DNA of 57,305 bases from a virus (taxonomy: Duplodnaviria > Caudoviricetes), in the IMG/VR virus record IMGVR_UViG_3300025120_000059, positions 1-57,305 of that record. One strand, written 5' to 3'. Shown one piece after another: positions 1-57,305 of the stretch. The notes beneath the pieces are model-generated. The model saw only the letters and a list, made by a program, of their open reading frames with translations. It made no database searches and was not told the DNA's origin. Position 1 is the first letter of the stretch; every line of letters begins with the position of its first letter. The position numbers and the translations under genes were made by a program.

Positions 1-42
1 GGTGTTTCGGATTGGCGTGGCTACTTCGGTAGTGCCGGTTAA
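1..42 (+). CDS. 3' end of probable major capsid protein (truncated by window start)
   Basis: Frame 1 reads GVSDWRGYFGSAG*, resembling the (F/Y)GxSDxRG(I/Y)FGSxG C-terminus of capsid proteins in marine podoviruses with this portal/GroES/scaffold order; followed by a strong hairpin. Confidence 0.7.
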   Translation, partial: GVSDWRGYFGSAG

Positions 43-43
43 T

Positions 44-85
44 AAAGTGTGGGGGAGTGGTGTAATGCCACTCTCCTGCTACTTT
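44..85 (+). terminator. Stem-loop after capsid gene (weak terminator or mRNA-stabilising hairpin)
   Basis: GGGGGAGTGGTG-TAA-TGCCACTCTCCT stem, extendable by AAAGT/ACTTT; only a short T tract. Confidence 0.55.
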
Positions 86-101
86 ACCTAAAGGAGAGAT
101 T

Positions 102-443
102 ATGGCTTCAAATATTAAAGTTGCAATAGCAACTGGAGATGCTGTTCTTAAATATGTAGATACTGACACAACTGTTGGAAGCAACGGTACTGCTGATAGT
201 AACATTCCAAGCACGACACGCATCGTAGCTATTCATGCATTGGCAACAGCGGCTGGTTCTTATTCAATTAAAGGTCAACGTCAGATTACAAATAAGACTG
301 CTGAAGGTACAGCTATTAAGTTTCAGGTAGCAGCCAACGAAGCTTCGGATATTTATATCGGAGACATGGGTGTTGCAGTTTACGGTGTGGTCAGTATTTC
401 TGGTCCCACTGATGGTTGCGTTCTAACTGCTATGCTTGGCTAG
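102..443 (+). CDS. Probable virion structural protein
   Basis: 113 aa, SD AAGGAGA, beta-rich, directly after capsid gene. Confidence 0.55.
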   Translation: MASNIKVAIATGDAVLKYVDTDTTVGSNGTADSNIPSTTRIVAIHALATAAGSYSIKGQRQITNKTAEGTAIKFQVAANEASDIYIGDMGVAVYGVVSISGPTDGCVLTAMLG

Positions 444-445
444 TC

Positions 446-1126
446 ATGCCTGACTACGCATATTTAAAATCAGATTTAATTAATACGACTGAGAACGACT
501 CAACGGAGTTTGCAACGCAAATTCCCTTTTTCATTACCAAAGCAGAACTTCGTATCACAAAAGATATTGATGATATTGGTTTGGATGAATTTACAACCGT
601 TTCAGTTTCATCAGGGAATGCAGGTGCTGTTCCGCTGAATGATCGTGTACGTATTGTTCGTAACGTAAACTATACTGTAAGTACAGGAACAACTGTAACT
701 AATTTGCTGCAACGAACTGTTGAGTATGCAAATGATTACTGGCCTGTAAGTGCATCCACAGGCACCCCAAGATATTATTCACGGCGTACTAACTCAAGTA
801 TTAAGATAGTACCCACACCAGTTTCAGCAACCACTGTTGAAATACAGACGGCATCACAACCGCTTGCATTGGCATCGGCAACAGGCACAAGTGTTACAAC
901 CAGTAACTACTTTAGTGAATACTGTTACGATGCCTTATTTTATGGTTGCCTTATAGAAGCTACCATGTACATGAAGGATTGGGAAACTCTTCAGGTATGG
1001 CAAACAGAATATCAAAACTCAATTCAAACTCTTCGTAATCAGGCTCGCAGAACTAGACAGGACGATATGGAAGTTGCAGCTTCTCCTGCTGGCGGTCCTA
1101 ATACAATTATCCAAGCAGGATCATAG
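446..1126 (+). CDS. Head-tail adaptor / tail tubular protein A-like
   Basis: ATG at 446; AELRI, GTPRYY, IVPTP, DALFYGCLIEA motifs typical of podovirus adaptor proteins. Confidence 0.65.
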   Translation: MPDYAYLKSDLINTTENDSTEFATQIPFFITKAELRITKDIDDIGLDEFTTVSVSSGNAGAVPLNDRVRIVRNVNYTVSTGTTVTNLLQRTVEYANDYWPVSASTGTPRYYSRRTNSSIKIVPTPVSATTVEIQTASQPLALASATGTSVTTSNYFSEYCYDALFYGCLIEATMYMKDWETLQVWQTEYQNSIQTLRNQARRTRQDDMEVAASPAGGPNTIIQAGS

Positions 1127-1137
1127 GGAGAATATAA

Positions 1138-1941
1138 ATGGCAATGGGAAGAAAATTAGTTAAGGCTTTAATGCCTAAAAAGAAGCCTTCCGCAACAGAC
1201 TCTAAAAGTCTTGAGCGTTCTTCTAAAAGAAAACCTGTAGGTTCTGAGCAAAGGTCTGCTGAAGATGCTCGTAATAAAGGAGAAGATAAGGCTCGTAAAA
1301 ATATAGCAGAAGAAGCTAAAGATTTGGGAACTCCTGCTGGCGCAACAGATATGAAAGCATTAGGAGGTCAATCTGATAGTACAGATAAAGCAAATAAACC
1401 TAGAATAGAACGTGCTGGAATGTCTAACCGTAGTAAAGGTATAAGTAAAGAATATAAAGCAGAAGAAGAAAGATTAAAAAGCAATCAAGAAAAACAAAAA
1501 AAACTAACATCTAATCTAAAAGCTTACAAAGGAAAAAATCCAGCCATACAAAAACGAATAGCGAAGTTAGATGAAGAAATTACACTACAAAAAAATAAAC
1601 TAAAAGGAATGAAAAAGAGAAACCTAATAAGACGTAAGGGAGGCGGCTACATGAAAAAGAAAACGGCTGGTGGCGGTTCACTAAAGATGGTAGAAAAGAA
1701 TGGTAAAAAAGTTCCGTTCTATGCTGCTGATGGTGTAGGTAAGATGGCTAAAGGTGGTAAAGTTAGTAAAGCAATGGGCGAAGATCGTACCCGTGTTCCC
1801 GCAGAATACTCAGCAAAAGCTCAGTCTAAGAAACCTGTAAAGAAAAAGATGGGCGGCGGTCAAGTTTACAAACGTAAGCATGGTGGCAAGACTGTTTCCG
1901 GTAACGATGGTAACTCTATCGTAGCCGCATGTTATGACTAA
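1138..1941 (+). CDS. Lys-rich protein with multiple xxGG motifs
   Basis: 267 aa, SD GGGAG; RKGGG, TAGGG, AKGGKV, KMGGGQV, KHGGKTV. Confidence 0.75.
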   Translation: MAMGRKLVKALMPKKKPSATDSKSLERSSKRKPVGSEQRSAEDARNKGEDKARKNIAEEAKDLGTPAGATDMKALGGQSDSTDKANKPRIERAGMSNRSKGISKEYKAEEERLKSNQEKQKKLTSNLKAYKGKNPAIQKRIAKLDEEITLQKNKLKGMKKRNLIRRKGGGYMKKKTAGGGSLKMVEKNGKKVPFYAADGVGKMAKGGKVSKAMGEDRTRVPAEYSAKAQSKKPVKKKMGGGQVYKRKHGGKTVSGNDGNSIVAACYD

Positions 1942-2116
1942 CCGTTCCTCTATAGGAAAACAAATTACTCGTCCCGGTAAAGTTAAGAAAGTAATGGGCG
2001 AGTACAAACGGGGCAAACTTAAAAGTAGTTCCGGTAGAAAAGTTAAGACTAAGAAACAAGCAGTTGCCATCGCACTTAGCGAGGCACGTAGAAAGAAACG
2101 TAAAAGGAGAAGTTAG
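1934..2116 (+). CDS. Small basic protein, DUF6496-like
   Basis: KVKKVMGEYKRGKLKSSSGRKVKTKKQAVAIALSEAR signature. Confidence 0.7.
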   Translation: MTNRSSIGKQITRPGKVKKVMGEYKRGKLKSSSGRKVKTKKQAVAIALSEARRKKRKRRS

Positions 2117-2290
2117 ATGGGACCGCATACACTTATTAAACGGCCACATAATCTAGATGAAATTGTAGGCCGTCCTACTGGACAGGGCTTTGGTGCTGCA
2201 CGTAAGGGACCGGCTGTAATGGGACCGCCGAAGGATGTTGTAGTTGATGAAGACTACGAACAGGGCAAAGCTTTTAAAGTAGAAGACTAA
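2117..2290 (+). CDS. 57-aa protein with GQGFGAARKG motif (not in ORF track)
   Basis: ATG right after the TAG of the previous gene, SD AAGGAG; MGPHTLIKRPHNLDEIVGRPTGQGFGAARKGPAVMGPPKDVVVDEDYEQGKAFKVED. Confidence 0.7.
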   Translation: MGPHTLIKRPHNLDEIVGRPTGQGFGAARKGPAVMGPPKDVVVDEDYEQGKAFKVED

Positions 2291-2292
2291 TT

Positions 2293-3762
2293 ATGGTTGC
2301 AAGAGATCAACTCTTAAAAGCTATTGAACAGGTTGAAAGCGGGGGACGCAGAGATGCTGTTAGTCCTAAAGGTGCCAGAGGCCGTATGCAGGTTATGCCA
2401 GCAACAGCACGGCAACCGGGATATAAAGTTAAACCTGCCCGTGATGAAAGCGAAGAAGAGTATACCAGAGTTGGTAAAGACTATGCTATGGCATTGCTTA
2501 AAAACTATGGTGGTGATCTTGAGGCCACTCTTGTTGCCTATAACTATGGACCGGGAAATGCTAACAAATGGATAGCTTCTGGTAGAAATAAAAGCGATCT
2601 TCCCAAAGAAACCAGAGATTATATTACCAAAGTTAGTAAACAGCTTGGAGGAAAAAACATGGCAACTAAAAAAGAACTTACCGATCAAAGAAAAGCTTTG
2701 CAGCGTAAGGTACGTAGTGGTAGTGCTACTGATGCTGATAAAAGAAAATTAAAACGTGTTCAAATTGAATTGGGTTCTAAGGGTAAGACTACAGCTAAAG
2801 CAAAAGCAAAAGCTCCTGCACCTAAAGCAAACATACAGAAGGCTTCTCTTCAACAGCGTCTTCAACAATTAATGGAGGACTCTCTCCCACTAGATGAAGA
2901 CCTTGCAGGTAGAGCTTTAGATCAAGGCGCATATGCTAAGTATTCAGAACCACAACGAGCCGCTCTTAATAAGGCACTACAAAGAGAACGTCCTCCTTCA
3001 GACTTTGAAAGAACATATGAGCGTAGAGGATCAGGTGTTCCTCAACTTCAACGTAGAGCAGACGATATAGCTTTACCCTTTAATAGAACCACAGGTAATA
3101 GGGGTACGATGCGTCCTGCTAATGTTGATCCTGATCTTCAGCGTGGTGTAAGTCGTGTACCAAGAGGAGATATGAGAATTGGTCCTTCCTCTCCAGAAAT
3201 TACTGAAGCACAGTTTTCTTATACTGATCCCGGTACGATTCCTACTGAAGACCAATTTAGAGCTATGAGAGCTACAGATATAGATGAAGACTTTGCAGGT
3301 AGAAGAGGTTTACCCTCTTTAGAACTTATGTCTAATGCTCCTACACCTCCCAGATCAAGCGGTGGTCGTGGTGATATGGCGGCACAGAATAAAGGTTATG
3401 AAACTCTTCGTGAATACTTTATTGAAGACATGACACCTCGTAAGTCTAAGGTAATGACACCTTTTGGTATTATTGATATTGATAGTACTGAAGATGCATA
3501 TGGTAGTGGCGATGAAATTACAGACATGCAAATTGAAATGGGACAGAAAAAAGGTGGCCGTCTTAAAAAGAAAAAGAAACCAGCCACTCGTAAGAAGGTA
3601 GCTGCTAAAAAGAAAAAGGTTGCTGTAAAGAAAAAGCCTGTTGTACGTAAGAAAGCTGTTGCAAAAAAACCACCCATGCGTAAGAAGACTGTAGCTAAAA
3701 AACCTGCTGGTCGTAAACGTGCAGCCAAAAGAGGCTTCGGCGCAGAACTTAGAGGTAACTAA
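2293..3762 (+). CDS. SLT lytic transglycosylase domain fused to a low-complexity region and histone H1-like K/A-rich tail
   Basis: QVESGG (catalytic E), GARGRMQVMP, AYNYGPG, ETRDYI motifs; C-terminal KKVAAKKKKVAVKKK...RGFGAELRGN. Confidence 0.85.
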   Translation: MVARDQLLKAIEQVESGGRRDAVSPKGARGRMQVMPATARQPGYKVKPARDESEEEYTRVGKDYAMALLKNYGGDLEATLVAYNYGPGNANKWIASGRNKSDLPKETRDYITKVSKQLGGKNMATKKELTDQRKALQRKVRSGSATDADKRKLKRVQIELGSKGKTTAKAKAKAPAPKANIQKASLQQRLQQLMEDSLPLDEDLAGRALDQGAYAKYSEPQRAALNKALQRERPPSDFERTYERRGSGVPQLQRRADDIALPFNRTTGNRGTMRPANVDPDLQRGVSRVPRGDMRIGPSSPEITEAQFSYTDPGTIPTEDQFRAMRATDIDEDFAGRRGLPSLELMSNAPTPPRSSGGRGDMAAQNKGYETLREYFIEDMTPRKSKVMTPFGIIDIDSTEDAYGSGDEITDMQIEMGQKKGGRLKKKKKPATRKKVAAKKKKVAVKKKPVVRKKAVAKKPPMRKKTVAKKPAGRKRAAKRGFGAELRGN

Positions 3763-3763
3763 T

Positions 3764-4120
3764 ATGGTTGACTTTAAATCTAAAATAAAAGCACAGAAAG
3801 CTAAAGATAGAAAACGGGCTGGTAAAAGATCAAAGTCTGTTTCAGGAGATAGAATGCCTTCAGCACCAAGAGCTTCTTTACCCTCTGCCAGAAAAAGCGC
3901 AAACAACAGTGCTGCAATTATGAAAAGCGTTGCTAGTCTTTTTAAAGACAAAGATGGTTTGTCATATCAAGAAGATTATACTATTGATCCTAATACATTT
4001 GAAGCAAGTATAGATGATGTATTTTTTGAAGGTTTTAAAAAAGGCGGTCCTCTTAAAAATGCTAGTAAAAGAAAACGTGCAGCACTTCGTGGGCAGCGTT
4101 CTGAACTGAGAGGATCGTAA
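3764..4120 (+). CDS. Basic protein with shared C-terminal tag
   Basis: Start ATG 3764 after TAAT; ends FKKGGPL...RKRAALRGQRSELRGS. Confidence 0.75.
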   Translation: MVDFKSKIKAQKAKDRKRAGKRSKSVSGDRMPSAPRASLPSARKSANNSAAIMKSVASLFKDKDGLSYQEDYTIDPNTFEASIDDVFFEGFKKGGPLKNASKRKRAALRGQRSELRGS

Positions 4121-4121
4121 T

Positions 4122-4403
4122 ATGAGTAATAAAAAATTAAGAAAGACTGTTACTTCTGATTTAGATAAACCAGAAGAAGAAGAAAAGAAAAGCGAAAGAG
4201 ATGAGCTTTTTGATAACTTAGGATCAGGCATGGGGCTTTTACCTGCTGTTGTTGGGGCGATGGGTCCAAAAGGATTAACATCTATTGGGCTTGTCAAAGG
4301 ACTTCTTGGAAAAAGTAAAGGTGGTAAAGTAGGTAAGAAAAAAACTACTGTTAGAAAACGTGCTGCACTTAGAGGACAACGCTCTGAACTGAGAGGATCG
4401 TAA
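4122..4403 (+). CDS. Basic protein with shared C-terminal tag
   Basis: Ends KSKGGKV...RKRAALRGQRSELRGS; last 16 aa identical to previous gene. Confidence 0.75.
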   Translation: MSNKKLRKTVTSDLDKPEEEEKKSERDELFDNLGSGMGLLPAVVGAMGPKGLTSIGLVKGLLGKSKGGKVGKKKTTVRKRAALRGQRSELRGS

Positions 4404-4404
4404 T

Positions 4405-4728
4405 ATGGCTAAAGACTATGAAGATGATGTAAGTCTTTTTGAAGAACTTCTAAAAGAATATGAAGAAGAAGAAGATGCGGAAGAAGTAGGTGAGCCAGTT
4501 CCCGGTGATAACATTAATGTAATACGTCAACAGGTACAGAGCGGTGGCAGCAGTGGTGGTGGTTCTAACTTTTTAAACACAGCCATGCAACTGGGTAAAC
4601 TTGCTATGATGTTTAAAGAAGGTGGTCAAATAAAAAAGAAGACTAAGAAAAAGAAAAGAGTTGTTCGTGGTGTAGGTGCTGCTAAACGTGGTTACGGTAA
4701 AGCCACTTATTCTAAGAAAATGTACTAA
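4405..4728 (+). CDS. Protein with acidic N-terminus and basic tagged C-terminus
   Basis: FKEGGQIKKK...RGVGAAKRGYGKA. Confidence 0.75.
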   Translation: MAKDYEDDVSLFEELLKEYEEEEDAEEVGEPVPGDNINVIRQQVQSGGSSGGGSNFLNTAMQLGKLAMMFKEGGQIKKKTKKKKRVVRGVGAAKRGYGKATYSKKMY

Positions 4729-4739
4729 GGAGATTTGAT

Positions 4740-5381
4740 ATGGTTGCAGCACTAAGAAAAATTGTAAGTAAACGTGGTCGTAAACGTAAGGCCAAGGGCG
4801 TTAAACCAGCATCGCCTGAACAGAAGATGGGTGCTAAAGAAGCTAAGATGAAGCTTACTGACTTTAAAAAACTTTCAGATGCTCAACAGAAAAAGTTTAT
4901 TAAAGAAGCTAAAGATGCTAACAAGCCAAAGAAAAAGAAAAAGCCTGTGGTAAAACGTAGTTCCAAAGACAATAAAGAACTTCAAAGTCTTATGGCGCAG
5001 CAGAAAAAAGAAATGAAAGAAGATGCCTTGGGATCAGACGTTCTTCCCAAACGCCGTGCGACTGGTCCTGCTGGACAAGAAGTAGAACAAGGTCCGTTGC
5101 TTTCCAAAGTACCTACACCTAATAAAAGAGAAATGTCTCCTGAGACATATAAACGTCAGAAGAGAACAGGACAACGCCGCAAAGGAGAGTATGCTCCTCC
5201 TGCCAGCATGATAGGCGAAGAGATGGGCATGGGTGGTAGAGGTCGTGAGATGATGCCTACTGGTAAAGAACTTGAAGAACTAATTTCAAGTGGCTTTGAA
5301 ATTAAAAAGTATGGTGGTAAAGTAAGGCGTCGTATGGGAGGACAAGTACGAGGCTACGGTAAGGCTCTTCGTGGTTACTAA
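4740..5381 (+). CDS. Lys-rich protein with tagged C-terminus
   Basis: SD AAGGAG; ends KKYGGKVRRRMGGQVRGYGKALRGY. Confidence 0.75.
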   Translation: MVAALRKIVSKRGRKRKAKGVKPASPEQKMGAKEAKMKLTDFKKLSDAQQKKFIKEAKDANKPKKKKKPVVKRSSKDNKELQSLMAQQKKEMKEDALGSDVLPKRRATGPAGQEVEQGPLLSKVPTPNKREMSPETYKRQKRTGQRRKGEYAPPASMIGEEMGMGGRGREMMPTGKELEELISSGFEIKKYGGKVRRRMGGQVRGYGKALRGY

Positions 5382-5574
5382 AGAATTTTTAAAACAGTAT
5401 AATAAATCTGTTCAAGAAGGATATGATGATTATACTTTAATAGATCATTCAGCTACTAGACCTAATAAAGAAGACTATAAAGATTTTAATGAATATATAA
5501 ATAGTCTTTGTAACTATATAGGAAAAAAGTTTAGGTATACATATGGCAGTAAAGCAAAAAAGAAAACCCAGTAA
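5371..5574 (+). CDS. Hypothetical protein
   Basis: 67-aa AT-rich ORF filling the gap between neighbours, GTG start. Confidence 0.5.
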   Translation: MVTKEFLKQYNKSVQEGYDDYTLIDHSATRPNKEDYKDFNEYINSLCNYIGKKFRYTYGSKAKKKTQ

Positions 5575-5842
5575 CATGAAGGGCATTACGATTGGTAGGG
5601 GCATGAAGCGTCCTACCAAGTCAGGTGCTGGTATGACTAAGAAGGGTGTGGCTAAATATCGTAAGCAGAATCCCGGTTCTAAGTTAAAGACTGCTGTAAC
5701 TGAAAAGAAACCTACAGGCAAACGTGCATCAAGACGTAAGTCATACTGTGCTAGGTCTGCGGGACAAATGAAGAAGTTTCCAAAGGCTGCTAAGAATCCT
5801 AATAGCAGACTAAGACAAGCTCGCAAAAGATGGAGATGTTAA
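5543..5842 (+). CDS. Small basic protein, DUF6321-like
   Basis: GMTKKGVAKYR...RRKSYCARS...NSRLRQARKRWRC signature. Confidence 0.7.
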   Translation: MAVKQKRKPSNMKGITIGRGMKRPTKSGAGMTKKGVAKYRKQNPGSKLKTAVTEKKPTGKRASRRKSYCARSAGQMKKFPKAAKNPNSRLRQARKRWRC

Positions 5843-5994
5843 TGAAAAAAGCAGTAAATGCTCCTAAAGGTTTTCACTGGATGAAAGCCGGTAAAGGATT
5901 TAAACTTATGAAGAATCCTACTGGTGGCTATGTAGCACATAAAGGTGCTTCAAAAAAAGCAAGCTTTGAAGTTCAGAAGATACATAAGAAATGA
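5842..5994 (+). CDS. 50-aa basic protein (not in ORF track)
   Basis: MKKAVNAPKGFHWMKAGKGFKLMKNPTGGYVAHKGASKKASFEVQKIHKK; TAATG and ATGA coupling to neighbours. Confidence 0.7.
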   Translation: MKKAVNAPKGFHWMKAGKGFKLMKNPTGGYVAHKGASKKASFEVQKIHKK

Positions 5995-6389
5995 TTAAAC
6001 GTAAGAAAGGCGGCACAGCCACTAAACGTGACCCAAAGAAGTGGGCAGCGGCAAAGGCCAGAGCAAAGCGTAAGATGGGCGGTAAACACTCTGCCAGAGC
6101 TATGCAGCTTGCTGTTAAGTATTACAAAGATTCTGGTGGAACTTATAGCGGTAAGAAAAAGTCTACTAATAAACTTTCAAAGTGGAGCAAGCAAAAATGG
6201 AAAACCAAGTCGGGAAAACCATCTGGCAAAACGGGAGAAAGATATTTACCGGAGAAAGCAATCAAGTCCCTGTCGTCAAAGGAATATGCAGCGACCACCA
6301 AAGCAAAGAGAAAAGGGACTGCTGCCGGGAAGCAGTTCGTGAAGCAGCCCAAAAAGATAGCAGCTAAAACAAAAAGGTTTAGAACGTAA
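5991..6389 (+). CDS. Basic protein, DUF5872-like
   Basis: HSARAMQLAVKYYK..GG.Y, LSKWSKQKWKT, GERYLP motifs. Confidence 0.65.
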   Translation: MIKRKKGGTATKRDPKKWAAAKARAKRKMGGKHSARAMQLAVKYYKDSGGTYSGKKKSTNKLSKWSKQKWKTKSGKPSGKTGERYLPEKAIKSLSSKEYAATTKAKRKGTAAGKQFVKQPKKIAAKTKRFRT

Positions 6390-7063
6390 TGGCAGTATCA
6401 GGAACATATGACTTTAACCTTGACATAGACGAGGTTATACAAGAAGCGATGGAGATGATCGGGGGTGAAGACACTCTTGGTCACGAACCTGCTTCTGCAC
6501 GTCGATCTATAAATTTAATGTTGCGAGATTGGCAAAACCGTGGTATACTATTATGGACTACAAGTGTATCATCCTTTACTGTAACTGCAAGTACTACTTC
6601 TTATGATCTATCTTCTTCTACTATAGATGCTCTTGAAGTTGTTCTTAACAGAGATAATACTGATATTAAATTAGAACGTATAACACCTGAAGAGTTTTTG
6701 CTTATTCCTAATAAAACACAAACTGGAAGATCATCTCAGTACTCAATCAGAAGAGGCAGAGATAATCCCGTCATGTCTGTTTGGCCTATTCCTGAGAACT
6801 CTACAGATGTTTTAAAGGTTGAAGTATTCAGTGAACTTACAGATGTAAATAAATCAGCAGATCAGAATGCTGATGTTCCTAAAAGATTTTTACCATGTCT
6901 TACTGCTGGACTATCTTATTACATGTCAATGAAAAGATTTGGTGTAGATGCTGGTCGTATACAAATGCTAAAAGCAAACTATGAAGAGTGTCTTGCCAGA
7001 GCAATGCAGGAAGATAGAGAAAGAGCTTCAATGCGTGTTGTGCCAAGACTAAGGTATATCTAG
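6389..7063 (+). CDS. Second adaptor / tail tubular-like protein
   Basis: MAVSGTYDFNLDIDEVIQEA, SARRSINL, VWPIP, FLPCLTAGLSYY motifs. Confidence 0.65.
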   Translation: MAVSGTYDFNLDIDEVIQEAMEMIGGEDTLGHEPASARRSINLMLRDWQNRGILLWTTSVSSFTVTASTTSYDLSSSTIDALEVVLNRDNTDIKLERITPEEFLLIPNKTQTGRSSQYSIRRGRDNPVMSVWPIPENSTDVLKVEVFSELTDVNKSADQNADVPKRFLPCLTAGLSYYMSMKRFGVDAGRIQMLKANYEECLARAMQEDRERASMRVVPRLRYI

Positions 7064-7338
7064 TGGCTAGTACTAAGAACGCACTTGCTATGTGTGATAC
7101 ATGTGGGTTTGTATATCCACATCGTGTTATGCGAATGAACAGTTATGGAATGCTGGTATGTCCCGAAGACTTTGAAGGACAGTTTGATTTAAAAAACCAT
7201 CCTCAAAATCATGTGCCTGATGTAAGAGATAATCCAGCTATTCTTAATCCTCGTCCAGATACAGGTGGGCGTAATCTTACATGGAGTCAGGCCAGTACGG
7301 CATGGGGATCAACAGATAAGTATTGGAATCTAATATGA
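7063..7338 (+). CDS. Conserved Cys-motif protein of the tail region
   Basis: CDTCGF...LVCPED..HPQ; Trp-spaced C-terminus. Confidence 0.6.
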   Translation: MASTKNALAMCDTCGFVYPHRVMRMNSYGMLVCPEDFEGQFDLKNHPQNHVPDVRDNPAILNPRPDTGGRNLTWSQASTAWGSTDKYWNLI

Positions 7339-10300
7339 GCGATTTAACAAGTCAACTAATATCAAATACATATAAACAGATTATACTTGTTAGTTCTTCA
7401 ACTAGCAATACTGGTGTAGATACTTCCCTGAAAGCAGTGCAGACAGGTGATGGTGTTAACACTGCTTTGAAGGTAGCTACTAATGCAGTACAGATCACTG
7501 GTGCGTTGGGTGTAGGTGGTGCTGTATCTCTGGATGGAAATCTTCATGTAGATGACAAAGTATGTGCCAGTGCTTTCTATGGTGATGGATCAAATCTTAG
7601 TGGTGTAACAGCAACGATTGCTGGTAACATATCAGTAAGTAATGCTACAGTGGGTGGCAATCTTTATGTAGGCGGTACTGCCACAGTTGCTGGTGCGGCA
7701 CACTTACAGTCAAGTCTGTCCGTTGCAGGGGCTGCTCAGTTTGCAAGCACGGTAACTGTAGTTGGTGCAGCACAATTTCAAAGCACTGTAACTGCTGTTG
7801 GTGCAGCTACTTTTAAATCTACAGTTACAGTAGAAAATGCAGCAGCCTTAAAAAATAATGTATCAGTTGGTGGTACATTTAATGTAGCTGGCGCTGCCGG
7901 ATTTACTTCCAAGTCTGACTTTAGCAATGATGTATCAGTCAGTGGTCGCCTTGATGTGAGAACATCTGCTTGTATTGGTGGAGTACTTGATGTTGAGGGT
8001 GTAGCTAACTTTGCAACCAATGTATCAGTAAGTGGTAATGTACATGTTGTTGGCAATGTAACCGCTGCTGCATTTTATGGTGATGGTTCTAATATTACAG
8101 GTGTTGCTGCTTCTATTGGTAATCTTCCAGATAATGTTTCTATTGCAGGTTTCCTTAATGTTGGTGAAACTCTTGGTATTACAGGTGGTGCAACTTTTTC
8201 CTCTACTGTCACAGTTGTTGGTGCAGGTACATTTAAAGATAGTGTAAGTGTAAGTGGTAATCTAGCTGTAGGAACTAATGTTTCTATTGCAGGAACTTTA
8301 AGCGTTGGTGGTGCTGTAGACTTTAACAGTACACTGGATATTGTAGGAAATACGTCTATCGGTGGTATGGGTATCATTAATGGACCAGCTAAATTTAATA
8401 ATACAGTTACTGCTCTTGGTGCCACGCATCTTCAAAGCACACTGTCTGTTGCAGGAGCAGCAACCTTTGCATCCACAGTAACAGTAGTTGGTATAGGTAC
8501 ATTTAAGGATGATGTCTCTGTAAGTGGTAATACTAATCTTGGTGGTACAGTAACAATAGCCGGAGCAGTAAGTCTTGCCTCTACTCTTAGTGTAGGTGGT
8601 GCAGCAAACTTTGCAAGTACAGTAACCATTGCTGGCACAAATATTCAAGCTGCTAATGCAAGAGTATGTGCCAGTGCGTATTATGGTGATGGTTCTAATC
8701 TTACAAATGTAGGAATTAGTGGGAATGTTTCTGTAAACAATGCTACAGTAGGTGGTAACTTATTTGTAGGTGGCACAGTTACTGTAGCTGGTGTTGCTAT
8801 ATTTGAAGATGCTGTCTCTATATCAGGTGCGGTAAATATTGCAGGTAATACTTCTGTAGGTGGTACATTAATAACTACAGGTAAAGCTGAATTTAAAGAT
8901 GATGTGTCTGTATCAGGCAACACTGTATTTGGTGGCACACTAAGAGTTGCAGGGGCAACGTCACTAGAAGGTGCCGTTGATCTTAATAGTACGCTTACTG
9001 TGGCAGGAGCAGTATCACTTGCTTCGACTCTAAGTGTAGGTGGAGCAGCAAACTTTGCCAGCACAGTTACAGTAGTAGGTGCTGCTCATCTCCAAAGTAC
9101 AGCATCTATAGCAGGTGCAGCAGTATTTGGCAGTACTGTAACTGTAGTAGGTGCTGGTACGTTTAAGAGTAATGTCTCTGTAAGTGGCGATCTTGATATA
9201 GCTGGTAATGTATCAGTAGCTGGTACACTGTTTGCTGCTGGAGGAATAACTTACGATGGAGATGTTTCTGTTAGTGGTAATTTAGCTGTTGGTGGCAATA
9301 CATCAATAGGTGGCACTCTTAGTGTTACAGGCGCAGTGTCACTAGCATCAACACTATCAGTTGGCGGTGTTACTAATTTTCTTAGCACAGTAACAGTTGC
9401 AGGTAATACAAGACTTGGAGCAATAGTTACTGTTGTAGGAGCGGCACATCTTCAGAGTACAGTATCAGTAGGAGGTGCTGCAAACTTTGCTAGTACAGTT
9501 ACGGTAGTCGGCGCAGCACATCTTCAAAGCACAGCCTCAATAGCAGGTAATACTGTAGTTGGGGGAACTTTACGAGTTGCTGGAGCAACTTCATTGGAGG
9601 GTGCTGTTGATCTTAACAGTACGCTTACTGTTGCTGGTGCAGTGTCACTTGCTTCTACTCTCTCAGTAGGAGGTGCTGCAAACTTTCTTAGCACAGTTAC
9701 TATTACTGGTACAAATGTACAAGCTGTTAATGCAAGAGTATGTGCAAGTGCATACTATGGAGACGGCTCAAACCTTACTGGAATTATTACATCAGTAGAA
9801 GGTAACTTATCTGTAACTAATCTTTTGGTTGGTGGTACTGTAACGGTTGTTGGTGCAGGTACTTTTAAAGATAGTGTTTCTGTGTCTGGCAATATAAATG
9901 TTGGAGGTACTGTCACAGTTGCTGGAGCAGTATCACTAGCCTCTTCATTATCAGTAGGAGGTGCTGCAAACTTTGCATCTACAGTTACAGTAGTTGGTGC
10001 AGCACACCTTCAAAGTACAGCTTCAATAGCAGGTAATACTGTAGTTGGAGGCACACTCAGAGTTGCTGGAGCAACTTCATTGGAGGGTGCTGTTGATCTT
10101 AACAGTACGCTTACTGTTGCTGGTGCAGTATCACTTGCTTCGACTCTAAGTGTAGGTGGAGCAGCAAACTTTGCATCTACTGTAACAGTAGTCGATGCTG
10201 CACATCTTCAGAGTACAGTATCAGTAGGTGGAGCAGCAGTATTTGCCAGTACTGTTACAGTAGTTGGTGCTGCTCATCTCCAAAGTACAGCTTCAATAGC

Positions 10301-12680
10301 AGGTAATACTATAGTTGGAGGTACACTAAGAGTTGCTGGAGCAACATCACTAGAGGGTGCAGTTGATCTTAATAGCACACTTACTGTTGCTGGTGCAGTG
10401 TCACTTGCTTCTACACTAAGCGTAGGTGGAGCAGCAAACTTTGCTAGTACTGTTACAGTAGTTGGTGATGGTACGTTTAAAAGTAATGTTTCTGTTTCAG
10501 GAAATCTAACAGCAACTGGAACGGCTGTTAAATTTATTAATGCTGCTGTATGTGCATCTGCATACTATGGTGATGGTAGTAATATTACAGGTATAGATGC
10601 AGACGTAGGTGGAAATATTTCTGTTAGTAATGTTCTAGCTGGAGGTACGCTCAGAGTTGTGGGAGCAACTTCTCTTGAGGGTGCAGTTGATCTTAACAGT
10701 ACACTTACTGTGGCAGGAGCAGTATCACTTGCTTCTACTCTTTCAGTAGGTGGTGCAGCAAACTTTGCATCTACAGTTACAGTAGTTGGTGCAGCACACC
10801 TTCAAAGTACAGCTTCAATAGCAGGTAATACTGTAGTTGGAGGTACACTAAGAGTTGCTGGAGCAACATCACTAGAGGGTGCAGTTGATCTTAATAGCAC
10901 ACTTACTGTTGCTGGTGCAGTATCACTTGCTTCTACTCTTTCAGTAGGTGGTGCAGCAAACTTTCTAAGTACTGTTACTATTACTGGTACAAATGTACAA
11001 GCTGTTAATGCAAGAGTATGTGCCAGTGCTTACTATGGAGATGGTTCTAATTTAACAGGTATTTCAGCAGATATAAGTGGAAATATTTCTGTTAACAATG
11101 CTACAATAGGTGGTACTTTATTTGTAGGCGGTACTGCCACAGTTGCTGGTGCAGCACATCTTCAAAGTACAGTATCAGTAGGTGGAGCAGCAGTATTTGG
11201 TAGTACAGTTACAGTAGTTGGTGCAGCACACCTTCAAAGTACAGCTTCAATAGCAGGTAATACTGTAGTTGGAGGTACACTAAGAGTTGCTGGAGCAACT
11301 TCATTGGAGGGTGCTGTTGATCTTAATAGCACACTTACTGTGGCAGGAGCAGTGTCACTTGCTTCGACTCTTTCAGTAGGTGGAGCAGCAAACTTTGCAT
11401 CTACAGTTACAGTAGTTGGAGCAGCACATCTTCAAAGTACAGTCTCAGTAAATGGCAATGCTATACTTGGAGGTACACTTAGAGTTGCTGGAGCAACGTC
11501 ACTAGAGGGTGCTGTTGATCTTAATAGTACACTTAGTGTGGCAGGTGCAACACATCTTCAAAGCACAGTCTCAGTAAATGGTGCAGCAGTATTTGGAAGT
11601 ACCGTAACAGTAGTTGGTGCCGTACACCTTCAAAGTACAGCCTCAATAGCAGGTAACACTGTAGTTGGAGGAACGCTAAGAGTTGTAGGAGCAACATCAC
11701 TAGAGGGTGCGGTTGATCTTAACAGTACGCTTACTGTGGCTGGTGCTGTATCTTTAGCATCAACTCTTAGTGTAGGTGGAGCAACCAATCTAGCAAGCAC
11801 TGTTACTGTAGTAGGCGCTGGTACATTTAAAGATGACGTATCAGTAAGCGGTAACACTGTACTAGGTGGTACGCTTAGAGTTGCTGGAGCAACATCACTA
11901 GAGGGTGCTGTTGATCTTAACAGTACACTTACCGTTGCAGGAGCGGTTTCTCTAGCCTCGACTCTTAGCGTTGGAGGAGCAACTAATCTTCTTAGCACTG
12001 TTACTGCTACAGGTAATGCTGGATTCTTAGGCACAGTACGAGTAAGCGGTGCTACAAGTCTTGAAGCTGGTTTGGTTGTTGGTGGTAAGGCAGAGTTTGA
12101 TAGTGATGTATGTGTATCAGGAAATACTCAGTTAGTTGGTACACTTAAAGTAACAGGTGCTACTACTATTACAGGTAACTCAGGCTTCTTGGGAACTGTT
12201 AGAGTATCTGGTGCTACTTCTTTGGAAGGTACTACACACATTACAGGCACAGCTACGATTACAGGTAACTCTGGTTTTCTTGGAACTATACGAGTATCTG
12301 GTAATACTTCTCTGGAAGGACAACTACAGCTAACTGAGTCAGCGGCTGCTGCTGTACATACCACTGCAATTAATGGTGTGACGTCTGTGTCTCTTAACTT
12401 CGGTATAGCACAGAACTTCTTTACCTCTGTTACTGCCGCACATACACTGGCACGTCCTACCAATGCAAGAGTAGGACAGGTTGGTAGTATTCTTCTTATG
12501 CAGGATGGTGGCTCTGGTACGGTTGCTTATAATGCTTGTTGGAACTTTATTGGTGGTACAGCCCCAACATTCTCAACTGCTGATAATGCAATGGATAGAT
12601 TAGATTATATTGTTGTATCTATTTCCACTGATAACACTGCTGAAAATATTCAAGCAGTAATGACACAAGCTTATAGTTAG
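7335..12680 (+). CDS. Giant repetitive tail fibre (beta-solenoid, ~1781 aa)
   Basis: G/A/V/S/T-rich 6/12-residue periodicity, six YGDGSN linkers, C-terminal QDG..G...W.F.GG.APT.ST...D domain typical of marine phage fibres. Confidence 0.8.
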   Translation: MSDLTSQLISNTYKQIILVSSSTSNTGVDTSLKAVQTGDGVNTALKVATNAVQITGALGVGGAVSLDGNLHVDDKVCASAFYGDGSNLSGVTATIAGNISVSNATVGGNLYVGGTATVAGAAHLQSSLSVAGAAQFASTVTVVGAAQFQSTVTAVGAATFKSTVTVENAAALKNNVSVGGTFNVAGAAGFTSKSDFSNDVSVSGRLDVRTSACIGGVLDVEGVANFATNVSVSGNVHVVGNVTAAAFYGDGSNITGVAASIGNLPDNVSIAGFLNVGETLGITGGATFSSTVTVVGAGTFKDSVSVSGNLAVGTNVSIAGTLSVGGAVDFNSTLDIVGNTSIGGMGIINGPAKFNNTVTALGATHLQSTLSVAGAATFASTVTVVGIGTFKDDVSVSGNTNLGGTVTIAGAVSLASTLSVGGAANFASTVTIAGTNIQAANARVCASAYYGDGSNLTNVGISGNVSVNNATVGGNLFVGGTVTVAGVAIFEDAVSISGAVNIAGNTSVGGTLITTGKAEFKDDVSVSGNTVFGGTLRVAGATSLEGAVDLNSTLTVAGAVSLASTLSVGGAANFASTVTVVGAAHLQSTASIAGAAVFGSTVTVVGAGTFKSNVSVSGDLDIAGNVSVAGTLFAAGGITYDGDVSVSGNLAVGGNTSIGGTLSVTGAVSLASTLSVGGVTNFLSTVTVAGNTRLGAIVTVVGAAHLQSTVSVGGAANFASTVTVVGAAHLQSTASIAGNTVVGGTLRVAGATSLEGAVDLNSTLTVAGAVSLASTLSVGGAANFLSTVTITGTNVQAVNARVCASAYYGDGSNLTGIITSVEGNLSVTNLLVGGTVTVVGAGTFKDSVSVSGNINVGGTVTVAGAVSLASSLSVGGAANFASTVTVVGAAHLQSTASIAGNTVVGGTLRVAGATSLEGAVDLNSTLTVAGAVSLASTLSVGGAANFASTVTVVDAAHLQSTVSVGGAAVFASTVTVVGAAHLQSTASIAGNTIVGGTLRVAGATSLEGAVDLNSTLTVAGAVSLASTLSVGGAANFASTVTVVGDGTFKSNVSVSGNLTATGTAVKFINAAVCASAYYGDGSNITGIDADVGGNISVSNVLAGGTLRVVGATSLEGAVDLNSTLTVAGAVSLASTLSVGGAANFASTVTVVGAAHLQSTASIAGNTVVGGTLRVAGATSLEGAVDLNSTLTVAGAVSLASTLSVGGAANFLSTVTITGTNVQAVNARVCASAYYGDGSNLTGISADISGNISVNNATIGGTLFVGGTATVAGAAHLQSTVSVGGAAVFGSTVTVVGAAHLQSTASIAGNTVVGGTLRVAGATSLEGAVDLNSTLTVAGAVSLASTLSVGGAANFASTVTVVGAAHLQSTVSVNGNAILGGTLRVAGATSLEGAVDLNSTLSVAGATHLQSTVSVNGAAVFGSTVTVVGAVHLQSTASIAGNTVVGGTLRVVGATSLEGAVDLNSTLTVAGAVSLASTLSVGGATNLASTVTVVGAGTFKDDVSVSGNTVLGGTLRVAGATSLEGAVDLNSTLTVAGAVSLASTLSVGGATNLLSTVTATGNAGFLGTVRVSGATSLEAGLVVGGKAEFDSDVCVSGNTQLVGTLKVTGATTITGNSGFLGTVRVSGATSLEGTTHITGTATITGNSGFLGTIRVSGNTSLEGQLQLTESAAAAVHTTAINGVTSVSLNFGIAQNFFTSVTAAHTLARPTNARVGQVGSILLMQDGGSGTVAYNACWNFIGGTAPTFSTADNAMDRLDYIVVSISTDNTAENIQAVMTQAYS
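8920..11995 (+). repeat. Long internal coding repeats in the fibre gene
   Basis: About 10 copies of GTLRV(A/V)GATSLEGAVDLNSTL with near-identical DNA, e.g. cttcaaagtacagcttcaatagcaggtaatactgtagttggagg recurring near 10008, 10800 and 11232. Confidence 0.9.
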
Positions 12681-12691
12681 GATTAATAAGA

Positions 12692-15085
12692 ATGGTATTT
12701 AGTAATAATCTTTTAATGGGTGCTGCTGGTCAAGCAACAGGATATGAGATTGATCAGAGCATTCGTTTTAACGACAACGATTCTGCTCATCTAGCAAGAG
12801 ACGGTTTTGGTCAAAGCCCGACATCTTCAACAGTTTGCACCATTAGCGTTTGGGTTAAACGTGGTAATAATTTTGGATCAAACTCCGTAATTATTTATGG
12901 TGGCGATCCAAGTGGTTCAACAGCAGAATCATTACGTTTTGGTACGGGCAATCAACTTCAGTTTAGTCAAGCGTCCAGTGATTATGATTTAAAGACAACC
13001 CAACTTTTTAGAGATGTCGGGGCGTGGTATCACATAGTTGCTGTCCTTAATACCGGCGCTGCTGAAAGCAGTAGAGCCGCACTATATGTTAATGGCTCTC
13101 AAGTCACGGCTTTTGCTACAGAGAATTATCCCGGTTCTAGTTATTCAACAAACTTTACTGCTAACAGTAGTTCTGTTGAGCATGTAATAGGATCAAACGC
13201 CTCTGGGGGTGGTGCGTCTCAGTTTTTTGATGGTTATATAGCCGAGTTTAATTTTATAGATGGTCAAGCCTTAACTCCTGCCAGCTTTGGTGAAACCAAC
13301 GCCGATGGTGTATGGGTGCCAAAAGCTTACTCAGGAAGCTATGGAAATAATGGTTTTTTTATAGATGGCCGGGATAGCTCTGATCTTGGAGACGATGAGT
13401 CAGGCAACGGAAACGATCTTACCTCCAGTGGACTAACCACCGCAGATCAGATGGGCGATACGCCGACTAACAATTTCTGGACATTAAACCCAACTGATCG
13501 TCATGCCTCTAATGTAACCATTCTTGATGGCAACTTGAGGGCTGATTGTACGTCATCAGCAGAGGGAAGCGTGTTTGCGCCAATGCTTCCCGAAACTGGC
13601 AAGTGGGCATGGAAAATTACAGCTACATTAAACATGGGCAGTGGTGCTGAGTATCCTGTTCTTGGGATTGTTCCTTCAAATAACGCAGATTTACGTAGCC
13701 CGATGCGTTCCGGTGGCACAGGAGAAGGCTATGGTGCAGATGGACGTTTCTTTTCTGCGTCAGCAGGTAGCAACTCTTCTTATGGGGCAGCTTGGGCAGA
13801 TGGTGATGTAATTGAAGTTGGTTGGGATGCTGATAATGGTGCGTTAAGTTTTTGGCATGAGGGTTCAGCACAAGGTGTTGCTGTAACAGGATTAACAGGA
13901 CGGTGGAAGCCAGCGCAAGATCACTATTCAACTGCTGGCGGTGATACTTTGTCAGATTTTGGTCAAAGCGGATACACACCTACTGATAGCTCTTACAAAA
14001 CTCTCTGCACCGCCAACCTTCCCACACCAACAGTCGCAGATGGGTCAAAGTATTTTCAGACTACGCTGTACACCGGCAATGGAACAGCTATTGGCTCCGG
14101 TGGTCTTGAAGTAAATCAATCTGGAAACAGTACATTTCAGCCTGACTTTGCTTGGATTAAAAACAGAACAAGTGCTGGAAATGAACATGATCTTTACGAT
14201 GCTGTAAGGGGTGTTACAAAAGTACTCTTTTCTTCTACTACTCAAGCGGAGGCAACCGTTTCAGAGGGTCTAACCAGTTTTGACACAGATGGGTTTACTG
14301 TCGGAAACAGAGGCGAGGTAAATACCAGCGGCAACTCTATGGTCGGATGGCAATGGTTAGCCAACGGCTCCGGCAGCGGCAACACTGATGGCAGCATCAA
14401 CACAACTGCGACATCCGTTAATACCACGGCTGGGTTTAGTATTATAGAATGGTCCGGCACAGGGGCGAACGGCACTATCGGACATGGGTTAGGTATCCAG
14501 CCCTCGCTCTACATTGTGAAAAATACTGCTACAACAAATAGCTGGATGGTGGGCAGTACGCTCTACCCCAATACAAAATTCCTTAACCTAAATTCTTCTG
14601 ATGCTCTTGATACAGCAGCGGCTGTCTGGAACAGCGCATATCCAACTAGCAGTGTAATTAATCTGGGCAGCAATGTTGCCAGCAATGGTAGCGGCACGAA
14701 CAACATGATCTGTTATGCATTCGCAGAAATTCCCAACTATAGTTCTATCGGAAGTTACACCGGCAATGGATCGACAGATGGTCCTTTTGTTTACACGGGT
14801 TTCAAACCTGCTTTTATTATCTTTAAGGTAACTTCCAATGCTCCTACTGGTTGGGTAATGTTGGATAACCAACGAGATACCTATAACGCTGTAAATCATG
14901 TATTACAGCCTAATGAAAATTCTGCTGAAAGCAGTGGCTCAGATAACTGGGACATTCTTTCAAATGGATTCAAAGTGAGAACGACTTGGGGTGCTGTCAA
15001 CGGTTCTGGGTATACAGTGACATACATAGCCTTTGCAGAACACCCATTCGGCGGTGACGGCGTTGCACCAGCTACAGCAAGATAA
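12692..15085 (+). CDS. Receptor-binding / adhesin protein with LamG (ConA-like) and SPRY-like domains
   Basis: YEIDQSIRFND, TISVWVKR, WYHIVAV, FDGYIAEF, FQTTLYTGNG, FQPDFAWIKNR, YIAFAEHPF motifs. Confidence 0.8.
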   Translation: MVFSNNLLMGAAGQATGYEIDQSIRFNDNDSAHLARDGFGQSPTSSTVCTISVWVKRGNNFGSNSVIIYGGDPSGSTAESLRFGTGNQLQFSQASSDYDLKTTQLFRDVGAWYHIVAVLNTGAAESSRAALYVNGSQVTAFATENYPGSSYSTNFTANSSSVEHVIGSNASGGGASQFFDGYIAEFNFIDGQALTPASFGETNADGVWVPKAYSGSYGNNGFFIDGRDSSDLGDDESGNGNDLTSSGLTTADQMGDTPTNNFWTLNPTDRHASNVTILDGNLRADCTSSAEGSVFAPMLPETGKWAWKITATLNMGSGAEYPVLGIVPSNNADLRSPMRSGGTGEGYGADGRFFSASAGSNSSYGAAWADGDVIEVGWDADNGALSFWHEGSAQGVAVTGLTGRWKPAQDHYSTAGGDTLSDFGQSGYTPTDSSYKTLCTANLPTPTVADGSKYFQTTLYTGNGTAIGSGGLEVNQSGNSTFQPDFAWIKNRTSAGNEHDLYDAVRGVTKVLFSSTTQAEATVSEGLTSFDTDGFTVGNRGEVNTSGNSMVGWQWLANGSGSGNTDGSINTTATSVNTTAGFSIIEWSGTGANGTIGHGLGIQPSLYIVKNTATTNSWMVGSTLYPNTKFLNLNSSDALDTAAAVWNSAYPTSSVINLGSNVASNGSGTNNMICYAFAEIPNYSSIGSYTGNGSTDGPFVYTGFKPAFIIFKVTSNAPTGWVMLDNQRDTYNAVNHVLQPNENSAESSGSDNWDILSNGFKVRTTWGAVNGSGYTVTYIAFAEHPFGGDGVAPATAR

Positions 15086-15100
15086 TAGGAGAAGAAAGTA

Positions 15101-15673
15101 ATGTGGAAACATAATGGCAGAACGATTACAGTAGGTAGAGCATGGACCGCTGACAATGGTGTTCAGAATCCTGCTAACTGGCATATCTGGTCTGCCTCAG
15201 AAAAAGTAGCTGCTGGTGTTGTTGAGATAGTAGAAGAAACTCCACCTGATAGTAGACTATATCATTGGGGACAAAACTCTGATGGTACTATTACATCTAC
15301 TGCTAAAGCTATTGAAGATGTTAATGAAGTAGATGAAGATGGTAATGCCCTATTAGATGAAGATGGAAATCAAGTTGTTACTCTTGGTGTTAAGTCTAAT
15401 CTAATTCAAGAAGTTAAGGTACAACAAGCATCTCTTCTTTCACAGAGTGATTGGGCAGTTGTTCGTTATATAGATACAACTGTAGCAGTACCATCTAATA
15501 TACAAACATGGCGCAATGCAATTAGGAGTAAAGCAACAGAGATGGAAACAGCTATAACCAATGCTGCTAATACAGATGCTATTGCTGGACTATTTTTAAC
15601 ATATACAACAGAAGATGATGGTAGTATTACAAAGTCAGGTATACTCTATGATTGGCCTGAGTTAGTAGAGTAA
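15101..15673 (+). CDS. Tail fibre assembly chaperone-like protein
   Basis: LLSQSDWAVVR...WRNAIR...DWP motif; follows adhesin. Confidence 0.65.
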   Translation: MWKHNGRTITVGRAWTADNGVQNPANWHIWSASEKVAAGVVEIVEETPPDSRLYHWGQNSDGTITSTAKAIEDVNEVDEDGNALLDEDGNQVVTLGVKSNLIQEVKVQQASLLSQSDWAVVRYIDTTVAVPSNIQTWRNAIRSKATEMETAITNAANTDAIAGLFLTYTTEDDGSITKSGILYDWPELVE

Positions 15674-15873
15674 TGTTTTATTATATCTCAGTAATTATAA
15701 TAACAATGTTACCTACAGGTGAACCTATTAAAGAACATTCTGTAACAGGACCATTTCCTGATATAGTAAACTGCATGAACTATGCAAATGTTATTAATCA
15801 AATAACAATAGAAGCAAACACAAAAATTTTACGATCAGAGTGTAAAGAAAAAGCTAAAAGAAAGGCAGTATAA
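15673..15873 (+). CDS. Hypothetical protein
   Basis: 66 aa, TAATG coupling on both sides, two Cys. Confidence 0.55.
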   Translation: MFYYISVIIITMLPTGEPIKEHSVTGPFPDIVNCMNYANVINQITIEANTKILRSECKEKAKRKAV

Positions 15874-17441
15874 TGGCAAGTACATATACAACAAATCTTC
15901 GCCTAACAAAACAAGGGGATGGAGAAAATCCAAACAGTTGGGGAGCTATTCTCAATGATGGAGTTATCAGTCTTGTTGATGATGCCATTGCTGGATATAC
16001 TACAGTATCAATTGGGAGTGCTGCAACTGTAACCTTGACTAATGTTCAGGGTGCTGGTGATCAGGCTCGTTCTGCTATTCTTGAATTTAAAGGAACAGTT
16101 GGTGGGACGCACAATGATATAGTAGTTCTTATCCCTAATAATTCTAAATCTTATATTGTTAGAAACTCTGTATCATATAATGACGCAACAGATTCAGTGG
16201 TAATGAGAGTAGCTGGTCATACTGGAGTTACAGTTAATTCAGCCGAGACTGCTTTATATGTAACTAATGGAACAACAGTATATCCTGTAAAAAGTAATAC
16301 CTTTACAAATCTAGTAGCTACAACTATTACAGCAGGAACTGTAAATACAAGCACTCTTAATGTTTCTACGTCTGCTCTTTTTGTTGATAATGCTAAGTTA
16401 AATATTGGAACTGGAAGTGATCTTCAAATTTATCACGATGCTTCTAATAGCTATATACAAGAAGCAGGAACAGGTAACTTAATTGTTGGATCAAATATCT
16501 TTGCTGTTAAAAATGCCGCTGTTAATGAAACTATACTTACTGGTACTGAAAATGGTGCAGTTGAACTATACTTTGATAATGCTAAAAAATTAGTAACAAC
16601 TACTGTTGGTGTTTCTATTACAGGAAATATGGTAGCAACTACTTTGTTTGGAGATGGTAGTAATCTAACAGGGCTTACAACAGGATTACCAATAAACTAT
16701 TTAGGTGGTCTTACACTTTCTAATAATAGTACTGATTCAGCACATGATATTGATATAGCTGCTGGTGCTGCCAGAGACAATGCAAATGGTACTGATTTAA
16801 CATTGTCTTCTGCTATGACTAAACAAATAGATGCAACATGGGCATCTGGAGATGGTAATGGCGGTATGGCAGATGGTGTATCTTTATCAACAAATACTTG
16901 GTATCATGTTTTTGTAGTTGCAACCGATGCTGGAGGAGTTGATGCTGGTTTTGATACGGCTGTAAATGCATCTAATCTTGTAGGAACGTCAGGAGTAGCT
17001 TCTGCATTTCGACGTATAGGTTCTGTTCTTACTGATGGTAGTAGTAATATTATTTCATTCATTCAGTTTGGTGATGAGTTTATATGGAGTACACAAATTA
17101 ATAATGTTAATGGTAGTGGTCTGGGAACAAGCAGAGTTTTGCAAACAGTAACTAGTCCTTTAGGCGTACAATGCCGAGCAATTCTAGGACTTGTAGGAGT
17201 AGTTGCAGGTTCAAACTCTCAGGTTGTAATAACACTTACAAATCCTGATGTTGATGACGCTACTCCTGCCAATAGTAATGCAAATAACGCTGGTGAAAAT
17301 AGTTCTGATGCAAATGGTACATGGGCTGCTGGCACTCATATTGTTCTAACTAATACTTCAAGTCAGGTTGCCTTTAGACAAAGCTTTAATAGTACAGTAT
17401 ATATTAATACTAATGGTTACTATGATAGTCGTGGTAAGTAA
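15873..17441 (+). CDS. Tail fibre / tail spike protein
   Basis: MASTYTTNLRL..GEN..SWG N-terminal anchor; IGTGSDLQIYHD, VELYFDNAKK, FGDGSNLTG fibre motifs. Confidence 0.75.
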   Translation: MASTYTTNLRLTKQGDGENPNSWGAILNDGVISLVDDAIAGYTTVSIGSAATVTLTNVQGAGDQARSAILEFKGTVGGTHNDIVVLIPNNSKSYIVRNSVSYNDATDSVVMRVAGHTGVTVNSAETALYVTNGTTVYPVKSNTFTNLVATTITAGTVNTSTLNVSTSALFVDNAKLNIGTGSDLQIYHDASNSYIQEAGTGNLIVGSNIFAVKNAAVNETILTGTENGAVELYFDNAKKLVTTTVGVSITGNMVATTLFGDGSNLTGLTTGLPINYLGGLTLSNNSTDSAHDIDIAAGAARDNANGTDLTLSSAMTKQIDATWASGDGNGGMADGVSLSTNTWYHVFVVATDAGGVDAGFDTAVNASNLVGTSGVASAFRRIGSVLTDGSSNIISFIQFGDEFIWSTQINNVNGSGLGTSRVLQTVTSPLGVQCRAILGLVGVVAGSNSQVVITLTNPDVDDATPANSNANNAGENSSDANGTWAAGTHIVLTNTSSQVAFRQSFNSTVYINTNGYYDSRGK

Positions 17442-17469
17442 TATAAAGTCATAACTAGGATAGAATAGA

Positions 17470-19311
17470 ATGACAGAACTTAAAAAGTTTGATTTTAAAC
17501 AAGGCTTTAATAGAGAAACAACCCAGTATGCTGAAGAGGGTAGTTGGTTTGACGGTGATCGTGTACGTTTTCGTGCAGGTCGTCCTGAAAATTTAAGAGG
17601 TTATCAGACCAGAGCTTTGGCTGCTACTTTTGATGGTTCTGCCAGAGACTTAATTACATGGTCAGACAGTTCTGGAATAAGTAGGATTGTTTTTGGTACG
17701 CCTGATAAACTTTATGAACAAGATGGCGATCAGTTATATGACATTACGCCTATTGTTACTGCCGTTACACTGGCAAGCTGTTTTGGAACTTCTTCAGGTA
17801 GTACAAGAGTTTGTTGTTCCGATGCGGGACACAACCAGAAAGTTGGTAACTATGTTCTCTTCACTTCTTCCGCAGCTTTTAATGCTGTAAGTTTACAGGG
17901 AAATGTTTATCCTATAACATCAGTAGCAAGTGCTAATGTATTTACTATTAGTGTAAGCAGTGCTGCCAATGCAACTGGCAGTGATGTAGGATCAGCAACA
18001 TTTCAATATTATTTACCTACAGGTTTTTCTGTTGTAGCAGCGGGACTTGGTTATGGTGCTGCTTCTTTCCAAGCTACTGTCTGTGCTTCAAATACTAGAG
18101 CATGGAATCAGCCAGCATCAAGTGGTATTGCTTTTGATGTAACGCAGTGGAGCTTAGATAACTGGGGAGAAGATATTGTAGCTAATCGCAGTGGAAGTAA
18201 TATATTTTATTGGGATGTTGATAGTTCTACAATACCGGGTCAAGTACATGCTGCTTCTATAACAACCTCTCCTATTAGTGTAAACTCTATTCTTGTTTCT
18301 CCAAATGATAGACATCTTATTGCTTTTGGAACTAACGAATTTGCTGTTGATGCTACAGTAAGTGGTACTTTTAATCCTATGCTAGTTAGGTGGTCTGATC
18401 AAGATGATAAAAGTAATTGGGTTCCTGCTGCTAATACAACGGCTGGTGAAGTTGTACTAACTGATGGTACTAAAATTATAGGTGCAAAGCGTTCAAAGAA
18501 TGCTATTAATATTTGGACAGATAATTCTTTATGGACTATGGCTTTTGTTGGACCTCCCTTTACGTTTAGATTTACACAGGCTGGTAGTAATTGTGGTATG
18601 GTTGGACCTCATGCTGGTATTGATTTCAATGGTGTGACATACTGGATGGGCTTTGGTAACTTCTATAGATTTAGTGGGCAAGTAGAAACTTTACCCTGTA
18701 CAGTTCGTAGATTTATCTTTGATGATATTAATCAAAACTACTATACCAAAGTATATGCAGGAACCAACTCAGAGTTTAACGAAATCATTTGGTTATATCC
18801 TTCAGGCGATAGAACGGAGTGTGATAAATATGTTATCTACAATCCTGTTGATAATTATTGGGTATACGGTACTATGTTTTTTACTACTTTTGCTGATAAA
18901 GAAGTATTTGGAAATACCATCACAACAGGCGTTACGGCGGCAGGTAATAATATTTATAACAATGAGCCTGTCTCTGTATTTGTTGGTGCTAATAATGAAA
19001 CACTAAGTTCATTTGTTGAGTCTGCTGATTTTGATATTGCAGATGGTAATGCCATCATGTTTATGAACAGAGTTATTCCTGATTATGAAATGGTAAATGG
19101 TGGTAAAATTAAAATGAAGATTACTACTCAACAGTATCCAGAAGCTTCTGAGGAAGTTACAAAAGAATTTGATATTACAAATGCAACACAAAAGGTTGAC
19201 TTCAGAAGTAGAGGAAGGCAAGCTAAAGTTAGGGTGTCTTGTGATTCCAATGGTACGAGTTGGAGATGGGGATCACTTCGACTTGCACTACAGGGAGATG
19301 GTAGAAGATAA
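17470..19311 (+). CDS. Tail nozzle / tubular protein B-like
   Basis: 613 aa; WFDGDRVRFR, WSLDNWGE, VRWSDQ, terminal DGRR; precedes ejection proteins. Confidence 0.7.
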   Translation: MTELKKFDFKQGFNRETTQYAEEGSWFDGDRVRFRAGRPENLRGYQTRALAATFDGSARDLITWSDSSGISRIVFGTPDKLYEQDGDQLYDITPIVTAVTLASCFGTSSGSTRVCCSDAGHNQKVGNYVLFTSSAAFNAVSLQGNVYPITSVASANVFTISVSSAANATGSDVGSATFQYYLPTGFSVVAAGLGYGAASFQATVCASNTRAWNQPASSGIAFDVTQWSLDNWGEDIVANRSGSNIFYWDVDSSTIPGQVHAASITTSPISVNSILVSPNDRHLIAFGTNEFAVDATVSGTFNPMLVRWSDQDDKSNWVPAANTTAGEVVLTDGTKIIGAKRSKNAINIWTDNSLWTMAFVGPPFTFRFTQAGSNCGMVGPHAGIDFNGVTYWMGFGNFYRFSGQVETLPCTVRRFIFDDINQNYYTKVYAGTNSEFNEIIWLYPSGDRTECDKYVIYNPVDNYWVYGTMFFTTFADKEVFGNTITTGVTAAGNNIYNNEPVSVFVGANNETLSSFVESADFDIADGNAIMFMNRVIPDYEMVNGGKIKMKITTQQYPEASEEVTKEFDITNATQKVDFRSRGRQAKVRVSCDSNGTSWRWGSLRLALQGDGRR

Positions 19312-19586
19312 TGGCAAGATACCCTACTTTACCTTTTGTTATTAATAGTGATAGTATAGAAGATGCTTATAGTACAGTAAGAAATTGGGCATCTGCTTTG
19401 GTAAATGATTTGGATACAAGAGATACTCAGATAGACACAAAACCATCTACTAATATATTTACTGTTACTACAGTTACAGAAATAGGACGACCCAAGAAAG
19501 GCGATATAGCTTACTCAGTAAGTTCTGGTAAATTTAAAGGCTATGTAAGTCTTGGAGCAGAAACATCATGGCAGGATTTAAATTAA
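19311..19586 (+). CDS. Hypothetical tail-region protein
   Basis: 91 aa, translationally coupled. Confidence 0.6.
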   Translation: MARYPTLPFVINSDSIEDAYSTVRNWASALVNDLDTRDTQIDTKPSTNIFTVTTVTEIGRPKKGDIAYSVSSGKFKGYVSLGAETSWQDLN

Positions 19587-19792
19587 TGAACTCAATTAGC
19601 GATCATATGAAAATGATACAAAATAGTACTCTGTTAAAAAACTATAATACTGGTCAAGCTCTTGATCCTTCTAGATTTAGAATAGATCAAGCGCAAGAAC
19701 AATTTGGCAAAATGAATAAAATAGGGTATAATAGTAGTAACTTTATTGCAGATCAAACAGCATTGCAATCTAATTATGGGAAGTTAAAATAA
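19586..19792 (+). CDS. Hypothetical protein
   Basis: TAATG coupling at both ends. Confidence 0.55.
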   Translation: MNSISDHMKMIQNSTLLKNYNTGQALDPSRFRIDQAQEQFGKMNKIGYNSSNFIADQTALQSNYGKLK

Positions 19793-21189
19793 TGGCATTA
19801 AGAGAAATGATGGAAATGAAAGAAACAATGGGTAGTCAAGGAATGCCTGAAAGCCTTGATACTATGGCTGCTGTACGTAGTGGCGGTATGCCCCCACCTC
19901 CTCCGCAAGCACAGGGAATGATGCCTCCTGCCCCTTCTCCTGCAATGGCTCCACAAGCTATGCCACAACCAGCACCAGCAATGGGTGGTCCTGCCATGCC
20001 TCCTTCTGGTCTTGCTGGTATAGCTCCTCCTGTGGCTGCTCCTATGGCTCCTCAAGCTGAAACCGATCCTCTTAAAATTATGGGAGGTATTGCCCTTGCT
20101 ACTTTGATGGAACGTGGTGAGAAAAAAAATATGTTTGAAAGTTTTACCAAAGCAGCAGAGGATAGAGGAATGTCTCTTCCATCTTCTGATAGTGGATTAA
20201 TGAGACTTGCCGCTGAAGGTGGTCCTGTACTTTATCGTAGAGATTCTGGTCCATTAAATACTGGTCCTACTAGAGATGAAATATTAAAACAAATGCAAGA
20301 CCTTGCAGTAGAATATGGAGTTGAAGGATCAGAATATGTTGCTGCTGGTCTGCCTAATATGATAAGTTTTCAATTAGGACAACCTCTTAACTTTGGAAAC
20401 AATCCTCGTATGCCGGGTGGCGGGTATGCGGAACTTTTGTATCGTCGAGGAGAAGGGCCGGGAGGATATCAGCCTAGAAGTGGTGGTGCAGCAGCTTTTG
20501 AATCTCAATATAATGCTTTGCTTAATCAGTTGCAAAATGTTAATAATAGACCAGCCGAACCTGCTAAACCTAAAGAATTTATTGGTATTGATGATGGAAG
20601 GTATGGAGGTTTAAACGATCCTAACCTACCATCATTTGATGCTGCACAACAAAGAAATCAATATAGATTGGCTACTGGTTTCTTTGAACAACCGCCGGGT
20701 CCAACTGTTAATACAGAAAGACTACTAACACAGGCATATGGTGAAGGCAGTCCTATTCTTTCAGAAATTATGCAGGGATTACAGCCCAGACGTAATCCTA
20801 ATGATTTTGAAACCGCACGGTTAGCCTATGCTAATCTACCAGATGTTCAGCTACCTCCTGAAGTTGAGGCTAAAAGTGGTGGTGGTTTATACGAGTTAGC
20901 TGCTGGTGGTGAGTTTGCTGGCAGAGTTCCCGGTGATGGTGGTGGTATGCAGGACAATGTATACATGCCTATCAAAGAAGGCGAAGAGCAAGTTGCTACT
21001 CTGGCTGTTAGTCCTACAGAATATGTTGTTGATAGTCATACAATGGCTGCGCTTGGTAATGGTAATCCTGATAAGGGTGCTGACTACATGGATGCTGTTG
21101 TTAAAGGTATACGACAAGAAGCTTATGGGACTGATGAACAGCCTAATGAAATTAATGGTTTGCAAACTCTTGTATCAATGATGGGTTAA
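19792..21189 (+). CDS. Probable internal virion protein (P/A/M-rich, xxGG motifs)
   Basis: AAEGGPV, AKSGGGL, AAGGEF; C-terminal VPGDGGGMQDNV...VSPTEYVV domain. Confidence 0.6.
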   Translation: MALREMMEMKETMGSQGMPESLDTMAAVRSGGMPPPPPQAQGMMPPAPSPAMAPQAMPQPAPAMGGPAMPPSGLAGIAPPVAAPMAPQAETDPLKIMGGIALATLMERGEKKNMFESFTKAAEDRGMSLPSSDSGLMRLAAEGGPVLYRRDSGPLNTGPTRDEILKQMQDLAVEYGVEGSEYVAAGLPNMISFQLGQPLNFGNNPRMPGGGYAELLYRRGEGPGGYQPRSGGAAAFESQYNALLNQLQNVNNRPAEPAKPKEFIGIDDGRYGGLNDPNLPSFDAAQQRNQYRLATGFFEQPPGPTVNTERLLTQAYGEGSPILSEIMQGLQPRRNPNDFETARLAYANLPDVQLPPEVEAKSGGGLYELAAGGEFAGRVPGDGGGMQDNVYMPIKEGEEQVATLAVSPTEYVVDSHTMAALGNGNPDKGADYMDAVVKGIRQEAYGTDEQPNEINGLQTLVSMMG

Positions 21190-21620
21190 TGAAGTTTATA
21201 AAAATACAACCACAATCAATAGAATTAATTTGGCCTCTGGTTAAAGACTTAGTTCAAAAACCAATAGATTTTAATCTTGGTGAGTTTAATTTAGAAGATG
21301 TATATAACTGGTTAACAAATGGATATATGCATTTATGGATTATAGGTAATGAAGAAGAGATATTAGTAGCAGTAGTTACAGAGTTTGTTACTTATCCAAG
21401 AGAAACTAGACTACGAATAGTTCTTGCCGGTGGTAAGAAAAATAATATGAATAGATGGTTTGATATTTTTTGGGATAAAGATTCTGAGATACATAAGTTT
21501 GCTAAGAAAAATAATGTAAAAAGATTTGAAGTGTGCGGTAGAGATGGTTGGCTTAGAGTTCTTGCAAAGGTTGGCTTTAAAAAGTTCTGCACTGTTTTAA
21601 CAAGGGAAGTGGAAATATGA
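21189..21620 (+). CDS. Acetyltransferase-fold-like virion assembly protein
   Basis: IVLAGG...FEVCGRDGWLRVL..GF; position equivalent to T7 gp13 / P22 gp14. Confidence 0.55.
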   Translation: MKFIKIQPQSIELIWPLVKDLVQKPIDFNLGEFNLEDVYNWLTNGYMHLWIIGNEEEILVAVVTEFVTYPRETRLRIVLAGGKKNNMNRWFDIFWDKDSEIHKFAKKNNVKRFEVCGRDGWLRVLAKVGFKKFCTVLTREVEI

Positions 21621-23995
21621 CTGTGAAACAAAATATTAAAATGTTTTTAGATGACTTATCTGTAAAGGATAAGATTGAAGTTCTTAAAGAACTTTATAAA
21701 GACATTGCAGAACTTGGTGTTGAGGGAGATACTGAGCTTGCCCATATTAATACCTTTGAAGCTAATCTTCTTAGAAAGTGTGGTGGTTCTGGTACGCTTA
21801 ATCCCAACACAGGTCTTCCTCAGTATAGTAAAGGTGGTGGTGGTACTCCGCAAGCTACCTTCCAGAACACTAATCAGTTCTCCAGAATACCTGATGAAGT
21901 AGCTCCCTTTGCTTCTGATGTTTTGACAGAGGCTCAAGATTATTATCGCATGATAATGAATCAGGGATATGATCCTTATACTGGTGCGGTAACTGCTCCT
22001 CAGACAGAAGAGCAAACAGAAGCACAGGCTGGCCTTGCTGCACTTGGCAGGGCAGGACAGGGAACTACTCTTCAACAGGAAGCTCTTGACCTACAGCGTC
22101 AGCAGGGAGAGAAGTTTACTCCTGAAGTAGCACAGGAATATATGTCTCCGTATCAGAGAGCAGTCACTGATATAGAAAAGAGAAAAGCTGTTGAAGACTT
22201 TGAACGTAATATTATGCCACAGTTTGAAGCACAGGCTGTACAGGCTGGTGGTATGTCTGGTCTTGGTTCACGGGCTGGTGTACAGGCTGGTATTCTTGGA
22301 GAAGGTTTGCAGACAAGGCTTGGAGATATTGAAGCTAAAGGATTGCAGTCATCTTTCCTTAATGCTCAACAGCAGTTTCAGAATCAAAAGCAACGGGAAG
22401 CAGGACAGGCAAGTCAGACTGCTGCACTTGGCCCTGCTATGTTTAGTCAAGGTCTTGCTCAACAGGGAGCCTTGCAAACTGTTGGTGAGCAGAAGCAGAA
22501 CCTTGCTCAGAAAGCTTTGGATGAACAATACTTTAAGTTTTTGGAACAGAAAGCATTTCCTGAAGAACAGCTTGCTAAGTATTCTGGGTTTGTCTATGGT
22601 AATCCCCTCTTGTCGCAGCGTGATGTAACCAGTACATCACAGGCTGGTCGTAACTTTAATGCACCTAGCAGTGGCGCACAGTTGCTTGGTACTGGTCTTG
22701 CTGCTGCTAATACATTCCGTCAGATTGCACCTCAGACTTTTGGTTCCTTTACTTCAGGAGTTGGTAGTGTATTTGGTAAAACTGGTGGTGGTTTGTCTGA
22801 TATTATTGAAAGGCAAGATGGTGGTAATTTAACTGCTTATGAAGCTTCACGTAAAAGATTAGCAAATCTTCCTCAGTTTAATAATAGAGAAACTGGTAGA
22901 GCTAGAGCAGCAAGAGAAAAAATAGAAACAGACGAAGCACGAAACTTACTGTATACTCCTGCATCTGATTTTACAGGACTAGAAACAGGACCACTTCCAG
23001 AACCTTCTATATCTCCAGAAGATTTAATTAAACTAGCAGAAAGAACTCCTAGCGAAGCTCCTTCTGGTATTGATGTTGAACTTTATAATAGGTTTGGAGA
23101 TAGAAATCGACTTACTCAAGATCAGATTGATGCAAGAATGCGGCCTGATATGTATGACCCTGATGTTGTAAGAAGACGGGCCGAAGAAAGAGAACGTAGA
23201 AGAGAAGGCTTCTATGGTAAGTCTGATAAAGAAAGAAGAGCTTTTAATAAGAGTATGGCTGATCGTCGCAGGGCTGAGAGAGATGCTGACTATCAACGTA
23301 GAAGAGAACTTATTGGTGAGGCTGATCCTATAGGAACTCTTCTGTCACAGTTATCTCAGAGCCTTCTAAGAACAAGAGACTATGACGAAACAACTGGTAT
23401 AGGTGCTAGACTTGCTGAAGGTCTTGGCAATACAACCTCTAGACTAAGCGAAGCAGATAAAGAACGTAGAGCAAAGCTTCTTAAAGTTGAGGATGAGTTT
23501 GGAAGAAGAAGAGCCGAAGAGTCTGAGAAAGAGTTTGAGGCTGAAGGTCAGCTATTGTCCAGAGGAGAAGAGCGTGAAGCACTGGCACTGGCAAGAGAGT
23601 TTAAGCTTGAAGATAAGATACTTGACCTACCGTATGCTAAACAGCGTAAGGCACTTGAGCTTATCAATGCTGGTCTGAAAGGTGAGAAGCTTAAAGCAGA
23701 GATTGAAAAACTAAAAGCTGAAGCAAAAGCAGAAGGTACAACTGAATTAAGTCCTACTGAAACTAATGCTCTTATAAAAATGTTTGATAGTAATAATGCC
23801 GCAGTTTTTGGACAAGCTTTTATTGATGGAAAACCATTTCCTGAAATTGAAGCAGACTTAAACAAAGCTAGACAAAAAGCTATAGAAGTTGCTAATACAC
23901 GAGGCATCCAAGCGGCAAATGAAGAATACATGAAGATAGCTCAACGAATAAAAGATGCTTATAACGCAGGACAATATAGTAAAAATAAGGTATAA
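21617..23995 (+). CDS. DNA ejection / pilot protein
   Basis: GDTELAHIN...NPNTGLPQY-SKGGGG N-terminus, YMSPYQ..V and GLGSRAGV motifs, Q/A-rich helical body. Confidence 0.7.
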   Translation: MTVKQNIKMFLDDLSVKDKIEVLKELYKDIAELGVEGDTELAHINTFEANLLRKCGGSGTLNPNTGLPQYSKGGGGTPQATFQNTNQFSRIPDEVAPFASDVLTEAQDYYRMIMNQGYDPYTGAVTAPQTEEQTEAQAGLAALGRAGQGTTLQQEALDLQRQQGEKFTPEVAQEYMSPYQRAVTDIEKRKAVEDFERNIMPQFEAQAVQAGGMSGLGSRAGVQAGILGEGLQTRLGDIEAKGLQSSFLNAQQQFQNQKQREAGQASQTAALGPAMFSQGLAQQGALQTVGEQKQNLAQKALDEQYFKFLEQKAFPEEQLAKYSGFVYGNPLLSQRDVTSTSQAGRNFNAPSSGAQLLGTGLAAANTFRQIAPQTFGSFTSGVGSVFGKTGGGLSDIIERQDGGNLTAYEASRKRLANLPQFNNRETGRARAAREKIETDEARNLLYTPASDFTGLETGPLPEPSISPEDLIKLAERTPSEAPSGIDVELYNRFGDRNRLTQDQIDARMRPDMYDPDVVRRRAEERERRREGFYGKSDKERRAFNKSMADRRRAERDADYQRRRELIGEADPIGTLLSQLSQSLLRTRDYDETTGIGARLAEGLGNTTSRLSEADKERRAKLLKVEDEFGRRRAEESEKEFEAEGQLLSRGEEREALALAREFKLEDKILDLPYAKQRKALELINAGLKGEKLKAEIEKLKAEAKAEGTTELSPTETNALIKMFDSNNAAVFGQAFIDGKPFPEIEADLNKARQKAIEVANTRGIQAANEEYMKIAQRIKDAYNAGQYSKNKV

Positions 23996-23999
23996 TTAA

Positions 24000-26900
24000 A
24001 TGGCAACTAACTTTAGTATTTTTACTGAGGAACAAACTAGTCCTGCTGAAAATGTTTTACCAGAAAACCAGACACAATCTTCTGGAAACTTTTCTATATT
24101 TAACACTACTGAACAAACTCAACAGGCACCTACAAAAACTAAGGAGCCTGAACAATCTACTATGGATAATCTTGTTAAGAATCAGGGCTGGTTGAAAGAT
24201 GCTAAGACTATCTATAAGCATGAGAAGGGTGAGGACTATAAAGGTTCTGACAAAGACTTAGACTATTGGTTTAGGAATAGGCACTCTCGCTTTGGTAATG
24301 ACCTAACTAATTTAGGTATGACTGCTTATGATGCTGCTCAGTTAATGGATGACGATGTTAAACGTGCATGGGTTAATTCATTAGATACATGGGACAATAC
24401 AGAAGGCAGTCTTGGTTCTTTTGCAAACGCTGTCTTTCAAACTGTAACTGATCCTACAGCTATTGTAGGTGCAGGTAGTTTAGGTACAGGTCTTGCAGCA
24501 AGAGCGATTGGTAGAAAAGCTGCTCTTGATGGTTTTAAACAAACTTTAAAATCACAAATTAAAGATCAAGCTGTTAAACAAATTTCAAAAACAAAGGTTG
24601 GGAAAAAAGTTGCTGAAGAAGCTGCAAAGAAAGAAGCTGTAGAAAAAAGTGGTAAAAGAATAGCAGTAGAATTAGGTGCTATTGGTGCTGGTTATACTGC
24701 GTCAGATGATCTTATGTATCAATCTTTTAATATTGATACTCAGGAAGCTATGGAAGACCCTCAAGTAACCGAAACTGATTATCTACAAACTGCGGCTATG
24801 GCATTGGCAGGTGTTGGAATTGGCCTTGGACTTGCTGCCCCTTCTGTTGCGCTTAGAAAACTTGGTAGAAAAAGACAAGCTAGAAGAGAAGCAGCAGAGC
24901 AACAGCGTATAGTTGACGAACAGCCTAAAGTTCCTGAGACAACCAAGACATATTCTAAAGTTGATGGTTCTGTTGGTGCAAGAAATATAGCAGATCAGGC
25001 ACAGCAAGAACTAGAAGTAGATGGTGTTCTGAATATAGATATAGGTGAGGTTGTTCCCCTGCAAAATCTTAGAGAGATTAATGAGGAGCTTAATGCTGCT
25101 GGCTTTAGTGATCTTGCAAAAACAGGACCGGGTAAGTATGCTGCAACTAAACTAACTCAGTTACAATTCTTTAAACCAGAAAGTGCTAGTGTAGCTCGTA
25201 CACGTACAGAAAAAATACTAGGTCGTGTTGGTAAAGTATTTCGTTCTGATGCTGGTGTTACAGGAACTACATCTGAAGCACAACAACGTCTGTCAACTGG
25301 AAGACGTAGGATAGATAACTCTCGTCAACTTTCTGAAAGACAGATAGCAACATCTTTTGAAAATTTAAACAAAGCTGTTAGAAAAAACTTTGGTGTAAAA
25401 AATCTTAGTCCTATTCAGGCTAAATTAGTTAACGATGCTTTGCGTGGTCGTGAAGCAGCAGTACAAGAACTTGCAAAAAATGCACCTGATGTTTTAGAAC
25501 AGGTTCAAAAGATGAGAAATAATGTTACTTCTCTTCAGGAAGATTTGTTAGCAACAGGTGCAATTAGAGATGGTTCTAATCTAGAGACAAAGATTAAAAG
25601 TTCTATGGGTACAGGTGGCAAAGACGAACTATACCTGACAACTTCATATGAAAAGTTTGATAACCCTAATTGGGGTAAGGAAGTTACTACTCGTACAGGT
25701 AAGCGTGGTAAACCTATTGTTGTAGAAGCAAAAGAATATCTTCAGTCTCAGGCTAAGTCAAATAATAAAGCATTTGGTATTGCTATTGGTAAAAAAGAAC
25801 GAGGCATACCTCTAAATGCTAAAGATCAAGAAGTATATGATAGATTTATGTCTGAAGATGGAGAGATAAATAATACTATTGCTAAAATATTAGATACAAA
25901 CGAAGACGATGTGCTTAAAGTATTTTCTAATAATGCAATTATTAATAAGGCTAATGCTGCTAAAATTCTTAAAGGAAAGGAAGCTATTCCTGAAGAGATT
26001 AGAATGTTAATGGGTGAGTACGAAGACCCGTTTGTTAACTATGCAAGGACTGTTTCTAAACTAAATCAAACCATAGCAAACATTGATTATGAAAAAGATA
26101 TAGTTGCTCTTGCTAATAAAGGATTGATACAGGGAGTAAGAACTAGCAAGTCTTCTAGTAACGACTTTGTTCCTGTAGGAGATAGCTTACCACTAAGAAA
26201 AGATATTGATCCTAAGTTTGGTATGGATGATGTTGATACAGGTATAGGCGGCATCTATGCATATCCTGAAGTTGCTGCTGGTATTATTAATGGTAATGAA
26301 ATCTTTCAAACAACTATTAAACCACTGCAAGCTTACCTTGCATTGCAGGGCCATACCAGAGCAGCCAAGACTGTCTACAGTCCCACTGCTATTGCTCGTA
26401 ACTTTATAGGTGCAGGTTGGATGTCGGCTGGTGCTGGATATCTTAACCCACGTAACCTTAGTGAGATACCTAAAGTTATGAAGGGTCTTTATAGAATGAG
26501 TGATGAAGACCTTAATGCTGAAATGGAAAAAGGTATTGCTCTTGGTTATCTGCAAAGTGGTACAGATTTGGGTTCTTTCCGTGCAGCACTTAGTGATGCT
26601 GGTGATGCTTCTTTCTGGAACTTTACTAACAAAGCTTTGTCTGATAAAAATAGTCTGGCAAAAAGAGCTAAGAAGTTTAATGTTAGTGCTGTTAAATTCT
26701 ATCAGTCAATGGATGATATGTGGAAGCAGTATGCCTTTCTAAATGAGAAGGGAACTTACAGACAAGTTCTTGCTGATAAGGGTATTAATCCTGATGATGT
26801 TGTTAGAAGATTTAACAGTGCTGATGGTAAGCTTATTGAGATAACAGAGCTAGATGAGTATGCTGCTAATGAAGTTGCAAAGCATATGCAGAACTATGCT

Positions 26901-28235
26901 GGTGTACCACAGTTTGTTCGTACTGCCAGACTACTTCCAGCAGCAGACTTCTTTGCCTTCACCACAGAGATTATACGTACTCAGAAAAATATTATCAAGA
27001 CTGCTCTTAAAGATATAAAAGAAGGGCAGCAGTTAATGAGAACTGGTAAGGAAAATGCTGATGGTACATTGAAAGGTCAGGCACAATCTGTTGCTGGTCA
27101 GCGTAGACTTGGCTCTGTCATAGCTGCACAGTCTGCTGCACCTGCACTGGCCGCTGCTGGTTATGCAGTGACAGGTATGGATCAACCTGCCACAGATGAG
27201 AACGGTAAAGAACTGCCATATACAGTTAAGGAAGGTTATGAAGCCTTTGATCAGGAGTGGCAACGTGGTGCAGACTTCCTCTATCTTGGTGTGCCTGAAG
27301 ATGGCAAAGCCAGAAGAATTAATCTTAGTTATCTTAATCCGTGGTCCAAGACACAAGACCCTATTCGTGCTGGTATCAGAGCATTGTCTTCTGATAGTGA
27401 TATTGATAGTAGTCTTGACGAAGCTTTTGCTAGGTCTGTATGGCAACCTCTTAAAGAAACATTTGGTTTCTCCATGTTGGCTGATGCAGCACTAAGCATG
27501 GCGTTTAATGTGGATGAGTTTGGCAGACCTATCTTCAGAGAAACTGATACTGCTGGTGAGAAGTTCAGAAACGGAGTGGTCACAACTCTGGAAACATTTG
27601 AACCGGGACTTATTAAAACAGCAAGAGACTTCAGCACATCGCTTAATGCACCAGCTAAAGAAGTAAGAGATACTGTTTTGGGTAGCTATGGTACTCCTGT
27701 CGGCTTTACCAGAAGCGGTAGGATAAAAGCTTTTGACGAACAGATTGTTGGTCTGAGTGGTATTAAGCCAGAGACTATAGATATTAAAGATACACTTGGC
27801 TTTAAGCTCAGTGCCTTGAAACGAAACATGGGCGAGTCTAACAAAACTTTTCAGAGAGCATACCAACAAAGAACTCCTATAACATCCGATGAACTTGTTG
27901 AGGCGTATTCAGATGGTATAAGAAAAGAATATCAATATGCAAAAGAAATGTTTGATGTTATTACCAAAGCTAAAAGTATTGGTCTTTCAAATGCAGAGAT
28001 CATACGTGCTGTAACTGATGATGGGTTATTCAGTAAAAGACTTGATAAGAAGATGTTGTATAATCTAGTTAATCGTGGTGTGTTTGTTCCTGCACCACCT
28101 AAGATGAGTGACATCTACAAGTGGGGAATGTCCACAAAGAAACGTACAGGTTCTAAGCCGCCCATTGAAGAAGCTCAACAGGAAATATTTAAAATATATC
28201 GCCAGTATGCTGGTGCAAGTACAGGAGAAAGATAA
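24000..28235 (+). CDS. Large internal virion (ejection) protein
   Basis: 1411 aa, last structural gene; T7 gp16 / P22 gp16 positional equivalent; no enzyme motif recognised. Confidence 0.65.
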   Translation: MATNFSIFTEEQTSPAENVLPENQTQSSGNFSIFNTTEQTQQAPTKTKEPEQSTMDNLVKNQGWLKDAKTIYKHEKGEDYKGSDKDLDYWFRNRHSRFGNDLTNLGMTAYDAAQLMDDDVKRAWVNSLDTWDNTEGSLGSFANAVFQTVTDPTAIVGAGSLGTGLAARAIGRKAALDGFKQTLKSQIKDQAVKQISKTKVGKKVAEEAAKKEAVEKSGKRIAVELGAIGAGYTASDDLMYQSFNIDTQEAMEDPQVTETDYLQTAAMALAGVGIGLGLAAPSVALRKLGRKRQARREAAEQQRIVDEQPKVPETTKTYSKVDGSVGARNIADQAQQELEVDGVLNIDIGEVVPLQNLREINEELNAAGFSDLAKTGPGKYAATKLTQLQFFKPESASVARTRTEKILGRVGKVFRSDAGVTGTTSEAQQRLSTGRRRIDNSRQLSERQIATSFENLNKAVRKNFGVKNLSPIQAKLVNDALRGREAAVQELAKNAPDVLEQVQKMRNNVTSLQEDLLATGAIRDGSNLETKIKSSMGTGGKDELYLTTSYEKFDNPNWGKEVTTRTGKRGKPIVVEAKEYLQSQAKSNNKAFGIAIGKKERGIPLNAKDQEVYDRFMSEDGEINNTIAKILDTNEDDVLKVFSNNAIINKANAAKILKGKEAIPEEIRMLMGEYEDPFVNYARTVSKLNQTIANIDYEKDIVALANKGLIQGVRTSKSSSNDFVPVGDSLPLRKDIDPKFGMDDVDTGIGGIYAYPEVAAGIINGNEIFQTTIKPLQAYLALQGHTRAAKTVYSPTAIARNFIGAGWMSAGAGYLNPRNLSEIPKVMKGLYRMSDEDLNAEMEKGIALGYLQSGTDLGSFRAALSDAGDASFWNFTNKALSDKNSLAKRAKKFNVSAVKFYQSMDDMWKQYAFLNEKGTYRQVLADKGINPDDVVRRFNSADGKLIEITELDEYAANEVAKHMQNYAGVPQFVRTARLLPAADFFAFTTEIIRTQKNIIKTALKDIKEGQQLMRTGKENADGTLKGQAQSVAGQRRLGSVIAAQSAAPALAAAGYAVTGMDQPATDENGKELPYTVKEGYEAFDQEWQRGADFLYLGVPEDGKARRINLSYLNPWSKTQDPIRAGIRALSSDSDIDSSLDEAFARSVWQPLKETFGFSMLADAALSMAFNVDEFGRPIFRETDTAGEKFRNGVVTTLETFEPGLIKTARDFSTSLNAPAKEVRDTVLGSYGTPVGFTRSGRIKAFDEQIVGLSGIKPETIDIKDTLGFKLSALKRNMGESNKTFQRAYQQRTPITSDELVEAYSDGIRKEYQYAKEMFDVITKAKSIGLSNAEIIRAVTDDGLFSKRLDKKMLYNLVNRGVFVPAPPKMSDIYKWGMSTKKRTGSKPPIEEAQQEIFKIYRQYAGASTGER

Positions 28236-28619
28236 GTGTCTAACTGGGAATACTTTACTGAAGATGAGATGCGTTGTAAGGGTACTGGAGAGTGCCATAT
28301 GGATGAAGAGTTTATGGAAAAACTTATTCGTTTAAGAAAAGACTACGACAATCCAATGATTATATCTTCAGGTTACAGGGACATAGCGTATAATACTACA
28401 ATAGGTGGCTCACCTAACTCTGCACATATCTATGGTAAGGCTGCTGATATTTTAATTGGTGGTCACGAAGCTTTTAAACTACTACGTCTTGCTATTATAC
28501 ATGAGTTCAAGGGTATTGGTGTGTCTCAACGTGGCATGTATGAACGCCGCTTCTTGCACCTTGATACAATGGAAGATGGGGATCACCATCCTCGTCCGTG
28601 GTTATGGAGTTATAAGTAA
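28236..28619 (+). CDS. Peptidase M15A endolysin
   Basis: SSGYR, SAH..GKAAD, FLHLD Zn-binding motifs. Confidence 0.9.
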   Translation: MSNWEYFTEDEMRCKGTGECHMDEEFMEKLIRLRKDYDNPMIISSGYRDIAYNTTIGGSPNSAHIYGKAADILIGGHEAFKLLRLAIIHEFKGIGVSQRGMYERRFLHLDTMEDGDHHPRPWLWSYK

Positions 28620-28697
28620 ATGACAGGTCGTTCATTTATTATATTTTTTATAGCAGTAATACTAACAGCTATAATTGTTGGTCCTGCTAACGTATAA
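28620..28697 (+). CDS. Possible 25-aa hydrophobic membrane peptide
   Basis: MTGRSFIIFFIAVILTAIIVGPANV directly after the endolysin stop. Confidence 0.35.
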   Translation: MTGRSFIIFFIAVILTAIIVGPANV

Positions 28698-28710
28698 TAC
28701 GGAGGTTAGT

Positions 28711-29073
28711 ATGGAAGGTGGTATTGACATACGTCTGGTCGTAACTATTGCTGGCATCTTATTCAGTGTAGCAGGAGCCAGTGCTGTAGCTAAGATGCAG
28801 ATTAAACAGTTAGTAGAAAAGCTGGATGATATTGAGCAACGTCTGCGTAAGATGGATGCTCGTAGTGATAAGCTAATCACTTCAACTGAAACTCAGGAAC
28901 AAAGAATTAATATTTTAGCAAAGATGGCAAGTCCTGAAAATCTTAGAAGAGATCATATGCAAATGGCAGAGATTGTTACGCATGTAGAACGACTACAAAA
29001 AGATTGTGATAGACTATATTCCATGCATAATGGAACACATCCTCCTGTTCCTAGTGAAAGAGTAGGTAAATAA
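28711..29073 (+). CDS. Membrane-anchored coiled-coil protein (lysis associated?)
   Basis: SD GGAGG before ATG 28711; one N-terminal TM segment followed by a coiled coil. Confidence 0.6.
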   Translation: MEGGIDIRLVVTIAGILFSVAGASAVAKMQIKQLVEKLDDIEQRLRKMDARSDKLITSTETQEQRINILAKMASPENLRRDHMQMAEIVTHVERLQKDCDRLYSMHNGTHPPVPSERVGK

Positions 29074-29143
29074 GTTAATATCCTCTGTAACGAGCTAGGA
29101 GCGTCATACAGAAGAATCAGTACCTCTGGGCTATACGCCTACC

Positions 29144-29192
29144 AGAAGGGCTAGAGAAGGCTACTCAGTGGCTCTCCTAGCCCTTCTTTTTT
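29144..29192. terminator. Intrinsic terminator at the convergence of the two arms
   Basis: AGAAGGGCTAG...CTAGCCCTTCT stem followed by TTTTT; overlaps the terS stop on the other strand. Confidence 0.75.
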
Positions 29193-29685
29193 ACTCTACC
29201 AGTAGGGAATTTTCCTCTTCACTGTCTCCAAGCGGTTCTTCTGCATCATCAACAACATCTTCTTCAAATAAGGCAGTAGCAAACTCACACTTAGATAAAA
29301 GGTGTACAACTTTCTCTTCTCCCAGTACATTTAAACATCCAACAATAGCAGTCTCTAGTGTGTCCTTATCCATAGATAAACCACTATCACTATTAGAACC
29401 ACGAATACGTGACAATAGTTCAAGTGCTTTGATAGCACTGTTAGTATGTCCGTTTGCTTTAGCAAATGTATACTGACTTTCTATTTCTTCTATAACATTA
29501 ACATCTGTCTCAAGCTGTTGTTCAAGTTCATGTACACGATCAACTACTTCTTGATTCTGTAGTAACCTGTATCCTTGATTGTAAGCAGAGTCAGCAGCAT
29601 AACCAGCAGCCTTTGCTGCCTCAGTTGCATTGCGATGCAGAACGTAAGCCTCTGCAAACTTTTCTTGCTTCTCGTTAAGAGACAT
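29191..29685 (-). CDS. terS: Terminase small subunit (HTH)
   Basis: LNEKQEKFAEAY..NATEAAKAAGY...GYRLL signature. Confidence 0.8.
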   Translation of the reverse strand: MSLNEKQEKFAEAYVLHRNATEAAKAAGYAADSAYNQGYRLLQNQEVVDRVHELEQQLETDVNVIEEIESQYTFAKANGHTNSAIKALELLSRIRGSNSDSGLSMDKDTLETAIVGCLNVLGEEKVVHLLSKCEFATALFEEDVVDDAEEPLGDSEEENSLLVE

Positions 29686-30086
29686 TATTTCATATTACTT
29701 CTGGCTACACCCTTCCACTTCTCAGCAGTACGCATACCACCAAGTCCTAAAAGAGAAAGCAGGAGTGTCATCAAAGCTTGTGTATCCAGTGCAGGTAGTT
29801 CTACTATAGGATACCAGATAGCAAGCCCCCAACTCAGAACAGGTGCCAGTATAAACTGCCACATCAAAGCAAAGCAACATACCCACATGATAGCTGGCCT
29901 AGCTCCACTTACAAAGATGGAGGGATGCTTTGCCTGTTCAATGTTTGCTTCTGCTTGAGCAAGGTCAAGCGATACCATCTGTGTCTGAAGCTCATGCTCT
30001 AGCTTTTTCTTCAGGTCTTTATCTTCTACAAACTTATCAAGTACCTTACCGGCTACACCGATAACTGAATCTGCAATACCTAACAT
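29685..30086 (-). CDS. 3TM holin (GTA-type)
   Basis: FVSGARPAIMWVC...LLGLGGMRTAEK.KGV signature. Confidence 0.8.
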   Translation of the reverse strand: MLGIADSVIGVAGKVLDKFVEDKDLKKKLEHELQTQMVSLDLAQAEANIEQAKHPSIFVSGARPAIMWVCCFALMWQFILAPVLSWGLAIWYPIVELPALDTQALMTLLLSLLGLGGMRTAEKWKGVARSNMK

Positions 30087-30775
30087 TCTTGTTCCTCCTC
30101 TTTCTTTAGTTTAACAACACGAGGATACTGATCTATCCTATAACCTTCAGTATAAAAAGTCTTGGTATCTCCTTCTTCCATTGTATCAGCAAAGAGATAT
30201 ATTTTCAAGTGTTTAAATTTTCTACTTTTCTCAGCTAACATCTGAAGCCAATCATTAGGGGAGAATACAGAGATGTGAGCATTCCTACCATCAGGCAGAA
30301 CTTTTACTGCTTCGTAACAAGCTACGTTTAGAAATACCATCTTTTTTGCATATGAAAAGATTTCCTCAACCACCCAACCCAAGTCTTCTTCTGCAATATG
30401 TTCAAGAACATCTGTGCATATCACTGCGTCTTTCTTATGTATAGGAAGCTTACTATATTTTTCATAGCCGGGATCAAAGAGTTCACACTCATCCAACTCC
30501 CAATATTCAGGAAGAGGACAGTCAATCTCATTAGTCATCTCTGAAAACTTATCAGTATATAGTACTGCCTTGCCACACCCATAGTCAAGTACAGACTTAC
30601 AGTCATTGTTTTTCAGGTATAGTTTAATAAGGTCCACAAACTTTAGAAGGCTACGTCCATTGAACATTCCTTCTCCCTGATCATGCTTCTCCTCATACAT
30701 CTTAACAAGATTCACATAATCATCTGATGGGTTATGTCTACTGTTAATGTTATCTATACTAATATCAGACATCAT
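30080..30775 (-). CDS. Class I SAM-dependent methyltransferase
   Basis: VLDYGCGKA motif I; DAVICTDVLEHI. Confidence 0.85.
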   Translation of the reverse strand: MMSDISIDNINSRHNPSDDYVNLVKMYEEKHDQGEGMFNGRSLLKFVDLIKLYLKNNDCKSVLDYGCGKAVLYTDKFSEMTNEIDCPLPEYWELDECELFDPGYEKYSKLPIHKKDAVICTDVLEHIAEEDLGWVVEEIFSYAKKMVFLNVACYEAVKVLPDGRNAHISVFSPNDWLQMLAEKSRKFKHLKIYLFADTMEEGDTKTFYTEGYRIDQYPRVVKLKKEEEQEC

Positions 30776-33149
30776 AATATCCTTTAAATTTAATTCTAGC
30801 GTCTTGTTCTTCTTTGATCTTCCAAAGGTCAGCTACCATAGTATCTTCACCATGAAAAGTCAGTATGCCGTCAAGGCCGGGATCACTAAATACTTTTTCA
30901 CAATCCTGTGCCATAGCTAGTAGCTCACCTGTTGTCCAGTAAGTTTGATCTTTAACATTGACTTGTATGTATTTAGGCTTGGGAGTTTCCCCACCTTCAA
31001 GATCACCAGTAGTTTCTGTCATCTCTTCTTTGGTTGGTTCTTCACGGCAACAGTCAAAACCAAACAAGTGTAAATCTCTGAACCCCATTGTATGCATCAT
31101 ACCAATAGCTCTCATTGCAGCACATGTACCACCAGTAATAAGAGTAGCTCCTTTAGGAATGCCAAGACTTTCATTAAGCCTTACCTGTTGGTTTTGTATC
31201 TGCGCTCCCTGTTCTTCTTCAGTTCTTAGTGAGTCAGTAAATGCATGCCATCCCCACAGTTTAACATTACGTTCTTTAAGGTGTGCAGTTACTGATGGAT
31301 CAGTCATAGATGCTACAAAGAAATTAGTATCTGCATGTGTAGTTTTAAACAGGTCCTTACGTATAATATTATGGGTACTCTTCTGAGTAATGGGTCGTGG
31401 ATCAAGAACAATACATCCCCACGGAATAATATTATTCTTCATCAGACCCGGCAGTGCATGTTTAACAGTAAGCACTTTGCAGCCGGGATGTTCATGTATA
31501 AATTTTTCTAGTTTACCGTAATCTAGATAAGGTCCAGCAGAGACAATGACCCCGACTTCTCTATGAGGTGGATGCTTCTGTACCCATTTATTTTCATCAA
31601 TGCTTTTCATATTAGATTTAATATTATTAGCAATGTATTCTTTAGATACAGAATCTCTGGGATGTACTATAATTGGTACACGTTTTAAGTCTTCTGGAAC
31701 TTCTTCCAATGTAGCATCGTGAAGTATAACAGCAAGATGTGTATGTCCTGCTGGCAGAACTTTATCAGTAGAAGGCAATACATGTTTTCTTGTTGGTACA
31801 CTTTCATCAAACTCTGTCCAACCATCTTCTGTAGTTTTTTCTGCGTTTACTTTCTTAATAAGAATAGCATCAAAAACTTTCTTAACTCCCTGATGTTTTT
31901 CATCAGGTATAACTATAGCATCTGGATTAGGATTGTCTGTTTCATCACGTTCTTTTGTAAAGAAATGATCCATGATTACAACAGGAGTATTCTTCAAACA
32001 GTTGTACTCATGTTGTACTGTTTCTTCGCTATTACCACTACCGATAAATGCAAGGTCCGCAACAAAAGGTTCGTTTCTTTTCTCAAGAGTATCACGAACA
32101 TTGCCTTTATGTATCTCATAGGAAAATGTTTTATTCTTTTCCCTCTTCATATGTTCTTTAAACTCTTCAAACCTTTTTACAACAGCAGCCTTTGTATTGT
32201 GAGGCTTAACATTATTTTCTTCTGCGTCTAGTTCTGCCGTTGCATCTTCAAACAAATCATACCCAATGTAATGTACAGCATCTCTATTGTCAAAGGCAGC
32301 AAGAGCCATCTCAATAGCACGACCACCATTCCATGTACCTGTCTCAAGAATAGTTTCAGGTTTGTAATGTCGAATCAAATCAGCAAGCTGCTTATATCTA
32401 TTAGGTAGGATGTCAGGTGTGGTATCTGTTTCAGATAAAGATACTATCCTATTTCCCTGACTGTCTCTAAAGTTAGCAGAAGATTTATCTGCCAGATTAA
32501 TAAACAAACTTTTAAATGAGTTAGAAGAATGTAGATTAAAACCATGTGCATTATAGATAGTAAGAAGACGACTAAGAATAAAGGTGGTTGTCCATTCTCT
32601 GTAGTTAAGATATTCTCCTGAGACGTAAGCACCTCTTAGATCGCCAAGAAGATCAACCGTGGTTTGTTTAGAAAGATTAAATGCTGCAAAGTAATCAGCA
32701 TCTTCCATACACATAAAGTCACAGTCTTTTTTAATATATCTCTCAAGAGTTTCAGTTCTAATATCTTTGGTAATAAGACTAAGAGGTTCCAACCAAAGGA
32801 GCCATGCATCACTATTGTTAAAGGCACACTCACTAATAGCAAATGCTTTAGGTGCAGCAGACATACCATCTAAAGCTTCACTATAATTTATAGCTCCACC
32901 TTCTGTTCCGTTGTGTTCTTTATTCTCCTTAATAAAGTTTGAGTACTCTTCAACATCTTCTAGGTTATGATAAAAGATATTCTTTTGTTTAGGAACATCG
33001 TAATTATCAATGTCCATGTTATAGTAATAACAATGAAACTCAAAATCAGGTTGCCAATTATTCTTAAATGACTCTAGAAGTTTGTGTCCATTTTGTTTAA
33101 AGAGCTTTTCATTAAAAGCTGTAGCTACTTTAAAGTTCATAAGGTTCAA
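30765..33149 (-). CDS. Three-domain fusion: glycosyltransferase-like + methyltransferase-like + Maf/DUF115-like domain
   Basis: N-terminal GT-like region; ILETGTWNGG..YIGYDLFE; VIVSAGPYLD, LDPRP, GGTCAA, MGFRDLHLFGFDCC. Confidence 0.7.
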   Translation of the reverse strand: MNLMNFKVATAFNEKLFKQNGHKLLESFKNNWQPDFEFHCYYYNMDIDNYDVPKQKNIFYHNLEDVEEYSNFIKENKEHNGTEGGAINYSEALDGMSAAPKAFAISECAFNNSDAWLLWLEPLSLITKDIRTETLERYIKKDCDFMCMEDADYFAAFNLSKQTTVDLLGDLRGAYVSGEYLNYREWTTTFILSRLLTIYNAHGFNLHSSNSFKSLFINLADKSSANFRDSQGNRIVSLSETDTTPDILPNRYKQLADLIRHYKPETILETGTWNGGRAIEMALAAFDNRDAVHYIGYDLFEDATAELDAEENNVKPHNTKAAVVKRFEEFKEHMKREKNKTFSYEIHKGNVRDTLEKRNEPFVADLAFIGSGNSEETVQHEYNCLKNTPVVIMDHFFTKERDETDNPNPDAIVIPDEKHQGVKKVFDAILIKKVNAEKTTEDGWTEFDESVPTRKHVLPSTDKVLPAGHTHLAVILHDATLEEVPEDLKRVPIIVHPRDSVSKEYIANNIKSNMKSIDENKWVQKHPPHREVGVIVSAGPYLDYGKLEKFIHEHPGCKVLTVKHALPGLMKNNIIPWGCIVLDPRPITQKSTHNIIRKDLFKTTHADTNFFVASMTDPSVTAHLKERNVKLWGWHAFTDSLRTEEEQGAQIQNQQVRLNESLGIPKGATLITGGTCAAMRAIGMMHTMGFRDLHLFGFDCCREEPTKEEMTETTGDLEGGETPKPKYIQVNVKDQTYWTTGELLAMAQDCEKVFSDPGLDGILTFHGEDTMVADLWKIKEEQDARIKFKGYYDV

Positions 33150-33900
33150 TTATTCCTTTCCCTGCAAGGTATGTGTAATCTCCATTCCATTCAGAGGCGT
33201 AGATACCATCTATTGATCTACCACATTTCCATTCTTTAAACCACGGTCCACCTGTAGTAAAGTGTACGTTCTTAGCTTTCATATCTTCAGGTGAATGACC
33301 ATCAAGCCAGTTCCACTCCTGATGTATCGTTCCAATGTCAGAGTCTTTGTCAGGCAACCACTCAAAGCCATGCAGCCATGATCCTGACTGTGTGTTAACA
33401 ACTTCAGGAGTTAGCTTTCTATTTAGATCGTGTCCACAGTTCCACAGAATAAGACTTGACCAGTTCTTCCTGCGATAGTGTTCCTGCTTCTTACCATCCA
33501 TCTTGTATTCTTCAGCAGGTTCATACTGATGCTTAACACAATAAGCTGGATAGTAATCCATGTTGTACTCTTCAAAGATTTCATTGATATCGGTACGTAG
33601 ATACATGTCACAGTCCATGTACAAAGCCCAACCCTGATACATATTCAGAGCAGGTACAAGAAAGCGTGAGAAGCTGAACTCAGTAGAGAACGGCTTACCA
33701 TCTATGTCATCAATCATCTGTCCATCTTGAACTGTATGCTTACGATTGTACATACCCATACGTTCCAGAACATCCAGACGCAGAGGTTTGATGTCTACAT
33801 TATCAACAGCAATCCGTTCAATCGTAAACTTTAAAACTTCATAAGCTACGTCTTCTCTTGGATCGTATCCAATGTAAACTGTGTTAGGGGACTTTCTCAT
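33130..33900 (-). CDS. GT-A fold glycosyltransferase (GT8/CDI-like)
   Basis: VYIGYDPRE, STEFSFSRFLVP, YMDCDM (DxD), KNWSS, HFTTGGPW; SD GGAG before ATG 33900. Confidence 0.85.
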   Translation of the reverse strand: MRKSPNTVYIGYDPREDVAYEVLKFTIERIAVDNVDIKPLRLDVLERMGMYNRKHTVQDGQMIDDIDGKPFSTEFSFSRFLVPALNMYQGWALYMDCDMYLRTDINEIFEEYNMDYYPAYCVKHQYEPAEEYKMDGKKQEHYRRKNWSSLILWNCGHDLNRKLTPEVVNTQSGSWLHGFEWLPDKDSDIGTIHQEWNWLDGHSPEDMKAKNVHFTTGGPWFKEWKCGRSIDGIYASEWNGDYTYLAGKGIIEPYEL

Positions 33901-33928
33901 ATATAACTCCATAGTTAACCGTTATACT

Positions 33929-33958
33929 ATTATAACATCATAATAGCTTTATTGTCAA
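33929..33958 (-). promoter_or_regulatory. Sigma70-type promoter for the glycosylation/holin/terS operon
   Basis: TTGACA-N18-TATAAT with extended -10 TG. Confidence 0.8.
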
Positions 33959-33967
33959 GGACTTTCT

Positions 33968-34044
33968 TGGCGCACTTGGCAGGACTCGAACCTGCAACCT
34001 ACAGATTAGAAGTCTGTTGTTCTATCCAGTTGAACTACAAGTGC
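33968..34044 (-). tRNA. trnR: tRNA-Arg (anticodon TCT)
   Basis: GCACTTGTAGTTCAACTGGATAGAACAACAGACTTCTAATCTGTAGGTTGCAGGTTCGAGTCCTGCCAAGTGCGCCA; full cloverleaf, GTTCGA T-loop, encoded CCA. Confidence 0.95.
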
Positions 34045-34165
34045 TAGTATGTTGTATTTCTTTTAGATATTTTTTACCTTTTTCTGCTATTTCTTTTATA
34101 GTTCTAGTACAAACTACACAAAAGGTTTGTGTTGGATCAAGCTTACATTGTTTCTGACACTCCAT
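34022..34165 (-). CDS. Small Cys-rich protein, DUF1289-like
   Basis: SD AAGGAG; MECQKQCKLDPTQTFCVVCTRTIKEI; stop codon lies inside the tRNA gene. Confidence 0.55.
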   Translation of the reverse strand: MECQKQCKLDPTQTFCVVCTRTIKEIAEKGKKYLKEIQHTSTCSSTG

Positions 34166-34199
34166 ACTTTTCTCCTTTGACTCCTCAGTGGGCCACCAG

Positions 34200-35885
34200 T
34201 TACACCCCACACGATCCACCATGACCTGTAATGTCACAGATGTCATGTGTCTCAAGACCTTCTTCAAACTCCTCACCAAGTTTTTCTACAGCTTCAGAAT
34301 ACGACACCGAAGATAGAGGCTGTCCTCCCCGACATCCATCAGGATACACCGTGAAACCTCGCAGCCTGTGAGCATAAGAAGCAAGAGTATTAGTAAACTC
34401 TTCAACAGTATCTTCATTGTTTAGTTTACTCCCCCACTTAGGCAGATTAATTGTACTGCTGATAGACATATCAACATAGTCCTGTACGTCTGCCTGAAAC
34501 TTCATGCGTCTCTGATAGTCCTCTGCAAGATCAAGTGCTGACTCAATGTTCTTTGGATCAATACCATAGAGATCAATAATCTCCTGTGCTGCACTGTCCA
34601 CCACGTACTGATAGTGCCAACGATTACCACCCTTCAGATACCTGCGCTTATAAGCAACAGCAAAGATAGGCTCAACACCTGTCGATGTTCCTGCAAGAAT
34701 ACCTATTGATCCAGTTGGAGCAATGGCTCTATTAGCGACAGGACGACTACAGCCAAGAGTATCAGCAAAGCTGGAGCTAACGTGATCACTAACTCCTTTA
34801 TATACCGATAGCCATTTGTGAAGTCCTTCAGTAACCTCATACTTCTCTCCTCCCTTAATTAACCATTCATGCATACCCATCAAACCAAGACCAAGCCTAC
34901 GGTTCTTCTCACGGGTTTCATAAACTTTAGCGTATGGAAGTTTTGCTCTGAGCGTACCGCACAACAAGAACTTAGTACCAAGCTCCACTACTTCAGCAAA
35001 CTCTGAAAGACTTTCAATCCTGCCCATGTTAACAGACCCAAGATTACACACGTCACTATCATCAGCGGAAGTAACTTCCGTACAAGCGTTGCGAAGCGTC
35101 TCATTCTCTTTATCAAAGAAGTTGAACGAGAAACCCGGCTCGGCAGTTGATAGGGCTTGACGAACATTCTGCTTAAAAGTATCCCCAACATCTCCTGTCT
35201 TCCAATAATTAAGTAACCATTCAGTATCATAGTTTACGCTAACATTTGTCATATCAAGAGGAGCATTAAAGTTAAAGTCTTGCTCCTTAACTTGACCAAC
35301 AGAGAATCCTGTCTCTCCAACAGGCATGTCATACCAGTTCTTGCTGGTAAGAAATTTATCTACATCAGGATGTTTCCAGTTCAGGCTGGCATAGATAGCA
35401 GACCTACGGCTACCACCCTGCATAACCCTGCGACCAATTTCGTTGATCATCTGCATCTTAGGTATGGGTCCACTTGACAGACCACCAGTACCATTAAGGA
35501 TACGTCCCTCTTCACGATAGACAGAGTAGTCAATACCAATGCCACCACCTGTCATAAGACAGGACTCAGACTTCCATGAGATGTCTGCCCAATCTTCTCT
35601 GGTATCCTCCTCTGCTTTGAGCAGGTAACAATTATTAAAAAACTTATTCTCTCTACCTGCATAGTAGAGGTAACGACCACCGGGAATAAACTTTAGGTCA
35701 GTGATCATACGCTTCAGTGCGTCTCTGTCATCCTTACTTAGATATTCTTTACACACATCATCCACCAATACAGATGACAGTGCGTCCCATGTCTCACACC
35801 CATGATGGGCGTACTTGTGTTTGAAAATGTCTTCGCTAAACTTAGAGCGAAACATTGGGTTCTCGTTAGATCGAAATTGTGGCAT
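34200..35885 (-). CDS. nrdJ: Ribonucleotide reductase, class II (B12-dependent)
   Basis: FIPGGR, NNC, NACTE, CNLGS, IAPTGS; TVYPDG instead of YY, C-terminal Cys pair, no small-subunit gene in the window. Confidence 0.85.
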   Translation of the reverse strand: MPQFRSNENPMFRSKFSEDIFKHKYAHHGCETWDALSSVLVDDVCKEYLSKDDRDALKRMITDLKFIPGGRYLYYAGRENKFFNNCYLLKAEEDTREDWADISWKSESCLMTGGGIGIDYSVYREEGRILNGTGGLSSGPIPKMQMINEIGRRVMQGGSRRSAIYASLNWKHPDVDKFLTSKNWYDMPVGETGFSVGQVKEQDFNFNAPLDMTNVSVNYDTEWLLNYWKTGDVGDTFKQNVRQALSTAEPGFSFNFFDKENETLRNACTEVTSADDSDVCNLGSVNMGRIESLSEFAEVVELGTKFLLCGTLRAKLPYAKVYETREKNRRLGLGLMGMHEWLIKGGEKYEVTEGLHKWLSVYKGVSDHVSSSFADTLGCSRPVANRAIAPTGSIGILAGTSTGVEPIFAVAYKRRYLKGGNRWHYQYVVDSAAQEIIDLYGIDPKNIESALDLAEDYQRRMKFQADVQDYVDMSISSTINLPKWGSKLNNEDTVEEFTNTLASYAHRLRGFTVYPDGCRGGQPLSSVSYSEAVEKLGEEFEEGLETHDICDITGHGGSCGV

Positions 35886-35899
35886 AGGTTTGTCCCCCT

Positions 35900-36208
35900 T
35901 TAGTTATCGTATTCCATTTCCAATATGAGTTGGGCGTAGTGGATAGCCTTCTCTATGTCTTTCCTGCCTTCTCCTTTGGTGCGATGGCGAGTGATGTATT
36001 TTATCACATTGCCCTCTAGATAGTCAAGCCCATTGGCATGAATATATTCTACTGGTTGTATCTTACATCCCTTGTAATGTTGTCCTCCAACTTGCTGCTT
36101 TAATGCTTTAGCTTCTTTTGTACGCCTCATGTAATAAGAATAGTTTCCCTCTTGTATAGGATAGTTTGAATGGTCATAGGAAAGAGTTAATTTTTCTTCT
36201 GATTTCAT
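35900..36208 (-). CDS. DUF3310 protein (T7 gp1.7-like nucleotide kinase family)
   Basis: QVGGQHYK..IQP, GNVIKY..R...K, DIEKAIHY. Confidence 0.8.
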   Translation of the reverse strand: MKSEEKLTLSYDHSNYPIQEGNYSYYMRRTKEAKALKQQVGGQHYKGCKIQPVEYIHANGLDYLEGNVIKYITRHRTKGEGRKDIEKAIHYAQLILEMEYDN

Positions 36209-36497
36209 TAGCGTTCTCCGATGTTATAGTTTTAATAGCGAAGCTTCTTACTACTTTAGGTTCTAATCCAGCAAGCTCGCACGTTGCCTCAAAGTTTTCA
36301 CAGGTTACTCCAATAGAACAGAAGACCCATGCGCTTGCTTGATCACGATGCAGCACTGTCTCTAAACTTTCACTGGGTTCTTTAGGTTTGGATAAGTCTA
36401 ACAAAGCTTGAAGGATTATGGCAAGATGTAATGTCTTGTCTGAATCTTTCTCAGTTAGATCGTACAGTGTACCGAAGTCCGGTACTTCATTTGTCAT
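36174..36497 (-). CDS. Hypothetical protein
   Basis: 107 aa, AIILQALLD...A..W...F...CELAGLEP helical motif common in marine phages. Confidence 0.6.
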   Translation of the reverse strand: MTNEVPDFGTLYDLTEKDSDKTLHLAIILQALLDLSKPKEPSESLETVLHRDQASAWVFCSIGVTCENFEATCELAGLEPKVVRSFAIKTITSENANEIRRKINSFL

Positions 36498-37206
36498 CAG
36501 ACCCTATCCTTTCTATTTTTACTATGTCTTTATAAGGCTTATAAATACCATTTATAACTTTATATAAAGCACTGCTATCATACCCATCTATGTTTTTTAG
36601 CGTTTGGAATTCTTCAGTGTGACCATCTTTAAATGTTATAATATATGGTCCTTTAAAATTAGGATGTTTTTCTCCCGATTGAGCAGCACTCATGTTCGCA
36701 CGATGTTCAGCACTAAGTGTCTTGCCTGTATGAGCAGCACTTAACTTCGCACGAGTTTCAGCACTAAGTGTCTTGCCTATATTACCAGCACTTATCTTCG
36801 CACGGCTTTTAGCACTGTGAAACTCAGGAGCGATAAACTTTACAGCACCTAGCTGAGCATTGTAATACAGTCGCTCACCACAGGGCAGTAGTTCCGGTGA
36901 GAGTACATCATTGTCTGTCTGGAAATGTACCTCACCGCTTACCACACCACCTCTTGTTTTATAGTTACAGATAATCTCAAAGGTAAACTTATCTTTACCA
37001 AGACGCTTCATGTCTTCTTTGAGTGGCTTACATGATCCTGCGTACACTCTCCAGTTAGATTCTCTGTCACGTTTTCTTTTCTTATAAGTATGGTAGAACT
37101 TCCTACCAATATATTTCCTGCCACTGACAGTGTTTGTTATAAGGTAAACAAAACCATAGTATGTATCAGGGTCTACCTCGCCAACCCAATGATGTTTCTT
37201 GGACAC
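36487..37206 (-). CDS. GIY-YIG endonuclease with NUMOD3 repeats
   Basis: GFVYLITN...KYIGRK; three SAE.RAK.S repeats. Confidence 0.85.
   Translation of the reverse strand: MSKKHHWVGEVDPDTYYGFVYLITNTVSGRKYIGRKFYHTYKKRKRDRESNWRVYAGSCKPLKEDMKRLGKDKFTFEIICNYKTRGGVVSGEVHFQTDNDVLSPELLPCGERLYYNAQLGAVKFIAPEFHSAKSRAKISAGNIGKTLSAETRAKLSAAHTGKTLSAEHRANMSAAQSGEKHPNFKGPYIITFKDGHTEEFQTLKNIDGYDSSALYKVINGIYKPYKDIVKIERIGSDDK
36681..36819 (-). repeat. 51-bp tandem repeat encoding NUMOD3 units
   Basis: cagcact...ttcgcacg...cagcactaagtgtcttgcct recurring with 51-bp period, ~2.7 copies. Confidence 0.85.
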
Positions 37207-38064
37207 TTAGACAGAGACTTCCGGTACGTCAGGCTGCTTCGCTACCTGCGTAAGATACCGCCTACCCTGCGAATACTTGAACGCACGTAGACCTTGACCG
37301 CCATTAGCATCCGACCAACAGTCTCTCTTATGCTCGCAATAAACACAACCAACAGCAAGCTTACGGTTGCCAGACTTACCATCAGGTAAATCGGAATAGC
37401 ACTTATCAGGTACGCTACTGTCAGCAACCACATTTTTAAGATGCTTAATTCTTTCTTTAGCATTGATCATATCCATACTGTGCAGTTGAGAAAGACATAC
37501 CTCACCAGTAGACTTGTTGATGGCAAGGAAGGCCGCACGATCCAGACCATTAGCTGCTGCATAGGCAGAAACCTGTGCAACATAACCAAATGGATCGTCC
37601 TCTGTTAGTTTATTATATTTAAACTTATCAAACCCCATACCACTGGCAGACTTAACATCAACAAGCACACCATCAATAATAGAATCTTGATGCCCTACCA
37701 CACCTTCAAGCGTAACCTCTTTCTGTTGATCTGTAACCTCATGTCCTGCTACTGTAGCACAGAGCAGCAGAAGCTCCTCAAGAATATATCCATATAGAAA
37801 CTTAATTCTTGTAGATGGTGGCAGTGTCTCTGGTGTTAGCTTCTTGTTGACATCGTACCAAAGCTTTCTATCAGGCTTACCAATAGCAGACAGACGTAGG
37901 TTGCCACGATCTCTTGGTACTTCATAGAGAAAACTTTTCAGATGTACCTTCAGCATCTCTCCAAAGGTATCAATATGTTTGTCTACCTCTGCTTCATCCA
38001 TATCAATAGGTGTTAGATTAAACAGATCATAGATATCTTCTACAAGAGTTTCTATTGTTTTCAT
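37207..38064 (-). CDS. PD-(D/E)XK (Cas4/RecB-like) exonuclease
   Basis: LRLSAIGK, GHQD...VDVKS, YVAQV, CVYC...C; likely start MKTIETLV. Confidence 0.8.
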   Translation of the reverse strand: MKTIETLVEDIYDLFNLTPIDMDEAEVDKHIDTFGEMLKVHLKSFLYEVPRDRGNLRLSAIGKPDRKLWYDVNKKLTPETLPPSTRIKFLYGYILEELLLLCATVAGHEVTDQQKEVTLEGVVGHQDSIIDGVLVDVKSASGMGFDKFKYNKLTEDDPFGYVAQVSAYAAANGLDRAAFLAINKSTGEVCLSQLHSMDMINAKERIKHLKNVVADSSVPDKCYSDLPDGKSGNRKLAVGCVYCEHKRDCWSDANGGQGLRAFKYSQGRRYLTQVAKQPDVPEVSV

Positions 38065-38073
38065 TATATAAGA

Positions 38074-38108
38074 AGGGGAGTGCTGACCACTACTGCAACA
38101 CTCCCCCA
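38074..38108 (-). terminator. Hairpin terminator after ssb
   Basis: Minus strand GGGGAGTGTTG...CAGCACTCCCC followed by TTCTT. Confidence 0.6.
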
Positions 38109-38125
38109 TGCCTCCTTATGTTATA

Positions 38126-38590
38126 TTAGAAAGGTACTGCTTCCGATACAGCTTCTTGTACATAGCCACCGTCAACAGGGGCGAAGTCTTCATTACCATC
38201 TTTATATTCAATGAAGTCCACAACCTGTACGGCTGCAAGGTCAGACGATACTCCTGACTTGCCAGCATAATTCCAATCATAAGGAATTGCTTTTACATTT
38301 ACTACGCTACCATTAGCAATTTTCTTTCCATCCCACAGGTTATTCTGTGAGTCTTTGACGATGGGTGCCTGACGCTCAGTCCCATCCTTACGCATAACCT
38401 TACGCTTAATAGTAACAAAGTCACCACGTTCATCTCCCTTGTTAGCGATAGGAAGATTAGCAGCTTCAATGGTTGCACGGTTGTCATCGTTAACCTCAAC
38501 CTGAATGCTCCACACCGGATCGAACTTAACGTTCGGCTCAGTGATAGAAGCATAGTGGCACTTACCAGAAATGTAAATCGGATCGTTCAT
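38126..38590 (-). CDS. ssb: Single-stranded DNA-binding protein (T7 gp2.5-like)
   Basis: IANGSVVNV, LAAVQVVDFIEY, acidic tail ending in PF. Confidence 0.8.
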   Translation of the reverse strand: MNDPIYISGKCHYASITEPNVKFDPVWSIQVEVNDDNRATIEAANLPIANKGDERGDFVTIKRKVMRKDGTERQAPIVKDSQNNLWDGKKIANGSVVNVKAIPYDWNYAGKSGVSSDLAAVQVVDFIEYKDGNEDFAPVDGGYVQEAVSEAVPF

Positions 38591-38680
38591 AAATAGTCTC
38601 CTTTAAAACGCTGCGCTATTGCAGCCATGATGGGGATCATTCCCCGTTGGGTTGTCTACTACTAACTAAACAACGAGTGC

Positions 38681-38710
38681 ATTATAGCACATCGTATATT
38701 GGGATGTCAA
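38681..38710 (-). promoter_or_regulatory. Sigma70-type promoter upstream of ssb
   Basis: TTGACA-N18-TATAAT with extended -10 TG. Confidence 0.8.
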
Positions 38711-38714
38711 CATA

Positions 38715-40346
38715 TTAATGTGTCTCTGCCCAATTATTTCCAACCTTGAAGTCTGAGTCAAGGTCACACTTAAAGTTTAGTATTTCCTGTGTCGTATACA
38801 TAGCCTCCTTTGTTATCTTGGTAAAGCTTTCTATGTCTGGTTTGGCTACCTCAAACTGATACTCATCATGTACTGAGGCAACAAGCTTGGCGTCAAGGCC
38901 ATGCTCCCAGATCATCCTGTCCATCTCAACAAGCCAACGCTTGCACACCACTGCACCGGCACCTTGAAGTAGAGTATTAAGTGCAGCATGTTCGTGCCTG
39001 ATGTGTAGCATACGTCCATCAAGACCACGTATCAAACCCTTTGAAGCTACTGCGCCTATATCTTTACGTAGCTTGTTAAGTGCTGGCATATTCTTCAGGA
39101 ACTTTCCGATAAGTTTCTGTCCATCAGAAGAGTTACCACCAACTACACTACCAATCTTAGCGGGACCAGCACCATACAAAAATGCATAGATAAATGTCTT
39201 GGCTTGGTCACGGTTACTTAGACCTGCTGCCTTCATGTTAGCTGTATGTACATCACCTGTCAGTACCTCATTGGTAAACTTAGCATCGTTCATATAGTGA
39301 GCAAGACATCTAAGCTCAAGGCCACTGGCATCAGTACCTACTAGCTGATGTGTCTCTGGATTAGATACTGTCCAGAGTTCTCTGCACTCTTTACCATATG
39401 GACTGTACACTGCTGGAACCTGTGCCATGTTTGGGCCATGATGTGCCATCCTGCCGGTGATAGTCTTGAGAGTAAGCACCCTGCCATGCACTCGTTCCTG
39501 TTCGCTACATGCCTGTATCCACGCCTTCAGTAGGCCGGTACGTTTCTGTAGCAGGAAGTAACGAGAGAACATCTTAGCCTCTGGCATATCAATCGTATCC
39601 AGCACTGCCTCATTGACAATCACATTGCCCTTGTCTGTTTTCTTTGTAGGCTTCCATCCCTTCTTCATCAGACGTTCAGCAATCTGCTTACGACTTGCTA
39701 TATTAAAAGGTATTTCTTTTGTCTTTGTCTTTAGCTCTACAATGGTAGGTGGAAACATATCGTGAGCCTTCTCTTCAAGAGAGTACAACTCATCCATAAG
39801 TTTAGCTTCCAGTGTCATACCCTTCATCAGGTCAAAGGCAAAGCCGTTGCTCTGTTGTTTATCTACGATGCTACGAACCTTCCGTTCCAGATCATAGGAT
39901 TCATCAGAGAACTTCTTACCTTCTTCCTGTAGGTAGTCATACGTCTCCATTGTTACAGCCGTGTCGGTGTAACAGTACTTCAACATCTCTTCATTGAAGT
40001 GGGAGAAGTCATGGTAGTCACCCTTCTTGTGGTTGAAGAAGTTACCCCATGACTCAAGGGAGTGACCACCATCACGTATAGGATTATATAACTGTGACTT
40101 AATAAGTGTATCATCAATCTGATCTATCTTAATATCAGAACCAGTAAACTTATTAAGTAAGGGAGCGTCGAAGCTGATACCGTTGTGCATAATAAAGGTA
40201 TCTATTTTCTTCGACCACTCCCTGAAGTCACGGCATTCATCTCCTATCCAGTGTCGTGTCTGTCCTGTTTCTTTGCTCCTTGCTACGATACAGTGTATCT
40301 TGGTTGCATTGATAGCATCTGTTTCTATATCAACTACTGCTTTCAT
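38715..40346 (-). CDS. Family A DNA polymerase (T7-like, with 3'-5' exonuclease)
   Basis: DIET ExoI, HNGISFD ExoII, DASGLELR motif A, AKTFIYAFLYG motif B, VHDE motif C. Confidence 0.95.
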   Translation of the reverse strand: MKAVVDIETDAINATKIHCIVARSKETGQTRHWIGDECRDFREWSKKIDTFIMHNGISFDAPLLNKFTGSDIKIDQIDDTLIKSQLYNPIRDGGHSLESWGNFFNHKKGDYHDFSHFNEEMLKYCYTDTAVTMETYDYLQEEGKKFSDESYDLERKVRSIVDKQQSNGFAFDLMKGMTLEAKLMDELYSLEEKAHDMFPPTIVELKTKTKEIPFNIASRKQIAERLMKKGWKPTKKTDKGNVIVNEAVLDTIDMPEAKMFSRYFLLQKRTGLLKAWIQACSEQERVHGRVLTLKTITGRMAHHGPNMAQVPAVYSPYGKECRELWTVSNPETHQLVGTDASGLELRCLAHYMNDAKFTNEVLTGDVHTANMKAAGLSNRDQAKTFIYAFLYGAGPAKIGSVVGGNSSDGQKLIGKFLKNMPALNKLRKDIGAVASKGLIRGLDGRMLHIRHEHAALNTLLQGAGAVVCKRWLVEMDRMIWEHGLDAKLVASVHDEYQFEVAKPDIESFTKITKEAMYTTQEILNFKCDLDSDFKVGNNWAETH

Positions 40347-40823
40347 TCAAGCAGCTTTTTTTTGTAATTGATTTTGATTTAATCCATACCCCTCACCATG
40401 TCCTAAATTAATTATATTATTTGGATTAATAAGTTGTTCTTTAGTTGCCCAACCTCTGATAACAAATTTAGGAAAGTTTGTGGTAACTAAAACAAAAATA
40501 TCAATATCTTTATAAGGTGTATTTAATTTTGCTAGTAGTTTTCCTGTAGAATATTTTGTTGTTTTAACATCTATTCTTTTTCCAGAGTGAGAAATGAGAT
40601 CAGCGCCGCCCTGTCTTGCATATATTGTTAAGTCAGGATATACATTAAGCCATTTACCCACGCAAAGTTCGCCACCTAAACCTAGAAGATCAGTTTCTAA
40701 ATTACTTTGTGGACCTATCTTTGCGTTATAAACTCCTGAAGAACGGGCTACATCGTGACGCATTTCAGCCCCTATCTTACAAATTTTTTGTTCAAATTCT
40801 GTAAGTTCATATTCATATATCAT
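40347..40823 (-). CDS. Putative PD-(D/E)XK-like nuclease
   Basis: GLGGE...GADL....IDVKTT; AT-rich. Confidence 0.5.
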   Translation of the reverse strand: MIYEYELTEFEQKICKIGAEMRHDVARSSGVYNAKIGPQSNLETDLLGLGGELCVGKWLNVYPDLTIYARQGGADLISHSGKRIDVKTTKYSTGKLLAKLNTPYKDIDIFVLVTTNFPKFVIRGWATKEQLINPNNIINLGHGEGYGLNQNQLQKKAA

Positions 40824-41286
40824 TTGTCATGTCCACTAAGTATGCATCTTCTACGGGAATGTGAAAGAATTTTTCTCCCTTTCTTATCTTATAGTTAGAG
40901 GCTTCTTTAACTTCACACTCTAACAATGTGTTACCATCTACGTGCCATGCCATAGTGCAGTCATGGTTGAAGACCACAAAAGTAAGTAGGTCATTGTAAC
41001 ATTCCTTCTTCCATTTGTCAAGAAGCCTTTGCTTACGATGTGGTATACGTAACTCTTTCCAACTGTCGGGCCACTCGTTACCCTTCCAAGAATACTTCAC
41101 CTCCACTTCATAGAGATGTCTTGGAAGGTCTGGACCTACAGTTGAAACAATATCAAAGTAAGTTGTTTCATTAGTATCTATATTAGTATGATCTTTATTT
41201 TCTAACCAAGATACCATAGCTTCTTTGGCTTCTCTGTCAGCTTTCTCATATAGATTACGATCAAACTTCTTTCTAACCTCACTCAT
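40813..41286 (-). CDS. Putative PD-(D/E)XK-like nuclease
   Basis: FDIVS...YEVEVK; likely start MSEVRKK. Confidence 0.5.
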   Translation of the reverse strand: MSEVRKKFDRNLYEKADREAKEAMVSWLENKDHTNIDTNETTYFDIVSTVGPDLPRHLYEVEVKYSWKGNEWPDSWKELRIPHRKQRLLDKWKKECYNDLLTFVVFNHDCTMAWHVDGNTLLECEVKEASNYKIRKGEKFFHIPVEDAYLVDMTNDI

Positions 41287-42901
41287 TGTCATCCTCCACA
41301 AAGGGGTTGTCGATCTGTGTCATGCGTCCTGTCTCACCATCATAGTGAAGGTGACAAGCTATACCAGTGTCACCTGTGTACCTGTTCTTCAAGACACGGA
41401 TAGAGGTGGTATTAGCTTCGATAGGATCGTCTGCCTGTTGGTTACGCTCCAGTGCAATCACTGCATCAGACAGGTGGGCAATAGAAGCAGAGCCACGTAG
41501 GTGTGACAGGGTAACTTCACGGCCATTCTCATGCCCATTGTCACCTGATGGGCGACGTAGGTGGCTGACCAGTAGCAGGGCAATGCCTGTCTCCTCAACA
41601 AGAGAACGAAGCTTGGTCATCAGGATGTCGATAGACTTACGCTCATCGCCGTTGTCTTCCTGTCCTGATACAAGGATAGACAGGTGATCAAGGAAAATCC
41701 ACTTGCAGTCAAGAGCTTTTGCCATGTATCGGATGCGACTAAGTATCTCATCGTTCTCCATGCTGCCAAAGTGATCGAAGGCAAAGAACCTACCAGAGTC
41801 AATCGTCTTGGCTTGCCAATCATCCAACTGTTCCTGCGTGTACTGGTCACGTATCTCCTTAATGTACAGTCTAGCGTTAGCTTCCACACTCATAAGGTTG
41901 AAGGCAGTCTGCTTCGTGTTCTCTTCCATAGCAAGCACACCAATATTATCTTTGGTATTCTGCATAATATGATACATAAGCTCACGCATGATGCTGGACT
42001 TACCCATACCTGCACCAGAGGTGAACGTCACAAGCTCTCCTGTCCTGATGCCATAGGTCTTGTCGTTCATACCGGACCACGGGTAGGGACAAGTCTCGTT
42101 GTGTGTCTCATCGTACAGGCTACGGCCAAGGTCAGCAAGGTTGATAATACCTGCCGGTGTAAAGGTACGTGCGCTCCACCATGCCTGAGTAAACTTCTCA
42201 CGTTGACCTGTCTTCAGATACTCATTGGCATCCTTGAGTTCAAGGTCCATGATCTTACACTTGTTAGGCTCAAACAGTTTAGCAACAGCCTGTGCTGCCT
42301 CCTTGCCCTGCTTATCATTGTCAAAGCAGAGAACAATAGTATCGAACTTGTTAAGGTATTCAAGTGACTGCTGACAGTTCTTCACGGCAGACTGTGCGCC
42401 GTTCTTAATAGATACTGAAGGCCACTTCGATCCCATCAGTTCATAGGCACTCATGGCATCGATCTCACCCTCACAAACCGTGACAAACTTACCTGTCTGA
42501 CCAAAGATATTCTGACCAAACAAACCACACTCAGAAAGATTACCCTCAGACCAGAACTGTTTGTCACTGGTACGTCGGAACTTAGATGCAAGATGATTAC
42601 CATTCTTGTCGTAGTATTTGTACATGTGTTTATCTACAATGGTGCCACTCTTACTTACAGTGACGCCATACTTCTTACAGGTATCAAGAGTAATTTTTCT
42701 GTCAGCAATAGCTGAGAAGGTAAAAGATGAGGGATTTTCATTCTGCATTTTGATAACCTGAGTTGGTTGGGTTGGCATCTGTTCTCCATTTCTATAGGGC
42801 TTGGATTCGTCGCAGCTAAAACATTTAGTTCCCCACTCGTAGTATGCCAGTGCGTCTGACGAACCACAGTCGGGGCAGGGTTGGTGTGTTTTAAGTTCCA
42901 T
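41279..42901 (-). CDS. T7 gp4-like primase-helicase
   Basis: CPDCGSSD zinc finger, CEGEIDA and FDND TOPRIM, GAGMGKS Walker A, LDHL, LRGS, VLKNR. Confidence 0.95.
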   Translation of the reverse strand: MELKTHQPCPDCGSSDALAYYEWGTKCFSCDESKPYRNGEQMPTQPTQVIKMQNENPSSFTFSAIADRKITLDTCKKYGVTVSKSGTIVDKHMYKYYDKNGNHLASKFRRTSDKQFWSEGNLSECGLFGQNIFGQTGKFVTVCEGEIDAMSAYELMGSKWPSVSIKNGAQSAVKNCQQSLEYLNKFDTIVLCFDNDKQGKEAAQAVAKLFEPNKCKIMDLELKDANEYLKTGQREKFTQAWWSARTFTPAGIINLADLGRSLYDETHNETCPYPWSGMNDKTYGIRTGELVTFTSGAGMGKSSIMRELMYHIMQNTKDNIGVLAMEENTKQTAFNLMSVEANARLYIKEIRDQYTQEQLDDWQAKTIDSGRFFAFDHFGSMENDEILSRIRYMAKALDCKWIFLDHLSILVSGQEDNGDERKSIDILMTKLRSLVEETGIALLLVSHLRRPSGDNGHENGREVTLSHLRGSASIAHLSDAVIALERNQQADDPIEANTTSIRVLKNRYTGDTGIACHLHYDGETGRMTQIDNPFVEDDNE

Positions 42902-42914
42902 AAACTTCTCCATA

Positions 42915-42966
42915 TTAATTGAGCCTTAGTAGTTTCGTAGAAACTCTACTACTAAGACTCAATTAA
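42915..42966 (-). repeat. Conserved hairpin element, copy A
   Basis: Minus strand TTAATTGAGTCTTAGTA-GTAGA-GTTTC-TAC-GAAAC-TACTAAGGCTCAATTAA. Confidence 0.85.
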
Positions 42967-42968
42967 GT

Positions 42969-43157
42969 TTACCATTTACCTTTACTGTTTTCCATGAGTT
43001 CCTTACATAACTCTTGTCGGTGTGCAGCTATATCCTTTTCTATTGATACCAGTGTCTCTATCTTATCAACCATCTCCATCTTACGCCACGGTGCTTTAAA
43101 ACATGTTTGTACATGTCCTCTTTCTTTTGGTTTGTATACTTCAACTAGAACTTCCAT
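42969..43157 (-). CDS. Hypothetical protein
   Basis: Likely start MEVLVEVY; the upstream part of the track ORF is better explained by another frame. Confidence 0.55.
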   Translation of the reverse strand: MEVLVEVYKPKERGHVQTCFKAPWRKMEMVDKIETLVSIEKDIAAHRQELCKELMENSKGKW

Positions 43158-43161
43158 AGCT

Positions 43162-43320
43162 CTATCCCTTCTTGATTTCATAAACTCTTTCTGTAGGTAA
43201 TCCGGTAACATGTTGAGTGAGTTGTTCACGGTTTTGAAGTTCTTCTTCTGCCTCCTTCTTAGTAGTGAAAGATTTAATCTCCACATCTCCCCACTCCTTT
43301 CTTAATACTAACTTCCACAT
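43162..43320 (-). CDS. 52-aa hypothetical protein (not in track)
   Basis: MWKLVLRKEWGDVEIKSFTTKKEAEEELQNR... Confidence 0.55.
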   Translation of the reverse strand: MWKLVLRKEWGDVEIKSFTTKKEAEEELQNREQLTQHVTGLPTERVYEIKKG

Positions 43321-43976
43321 AACGCACTCCATGATTCAGGAAATAACTTTTCCATATGATCTCCGATTGGTTTAACCACGCTACTGGTTTCAAGTTGTGC
43401 GTCTTTGCTGCACCGTAGTTTGTATATTCTTGCGAAGGCCATCAGTGTACCAGACCAGTACCACTCCGTCAACATGCTTTGTGGCAGCACAGTTCGTGCT
43501 TGTTCAGGACATACACCTATATCTAACATAGCTTTATAAGCATCAAGACAGTGGCGTGTTGCATCTATGTACATATGATCTACTATGTTCTGTGATGGTG
43601 TGGCATCTTCTGATGATCCCTGCTTTACATTTTCTGCACTCTGTCTCCAGTAATCAGGCGACCAGAACTCTGGTTCTGTTTTAATATACCTACGGCTAAC
43701 CTCATTCCAGACAAGACCAACTTGATGTTTCATAAGTTGTCGTGCTACGAAGATGGGTGCCTTGATCCTGAACTGTGCAGAGCCATGACCAAACGGTGTC
43801 CAGTGATTGTGCTTGGCAAGATACTTTATTAGTTTAATATCTTTATCTTGAAGCACTCCCTCAGTCGGACCACCAAAAGGTATTGTTTCCCAATCAGATT
43901 CTTTATCAAAGCTAACCCGTGCTGCATTAACAACGCTGAGATCGTTACCCATGTGATCAATCAATTCAACATTCAT
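43308..43976 (-). CDS. thyX: Flavin-dependent thymidylate synthase
   Basis: VVNAARVS, HWTPF, ARQLMKHQ....NEVSRRY, PEQARTVLP. Confidence 0.95.
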   Translation of the reverse strand: MNVELIDHMGNDLSVVNAARVSFDKESDWETIPFGGPTEGVLQDKDIKLIKYLAKHNHWTPFGHGSAQFRIKAPIFVARQLMKHQVGLVWNEVSRRYIKTEPEFWSPDYWRQSAENVKQGSSEDATPSQNIVDHMYIDATRHCLDAYKAMLDIGVCPEQARTVLPQSMLTEWYWSGTLMAFARIYKLRCSKDAQLETSSVVKPIGDHMEKLFPESWSALCGS

Positions 43977-44151
43977 CAAAGGTATCCTCCCACAGTTCAT
44001 GCACAAAAGAAACTTTATCTTCCATAATATTATCTGCTTCTTTCTTTGCTAACTTCTTAGCCTCTTTGTAGACATAACCTTCATCAACATATTCTCTGAT
44101 CAGATCACGCATTAAACCACTGCGTTCTTTCTGCCATAAATTCTTAGCCAT
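43966..44151 (-). CDS. Hypothetical protein
   Basis: 61 aa, tightly packed with neighbours. Confidence 0.6.
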   Translation of the reverse strand: MAKNLWQKERSGLMRDLIREYVDEGYVYKEAKKLAKKEADNIMEDKVSFVHELWEDTFDEC

Positions 44152-44152
44152 G

Positions 44153-44323
44153 TTAATCTAAATCCTCTAAGTCTTTAAAAAATTCTTCTCTATCTTTTTG
44201 ACTTGTGACATCGTACCCTGACTTCTTCATCAACAACCACAACTCTTCGCCGTATCCTAAAGATTTTCTTAAAGTATTTTCTTTTTCTAAACGGTGCCAA
44301 TCAAGATCGTATATTTTTGTCAT
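44153..44323 (-). CDS. 56-aa hypothetical protein (not in track)
   Basis: MTKIYDLDWHRLEKENTLRKSLGYGEELW... fills the gap. Confidence 0.55.
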   Translation of the reverse strand: MTKIYDLDWHRLEKENTLRKSLGYGEELWLLMKKSGYDVTSQKDREEFFKDLEDLD

Positions 44324-44486
44324 CGTATTCTACCCACCCAGTATTAGCGTTTGTTTGTTTTTCTTTTGCTAGTTCTTTTCTTAGGTCATCAATTAATTTT
44401 TCCTGTTCTTTTATTCTAGCTTTTAACATCTTAACATTAGTATTTAATATGTCCCAAGCGGACTTCAAGTTAGTGTCTTCTGTCAT
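44301..44486 (-). CDS. Coiled-coil hypothetical protein
   Basis: 61 aa, SD AGGAG. Confidence 0.6.
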   Translation of the reverse strand: MTEDTNLKSAWDILNTNVKMLKARIKEQEKLIDDLRKELAKEKQTNANTGWVEYDDKNIRS

Positions 44487-44498
44487 ATTATACTCCTG

Positions 44499-44990
44499 TC
44501 ACCGGCTGTTGTCAATATAAAATACATGTTTATCTATTTGCCCCACAAGAGAGAAGCGATCATCCAATGCCCAGTAAGGTGTGACATAAGAGGCATGATA
44601 GTGGGTTGCTCCTTCAGTGTGGAGTAGCACAACGCCCTGTAGAGCAAGCTCTGCTGCGCTGACTGCTTCATTATAAGCATCTACATTTGCAATAGTTTCT
44701 GGCTTCCCGTCACACCAGTATGAGAAGTGACACTTGTTTCTGACGGGCTTACCCTTCCATGTTCTGCCCTGACGGACAACATCACAGATATTATCTGGAT
44801 AATGTTCTGACTGCACTCGTTGCAATACCACGTTTGCTACAGCAAGTTGTGCAACAAAAGATTCTGAACGTGCTTCAAAGTATACTGCCTCTGCTAGACA
44901 TGAAAGGTTGTCTGCCCTTACCTGAGATGCAAAGACAGAAAGGATAATAAAGAATATAAAGTTAAGTATAATAATCTTTAAGTAGTTCAT
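44499..44990 (-). CDS. SleB-like cell wall hydrolase (Hydrolase_2) with signal peptide
   Basis: CLAEAVYFEARSE, VANVVLQR, CHFSYWCDG, GATHYHA, HVFY; hydrophobic N-terminus. Confidence 0.9.
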   Translation of the reverse strand: MNYLKIIILNFIFFIILSVFASQVRADNLSCLAEAVYFEARSESFVAQLAVANVVLQRVQSEHYPDNICDVVRQGRTWKGKPVRNKCHFSYWCDGKPETIANVDAYNEAVSAAELALQGVVLLHTEGATHYHASYVTPYWALDDRFSLVGQIDKHVFYIDNSR

Positions 44991-45184
44991 TGCAATCTTT
45001 CAATTTTTATATTAAAAGGAAATCCACCAGACAATTCTTTTATACCATGACACATAAGATATGCGGCGGCATCTTCATATGATGGAAAAGTATACACCTC
45101 TTCTTCATCTTCGTTTATCATTAAGTCAATGTCATCTACATCCTTAACTGTATCTTCTTGAGCTTGGGTTATTATATAACTCAT
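44987..45184 (-). CDS. Hypothetical acidic protein
   Basis: 65 aa, coupled to neighbours. Confidence 0.55.
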   Translation of the reverse strand: MSYIITQAQEDTVKDVDDIDLMINEDEEEVYTFPSYEDAAAYLMCHGIKELSGGFPFNIKIERLQ

Positions 45185-45324
45185 CGACCCTGCCCTCTAT
45201 ACTTTTTAAAGCTACGTCTCTTATGTTTATTGTTGGGACGGGAAAGAGTTCCCGCCCCGATTGATGTACGTTTCTTGATCCGATGTTGTGTTGGATCGTA
45301 CTTACCATCAGTCTTCTTTACCAT
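45181..45324 (-). CDS. 47-aa basic protein (not in track)
   Basis: MVKKTDGKYDPTQHRIKKRTSIGAGTLSRPNNKHKRRSFKKYRGQGR; TAATG and ATGA coupling. Confidence 0.65.
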   Translation of the reverse strand: MVKKTDGKYDPTQHRIKKRTSIGAGTLSRPNNKHKRRSFKKYRGQGR

Positions 45325-46220
45325 TAGACAACCTCCAATTCTTTCCAGTGTGGTGATGCCAACATCTTACGTACTTTATCTTCACGTAGTACACGGGTGT
45401 TAGCTTTAGGTACATGGGTAGACCATGCTGTAGCTGCCTGATAAGCAGTCCACAGTGTGCCTTTAGTCTGCTGACTATAGCCTTCGTAGTGACCACGGCC
45501 TATGATGTGACGGTTCTCTTCGTCAAAGGTTTTCATCAGGTTGGATAGCATCACCTTGTTAGGAACCTGTGCTTTGCTTACGTTGTCCATACGCTTTGCA
45601 AGTGTGTTACTGAACAGTGAGATCGCAGTGTCACGATCAACCGTTGTATTATACCACACTTTCATCTGATCCATACCATCGTTGGCAATGAAGTCAGATG
45701 CAGCCCTGATCTTACTGGCAAAGCTGGTGACAGAGAAGTTCTTTGAGTGGCGACCATACACATAGGCCAGCTTGTTACCATCAACAAGAGTATTGTAACA
45801 GGCTGATCGGAAGTAACCCATCATTCCATTGTTAGCCCATGTTCTGTTGTGGCTGGTACGAAACTTGAACTGAGGTGTAACCAAGTCATTCCTTCCATCA
45901 ATGGTAGTAGCTTCAGCGTTGAACTTAGCAGTAAGTTCTAGCTGTTCGCCATGTCCAATCACATTGGTTTGAAACTCAGCACCATCAAGATCAATACCCG
46001 ACATAGCGATAGACTGTTCAAGATTTTCTACAAGATCAAGATACTGTACTGGCTCGTAGGCTTCCGACACAATAGCAATAGGTTCTCCGCTATCAGTTCG
46101 ACGCAGACCTACGCCCAATGACGGATGAATCTCTCCTCCATCAACCCCACCAAAGTTAGGGTTGAACGCACCAAGAGAAAACTTTTCTACGTTAAAGTTA
46201 AGTACATCATGGTTAAACAT
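45324..46220 (-). CDS. DUF932-like protein
   Basis: RTDSGEPIAIVSEAYEPVQ, RSACYN, TLWTAYQAAT.W.TH motifs. Confidence 0.75.
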   Translation of the reverse strand: MFNHDVLNFNVEKFSLGAFNPNFGGVDGGEIHPSLGVGLRRTDSGEPIAIVSEAYEPVQYLDLVENLEQSIAMSGIDLDGAEFQTNVIGHGEQLELTAKFNAEATTIDGRNDLVTPQFKFRTSHNRTWANNGMMGYFRSACYNTLVDGNKLAYVYGRHSKNFSVTSFASKIRAASDFIANDGMDQMKVWYNTTVDRDTAISLFSNTLAKRMDNVSKAQVPNKVMLSNLMKTFDEENRHIIGRGHYEGYSQQTKGTLWTAYQAATAWSTHVPKANTRVLREDKVRKMLASPHWKELEVV

Positions 46221-46371
46221 TTTGGTTATCTTTCATCTTTAGGTTGAAACGTATTGAGTGTAGTTGCTGAATACATTGTGACATCTTGTCACTGTCTTCC
46301 AGTTTTACTGAGCCATTCAACTGAAGCTGGCTTAGTACTTCAAGAGTTTCTTCTATGGCTTCAAGCGGTGT
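46213..46371 (-). CDS. Hypothetical early protein
   Basis: Likely start at MTPLEAIEE within track ORF 46213..46422. Confidence 0.45.
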   Translation of the reverse strand, partial: TPLEAIEETLEVLSQLQLNGSVKLEDSDKMSQCIQQLHSIRFNLKMKDNQNV

Positions 46372-46579
46372 CATCGTTCCAGCTTTCGTAACCGTCTGAA
46401 AGGGAACGCATTTCGTGTTCAATCCATCCGTTTAGTTCTTGGATATTAATATCTTCTGGCTTTGAATCGTATGCAATTAGCTCCATGTATTCTTCTACCA
46501 TTGGGCGACACCACTCATCGCCACCATAACGCAGAAACTTTTCAACATCTTCGATGTCTTTAAACTCAGGAATATTCAT
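46361..46579 (-). CDS. Hypothetical acidic early protein
   Basis: 72 aa, SD GAGGAG. Confidence 0.6.
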   Translation of the reverse strand: MNIPEFKDIEDVEKFLRYGGDEWCRPMVEEYMELIAYDSKPEDINIQELNGWIEHEMRSLSDGYESWNDDTA

Positions 46580-46580
46580 G

Positions 46581-46802
46581 TCATTCTCCTCTAAGTTGTA
46601 TATCTTTTAGTGTGTACTCGGCTAGTATACCATTAAATGTATTAGAGATCAAGCACAATCCATTCAAAGCAGACGGTGCATTTGTCATGGTAAAAGTCAT
46701 AGCTGCCATCAGAGATTCCTCTGCAATGTTTAGATCGTCAGTGTCTTCTTCTTGTAGTAAACTAAGTTCATTATAAACTTGTTTAAATACTTTCATATTC
46801 AT
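46581..46802 (-). CDS. Hypothetical early protein
   Basis: 73 aa, SD GAGGAG. Confidence 0.6.
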   Translation of the reverse strand: MNMKVFKQVYNELSLLQEEDTDDLNIAEESLMAAMTFTMTNAPSALNGLCLISNTFNGILAEYTLKDIQLRGE

Positions 46803-46950
46803 ATGGTAACTCCTCTAGTATGTCATGCCATGCGTTCATTATCTTTATCCTTTGGTTTTGGTGGTGGCTTGCCGCCGAAATAAGTTTCTTGTATCCACTT
46901 ATAATGCTCTGGCGTATTAGGTTTAGGCGGCTTTTCTTTCTCTGGCATAC

Positions 46951-47133
46951 TCACTCCATGTCTACTGTGGGATCACCCCAGCTTACTTCTATGTTTTGTT
47001 TTAATTTAAACTGATTACATCCCTCGACATAAGCTTGATATTGTTTATCACAATCTTCTTTATTATACCACCACTTAGGCATTACACTGTAAGACAGTTG
47101 TTGAAGTTCGTCCCAATCTTTTTTAGATAACAT
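46951..47133 (-). CDS. Hypothetical early protein
   Basis: 60 aa, SD AAGGAG. Confidence 0.55.
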   Translation of the reverse strand: MLSKKDWDELQQLSYSVMPKWWYNKEDCDKQYQAYVEGCNQFKLKQNIEVSWGDPTVDME

Positions 47134-47338
47134 AGCTTTGCTCCTTCTTCAGCCATTCAAGTTGCACCATAGCTATATCATAAGCCTGTGCTGGTGTCAA
47201 ATCAGTAAGAGAATAGATGGTGTACTTTAGACCAGACTTCTCGCCTGTAGTCTTAATCTTTTTACGTAGGTTTGTGTCCCATGTAATCTTCCAGTTATCA
47301 CCACCAAGTTCTATCTCTACGAAGTCAACTGTCTTCAT
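47123..47338 (-). CDS. Hypothetical early protein
   Basis: Likely start MKTVDFVE with SD GGAGG. Confidence 0.55.
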   Translation of the reverse strand: MKTVDFVEIELGGDNWKITWDTNLRKKIKTTGEKSGLKYTIYSLTDLTPAQAYDIAMVQLEWLKKEQSYVI

Positions 47339-47525
47339 TTTGTACCTCCAATTCACTTTGTAAGTTGAATAATATTTCGTGCATTTCGTCAAACAATTTC
47401 TCTGATTTATCCCACTGCCCAATGCGAGCCATACTAAATGCGATCTCCATACCCATTCTTGCAAAAGAAAGTTTAGCAGATGTTGGTTTATCTTTAATGC
47501 TTTTTAATACATCGTCACGAGTCAT
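47325..47525 (-). CDS. Hypothetical early protein
   Basis: 66 aa, SD GGAGG. Confidence 0.55.
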   Translation of the reverse strand: MTRDDVLKSIKDKPTSAKLSFARMGMEIAFSMARIGQWDKSEKLFDEMHEILFNLQSELEVQNEDS

Positions 47526-47706
47526 ACTCTACCTCCATGTCAGGGACAAAGCCTTTGTCTGTGAATAAAGTTAGCTCAAAGTCTTGGTCAGTTTTATCAG
47601 TGACAGTTACCGTTATGGTTGTGAAGCTTTCGTAGTCTTCACGTTTCACTTTGATGTTGTCTACGCTATGTATTCTGAGTCCGTTCATTAGCTCATCTCC
47701 ATCCAT
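47515..47706 (-). CDS. Hypothetical early protein
   Basis: Beta-rich ~57-63 aa ORF. Confidence 0.55.
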   Translation of the reverse strand: MDGDELMNGLRIHSVDNIKVKREDYESFTTITVTVTDKTDQDFELTLFTDKGFVPDMEVEYDS

Positions 47707-47837
47707 TCTGATTCAGTTCTACGTGCAGCTTCTGCGTAGGTTTCATTGCAGCCTTTAGGCCACCCATCCAACTCCAGATACTCCACCCATAAGTCAAAGA
47801 TATTTTCTTTGAGCATTTCGTTTTCATGGTTACTCAT
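47688..47837 (-). CDS. 49-aa hypothetical protein (not in track)
   Basis: MSNHENEMLKENIFDLWVEYLEL..., SD GGAG. Confidence 0.55.
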   Translation of the reverse strand: MSNHENEMLKENIFDLWVEYLELDGWPKGCNETYAEAARRTESEWMEMS

Positions 47838-47872
47838 TTCAATCTCCAAAAAACGTCTTAGTAATGGTATAA

Positions 47873-47926
47873 TTAATAGTCGTTATGTAGTATCGTAAGA
47901 TACTTCTACTACATAACTCCTATTAA
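47873..47926 (-). repeat. Conserved hairpin element, copy B
   Basis: Minus strand TTAATAG-GA-GTTATGTA-GTAGAA-GTATC-TTAC-GATAC-TACATAAC-GA-CTATTAA. Confidence 0.85.
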
Positions 47927-47927
47927 G

Positions 47928-48596
47928 TCAAGCGGCAATCGCTGATGCCTTCTTCTTACTTGTACCATGTGCAGGAAAGCCTACCACTACATTCCTATCC
48001 CACTTCTCACATAGCATACATGATGCACATGATACTTCATCTTTGTATGTTGCGGGACATACCACAACCTTTCTACCTTTAGGTGTAACAGTGTTAGTTG
48101 TCTGATCAATCGGCAACACAGTTGCAACTGGAGCTATGTTAAGATCGCATAGCTTGTCAGCATGTTCAAGATTGTTGGCAGACACATTAACAGTAAAGCC
48201 TAAGTGGTTCATAATGTTGACAGTTATGGCATTCTGGAAGTTGTCCAGTACGTCATAGTGTGTGTATGTAAACCCACGCTTGCCCTTATTAGCTTTGGCA
48301 AGCTCAATACACTTCTCATTGTCCAGCTTCTCCATGTCACCGGGCAAGTCGCCAGCTTGATTGTGCCGCCACTTGCTACCAGTGGGCAAATCTTTGATCT
48401 TGTCAATGAACGTAGCCCAATCGTCGCCACGTTCTTTCCGGGTGACTTTGTCCCAATGTAGTTTCAATGGGCCACTGTCGGCATAGCAGCCATTCGATTT
48501 GAAGGGACACGAAGTGGGACATGTTGTCGCAGTGCTAGTAGTGACTGCCATCTTTCCCACTTTGACGTTCTTTGATTTAGGCGTAATGTGAAACAT
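47928..48596 (-). CDS. Cys-rich conserved phage protein (DUF7227-like, possible Fe-S binding)
   Basis: N.KVG, TCPTSCPF...CYA, WRHNQAGD, FTYTH, VCPA, CASCMLC, F.AHG motifs. Confidence 0.65.
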   Translation of the reverse strand: MFHITPKSKNVKVGKMAVTTSTATTCPTSCPFKSNGCYADSGPLKLHWDKVTRKERGDDWATFIDKIKDLPTGSKWRHNQAGDLPGDMEKLDNEKCIELAKANKGKRGFTYTHYDVLDNFQNAITVNIMNHLGFTVNVSANNLEHADKLCDLNIAPVATVLPIDQTTNTVTPKGRKVVVCPATYKDEVSCASCMLCEKWDRNVVVGFPAHGTSKKKASAIAA

Positions 48597-48805
48597 TTAT
48601 TTCCTCCAAAAAATCCTCAGTTTCAAAGTAACACACATCGGCGTCGGTAGTAAAGGCATTTTTATTTTTAATGCCTTCCGCAATCCGTCCATTGAGTTCG
48701 GTGCGTTGTTCGACGGTCAGTTCCTCAACATAGTTGATAGTCATAGATTTTTACCATAGTTTGCACATAAGATAGGAACCTCTGACATTCCTATCTCTGT
48801 ATAAA

Positions 48806-49081
48806 CTAAGCCGCTTCGGATACCAACTGTGCTATGGCCCTTGAGGTATTTTCTCCAGATTTTAGCACTTTGATAAGCTGCCGTGCAATGACACGCTGAT
48901 GGTCACGCATCCGGCCACCGTCTACCGACTTGCGATGCCGTGCCAGCTTTGCTACAGCCTTGTCAAACCTACCCCAGTTACCAATGGTAACATTTTCTTC
49001 AATAAGCTTTTCCAGCTTGGGATCGGCATAGAGGTTATACTTACCACGGCGTTCGGTGTACTGAATTGCAGGAGTTGTCAT
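48806..49081 (-). CDS. Hypothetical early protein
   Basis: 91 aa, flanked by hairpins. Confidence 0.6.
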   Translation of the reverse strand: MTTPAIQYTERRGKYNLYADPKLEKLIEENVTIGNWGRFDKAVAKLARHRKSVDGGRMRDHQRVIARQLIKVLKSGENTSRAIAQLVSEAA

Positions 49082-49160
49082 AGTATATATCTTTCTATTT
49101 AGGTTAGGAATAATGCAAGGCTTATCGTGAGGTGCCTTGCTAACCTCTGTTAAGCTACGC

Positions 49161-49451
49161 TTATGCCATTGTCATATCGACAAATTCAGCGGCATCTTCT
49201 TTGATAGCTTTAGCTATGATATTATTAGACCGTTTGTGAGCAGCTTCCAGCTTTTCTTCTACAGCCTTCGGCTTAGTGCTGGTAATTGCTTCAGCTTCGG
49301 GCAGCTTGTCACCATTGCGGATGACTTTGAAGTTCCCGTTCGGGTGTACAACCCTAATAGGAGTGCCGGAGTCGGCAGCTTTGCTGAACAAGTCTTTGCC
49401 TTTATCAAGTGCTACCCACTTGTCAGCTACGAAAGTTTCCATTGTTGCCAT
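49161..49451 (-). CDS. Hypothetical early protein
   Basis: 96 aa, SD GGAG, downstream of hairpin copy C. Confidence 0.65.
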   Translation of the reverse strand: MATMETFVADKWVALDKGKDLFSKAADSGTPIRVVHPNGNFKVIRNGDKLPEAEAITSTKPKAVEEKLEAAHKRSNNIIAKAIKEDAAEFVDMTMA

Positions 49452-49487
49452 GATATATCTCCAATCAGTTGGCGGTTTCTACTGTAT

Positions 49488-49540
49488 CTAATTGATCCTT
49501 TACAGTATCGTAAGATACTCTACTGTAAAGTATCTATTAG
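49488..49540 (-). repeat. Conserved hairpin element, copy C
   Basis: Minus strand CTAATAGAT-A-CTTTACA-GTAGA-GTATC-TTAC-GATAC-TGTAAAG-G-ATCAATTAG. Confidence 0.85.
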
Positions 49541-49541
49541 G

Positions 49542-49706
49542 TTAGTCGCATCCCTCTGTCAAGAACGCACACAATGCTATAAATGCGAATGGCAATGCAA
49601 AGAGGATTGGGAAAGTGTCCCAACCTCTAAAGCAAAACCCATACATTCCGACAAGAACTGCCGGAAACATCAACAGCAAAGCTGTGTTTCTAATTTTCTC
49701 AAACAT
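49542..49706 (-). CDS. Small two-TM membrane protein
   Basis: Likely start MFEKIRN; two hydrophobic segments. Confidence 0.5.
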   Translation of the reverse strand: MFEKIRNTALLLMFPAVLVGMYGFCFRGWDTFPILFALPFAFIALCAFLTEGCD

Positions 49707-49707
49707 A

Positions 49708-49878
49708 TTAGTCCCCATTTCTCTGTCTGAAGATGCGATCTTTGAGCTTGCTTGCATGAATCTGAAATTGTTCTTCCTCTTGGAAGAATGAACATATTGT
49801 CAGATGGTCTTGATCCTGATTTACAGGGTGATTTTGCAACTCAACCAAGTTATACTTGTCAAGCATTTCATTTAACAT
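49708..49878 (-). CDS. Hypothetical early protein
   Basis: Start MLNEMLD after SD GGAG; contains HPVNQDQDHLTI. Confidence 0.55.
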   Translation of the reverse strand: MLNEMLDKYNLVELQNHPVNQDQDHLTICSFFQEEEQFQIHASKLKDRIFRQRNGD

Positions 49879-49882
49879 ATTA

Positions 49883-50180
49883 ATCTCCAATTAAAGATTT
49901 ATAATTGTTTCAAGCGTAGCTTCGTCTTCATCCATTATATTTATCCATTTCTGTTGTATTCTTTACAATTTCAGCAAGATCAATAATATCCTTGGCTGTA
50001 TATACAAAAGCCCAATCTTCTCCAAGAAGATCATCGGCTATTTCATTGGCAACAAAAATATCACCGCAATTACCCAATGGGTGACATACCCCCAAGTAAC
50101 AAAAAGCATAGTAGCTATCCATTAGCTCATCTCCGATTAAAGATTTATAATTGTTTCAAGCGTAGCTTCGTCCTCATCCA
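49883..50180. repeat. 52-bp direct repeat (49883-49934 and 50129-50180) flanking one gene
   Basis: atctcc(a/g)attaaagatttataattgtttcaagcgtagcttcgtc(t/c)tcatcca, 2 mismatches. Confidence 0.95.
49928..50122 (-). CDS. Hypothetical early protein between direct repeats
   Basis: 64 aa, SD GGAG supplied by the upstream repeat copy. Confidence 0.6.
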   Translation of the reverse strand: MDSYYAFCYLGVCHPLGNCGDIFVANEIADDLLGEDWAFVYTAKDIIDLAEIVKNTTEMDKYNG

Positions 50181-50308
50181 GTGTGGCAATCCACCAACCA
50201 TGTTGGTCATGCAGGTCAATGGCTCCGCCATTCACAGATGTGTGAACTCGGAAAGCTCCATCAAGATGCTGGTCAATCTCCGATTGTAGGAATGAAATGT
50301 TCGACATG
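50138..50308 (-). CDS. First early gene, ~56 aa (not in track)
   Basis: SD GGAG; MSNISFLQSEIDQHLDGAFRVH...LDEDEATLETIINL. Confidence 0.55.
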
Positions 50309-50346
50309 GTAATCTCCGATTAGGTTGGTTGGTTGGGTTATAATAT

Positions 50347-50399
50347 CTAATTAACCCTCTATAGTATCGTAAGATACTCTACTATAGAGGTTTAATTAG
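50347..50399 (-). repeat. Conserved hairpin element, copy D
   Basis: Minus strand CTAATTAA-A-CCTCTATA-GTAGA-GTATC-TTAC-GATAC-TATAGAGG-G-TTAATTAG. Confidence 0.85.
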
Positions 50400-50402
50400 G
50401 TT

Positions 50403-50432
50403 AATCTAGCTTATCGTCATTCGGTTTGTCAA
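50403..50432 (-). promoter_or_regulatory. Leftward early sigma70-type promoter
   Basis: TTGACA-N18-TAGATT; a second TTGACA at 50511-50516 has only a weak -10. Confidence 0.6.
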
Positions 50433-50882
50433 CCCTCATCAACCACTATTGTGGTTCATCGTAGGCATGACAGACCTGCATTGGTTGCATAGCAACTAAA
50501 AGCTACGCTTTGTCAAGGGGTTAGCTAGTTTTCTGTTGGTTACTACGAAGTAGTAGAAGCTGACTACAAGACATCCTTTGGATGAATTTGCCAAGACTAC
50601 TACCAATTACTCTCCTCCGTAGTAACATTCTGTTCCTACTACGGAGAGATAATTGGGTTCCCATAGCAAAGGCTTTGTTGGCAGCATAGCTGCTATGCGG
50701 GGGGGTGGAAAAAAAACCTGCACATGTATATATATATAAACAACCACTCTCATATACAGACAAAAATCTACGGACTACTCATCAAAATAAAAATAAGGTA
50801 TCCATACTGTGACATAAATACAACAAAGCGGTACTAATTAGTTCCTTATTAGTATTATTTTATTATTTTATTAGTATCTCTA

Positions 50883-50911
50883 TTGTATATCTCTATAGTA
50901 TAGTGTATAAT
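50883..50911 (+). promoter_or_regulatory. Rightward promoter for terL
   Basis: TTGTAT-N17-TATAAT, 6 nt before ATG 50918. Confidence 0.6.
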
Positions 50912-50917
50912 AGTACT

Positions 50918-52459
50918 ATGGAGTATTTAGATAGTAACTATATAGAACAGTATGTCAACCTTGAAGCTTTGTTAAAGCAGAATGTTGATACTCAATGTAA
51001 TGATGACTTCTTGTCTTTTGTAAGACTGATGGCACCTTCGATTGTGTCTGACTTCAGGATGGGTCGTCACATTGAAGTTATCTCAGATAAGCTACAACAG
51101 GTACAGGATGGTCAAATAAAAAGACTGATGGTCTTTCTTCCACCACGTTCATCAAAGTCTGTTGTCTGTTCCAAGTTGTTTCCTGCATGGTATCTGGGCA
51201 GGAACCCTGAACATGAGATACTAAGTATATCGCACAGTGACCAACTGGCAAGTGACTTTGGCAGATCAGTCAGGGACATAGTAAACACTGAGGAATACCA
51301 GAAAGTATTCAGGGGTGTCTCCCTTAGAAGTGATGTCAGGGCTGCTGGTAAGTGGAAGACAAACCATAATGGTACATACTATGCTGCCGGTGTCAGATCA
51401 CAGATTGCTGGACGTGGCGCACATGTAGCTATACTTGATGATGCTATGTCTGAAGAAGATGCGATCTCCAGTGCAGGTAGAAGGTTTATTAAAGAGTGGT
51501 ATCCTGCGGGACTCAGAACACGTATCATGCCAGACGGTGCCATTGTCATAATCAATACAAGGTATCACTATGATGATCTCTGTGGCTGGCTACTGAAGCA
51601 GCAGGAGAATATGTCTGACTATGAAACTATACCGTGGGAGGTTGTTAAGATACCTGCATGGTTAGATGAAGAAGCAGCAGAGATGCTTGATCTTCCAGTA
51701 GGAGGTAGCTACTTTCCTGAATGGAAGTCTGACAGGATACTCAGGATGGATGAGAGTGAGATCAAGGCAAGTAACGGAAGCCGGTACTGGAACTCTCTTT
51801 ACATGCAAGACCCCACACCTGAAGAGGGTGGTCTTATAAAGAAAAGGTGGATACAGGATTGGGATCAGGAAGACCCACCCAACTGTGAATTTGTAATACA
51901 AACTCTTGATACTGCCTTCTCCACCAGTACCACCGCTGACTACAGTGTCATACAAACATGGGGTATATTCTACATGTATGACCAAGATGAGAACGGCAGG
52001 GAGGACTTTGCAGCCCACCTGATACTTCTTGGTAACATCAAGGGCCGCTTTGAATATCCAGAACTTCGACGGCTGGCGCAGAAATTATACAATGAACATA
52101 GACCTGATGTCTGCATGGTGGAGAAGAAGGCATCCGGTCAATCGCTTATACAGGATATGCGACGGGCGGGACTCCCGGTAATGGAATATAATCCTGACAG
52201 GGATAAGGTATCCAGAGTTTACGCAGCCAGCCCCATCATGGAAGCAGGTCGCCTGTGGATACCTAAGAGTAAGAAGTGGGCAGATGATCTCATTGAAGAA
52301 CTTATACGGTTTCCCAATGCAGCCCATGATGACCAAGTGGATGCCCTGACAATGGCAGTACACTACATGAAGGAATCATGGCACCTCTCGCATCCCGAAG
52401 ACCCTGAAGAAGAAGAGGACAGGGTAAGCAAGGGCAGAGCAACATACTGGAATGTCTAA
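50918..52459 (+). CDS. terL: Terminase large subunit
   Basis: PPRSSKS Walker A, AILDD Walker B, TRYHYDDL, LDTA and HDDQVDA nuclease motifs. Confidence 0.95.
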   Translation: MEYLDSNYIEQYVNLEALLKQNVDTQCNDDFLSFVRLMAPSIVSDFRMGRHIEVISDKLQQVQDGQIKRLMVFLPPRSSKSVVCSKLFPAWYLGRNPEHEILSISHSDQLASDFGRSVRDIVNTEEYQKVFRGVSLRSDVRAAGKWKTNHNGTYYAAGVRSQIAGRGAHVAILDDAMSEEDAISSAGRRFIKEWYPAGLRTRIMPDGAIVIINTRYHYDDLCGWLLKQQENMSDYETIPWEVVKIPAWLDEEAAEMLDLPVGGSYFPEWKSDRILRMDESEIKASNGSRYWNSLYMQDPTPEEGGLIKKRWIQDWDQEDPPNCEFVIQTLDTAFSTSTTADYSVIQTWGIFYMYDQDENGREDFAAHLILLGNIKGRFEYPELRRLAQKLYNEHRPDVCMVEKKASGQSLIQDMRRAGLPVMEYNPDRDKVSRVYAASPIMEAGRLWIPKSKKWADDLIEELIRFPNAAHDDQVDALTMAVHYMKESWHLSHPEDPEEEEDRVSKGRATYWNV

Positions 52460-52484
52460 CAGAGGCAGCTAAAGCTGCATAAAA

Positions 52485-52516
52485 GATTTGGGCTTTACCA
52501 GATTATGTGCTATAAT
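52485..52516 (+). promoter_or_regulatory. Promoter upstream of portal
   Basis: GATTTGGG-N13-TGTGCTATAAT. Confidence 0.7.
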
Positions 52517-52550
52517 TAATGCAGGGAACAAATTTTGAATAGGGAAATAA

Positions 52551-55097
52551 ATGGCTACTGAAAGAAATCCATACGATATGATGCCAGAAGAGGTTGGCGA
52601 TGTTGTTGCTATGCCTATGGAAGAAGAGTCCAATGCTACCTTTGAGGTTGATCCTGAAGACGGTGGTGTTATTGTTGACTTCTCTGAACAGGTTGTGGGG
52701 ATGGAAGCATCAGAAGATATTGCCGAATGGTTCGGTGATATGTCTGAACTTCTTGAAGAAGATGAACTGAATGATATTGCCAATGATGTTATTGAAAGCT
52801 ATCAATCAGATAAAGATTCCCGTGCTGAATGGGAGTCCATGTTTGAGAGTGGCTTTGATCTTCTTGGGCTTAAACTAGAACAGGGTTCAGAACCCTTTGA
52901 GGGTGCATGTACTGCTGTACATCCTCTCCTGATTGAATCGGCAGTCAAGTTCCAATCCAAAGCTTCCGGTGAACTATTCCCATCAAGCGGTCCTGTCAAG
53001 GCACAGATACTTGGCAAGTCAAACGCAGAAAAAGAATTACAGGCCAACAGAGTTCAGAACTTTATGAACTATCAGGTAACGGAGCAGATGCCCGAATACT
53101 TTGATGAGTTTGAAAGAATGCTGTTCCATCTCCCGATCATTGGATCAGCATTTAAAAAGTTGTACTATGACGCAACAACCAAGCGTCCCCGCTCTGAGTT
53201 TATTCCTATTGATCAGTTCTATGTATCATACTATGCAACTGATCTTGCCAACGCTGATCGTTATACACATGTAATCTATCGTAGTCCTGTTGAAATAGCA
53301 CGGGATATTAATGCTGGTGTTTATCAGGATGTTGATCTTCCCACACCATCATCTAATAATATTACAACCTTTGCAGAGAAGATGGATACAATCATTGGGT
53401 TGTCTCCCTCCTCTGATAATGATCCTCAGTATGTCTTGCTGGAACAGCACTGCTATCTTGATATTGAAGGAGAAGAGATTCCTCTTCCATACATTGTTAC
53501 TGTTGAGAGTCAATCTAGACAGATACTAAGTATTCGTAGAAACTATAACCAAGATGATCCAAACAAAGAAAAAATAGGACACTTTGTTCATTACAGGTTT
53601 GTACCGGGTTTTGGTTTTTACGGTCTTGGTCTTATACACTTCCTTGGTAATTTGACTATGAGTGCTACTGCGGCAATGCGTTCGCTGATAGATGCAGGGC
53701 AGTTTGCAAATCTACCGGGAGGGTTTAAGGCTAAAGGAGTAAGGATGGTTGGTGACAACGAACCTATTGCTCCCGGCGAGTTCAAAGAGGTTGAAGCAAC
53801 TGGTATAGACTTATCAAAGGCTATTGTTCCCCTCCCCTATAAAGAGCCTTCCTCTACTCTATTCCAGATGTTGAATTTCGTAGCTACTGCTGGACAGAAG
53901 TTTGCGGACAGCACGGAGCAGGTTATCTCCGATGCTGCCTCTTATGGACCCGTTGGAACTACTATGGCTTTGCTGGAAGCAAGCAGCAAGTTTTTCTCAG
54001 CAATACATAAACGGCTTCACAAGTCCCAGAAAGATGAGTTTAGAATCCTTGCTCGTATTGACTATGAATATCTTCCAGAAGAATATCCTTATGATGTTCC
54101 ATATGAAGATCGTAGTATTTTTAAACAGGACTTTGACGGTCGTGTAGATATTATCCCAGTATCTGATCCTAACATTCCATCCAATGCACATCGTATGATG
54201 ATGGCAAACATGGCACTACAGATGGCGCAGCAGTCTCCTCCCGGTATGTTTAATCTGGAAGAACTTAACAGGACAATCCTTAATGCTGCCAACATGCCTA
54301 ATGTTGATCAGATACTCCCACCCAAGATTGAACCTAAACCGCTTGATCCTGTATCAGATATTATGGCTGCTACTAAGGGTGTGCCTATTGCTGCATTTCC
54401 CGGCCAGAACCATGATGCACATATCCAGATTAAGATGGCATATCTTGAAGACCCCATGAACGGTAAGAATCCAATCATGCAGCGCATTGCTCCAATACTT
54501 CAGGCTAACATTCAAGAACATTCTATTATGAAGTATCAGGAACAGATGAATGGTATGACTGACCAGATGATGCAGGGAGTTAGCCCTGAAGAAGCTCAGA
54601 ACCCTGCCGTTGTTGAGATGGTCATGGCACAGGCTGCACAACAAATCCTTAATGCTAATCAGGCAATGGGTCAGGCGCAGTCTCCTGAACAACAGCTTGT
54701 ATCTCTGGAACAGGCCAAGGTTGAACTTGAGAAACAGAAACTACAGTCTGATACTATGGTTCAGGCAGCAGAGATGGAACTCAAGACCAAGAAACTTAAA
54801 CTTGAAGAAGCTGACCAGATCATTGATCTTCTCAAGACTAATGCTGCTAACAGTATGAAAGAAGAAAAATCAGAACTTGATCGTGAAGCTAAAGAGCGTC
54901 TTAAAGAACTAGACATTGAAGGCAAGCTTGATCTTGAAGATTTTAAAGTAACAGCAGCAAATGAAAGAGAAGTTGCCCAAACAATTAAAGATATGTTAGA
55001 GGCAAGAATGAAAGATGATAAAGATATGGAAGATAAAGCTCTTGAAGCTTTAACACAATTAGCAGTAATGCAAAAGGAGAATAATTATGATGACTAA
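52551..55097 (+). CDS. Portal protein with long C-terminal coiled coil
   Basis: 848 aa after terL; PFEGAC..HPLL.ES, GSAFKK.YYD, GFGFYGLGL, PYKEPS, PVGTTMAL motifs. Confidence 0.9.
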   Translation: MATERNPYDMMPEEVGDVVAMPMEEESNATFEVDPEDGGVIVDFSEQVVGMEASEDIAEWFGDMSELLEEDELNDIANDVIESYQSDKDSRAEWESMFESGFDLLGLKLEQGSEPFEGACTAVHPLLIESAVKFQSKASGELFPSSGPVKAQILGKSNAEKELQANRVQNFMNYQVTEQMPEYFDEFERMLFHLPIIGSAFKKLYYDATTKRPRSEFIPIDQFYVSYYATDLANADRYTHVIYRSPVEIARDINAGVYQDVDLPTPSSNNITTFAEKMDTIIGLSPSSDNDPQYVLLEQHCYLDIEGEEIPLPYIVTVESQSRQILSIRRNYNQDDPNKEKIGHFVHYRFVPGFGFYGLGLIHFLGNLTMSATAAMRSLIDAGQFANLPGGFKAKGVRMVGDNEPIAPGEFKEVEATGIDLSKAIVPLPYKEPSSTLFQMLNFVATAGQKFADSTEQVISDAASYGPVGTTMALLEASSKFFSAIHKRLHKSQKDEFRILARIDYEYLPEEYPYDVPYEDRSIFKQDFDGRVDIIPVSDPNIPSNAHRMMMANMALQMAQQSPPGMFNLEELNRTILNAANMPNVDQILPPKIEPKPLDPVSDIMAATKGVPIAAFPGQNHDAHIQIKMAYLEDPMNGKNPIMQRIAPILQANIQEHSIMKYQEQMNGMTDQMMQGVSPEEAQNPAVVEMVMAQAAQQILNANQAMGQAQSPEQQLVSLEQAKVELEKQKLQSDTMVQAAEMELKTKKLKLEEADQIIDLLKTNAANSMKEEKSELDREAKERLKELDIEGKLDLEDFKVTAANEREVAQTIKDMLEARMKDDKDMEDKALEALTQLAVMQKENNYDD

Positions 55098-55260
55098 AGG
55101 TAAGGGATATCCTGAACACGTAAAGGATACTGGTAAAAGTTTTGGCGATGCATATGCACAGGATATTACAGGTGGTCGTAATGTTCGCAGTGCGCTTAAC
55201 GAATGGGATGACTTCTCTTGGAAGTCGTCTGATAGCAAGAAGGGTTCTAAAAAGAAGTAG
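55087..55260 (+). CDS. 57-aa hypothetical protein (not in track)
   Basis: SD AAGGAG; MMTKGKGYPEHVKDTGKSFGDAYAQ... Confidence 0.6.
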   Translation: MMTKGKGYPEHVKDTGKSFGDAYAQDITGGRNVRSALNEWDDFSWKSSDSKKGSKKK

Positions 55261-55452
55261 ATGAATATTTGGGATGAAGTAGTTAATGGTTTTAATGAAG
55301 AAATTAATAACCTAAGACTTACATTATCAAATGGTTCTGCGGAAGACTACTCGCATTATCGACAAATAGTAGGGTCCATATCAAGTCTTGAGTGGGCCAG
55401 AGATAACTTAACAGACATAGTTAAAAAACGTATGTATATGGAGGATGACTAA
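55261..55452 (+). CDS. Conserved head-region protein
   Basis: LSNGSAEDYSHYRQIVG.I..L motif usually found just before phage GroES. Confidence 0.7.
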   Translation: MNIWDEVVNGFNEEINNLRLTLSNGSAEDYSHYRQIVGSISSLEWARDNLTDIVKKRMYMEDD

Positions 55453-55885
55453 AGAGATGCAACAAGTGAGTATGGGTGGTGCGATCAAAAATGATCTTTG
55501 GATTACTGATGTAGACGAAGCTCCTGATCCCTCACCATTGCCGAAGATACCGGGCTTTCATGTTTTGGTTCGCCCTGTTTCGGTAAAAAGCGTAACCAAG
55601 GGTGGTATCCTACTGCCTGATTCTACCAAAGATGATATGGCTTATCTAACCACAGTGGCACAGGTTCTCTCAATGGGAGACTTGGCTTATATGGATAAGG
55701 ATAAGTTCCCTGCTGGAGCTTGGTGTAACGTAGGCGACTATGTATGCTATGGTAAACATGCAGGAACTAAGTTGTTTTACAAAGGAGTTAGGCTTATTCT
55801 TTTGTTTGATGATCAGGTTATTATGAAAGTAGAAGACCCTAAAGACCTTGATCCTACCTTTAATCTAGGAAAGGGGTCTGGATGA
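55445..55885 (+). CDS. groES: GroES-like co-chaperonin
   Basis: PGFHVLVRP, TKGGILLP, WCNVGDYV.YGKHAG, LLFDDQV. Confidence 0.9.
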   Translation: MTKEMQQVSMGGAIKNDLWITDVDEAPDPSPLPKIPGFHVLVRPVSVKSVTKGGILLPDSTKDDMAYLTTVAQVLSMGDLAYMDKDKFPAGAWCNVGDYVCYGKHAGTKLFYKGVRLILLFDDQVIMKVEDPKDLDPTFNLGKGSG

Positions 55886-55915
55886 TTTGGGAAAAGTAGT
55901 ATAGTGTGGTATAAT
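55884..55915 (+). promoter_or_regulatory. Promoter upstream of the scaffold/capsid operon
   Basis: GATTTGGG-N13-TGTGGTATAAT, same spacing as the 52485 site. Confidence 0.7.
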
Positions 55916-55959
55916 ATTAATAACGTAAATCGTTTGTATCGTTAGCAACGGAGAATAAA

Positions 55960-56898
55960 ATGTCTACAGAAGATAACTGGAACGATATTGAAGTTTCAGC
56001 AGAAGATAAAATTGAGATTGAAATTGAACAGGATGTGCCTGAAGAAGTTGTAGAGGAACAGCCTGTACTGGAAACTAAAGAAGAAGTTAAAGAAGAAGTT
56101 AAAGAAGAGACTCCTGAACTGGAAGGTATTGAAACCAAAGGTGCGGAGAAAAGAATACGGCAACTTATTCGTCAACGTAAAGAACGTGAAGAAGAAGTTG
56201 AACAGCTATTAGAAACTAATAGAAAACTTTCTGAAACACTGAAGCAAAAAGAAGAAGAAGTTTTCAATGTTAGTAAGAATAGTCTTGAAGCATCTGAGAA
56301 GCAGCTAACAGATAAGATTGACTTAGCTCGTCAGGCTTATCTAGAAGCCTTTGAAGAAGGTAACAAGGAACGGGTACTTCAAGCACAGGAAATGCTTAAT
56401 GATGCCCAATCAGATTTAAAGAACGTAACTTCAGTAAAGTCTCGTTACTCTGAAGAATATTCTGAACCTGTTCAGCAAGAAGCACCGGCCCCCGCACCAA
56501 GACGCAGGGATAGGCGTGCAGAAGAGTGGGCAGGTAACAACGAGTGGTTTGGTAAGGATAATGTTATGACTGCCGCTGCTTTGGCAATCGATGCTGATCT
56601 AAAGGAGCAAGGATATGATCCAGACGATGAAGACTTTTATGACGAAGTTAACAACAGGATTCAAGAAGCTTTTCCACACAAGTTTGGAGAAGTTCAGGAA
56701 CGTGTGCAGGAAAACACGAACAAACCTGCTCAAGTGGTATCGGGGGCTTCACGCTCGTCTCCGAACTCTGGTAGGAAGATTAAGCTGTCGAAAGAAGATG
56801 TAAATCTTGCTAACAAATGGGGTATCCCACTTGAAAAGTATGCCGCTGAAAAGTTGAAGGTAACTTCGGCGGACGGCGAATATACTGATATTAATTAG
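55960..56898 (+). CDS. Capsid scaffolding protein
   Basis: Acidic coiled coil, KRIRQL, W...NEWFG, terminal LANKWGIPLEKYA. Confidence 0.75.
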   Translation: MSTEDNWNDIEVSAEDKIEIEIEQDVPEEVVEEQPVLETKEEVKEEVKEETPELEGIETKGAEKRIRQLIRQRKEREEEVEQLLETNRKLSETLKQKEEEVFNVSKNSLEASEKQLTDKIDLARQAYLEAFEEGNKERVLQAQEMLNDAQSDLKNVTSVKSRYSEEYSEPVQQEAPAPAPRRRDRRAEEWAGNNEWFGKDNVMTAAALAIDADLKEQGYDPDDEDFYDEVNNRIQEAFPHKFGEVQERVQENTNKPAQVVSGASRSSPNSGRKIKLSKEDVNLANKWGIPLEKYAAEKLKVTSADGEYTDIN

Positions 56899-56913
56899 AA
56901 CGTGGAGGATAAA

Positions 56914-57305
56914 ATGAATACACGAAATGAATCACGTAGTAGCGATGTTCGTGAGAACAACATGAGAGAAGATCAGTGGACCTTTGAAGAGCCTAATGCT
57001 TTGGAAATACCTGACTCGGTGAAAGCCCGGTTTGATGCTGAAGGAATGGCTTATCGGTGGATACGTATATCTGTCAGAGGTGCCGATGATGTACTCAATG
57101 TTGGGAAAAGACTTCAGGAAGGATGGGTACTTGTTACCCCCGATGAAGTTCCCGAACTTGCAATTTCATCTGCCGTGAGAGATGAAGGCCGGTATCAAGG
57201 TGCAGTCTGTCGTGGGGATTTGGCGTTAGCCAAAATGCCAGCCGGTAAAGTTAAGGCTAAGAGAAGGTTTTATGAGAACAAAGCTAATGATCAAATGGAT
57301 GCTGT
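56914..57305 (+). CDS. Conserved head protein (truncated by window end)
   Basis: SD GGAGG; YRWIR, RLQEGW, GDLALAKMP; open to the end of the window. Confidence 0.7.
   Translation, partial: MNTRNESRSSDVRENNMREDQWTFEEPNALEIPDSVKARFDAEGMAYRWIRISVRGADDVLNVGKRLQEGWVLVTPDEVPELAISSAVRDEGRYQGAVCRGDLALAKMPAGKVKAKRRFYENKANDQMDA

What the first reader, a model, noticed from the sequence alone, without database searches (positions are those of the whole stretch)
2117..5381. Tandem array of unrelated proteins sharing a C-terminal xxGG-basic-RG tag: candidate virion cargo-loading system
Seen: consecutive genes with unrelated N-terminal parts (SLT enzyme, acidic, basic, hydrophobic) end in the same bipartite signature: QKKGGRL...RKRAAKRGFGAELRGN; FKKGGPL...RKRAALRGQRSELRGS; KSKGGKV...RKRAALRGQRSELRGS; FKEGGQI...RGVGAAKRGYGKA; KKYGGKV..MGGQVRGYGKALRGY; and GQGFGAARKG in the 57-aa ORF. 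The array sits between head and tail genes. Established: T4 internal proteins use a short capsid-targeting sequence. Inference: a portable tag that directs variable cargo into the head, binds packaged DNA, or marks a GG cleavage site. No prohead protease was recognised in the window.
Basis: partly seen in the sequence, partly recalled or inferred. Interest (0 to 1): 0.8.

Follow-up and report, generated by a model that had tools for sequence, protein, structure and literature searches.

The report
Shared C-terminal tag on phage proteins
An uncultured marine short-tailed phage puts the same short C-terminal peptide on five otherwise different, very basic proteins encoded among its head and tail genes, most likely as a label that gets them carried inside the virus particle, though packaging has not been shown.

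Summary
Five consecutive genes (2293-5381) end in one bipartite peptide: a basic-x-GG-x-[VIL] box, a basic linker of 0-50 residues, and a terminal RG-x-[G/R]-x-[A/E]-x-RG element one residue from the stop (11 in one gene). Their N-terminal parts show no detectable homology to each other.

The window is a 97%-complete IMG/VR record of a podophage distantly related to the HTVC023P-type pelagiphages. The genes lie in a tightly packed array between two SU10-adaptor-like genes.

The tag recurs at the C-terminus of 123 cluster representatives out of 1.84 billion proteins. Their tag-less parts form 31 BLASTP clusters. The only cargo domains recognised are SLT and LysM. Related phages carry 0-5 tagged genes, and contigs from three runs of RNA libraries lack the whole five-gene block.

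The tag has no Pfam, PHROG, NCBIfam or PDB match, and it is absent from 50,697 deposited phage records.

Best reading (about 0.5): these are accessory virion-internal or ejected proteins, and the tag is an uncleaved docking and retention peptide. This resembles the T4 capsid-targeting sequence but is C-terminal and sits in a phage with no recognisable prohead protease. Neither packaging nor the binding partner has been shown.

The parts
416..1126 (+). SU10-adaptor-like gene (236 aa) that bounds the array upstream
   Evidence: PF24175 E 6e-17, phrog_2941
1138..1941 (+). First array gene (267 aa, pI 10.3). It has four GG boxes and a different C-terminal element, ...GNDGNSIVAACYD ('YD tag').
   Evidence: The YD-type C-terminus occurs in 27 ORFs of 26 sources, on 6 cargo clusters.
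1934..2116 (+). 60-aa DUF6496 protein, pI 12
   Evidence: PF20106 E 4.3e-10
2117..2290 (+). Conserved 57-aa ORF with an internal tag-like GQGFGAARKG (nt 2180-2209) and an acidic C-terminus
   Evidence: It is present in all arrays inspected, including those without tagged genes.
2293..3762 (+). Tagged protein 1 (489 aa): N-terminal SLT lytic transglycosylase; GG box at nt 3547-3564; Lys-rich repeat linker; RG element at nt 3730-3756
   Evidence: PF01464 E 5e-18, phrog_2013 and phrog_342; 33-nt linker repeats
3764..4120 (+). Tagged protein 2 (118 aa, basic): GG box at nt 4037-4054; RG element at nt 4088-4114
   Evidence: AF2 predicts it mostly disordered, mean pLDDT 63.7.
4122..4403 (+). Tagged protein 3 (93 aa) with a Gly-rich, mildly hydrophobic middle: GG box at nt 4314-4331; RG element at nt 4371-4397
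4405..4728 (+). Tagged protein 4 (107 aa, acidic N-terminus): GG box at nt 4615-4632; RG element at nt 4666-4692, followed by ...YGKATYSKKMY
4740..5381 (+). Tagged protein 5 (213 aa, pI 10.5): GG boxes at nt 5307-5324 and 5331-5348; RG element at nt 5349-5375
5371..5574 (+). Conserved 67-aa ORF at the downstream edge of the tagged block. Its GTG start overlaps the end of the last tag. In contigs that lack the tagged block, the letters TAAA followed by window 5372 onward spell TAA then ATG at this point.
5543..5842 (+). 99-aa DUF6321 protein, pI 12. In other phage families this domain sits at the C-terminal end of larger proteins.
   Evidence: PF19846 E 7e-13; PHROG matches to the C-terminal ends of profiles of 99-928 positions
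5830..5994 (+). 54-aa basic ORF
   Evidence: conserved in relatives
5991..6389 (+). 132-aa basic protein (phrog_14910), last gene of the array
6389..7063 (+). Adaptor gene (224 aa) that bounds the array downstream
   Evidence: PF24175 E 2.2e-14; 36-39% identical to the adaptors of HTVC023P and DSL-LC04
55960..56898 (+). Candidate scaffolding protein (312 aa) with a very acidic N-terminus; one possible docking partner (inferred)
   Evidence: Its position between portal and capsid genes and its sequence. No family match.

Best explanation
The array encodes accessory proteins that are made late, with the structural proteins. They are carried inside the virion and released into the cell envelope or the cell at the next infection (internal or 'ejection' proteins).

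The shared C-terminal peptide is a short, uncleaved docking motif at the end of a disordered polybasic tail. I propose these steps:
1. The terminal RG-heptad element and the GG box bind an acidic surface inside the procapsid. Candidates are the acidic N-terminal part of the scaffolding protein, the capsid protein's inner face, or the portal.
2. Any protein carrying the peptide is thereby enclosed before the DNA enters.
3. When DNA is packaged, the basic linker keeps the cargo on the DNA.
4. At infection the cargo leaves through the tail. The SLT and LysM cargos then act on peptidoglycan.

Because the tag-coding DNA is repeated at the 3' end of each gene, it also serves as a joint for gain, loss and exchange of cassettes.

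Shown here: the tag, its strict C-terminal position, its portability, selection on it, and the variability of the array.

Inferred, not shown: presence in the virion, the binding partner, and ejection.
For: 1. One tag on unrelated cargo. The five window proteins fall in 5 different cargo clusters, and all 10 profile-profile pairs have probability <=2.6%.

2. The position is strictly C-terminal.
- 120 of the 120 listed database hits carry the tag within 15 residues of the end.
- In 99 of 123 representatives the profile match ends on the last residue. In the other 24 it ends 1-11 residues earlier.

3. Portability. The 116 representative cargos of 30 aa or more form 31 clusters. A single cargo cluster can carry different tag subtypes. 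In locus L080 an SLT protein carries a quite different C-terminal module, which is a free-standing small gene elsewhere.

4. Selection acts on the peptide itself.
- In the 118-aa family, pN/pS is 0.30 for the tag and 0.76 for the cargo (9 sequences, 36 pairs).
- The tag columns are nearly invariant while the middle of the protein is full of indels.
- The terminal Arg is encoded by AGA in 30 and by CGN in 22 of 54 distinct tag tails that end in RG or KG (the other 2 have Lys, AAA).
- Among 100 representatives, R-3 and G-2 are present in 100 of 100 and G-9 in 99 of 100.
- Arg at -7 is always paired with Glu at -5, 51 of 51. This argues for a specific epitope and against a plain polycation.

5. 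The tail is disordered, as expected of a linear docking motif. AF2 gives mean pLDDT 63.7 and three short helices only.

6. The only recognisable cargos act on peptidoglycan.
- Pfam finds SLT in 2 and LysM in 3 of 123 representatives.
- PHROGs finds transglycosylase or lytic families in 6 of 74 proteins scanned.
- The window's SLT protein starts directly with the catalytic domain (aa 6-101). I saw no leader in front of it by eye and ran no signal-peptide predictor.
- The phage has a separate lysis cassette: endolysin 28236-28619, holin 29685-30086(-), and a second endolysin-like gene at 44499-44990(-).
- The SLT domain of T7 gp16 belongs to an ejected protein (passages of PMC8954989).

7. Gene context. 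The genes sit head to tail in the late structural block between adaptor genes, with stop and start codons 1 nt apart. There is no excess of promoter-like or terminator-like sites.

8. The genes are accessory and variable, like the T4 internal proteins.
- Related arrays hold 0-5 tagged genes in 31 loci with both flanks.
- Contigs of 3 of the 4 runs laid join window 2294 to 5372, skipping exactly the five tagged genes.
Against: - No member of the tagged clade is cultured, so no virion proteome exists and nothing shows that these proteins are in particles.
- The tag was not found in the five cultured relatives searched whole: 0 of 5 have a full match and 2 have partial matches. It was not found in 50,697 phage records.
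- The partner is unknown. Phages that lack tagged genes (L067, L080) have the same highly conserved capsid protein, 85-93% identical. So no dedicated receptor stands out.
- The small cargos are disordered and evolve fast (pN/pS 0.76). 'No detectable homology' among them is therefore weak evidence of separate origin.
- Within the window, the 213-aa tag resembles the 118-aa and 93-aa tags only marginally (z about 2).
- The whole array, untagged genes included, is Lys- and Arg-rich: Lys 16.7% and Arg 8.0%, against 4.1% and 4.1% in other late genes. This would also fit plain nucleic-acid binding.
- pS is also lower in the tag than in the cargo (0.32 against 0.49). Some of the conservation may therefore be at the DNA level, through a ribosome-binding site overlapping ...LRG-stop or through gene conversion.
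Confidence: 0.5

Rival explanations
1. The tag is a nucleic-acid-binding or DNA-condensing tail (protamine-, H1- or AT-hook-like), not an address. The proteins coat or neutralise DNA, either inside the head or in the infected cell, and the shared C-terminus is simply the functional DNA-binding piece.
For: - The linkers are extremely basic. The SLT protein's linker consists of Lys-rich 33-nt repeats.
- Summed over one copy of each of the 12 array proteins, the net charge is about +255.
- One relative encodes a 53-aa peptide made only of GG-box and Arg repeats (L037 6774-6935).
- Untagged neighbours (DUF6496, DUF6321, the 132-aa protein) are equally basic.
Against: - Invariant Gly, Ala and Leu positions, and the obligatory Arg(-7)/Glu(-5) pairing in 51 of 51 cases, are not what a non-specific polycation needs.
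- The position one residue from the C-terminus is fixed in 100 of 123 representatives.
- The sister 'YD' tag ends in a non-basic, hydrophobic and acidic peptide.
- From established knowledge of the packaging motor: proteins bound to DNA would be stripped off at the portal. DNA binding alone therefore cannot load them into the head.
Confidence: 0.2
2. The tag works after ejection. It either makes the ejected proteins assemble with one another into an envelope-spanning conduit, or it anchors them to peptidoglycan, membrane or another host target.
For: - The recognisable cargos are SLT and LysM.
- The 93-aa and 107-aa proteins have Gly-rich, mildly hydrophobic segments.
- Ejection proteins of podophages assemble into trans-envelope channels (abstract of PMC8402733 in the listing; passages of PMC8954989).
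Against: - No segment reaches a transmembrane-like hydropathy; the maximum is 1.25.
- The tags are strongly cationic, so they would repel each other without a polyanion.
- Relatives do without any tagged gene, so an essential conduit built from them is unlikely.
Confidence: 0.12
3. These are ordinary tandem paralogues. One small basic gene duplicated repeatedly, and the disordered N-terminal parts diverged beyond recognition. The C-terminus stayed alike through function, gene conversion, and its overlap with the next gene's ribosome-binding site.
For: - Cargo of the 118-aa family evolves at pN/pS 0.76.
- The two ELRGS tags are 81% identical over 75 nt, and the stretch through stop and start is identical.
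- ...CTGAGAGGATCGTAA contains a Shine-Dalgarno-like GAGG just upstream of the next ATG.
- pS is lower in the tag than in the cargo.
Against: - The SLT and LysM cargos are independent, known folds.
- The same cargo cluster carries different tag subtypes, and SLT carries a different C-terminal module in L080.
- 22 of 54 distinct tails that end in RG or KG use CGN, which has no GAGG, including the window's last tag.
- Synonymous differences within identical peptide tags show that selection acts on the amino acids.
Confidence: 0.1
4. The tagged genes are lysis accessories (holin-, spanin- or endolysin-like), and the basic tail acts on the envelope from within.
For: The SLT domain is present. From general knowledge, holins have charged C-termini.
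Against: - A separate endolysin and holin are present.
- No transmembrane segment is found in any tagged protein.
- There are five tagged genes, up to 843 aa long in relatives.
- The genes lie inside the head-tail structural block.
Confidence: 0.03

Closest known systems
Capsid-targeting sequence (CTS) of the T4 internal proteins IPI, IPII, IPIII and Alt
   Same: In both, a short conserved peptide is the only thing shared by a highly diverse, fast-evolving set of small, mostly basic proteins encoded near head genes. In T4 it suffices to encapsidate foreign proteins (passages of PMC3012670, and PMC9024508).
   Different: The T4 signal is N-terminal (PMC9024508 passage). It targets the scaffolding core, and by recall it is removed by the prohead protease. 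Here the peptide is C-terminal and bipartite, no protease was recognised, and the phage is a podophage. There is no sequence similarity.
N-terminal capsid-targeting signal of phage P1 DarB (Dar anti-restriction cargo)
   Same: A short terminal peptide directs a cargo protein into the head (PMC9024508, abstract and passages).
   Different: The P1 signal is N-terminal, described for one cargo, in a myophage, and tested experimentally. Here the peptide is C-terminal, on many cargos, and untested.
Encapsulin cargo-loading peptides
   Same: A short peptide on diverse cargo loads them into an HK97-fold shell (abstracts of PMC8346489 and PMC11866011, listing). By recall, these peptides are usually C-terminal and are not cleaved, as proposed here.
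   Different: Encapsulins are cellular compartments without DNA. Their peptides (recalled) are hydrophobic and Gly-rich, not polybasic. Binding of this tag to the capsid protein has not been shown.
T7 internal and ejected proteins: gp16 (N-terminal transglycosylase), gp6.7 and gp7.3
   Same: In T7 an SLT-type enzyme is delivered from the virion (PMC8954989 passages). gp6.7 and gp7.3 are small Lys- and Gly-rich virion proteins with GG close to the C-terminus, and gp6.7 is annotated as injected.
   Different: There is no detectable homology between the tag and gp6.7 or gp7.3 (hhalign probability 0.1%). T7 gp16 is one large protein. Here the SLT domain is a separate, tagged gene, while the large presumed ejection proteins lie elsewhere (21617-23995 and 24000-28235).
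P22 ejection proteins and scaffolding-dependent procapsid assembly
   Same: P22 is a podophage with internal proteins that are ejected (abstracts of PMC8402733 and PMC4992974, listings). By recall, it has no prohead protease and its scaffold exits intact, and the P22 scaffold binds the coat protein through a basic C-terminal helix-turn-helix.
   Different: No shared tag is known for P22 gp7, gp16 or gp20. The proteins here are accessory and variable, not essential.

Membership tests
T4-type CTS internal-protein system | Diverse cargo that shares only a short targeting peptide | tested here: met
   the five window cargos fall in 5 clusters, and 31 clusters occur among 116 representatives.
T4-type CTS internal-protein system | The peptide is N-terminal | tested here: not met
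   The tag is C-terminal in 120 of 120 and 123 of 123 proteins.
T4-type CTS internal-protein system | The tag is removed by a prohead protease | tested here: not met
   No protease family was found in the head module of the window or its relatives. This is absence of recognition, not proof of absence. Cleavage itself cannot be tested here.
T4-type CTS internal-protein system | The proteins are present inside virions | not testable with these tools
   No cultured member of the tagged clade exists.
Encapsulin cargo-loading peptide | A short terminal peptide on diverse cargo, encoded next to an HK97-fold shell gene | tested here: met
   The capsid protein of relatives is PF25209, E 2e-13. The tagged genes begin about 2 kb downstream of it.
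Encapsulin cargo-loading peptide | The peptide binds the inner face of the shell protein | not testable with these tools
   It needs binding assays or a structure of loaded particles.
SLT lytic transglycosylase (PF01464), for the cargo of the 489-aa protein only | A match to the family model above its curated cut-off | tested here: met
   65.2 bits against a cut-off of 21.3, aa 6-101.
T7 gp6.7 / gp7.3 families | Sequence homology | tested here: not met
   hhalign probability 0.1% for both.
Any curated family that covers the tag itself (Pfam, PHROGs, NCBIfam, PDB sequences) | A significant model or chain match over the tag | tested here: not met
   There are no families for the four non-SLT tagged proteins in Pfam at E<=0.01 and, more leniently, at E<=5, or in PHROGs at E<=0.01. 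NCBIfam at E<=1 gives only scores far below the cut-offs. The tag profile has 0 PDB sequences at E<=10.

The most novel reading that the evidence does not exclude
This is an undescribed, uncleaved C-terminal 'address label' used by a clade of marine podophages that lack a prohead protease. It would load a polymorphic, exchangeable set of proteins into the capsid, including peptidoglycan enzymes and possibly counter-defence or take-over effectors. The proposed route is docking on an acidic procapsid surface, followed by hand-over to the incoming DNA. The repeated tag-coding DNA would double as the recombination joint that swaps cargo cassettes. If so, this is a C-terminal, protease-independent counterpart of the T4 CTS and a phage parallel to encapsulin cargo loading.
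Probability: 0.35. Interest if true: 0.8.

Novelty: new variant of a known kind. Interest (0 to 1): 0.62.

Why it matters
Peptides known to target proteins into phage heads (T4 CTS, P1 DarB) are N-terminal and come from myophages. How podophages select their internal and ejected proteins is poorly understood.

A portable C-terminal tag gives a concrete, testable handle on that question in a group related to some of the most abundant marine phages. The tag occurs on at least 31 cargo families. It also marks dozens of orphan proteins as candidate injected proteins. If the tag suffices for packaging, it would be a simple label for loading foreign proteins into a podophage capsid.

Literature check: four full-text searches and term searches within PMC9599517 turned up no description of such a tag. 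This covers only the open-access library, and no search by motif string was possible.

Tried and rejected
- Complex prediction of the tag (A1) with the capsid protein (A4) and the candidate scaffold (A5) gave 'no answer', score 0.00 against a mark of 0.32, and the controls were not run. This is no evidence either way.
I realigned with a 44-aa first row and repeated it.
Accession names and hosts of the NCBI-held members could therefore not be seen.
- An apparent homology between the 118-aa and 93-aa cargos (97.6%) was an artefact. 118-family members had entered the 93-aa profile through the shared tag. It disappeared with a clean profile.
- An apparent sulfotransferase cargo (P0208) looks like an assembly chimera. 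It comes from a 770-nt contig. Its first part matches tag-less PF03567 proteins and its last part matches a normal tagged protein, joined at a shared AKDIY stretch. I dropped it as cargo evidence. It is still counted among the 123 representatives and is one of the 31 clusters.
- The ESM Atlas search gave only unnamed viral clusters at score 0.90.
- Earlier notes of this scan held nothing for this genome or this sequence.
- Ubiquitin-like reading of ...ELRGG: the last residue is Gly in only 38 of 100 representatives, and there is no beta-grasp domain. Not pursued.
- GlyGly-CTERM or sortase-type sorting signal: rejected, because no hydrophobic helix follows the GG box.
- RNA-library contigs (4 runs of one study) cover most of the array. 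But they are contigs, and DNA may be present in those libraries, so I do not claim transcription. The bins without cover (for example 1236-1482) say nothing.
- The promoter and terminator scan showed no excess over shuffles.
- My regex count of arrays with 0 tagged genes (4 of 31) was too high. L032 and L033 carry a variant tag that the regex missed.

Full report
WHAT THE WINDOW IS

The window is a whole IMG/VR virus record of 57,305 bases, estimated 97% complete.
- Terminase is at 50903-52459 and portal at 52551-55097.
- A GroES-like gene follows, then an acidic 312-aa candidate scaffold at 55960-56898.
- The major capsid gene is cut off by the contig end. In near-identical relatives it is a 305-aa PF25209 protein lying just upstream of window position 1.
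- The portal is 39-42% identical to those of Pelagibacter phages HTVC027P and HTVC023P and Roseobacter phages CRP-901 and CRP-902. The phage is therefore a distant relative of the HTVC023P-type podophages.
- A separate lysis cassette lies elsewhere: endolysin 28236-28619, holin 29685-30086 on the minus strand, and a further endolysin-like gene at 44499-44990.

THE OBSERVATION

Twelve head-to-tail genes (1138-6389) lie between two SU10_adaptor-like genes at 416-1126 and 6389-7063 (PF24175). They encode small Lys- and Arg-rich proteins: Lys 16.7% and Arg 8.0% of codons, against 4.1% and 4.1% in other late genes.

Five consecutive genes in this array (2293-5381) end in the same bipartite peptide:
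- a [basic]-x-GG-x-[V/I/L] box;
- a basic linker of 0 to about 50 residues;
- a terminal element RG-x-[G/R]-x-[A/E]-x-RG, followed by one residue, or by 11 in the 107-aa protein.

In the window the tag is confined to these five ORFs. The regex finds 5 of 282 ORFs, and the profile finds 5 hits in six frames of the record. The regex was written from these ORFs and four of the profile's 30 rows come from them, so both counts test only that no sixth tag exists.

Against shuffles that preserve composition, the similarity is strong among the SLT, 118-aa and 93-aa proteins and moderate for the 107-aa protein. It is marginal between the 213-aa protein and the 118-aa or 93-aa proteins. Relatives supply intermediate forms that bridge the subtypes.

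The parts upstream of the tags are not detectably related. They are:
- an SLT lytic transglycosylase;
- a basic, mostly disordered 118-aa protein (AF2 mean pLDDT 63.7);
- a 93-aa protein with a Gly-rich, mildly hydrophobic middle;
- a 107-aa protein with an acidic N-terminus;
- a basic 213-aa protein.

THE TAG ELSEWHERE

The downstream adaptor has 522 relatives in IMG/VR, and the best 80 loci (80-100% identical) were kept.
- Those loci plus the window hold 114 tagged ORFs. The 113 cargo parts of 25 aa or more form 18 BLASTP clusters.
- A profile of 30 tags found 395 proteins among 8000 scored candidates. All 120 of the 120 listed carry the tag at the C-terminus.
- An exhaustive HMMER scan of 1.84 billion cluster representatives found 123 at E<=1e-3. 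The match ends on the last residue in 99 of them and 1-11 residues earlier in the other 24.
- The cargos of these representatives form 31 clusters.
- Pfam recognises only SLT (2 of 123) and LysM (3 of 123). PHROGs recognises only transglycosylase or lytic families, in 6 of 74 proteins scanned.

No curated family or solved structure covers the tag. Five cultured relatives searched whole have no complete tag, and tblastn of two tags against 50,697 phage records found nothing credible. HTVC023P does have looser look-alikes just upstream of its adaptor, such as a protein ending ...RGGGAAVRGMGFKGVF.

CONSERVATION PATTERN

Within the 118-aa family the tag is nearly invariant, while the middle of the protein is riddled with substitutions and indels. 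pN/pS is 0.30 in the tag and 0.76 in the cargo.

Among 100 representatives that end in [RK]G-x:
- Arg(-3) and Gly(-2) are invariant;
- Gly(-9) is present in 99 and Arg(-10) in 93;
- Arg(-7) is accompanied by Glu(-5) in 51 of 51 cases, while Gly(-7) goes with Ala in 35 and with Glu in 13.

The terminal Arg uses both AGA (30) and CGN (22) among 54 distinct tails that end in RG or KG. The overlap of ...AGAGGA... with the next gene's ribosome-binding site therefore cannot explain the conservation. It may add to it, though, because pS is also lower in the tag.

A VARIABLE CASSETTE ARRAY

In 31 loci that contain both flanking genes, the array measures 1.55-6.16 kb and holds 0-5 tagged genes. Two of the four apparent zeros were regex misses, which leaves L067 and L080 as the loci truly without tagged genes.

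Contigs from runs of a marine RNA library show two variant forms:
- Contigs of 3 of the 4 runs laid join window 2294 directly to 5372, removing exactly the five tagged genes.
- One contig joins 4059 to 4356, that is, from the tag of one gene to the tag of the next.

One cargo cluster can carry different tag subtypes.

In L080 the SLT enzyme carries a different C-terminal module, which occurs elsewhere as a free small gene. The first array gene carries GG boxes followed by yet another terminal element...V-A-A-C-Y-D. That element is found on 6 cargo clusters.

The C-terminal modules thus behave as exchangeable parts, and the repeated tag DNA as a recombination joint.

HOW IT MOST LIKELY WORKS

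These are late-operon genes for disordered polybasic proteins. They are dispensable and hypervariable. Their only recognisable activities are on peptidoglycan, in a phage that has its own endolysin and holin.

That profile matches virion-internal or ejected accessory proteins. T7 delivers its SLT domain in this way (PMC8954989 passages). The T4 internal proteins are likewise a diverse set sharing only a targeting peptide (PMC3012670 passage).

From established knowledge, proteins cannot ride in on DNA through the packaging motor, so they must be enclosed in the procapsid before packaging. I therefore read the terminal element plus GG box as a docking peptide for an acidic procapsid surface, and the basic linker as what keeps the cargo on the DNA afterwards. 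Candidate surfaces are the strongly acidic N-terminus of the candidate scaffold, the acidic N-terminal region of the capsid protein, and the long charged C-terminal region of the portal.

This last step is inference. No partner has been identified.

RIVALS
- A purely DNA-binding tail.
- A role after ejection, in co-assembly or envelope targeting.
- Ordinary paralogues kept alike at the 3' end.
- Lysis accessories.
Each is weighed in its own section. The first cannot be excluded and may be part of the truth.

COMPARISON WITH KNOWN SYSTEMS

Functionally the closest are the T4 CTS and the P1 DarB signal, both N-terminal, and the encapsulin cargo-loading peptides (abstracts). The array fails the defining N-terminal and protease features of the T4 system, so it is not a member of that family. 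It may nevertheless work like it.

T7 gp6.7 and gp7.3 are similar in kind: small, Lys- and Gly-rich, with GG near the C-terminus, and gp6.7 is annotated as injected. They are not homologous to the tag.

Earlier notes of this scan describe arrays with N-terminal tags in larger phages. Those are unchecked leads. They suggest that tagged arrays in head modules are a recurrent theme, of which this would be the C-terminal, podophage form.

VERDICT
- The cargo-tag reading is the best available, but it is unproven.
- The peptide itself is undescribed in the libraries and papers searched.

Noticed in passing
window 1138-1941; L080 5301-5942 and 5967-6494: A second portable C-terminal tag. GG boxes are followed by ...G-[ND]-x-x-[VI]-[AS]-[AS]-[CL]-Y-D-stop on the first array gene. 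It occurs in 27 ORFs of 26 sources on 6 cargo clusters, and twice in tandem in L080.
   Followed up: partly
L080 7927-9915; L009 6642-6812; L030 6067-6279: A third C-terminal module (...H-T-x-K-H-M...T-F-x-x-A-H...V-G-[RK]) is a free 56-70-aa gene in some relatives. In L080 it forms the C-terminus of a 662-aa SLT protein (PF01464, E 3e-7).
   Followed up: partly
L037 6774-6935: A 53-aa ORF made almost entirely of repeated K-S-K-GG-x-V-RRR-GGG units, that is, GG boxes without any cargo.
   Followed up: no
window 416-1126 and 6389-7063: Two SU10_adaptor (PF24175) paralogues flank the array. In HTVC023P and CRP-901 the same two types lie in the opposite order, about 0.5-1 kb apart.
   Followed up: partly
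window 5543-5842: The stand-alone DUF6321 protein matches the extreme C-terminal ends of several larger PHROG families (profiles of 336-928 positions). This may be another terminal module that is sometimes fused and sometimes free.
   Followed up: no
window 33968-34044 and late genes: The phage carries a tRNA-Arg(TCT). AGA makes up 0.43-0.48 of Arg codons in the array and other late genes, against 0.22 in six sampled minus-strand (early) genes.
   Followed up: partly
window 7323-12680: A 1785-aa tail-fibre-like protein built of many near-identical Ala-, Gly-, Val-, Ser- and Thr-rich repeats.
   Followed up: no
window 55445-55885: A GroES/Cpn10-like gene lies between the portal and the candidate scaffold, as in the cultured HTVC023P-type phages.
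   Followed up: no
L081 (HTVC023P) 10966-11994: HTVC023P gp51-gp53, just upstream of its adaptor, are small basic proteins with looser tag-like ends (...RGGGAAVRGMGFKGVF...KKYYGGMIEI; internal IRGFGAAR). The second resembles the ...SSGGGINI end of T7 gp7.3. This may be chance.
   Followed up: no
P0208 (database protein): A 180-aa protein from a 770-nt contig joins a sulfotransferase fragment to a tagged tail at a shared short stretch. It is probably an assembly chimera, and it is a warning for reading 'cargo' from short metagenomic contigs.
   Followed up: yes

Follow-up and report, generated by a model that had tools for sequence, protein, structure and literature searches.

A covarying family of intergenic hairpins in the early arm of an uncultured marine phage, with a possible role in RNA processing

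The window analysed here, i.e. the whole stretch of 57,305 nucleotides of the virus record IMGVR_UViG_3300025120_000059, contains an early arm with hairpin elements on its coding (minus) strand. Four of these, designated E1–E4, lie exactly where the original prediction had placed them, both the coordinates and the sequences being in agreement, and a divergent fifth one, E5, has to be added. The features are as follows, with the bit scores and E-values taken from the covariance model:

42915–42966, minus strand: hairpin E1, between the ORF at 42969–43286 and the primase-helicase gene at 41279–42913 (58.0 bits, E = 7.7e-11)
47873–47926, minus strand: hairpin E2, 1 nt past the stop codon of the DUF7227 gene at 47928–48596 (64.6 bits)
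49488–49540, minus strand: hairpin E3, 1 nt past the stop codon of the ORF at 49542–49757 and upstream of the ORF at 49161–49451 (72.3 bits)
49534–49562, minus strand: weak promoter-like sequence TTGACA-17-TAATAG, the second hexamer of which is the base of E3 (3/6 matches; absent from the promoter scan list)
50347–50399, minus strand: hairpin E4, where the early transcript is predicted to begin, ahead of the first early ORF at 50137–50307 (82.5 bits)
50403–50432, minus strand: predicted sigma-70-like early promoter TTGACA-18-TAGATT (10/12 matches; conserved in relatives)
50596–50663, minus strand: hairpin E5, within the non-coding leader and divergent from the other four (20.8 bits, E = 0.056)

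The predicted early promoter stops 3 nt short of E4, the expected start falling within the 5′ base of the stem, and E4 is conserved, together with the whole leader, in seven relatives. The other three strong copies begin 2 nt (E1, after the ORF at 42969–43286), 1 nt (E2) and 1 nt (E3) behind a stop codon, as had been anticipated. As far as the remaining genes are concerned, the large virion proteins are reminiscent, in their size and the order of their genes, of T7-type internal core and ejection proteins.

Over the 57,305 bases, the covariance model recognised only four strong copies (58–82.5 bits, E from 8e-11 to 1e-16) plus the weak E5, so that the family of four originally proposed holds for its strong members but not for its count. 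The fifth copy consists of the base CCAATTA/TAATTGG, the stem CTCCGTAGTA/TACTACGGAG and a differing apex GGAACAGAATGT; at its alignment position, the relative L047 has a copy with the canonical core, whereas those in L046 and L052 are of the GTAGTAACGAAGTGTTAC type. Common to E1–E4 is an apical core of 19 nt, present as the exact 19-mer GTAGAGTATCTTACGATAC in both E3 (49505–49523) and E4 (50364–50382), the other two copies deviating by one indel or a compensated pair: E2 has one additional A (GTAGAAGTATCTTACGATAC) and E1 exhibits the variant GTAGAGTTTCTACGAAAC (GTTTC..TAC..GAAAC, compensated pair). Orthologues of E1 are present in L014, L027 and L030. Two exact 19-mers in the window compare with a chance expectation of 0.01, and two matches were obtained in 0/100 shuffles. 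The inverted-repeat scan of the whole window (arms of at least 14 nt, at most 30 nt apart) yielded seven pairs including all of E1–E4, which are the best inverted repeats of the early arm, their arms measuring 19 nt with 95% complementarity (E1, pair I5), 20 nt with 90% (E2, I6), 25 nt with 84% (E3, I3) and 25 nt with 88% (E4, I1).

Concerning the fold, the sense-strand RNAs of the four elements gave energies of −26.0, −22.8, −21.1 and −26.1 kcal/mol and z-scores of −6.4, −4.8, −4.6 and −5.9, equalled by 0/200 shuffles each; the antisense strand is nearly as stable (−20.7, −18.1, −23.0 and −25.1 kcal/mol). The helix is predicted to be quasi-continuous, with ~22–25 base pairs or about two turns. 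From its AU-rich base (CUAAUUAA/UUAAUUAG) it leads, often by way of an A.G mismatch (found where base and stem join in 40/104 copies), through an 8-bp stem of free sequence to the conserved apex. The last-mentioned can be drawn in two registers, either as the symmetric helix GUA-GA-GUA-UCU-UAC-GA-UAC with a tandem G.A loop or as a GUAGA bulge on a GUAUC/GAUAC stem, every canonical copy having either the internal loop or the 5-nt bulge. The original prediction, with its GTAGA bulge, GTATC–GATAC stem and TTAC loop, corresponds to the second of these competing registers, whereas both energy and RNAalifold favour the symmetric one. A kink-turn, which calls for a bulge of 3 nt and then tandem sheared G.A pairs, was rejected, since the register with the G.A pairs lacks the bulge and that with the bulge lacks the G.A pairs.

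The family extends well beyond the window. The exact 19-mer is present in at least 61 IMG/VR viral contig stretches, in which the covariance model identified 104 distinct copies. In an alignment of 64 copies, 17/17 lower-stem pairs show changes on both sides, as befits the covariation claimed from four copies, and 89.8% of the cells are paired, compared with 68.4 ± 0.7% in shuffles (0/500 reaching the observed value) and 31–44% when the partners are slid. The same alignment is gapped in just two columns, the length of the arms being thus near-constant, and the base sequence TAATTA is kept on both arms. The five pairs adjacent to the core are of the Watson–Crick type in 104/104 distinct copies; the core itself is letter-for-letter identical in 63/104, beside an 8-bp stem that varies freely and despite the leader DNA of the relatives being only 71–96% identical. 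The hairpin structure is under selection and the elements represent a real covarying family. With regard to Rfam 15, tRNA alone passed the gathering threshold in the window, the best local match of the elements being RF02592 (24.1 bits against a threshold of 47); no match to the family was found among 50,697 GenBank phages, and the 19-mer had 0 matches in 185,579 bacterial and archaeal species (a single representative genome each). As judged from these searches, the hairpin family of this uncultured marine phage and its relatives is a previously undescribed one, in line with the original prediction.

The placement of the copies is equally regular. The purine-rich coding strand holds the element in 137/146 distinct contexts, and in five near-complete relatives 22/22 matches are clustered, on one strand per genome, the copies being confined to the early arm. 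The median distance is 2 nt from the stop codon to the stem and 23 nt from the stem to the next start codon (interquartile 15–40), with the stem ending just ahead of the Shine–Dalgarno sequence. The mismatches are strand-asymmetric as well, in the direction expected for the sense strand: 33 cells with G.U vs 6 with A.C (25 vs 6 by distinct stems, with 5/6 A.C at the outermost pair) and 50 with A.G vs 7 with G.A and 6 with C.U. This asymmetry indicates that it is the sense strand that folds, most simply as mRNA. It should be pointed out, however, that no mismatches are more stable in DNA than G.T and G.A, and a sense-strand DNA hairpin may be compatible with the same pattern.

There are, indeed, signs of events at the DNA level. 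The identity of copies is higher within a contig than between contigs (0.61 vs 0.48; 0/1000 permutations reaching the difference), which shows that duplication or gene conversion has taken place; L016, L055 and L012 have 3–4 near-identical stems each, copies may be as close as 178–315 nt (e.g. in L055), and L014 has an extra copy after the first early gene, where the window has none. Four RNA libraries were covered as metatranscriptome contigs, and in those from two of them (runs X4 and X6) E1 gives way to 12 other bases in a relative that is at least 90% identical; the element is thus dispensable in a close relative, and the proposal that it doses the primase-helicase is weakened. The missing copy and the within-genome homogenisation make a component of recombination or duplication likely. 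It is, nevertheless, rather unlikely that the elements are mainly a palindromic DNA repeat spreading by duplication and serving as a crossover point for early-gene cassettes, with any RNA effect secondary, in the manner of a miniature inverted-repeat element or of the PeSL motifs of T4-type phages, which excerpts of two reports describe as recombining intergenic cassettes of a stem-loop plus a promoter (PMC2839356, PMC4122927). In four relatives, which have 220–700 nt of extra DNA there, homology does end within ~5–45 nt of E2 on its 3′ side, but most of the recurrent breakpoints in the early arm of the window are away from the hairpins. The strict coding-strand orientation and the asymmetric mismatches would be unexpected for a symmetric recombination site, and the next gene follows the stem too closely to accommodate a promoter of the kind that PeSLs have. 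A mobile palindrome of the REP/MITE type was rejected, given the 0 matches in the 185,579 species genomes, no target-site duplication visible in the flanks of E1–E4 and no transposase candidate among ~60 phage proteins scanned.

As for transcription, a T7-type RNA polymerase was searched for with PF00940 without any match in the phage, the same search being matchless also in the control genomes, and tblastn with the CHOED polymerase as the query yielded no hit below E 0.2. This lack, together with the sigma-70-like promoter beside E4, suggests that the host polymerase is the transcriber. A role of the hairpins themselves as promoters, extruded from DNA as for the virion polymerase of phage N4 or forming part of sigma-70 promoters, is highly improbable. 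A strand-specific conserved intergenic motif of ~20 nt would be reminiscent of phage-specific promoters, and in L007, L043, L046 and L052 a 12-nt alignment gap sets TTGACA 17 nt before the hexamer of the hairpin base, at the −10 position (the spacing being counted out only for L007, hexamer TAATTT); E3 has TTGACA-17-TAATAG. Hexamers resembling −35 and lying 15–19 nt ahead of the stem base occur, however, in only 24/120 contexts; the right-distance −35 is absent from 96/120, and E1 and E2 have none either. Against this role also speak the polymerase searches and the above-mentioned resemblance of the large virion proteins to those of T7. The N4-type hairpin promoter was rejected, a phage-encoded virion polymerase not having been found, where a polymerase of another kind could be present.

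A hairpin of −21 to −26 kcal/mol directly after a stop codon might also be a transcription attenuator or pause site that acts without a U tract, cutting read-through of the host polymerase into the downstream early segments; the stem-loop part of one PeSL lowered a reporter about as a strong terminator did, according to an excerpt of PMC2839356. Such a function is very unlikely for the present elements, since no U tract or T run follows E1–E4, as already observed in the original prediction, the terminator scan lists no such site, and termination would be senseless at E4, with which the transcript begins. An intrinsic (Rho-independent) terminator was rejected on the same grounds, a G+C-rich stem with a U tract not being present.

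Based on the above results, the elements are tentatively best explained as RNA processing and stability hairpins, analogous but not homologous to the early RNase III sites of T7. The host RNA polymerase would produce a polycistronic early mRNA, in the sense strand of which the hairpins would fold and, acting in cis, serve as punctuation. The lower stem would be cut by an endonuclease specific for double strands, in all likelihood RNase III of the host (the phage has none of its own), or, alternatively, the hairpin would simply block exonucleases. By either route, gene segments would have a protective hairpin at one end or the other and differ in their stabilities, the promoter-side copy E4 providing the primary transcript with a 5′-terminal hairpin. 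The results establish the family with its structure, strand and position and its absence from known collections, while the action as RNA, the cutting and the enzyme are inferred. Excerpts of PMC1540722 name internal loops and a helix spanning some two turns, to which coaxial stacking may contribute, as reactivity epitopes of RNase III, the loops restricting the cut to one strand and leaving protective 3′ hairpins. The present elements combine a predicted helix of about two turns with an internal loop or bulge and are situated between the genes of an early operon that is probably host-transcribed.

A core of 19 nt conserved letter for letter exceeds, however, the known needs of generic RNase III recognition and, being exact in 63/104 copies beside a freely varying stem, suggests a partner that recognises the sequence. 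It is conceivable although doubtful that the element is the operator RNA of a dedicated protein, either an early phage protein or a host factor; it would be read at the apex (the tandem G.A or the GUAGA bulge) and at the conserved base at a fixed distance, controlling translation, antitermination or decay of the early segments, as do lambda N/boxB and coat protein/operator pairs. The near-constant arm length, the TAATTA kept on both arms and the stem finishing just before the Shine–Dalgarno sequence, with the median distance of 23 nt to the start codon given above, would suit it. On the other hand, no candidate protein emerged: the PHROGs scan of 20 early ORFs returned families of unknown function only, the Pfam scan of 30 proteins found no RNA-binding domain, and three translated early proteins are small and, by eye, acidic-looking. 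One strict reader would also fit poorly with several apical types in one contig (canonical, TTGC and GTTC..GAAC in L022), and five sites along one operon are unlike the nut and put systems. Equally speculative and improbable would be a private RNA regulon, in which the invariant, slipping two-register apex is the operator for a sequence-specific protein of the early phage genes or the host that has so far escaped recognition, this protein gauges the fixed helix length to the conserved AU-rich base and the 53-nt unit copies itself between junctions, uniting regulation with the shuffling of cassettes.

Next to nothing is known about the timing and dosage of early genes in abundant uncultured marine podophages without an RNA polymerase. 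The present element, which is compact, covaries strongly and is easy to synthesise, offers a handle on this question through cleavage assays, reporters and pull-downs, and it lends itself well to a new Rfam family. If the cutting model is false, the invariant apex implies a specific partner not yet recognised; if true, mRNA punctuation of the T7 style arose independently in an unrelated sequence form.

Among known systems, the Correia, ERIC and REP-type palindromes are likewise short transcribed inverted repeats of many copies, which can form RNA hairpins and nuclease targets, but they are chromosomal and far more numerous, whereas the present 19-mer is found in 0/185,579 species genomes. The hairpin promoters of N4 and the lambda nut and HK022 put RNAs are small conserved hairpins that a specific partner reads just behind early promoters; the present family differs in having five copies over 8 kb instead of one per promoter, a much longer helix and no virion polymerase. 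The PeSLs (promoter-early stem-loops) of T4-type phages, as described in excerpts of PMC2839356 and PMC4122927, share the repeated intergenic stem-loops beside small early ORFs of unknown function, the indels of gene cassettes and the likeness of copies within a genome, but they are of ~100 bp and have a sigma-70 promoter after the stem-loop. In the present family the conserved part is the hairpin apex, not a promoter, and the stem-to-start median of 23 nt (interquartile 15–40) leaves no room for one, so that an identity with PeSL cassettes was rejected. The closest parallel is the one drawn in the original prediction. When folded, the early intergenic regions of T7 give five hairpins of ~45–60 nt, known as the RNase III sites R0.3, R0.5, R1, R1.1 and R1.3, with a shared upper stem AAGGUC...GGCCUU over differing lower stems. 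In both systems, an early operon that the host polymerase transcribes has five hairpins of ~50 nt between its genes, one of them between the promoter(s) and the first gene, with a shared apical sequence over variable lower stems, internal loops and no U tract. They differ in the apical motif, sequence similarity being nil, in the phage of this study lacking its own RNA polymerase, and in the more regular helix with a conserved AU-rich base, the cleavage of the present hairpins being a proposal.

Uncultured marine podophages of one group carry, in their early operon, a family of hairpins that is real, widespread, undescribed and strand-specific. The window is an entire IMG/VR virus record of 57,305 bases, with an estimated completeness of 97%. 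Its structural and packaging genes, among them those for tail proteins and internal-core-like proteins, are encoded by the plus strand, and a 21-kb early/replication arm (50307 to 29191) by the minus strand. The features of main concern are as follows:

50903-52459 (+), large terminase, structural/packaging genes
52551-55097 (+), portal, structural/packaging genes
41279-42913 (-), T7-type primase-helicase, early/replication arm
38715-40346 (-), family A DNA polymerase, early/replication arm
minus strand, early/replication arm: ThyX, ribonucleotide reductase, cell-wall hydrolase, DUF932 and DUF7227 proteins
42915-42966 (-), hairpin E1
47873-47926 (-), hairpin E2
49488-49540 (-), hairpin E3
50347-50399 (-), hairpin E4
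50596-50663 (-), divergent hairpin E5

Judged by the primase-helicase, the closest cultured phages—Pelagibacter phage HTVC115P (48%), Aeromonas phages 1233 and MQM1, and Vibrio phage CHOED—share less than 50% identity, and a megablast search for cultured relatives with 10 kb of the window gave no match. CHOED encodes a T7-type RNA polymerase; none was found in the window, where PF00940 was blank, as it also was in every control genome, and where tblastn of the CHOED frames reached only E 0.2 and revealed no RNA polymerase. Given this, the clear GGAG-type ribosome sites at the window's genes and the TTGACA-type boxes in the leader, early transcription by a proteobacterial-type host polymerase would be the natural assumption.

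The replication arm also contains a tRNA-Arg gene (anticodon TCT; 33968-34044, -) and a free-standing SegE-type GIY-YIG protein with NUMOD3 motifs (36487-37206, -), likely a homing endonuclease. A 794-aa protein composed of a methyltransferase-like region and an MptE-like (6-hydroxymethylpterin diphosphokinase-like) domain (30765-33149, -) is followed by a second, weak methyltransferase match (30080-30775, -), and the two may form a module that modifies nucleic acids or glycans. The arm's far end (29191-30086, -) contains a 3-TM holin and the small terminase subunit (Terminase_2), both located apart from the large terminase (50903, +). Four RNA libraries yielded only short contigs of relatives with 90-99% identity; in contigs of all four, 40342 is joined to 40820, leaving out 40343-40819, which indicates a common relative without the 158-aa ORF 40347-40823 beside the DNA polymerase gene. 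Pfam returned no family for this ORF.

Concerning the hairpins themselves, the sequences of E1-E4 match their original description. An inverted-repeat scan of the whole window found seven repeats, four of them being E1-E4, including the longest and the best-matched short-loop ones. Their folding z-scores lie between -4.6 and -6.4 (0 of 200 shuffles folding as well, for each element), and two of them have in common an exact 19-mer core, for which the chance expectation is 0.01. The covariance model of the family (R1), whose structure comprises the lower stem only, scores E1-E4 at 58-82.5 bits; its sole other match in the window at E <1 is the weak one at E5. This hairpin is built on the same plan: its base is CCAATTA/TAATTGG, its 10-bp stem terminates in GTAGTA/TACTAC, and its apical stem is small. 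In the leader alignment of seven relatives its position is occupied by a canonical-core copy in L047 and by a third apical type in L046 and L052. Based on the R1 match, the same plan and the copy in L047, E5 is counted as a family member, so that the family of four originally proposed keeps its four strong copies and is extended by a weak fifth. The U tract is absent from all four, as had been stated, and transcription attenuation by the hairpin is considered improbable, less likely than either RNA processing or a dedicated binding partner. The word GTAGTA, with 28 occurrences on the plus and 19 on the minus strand of the window, is not enriched apart from a cluster of five in the leader (50546-50642) and was rejected as a dispersed motif. 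Recoding was likewise dismissed, readthrough past the stop preceding the hairpin reaching a new in-frame stop within a few codons, as read from the E3 and E4 sequences.

Among IMG/VR contigs, 61 stretches contain the exact 19-mer, frequently in two to four copies; together with the window and its duplicates, there are 99 occurrences, which have 69 distinct flanks. In the 536,041 bases of these 61 loci, R1 yields 169 matches at E <= 0.001; the best 150 of the 169 represent 104 distinct sequences, 41 of which do not possess the exact 19-mer. In five relatives that are near-complete (55-60 kb; terminal repeats in three), the matches number 4, 2, 5, 5 and 6; those of any one genome are all on one strand and within 1.3 to 13.4 kb. 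Against 50,697 GenBank phage records, blastn of one element gave only two chance partial matches (E 2 and E 6); such hairpins were not found in the first 20 kb of HTVC115P, nor was the element found in bacteria and archaea, represented by one genome for each of 185,579 species. The search of Rfam 15, which had been suggested as a check, returned no matching family, and the open-access papers and preprints searched contain no description of the element.

On the coding strand, in the 5'-3' direction, the upstream gene ends with TAA or TGA, and after a spacer of 1-2 nt there follow an AU-rich base (consensus CTAATTAA, partner arm TTAATTAG), a junction, eight pairs of free sequence with T-A usually the last, and the conserved apex. 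The 3' arm stops a few bases short of the Shine-Dalgarno sequence, and a median of 23 nt (15-40, n=109) separates the stem from the next start codon. In the 104 distinct copies from the best 150 of 169 matches, the junction is an A.G mismatch in 40, a Watson-Crick pair in 45 and G.U in 12. An overlap of more than 15 nt with a called ORF is seen for 29 of 146 contexts, mostly with opposite-strand or tiny frames, including the doubtful 49137-49730 (+); these were treated as noise of a crude ORF caller rather than as coding copies.

The covariation was evaluated on an alignment of 64 copies, i.e. the four window copies and 60 of the 63 distinct locus copies, three near-identical E4 orthologues having been left out. 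As originally claimed, the stems covary: both sides change in all 17 lower-stem pairs, the counts not being independent events since the aligned sequences are related. Paired cells make up 89.8% versus 68.4 +/- 0.7 in shuffles, none of 500 being as high, and pairing drops to 31-44% with the partners slid by 1-3 columns; arm length is near-constant, with gaps in just two columns. A single pair may serve as an example, being A-U in 23, C-G in 16, G-C in 13 and U-A in 12 copies and unpaired in none. Double changes are evident even between close orthologues, such as CCTCTATA/TATAGAGG in the window's E4 versus CCTCTTTA/TAAAGAGG in the relative L039, the flanks of which are otherwise near-identical.

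Since GTA-GA-GTA repeats internally, two drawings of the apex are possible. The original one, register A, combines a GUAGA bulge with a GUAUC/GAUAC stem and a UUAC loop; in register B, the helix continues via GUA/UAC, a tandem G.A/G.A loop and a GUA/UAC closing a UCU loop. For E2-E4, the RNAfold result is register B, and for E1 it resembles B but includes a 3x3 internal loop; RNAalifold on the alignment gives B, and the energy in constrained folding is lower in B for 24 of 24 apical variants. The natural variants point both ways: in register A, the change seen in the E1 type (GTTTC..GAAAC) is compensated, and in B it breaks two pairs, the loop variants TTGC, TTTC, TAC and TTAAC are neutral in A, and an inner stem of at least four pairs is possible in A for 18 of the 24 (own count). 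The variants GTAGATTACTTAAGATAC and GTAGAACATAGTGATAC retain B with compensated apical pairs and make A impossible; B is also retained by the one-sided deletion GTTC..GATAC. Register A stands as one of two possible folds, and not as the thermodynamically preferred one.

The purine-rich strand, which is the coding strand in this genome, carries 137 of the 146 distinct contexts. The argument that the mismatches favour the sense strand holds family-wide: non-Watson-Crick cells of the stem are G.U or U.G in 33 cases versus A.C or C.A in 6 (binomial p about 1e-5, relatedness uncorrected), and A.G in 50 versus G.A in 7 and C.U in 6. Counted by distinct stems, the G.U and A.C types number 25 versus 6, five of the latter six being at the outermost pair. 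Viewed from the opposite strand, the stem mismatches become A.C and C.U, and the apical G.A pairs U.C. This one-sidedness identifies the sense strand as the folded one, the simplest carrier of which would be RNA. It should be pointed out that G.T and G.A are the mildest mismatches in DNA, too, and the asymmetry therefore falls short of proving RNA; the antisense folds are just slightly weaker than the sense ones.

E4 had been placed at the predicted start site of the early promoter, and a conserved TTGACA-18-TAGATT—the predicted promoter—indeed ends 3 nt before it, so that the transcript is expected to begin inside the stem base. In four relatives, a 12-nt alignment gap leaves a spacing of 17 nt between TTGACA and the hexamer of the hairpin base (in L007, for which it was counted out, TAATTT), and the transcript would begin at the foot of the upper stem. 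With both layouts of these predicted promoters, the RNA would start with the hairpin and have little or no 5' overhang. Stabilisers of the 5' end are built in this way. A weaker promoter-like TTGACA-17-TAATAG is found at E3. That the hairpin itself functions as a promoter is highly improbable, and less likely than processing or a dedicated partner: a -35-like hexamer at the suitable distance is present in just 24 of 120 contexts, hence the elements as a class are not promoters. A promoter inside the 3' half was rejected, too, no fitting -35/-10 pair being seen in the alignment read by eye.

The leader (50308-50902, -), about 600 nt of non-coding sequence between the divergent arms, is conserved in seven relatives, with a DNA identity of 71-96%. 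Within it are several TTGACA boxes, as well as small hairpins, two or more in number, with stems compensated between relatives (ATGC..GCAT, CCAC..GTGG and TCAC..GTGA; CAGTCTT..AAGACTG and CAGTGTT..AACACTG). A perfect sigma-70 consensus TTGACA-17-TATAAT (12/12) at the end of the cell-wall hydrolase gene (44487-44515, -) and a near-perfect one with a TG extension (40993-41021, -) may be internal or middle promoters.

At the DNA level, the copies resemble each other more within a contig than between contigs (stem identity 0.61 vs 0.48; upper stem 0.61 vs 0.50; reached in 0 of 1000 label permutations). Three contigs (L016, L055 and L012) have three or four nearly identical stems each, and the window's lineage has four different ones. 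Gain and loss are seen as well: in a relative known from RNA-library contigs of two runs (>=90% identity), 42913-42964, almost exactly E1, is replaced by 12 other bases, and the relative L014 has an extra copy directly behind the first early gene, which the window lacks at that place. In four relatives, the 3' end of E2 lies within ~5-45 nt of the point at which homology to the window is lost, and 220-700 additional bases precede its return. A mainly DNA-level role in recombination, for which this likeness within contigs, the gain and loss and the break near E2 would speak, is nevertheless unlikely, and less likely than processing or a dedicated partner, with most of the recurrent homology breakpoints in the window's early arm located away from the hairpins. 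The PeSLs of T4-type phages, intergenic stem-loop-plus-promoter motifs, were shown to recombine and to excise ORFs (PMC2839356, PMC4122927); the signs of gain, loss and recombination are similar here, but, in contrast to the PeSLs, the present hairpins have no promoter after the stem, which also weakens a DNA-level role of that kind. Duplication and gene conversion are taken, from the sequence comparison, as the way in which the copies would arise and stay alike, though they would not fully explain the conservation of structure, strand and apex. The small ORF 49928-50122, in the place of which L014 has a hairpin and a different ORF, is bracketed by a ~50-nt direct repeat (50128-50178 and 49887-49937, -) that contains the first early gene's end with the stop codon, as well as the ribosome site that follows; the repeat looks like the scar of a cassette insertion.

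The role most likely for the hairpins, put forward tentatively and by analogy with the T7 RNase III sites, would be that of an RNA processing and stability mark. A dedicated binding partner is a more doubtful candidate, for which the invariant apex and the fixed helix length leave real room; the early ORFs gave no informative family. Neither an RNase III domain nor a dsRNA-binding domain was found to be encoded by the phage (positive controls matched), and cutting would therefore need a host enzyme. For E. coli RNase III, PMC1540722 describes substrates of typically two helical turns, a helix length that can also come from coaxial stacking, and internal loops or bulges that limit the enzyme to one bond, leaving exonuclease-protective 3' hairpins. 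The present hairpins, with about two helix turns and internal loops, resemble such substrates. Folding of the five early intergenic regions of T7, one of them between the A promoters and gene 0.3, gave hairpins of ~45-60 nt with a common upper stem AAGGUC..GGCCUU, then UAUGAU, and differing lower stems. These five, unannotated in the record's table, are the places where RNase III cuts the early transcript of T7. The T7 sites have no sequence in common with the present hairpins, but the placement is the same, and in both a conserved apex stands over a variable lower stem.
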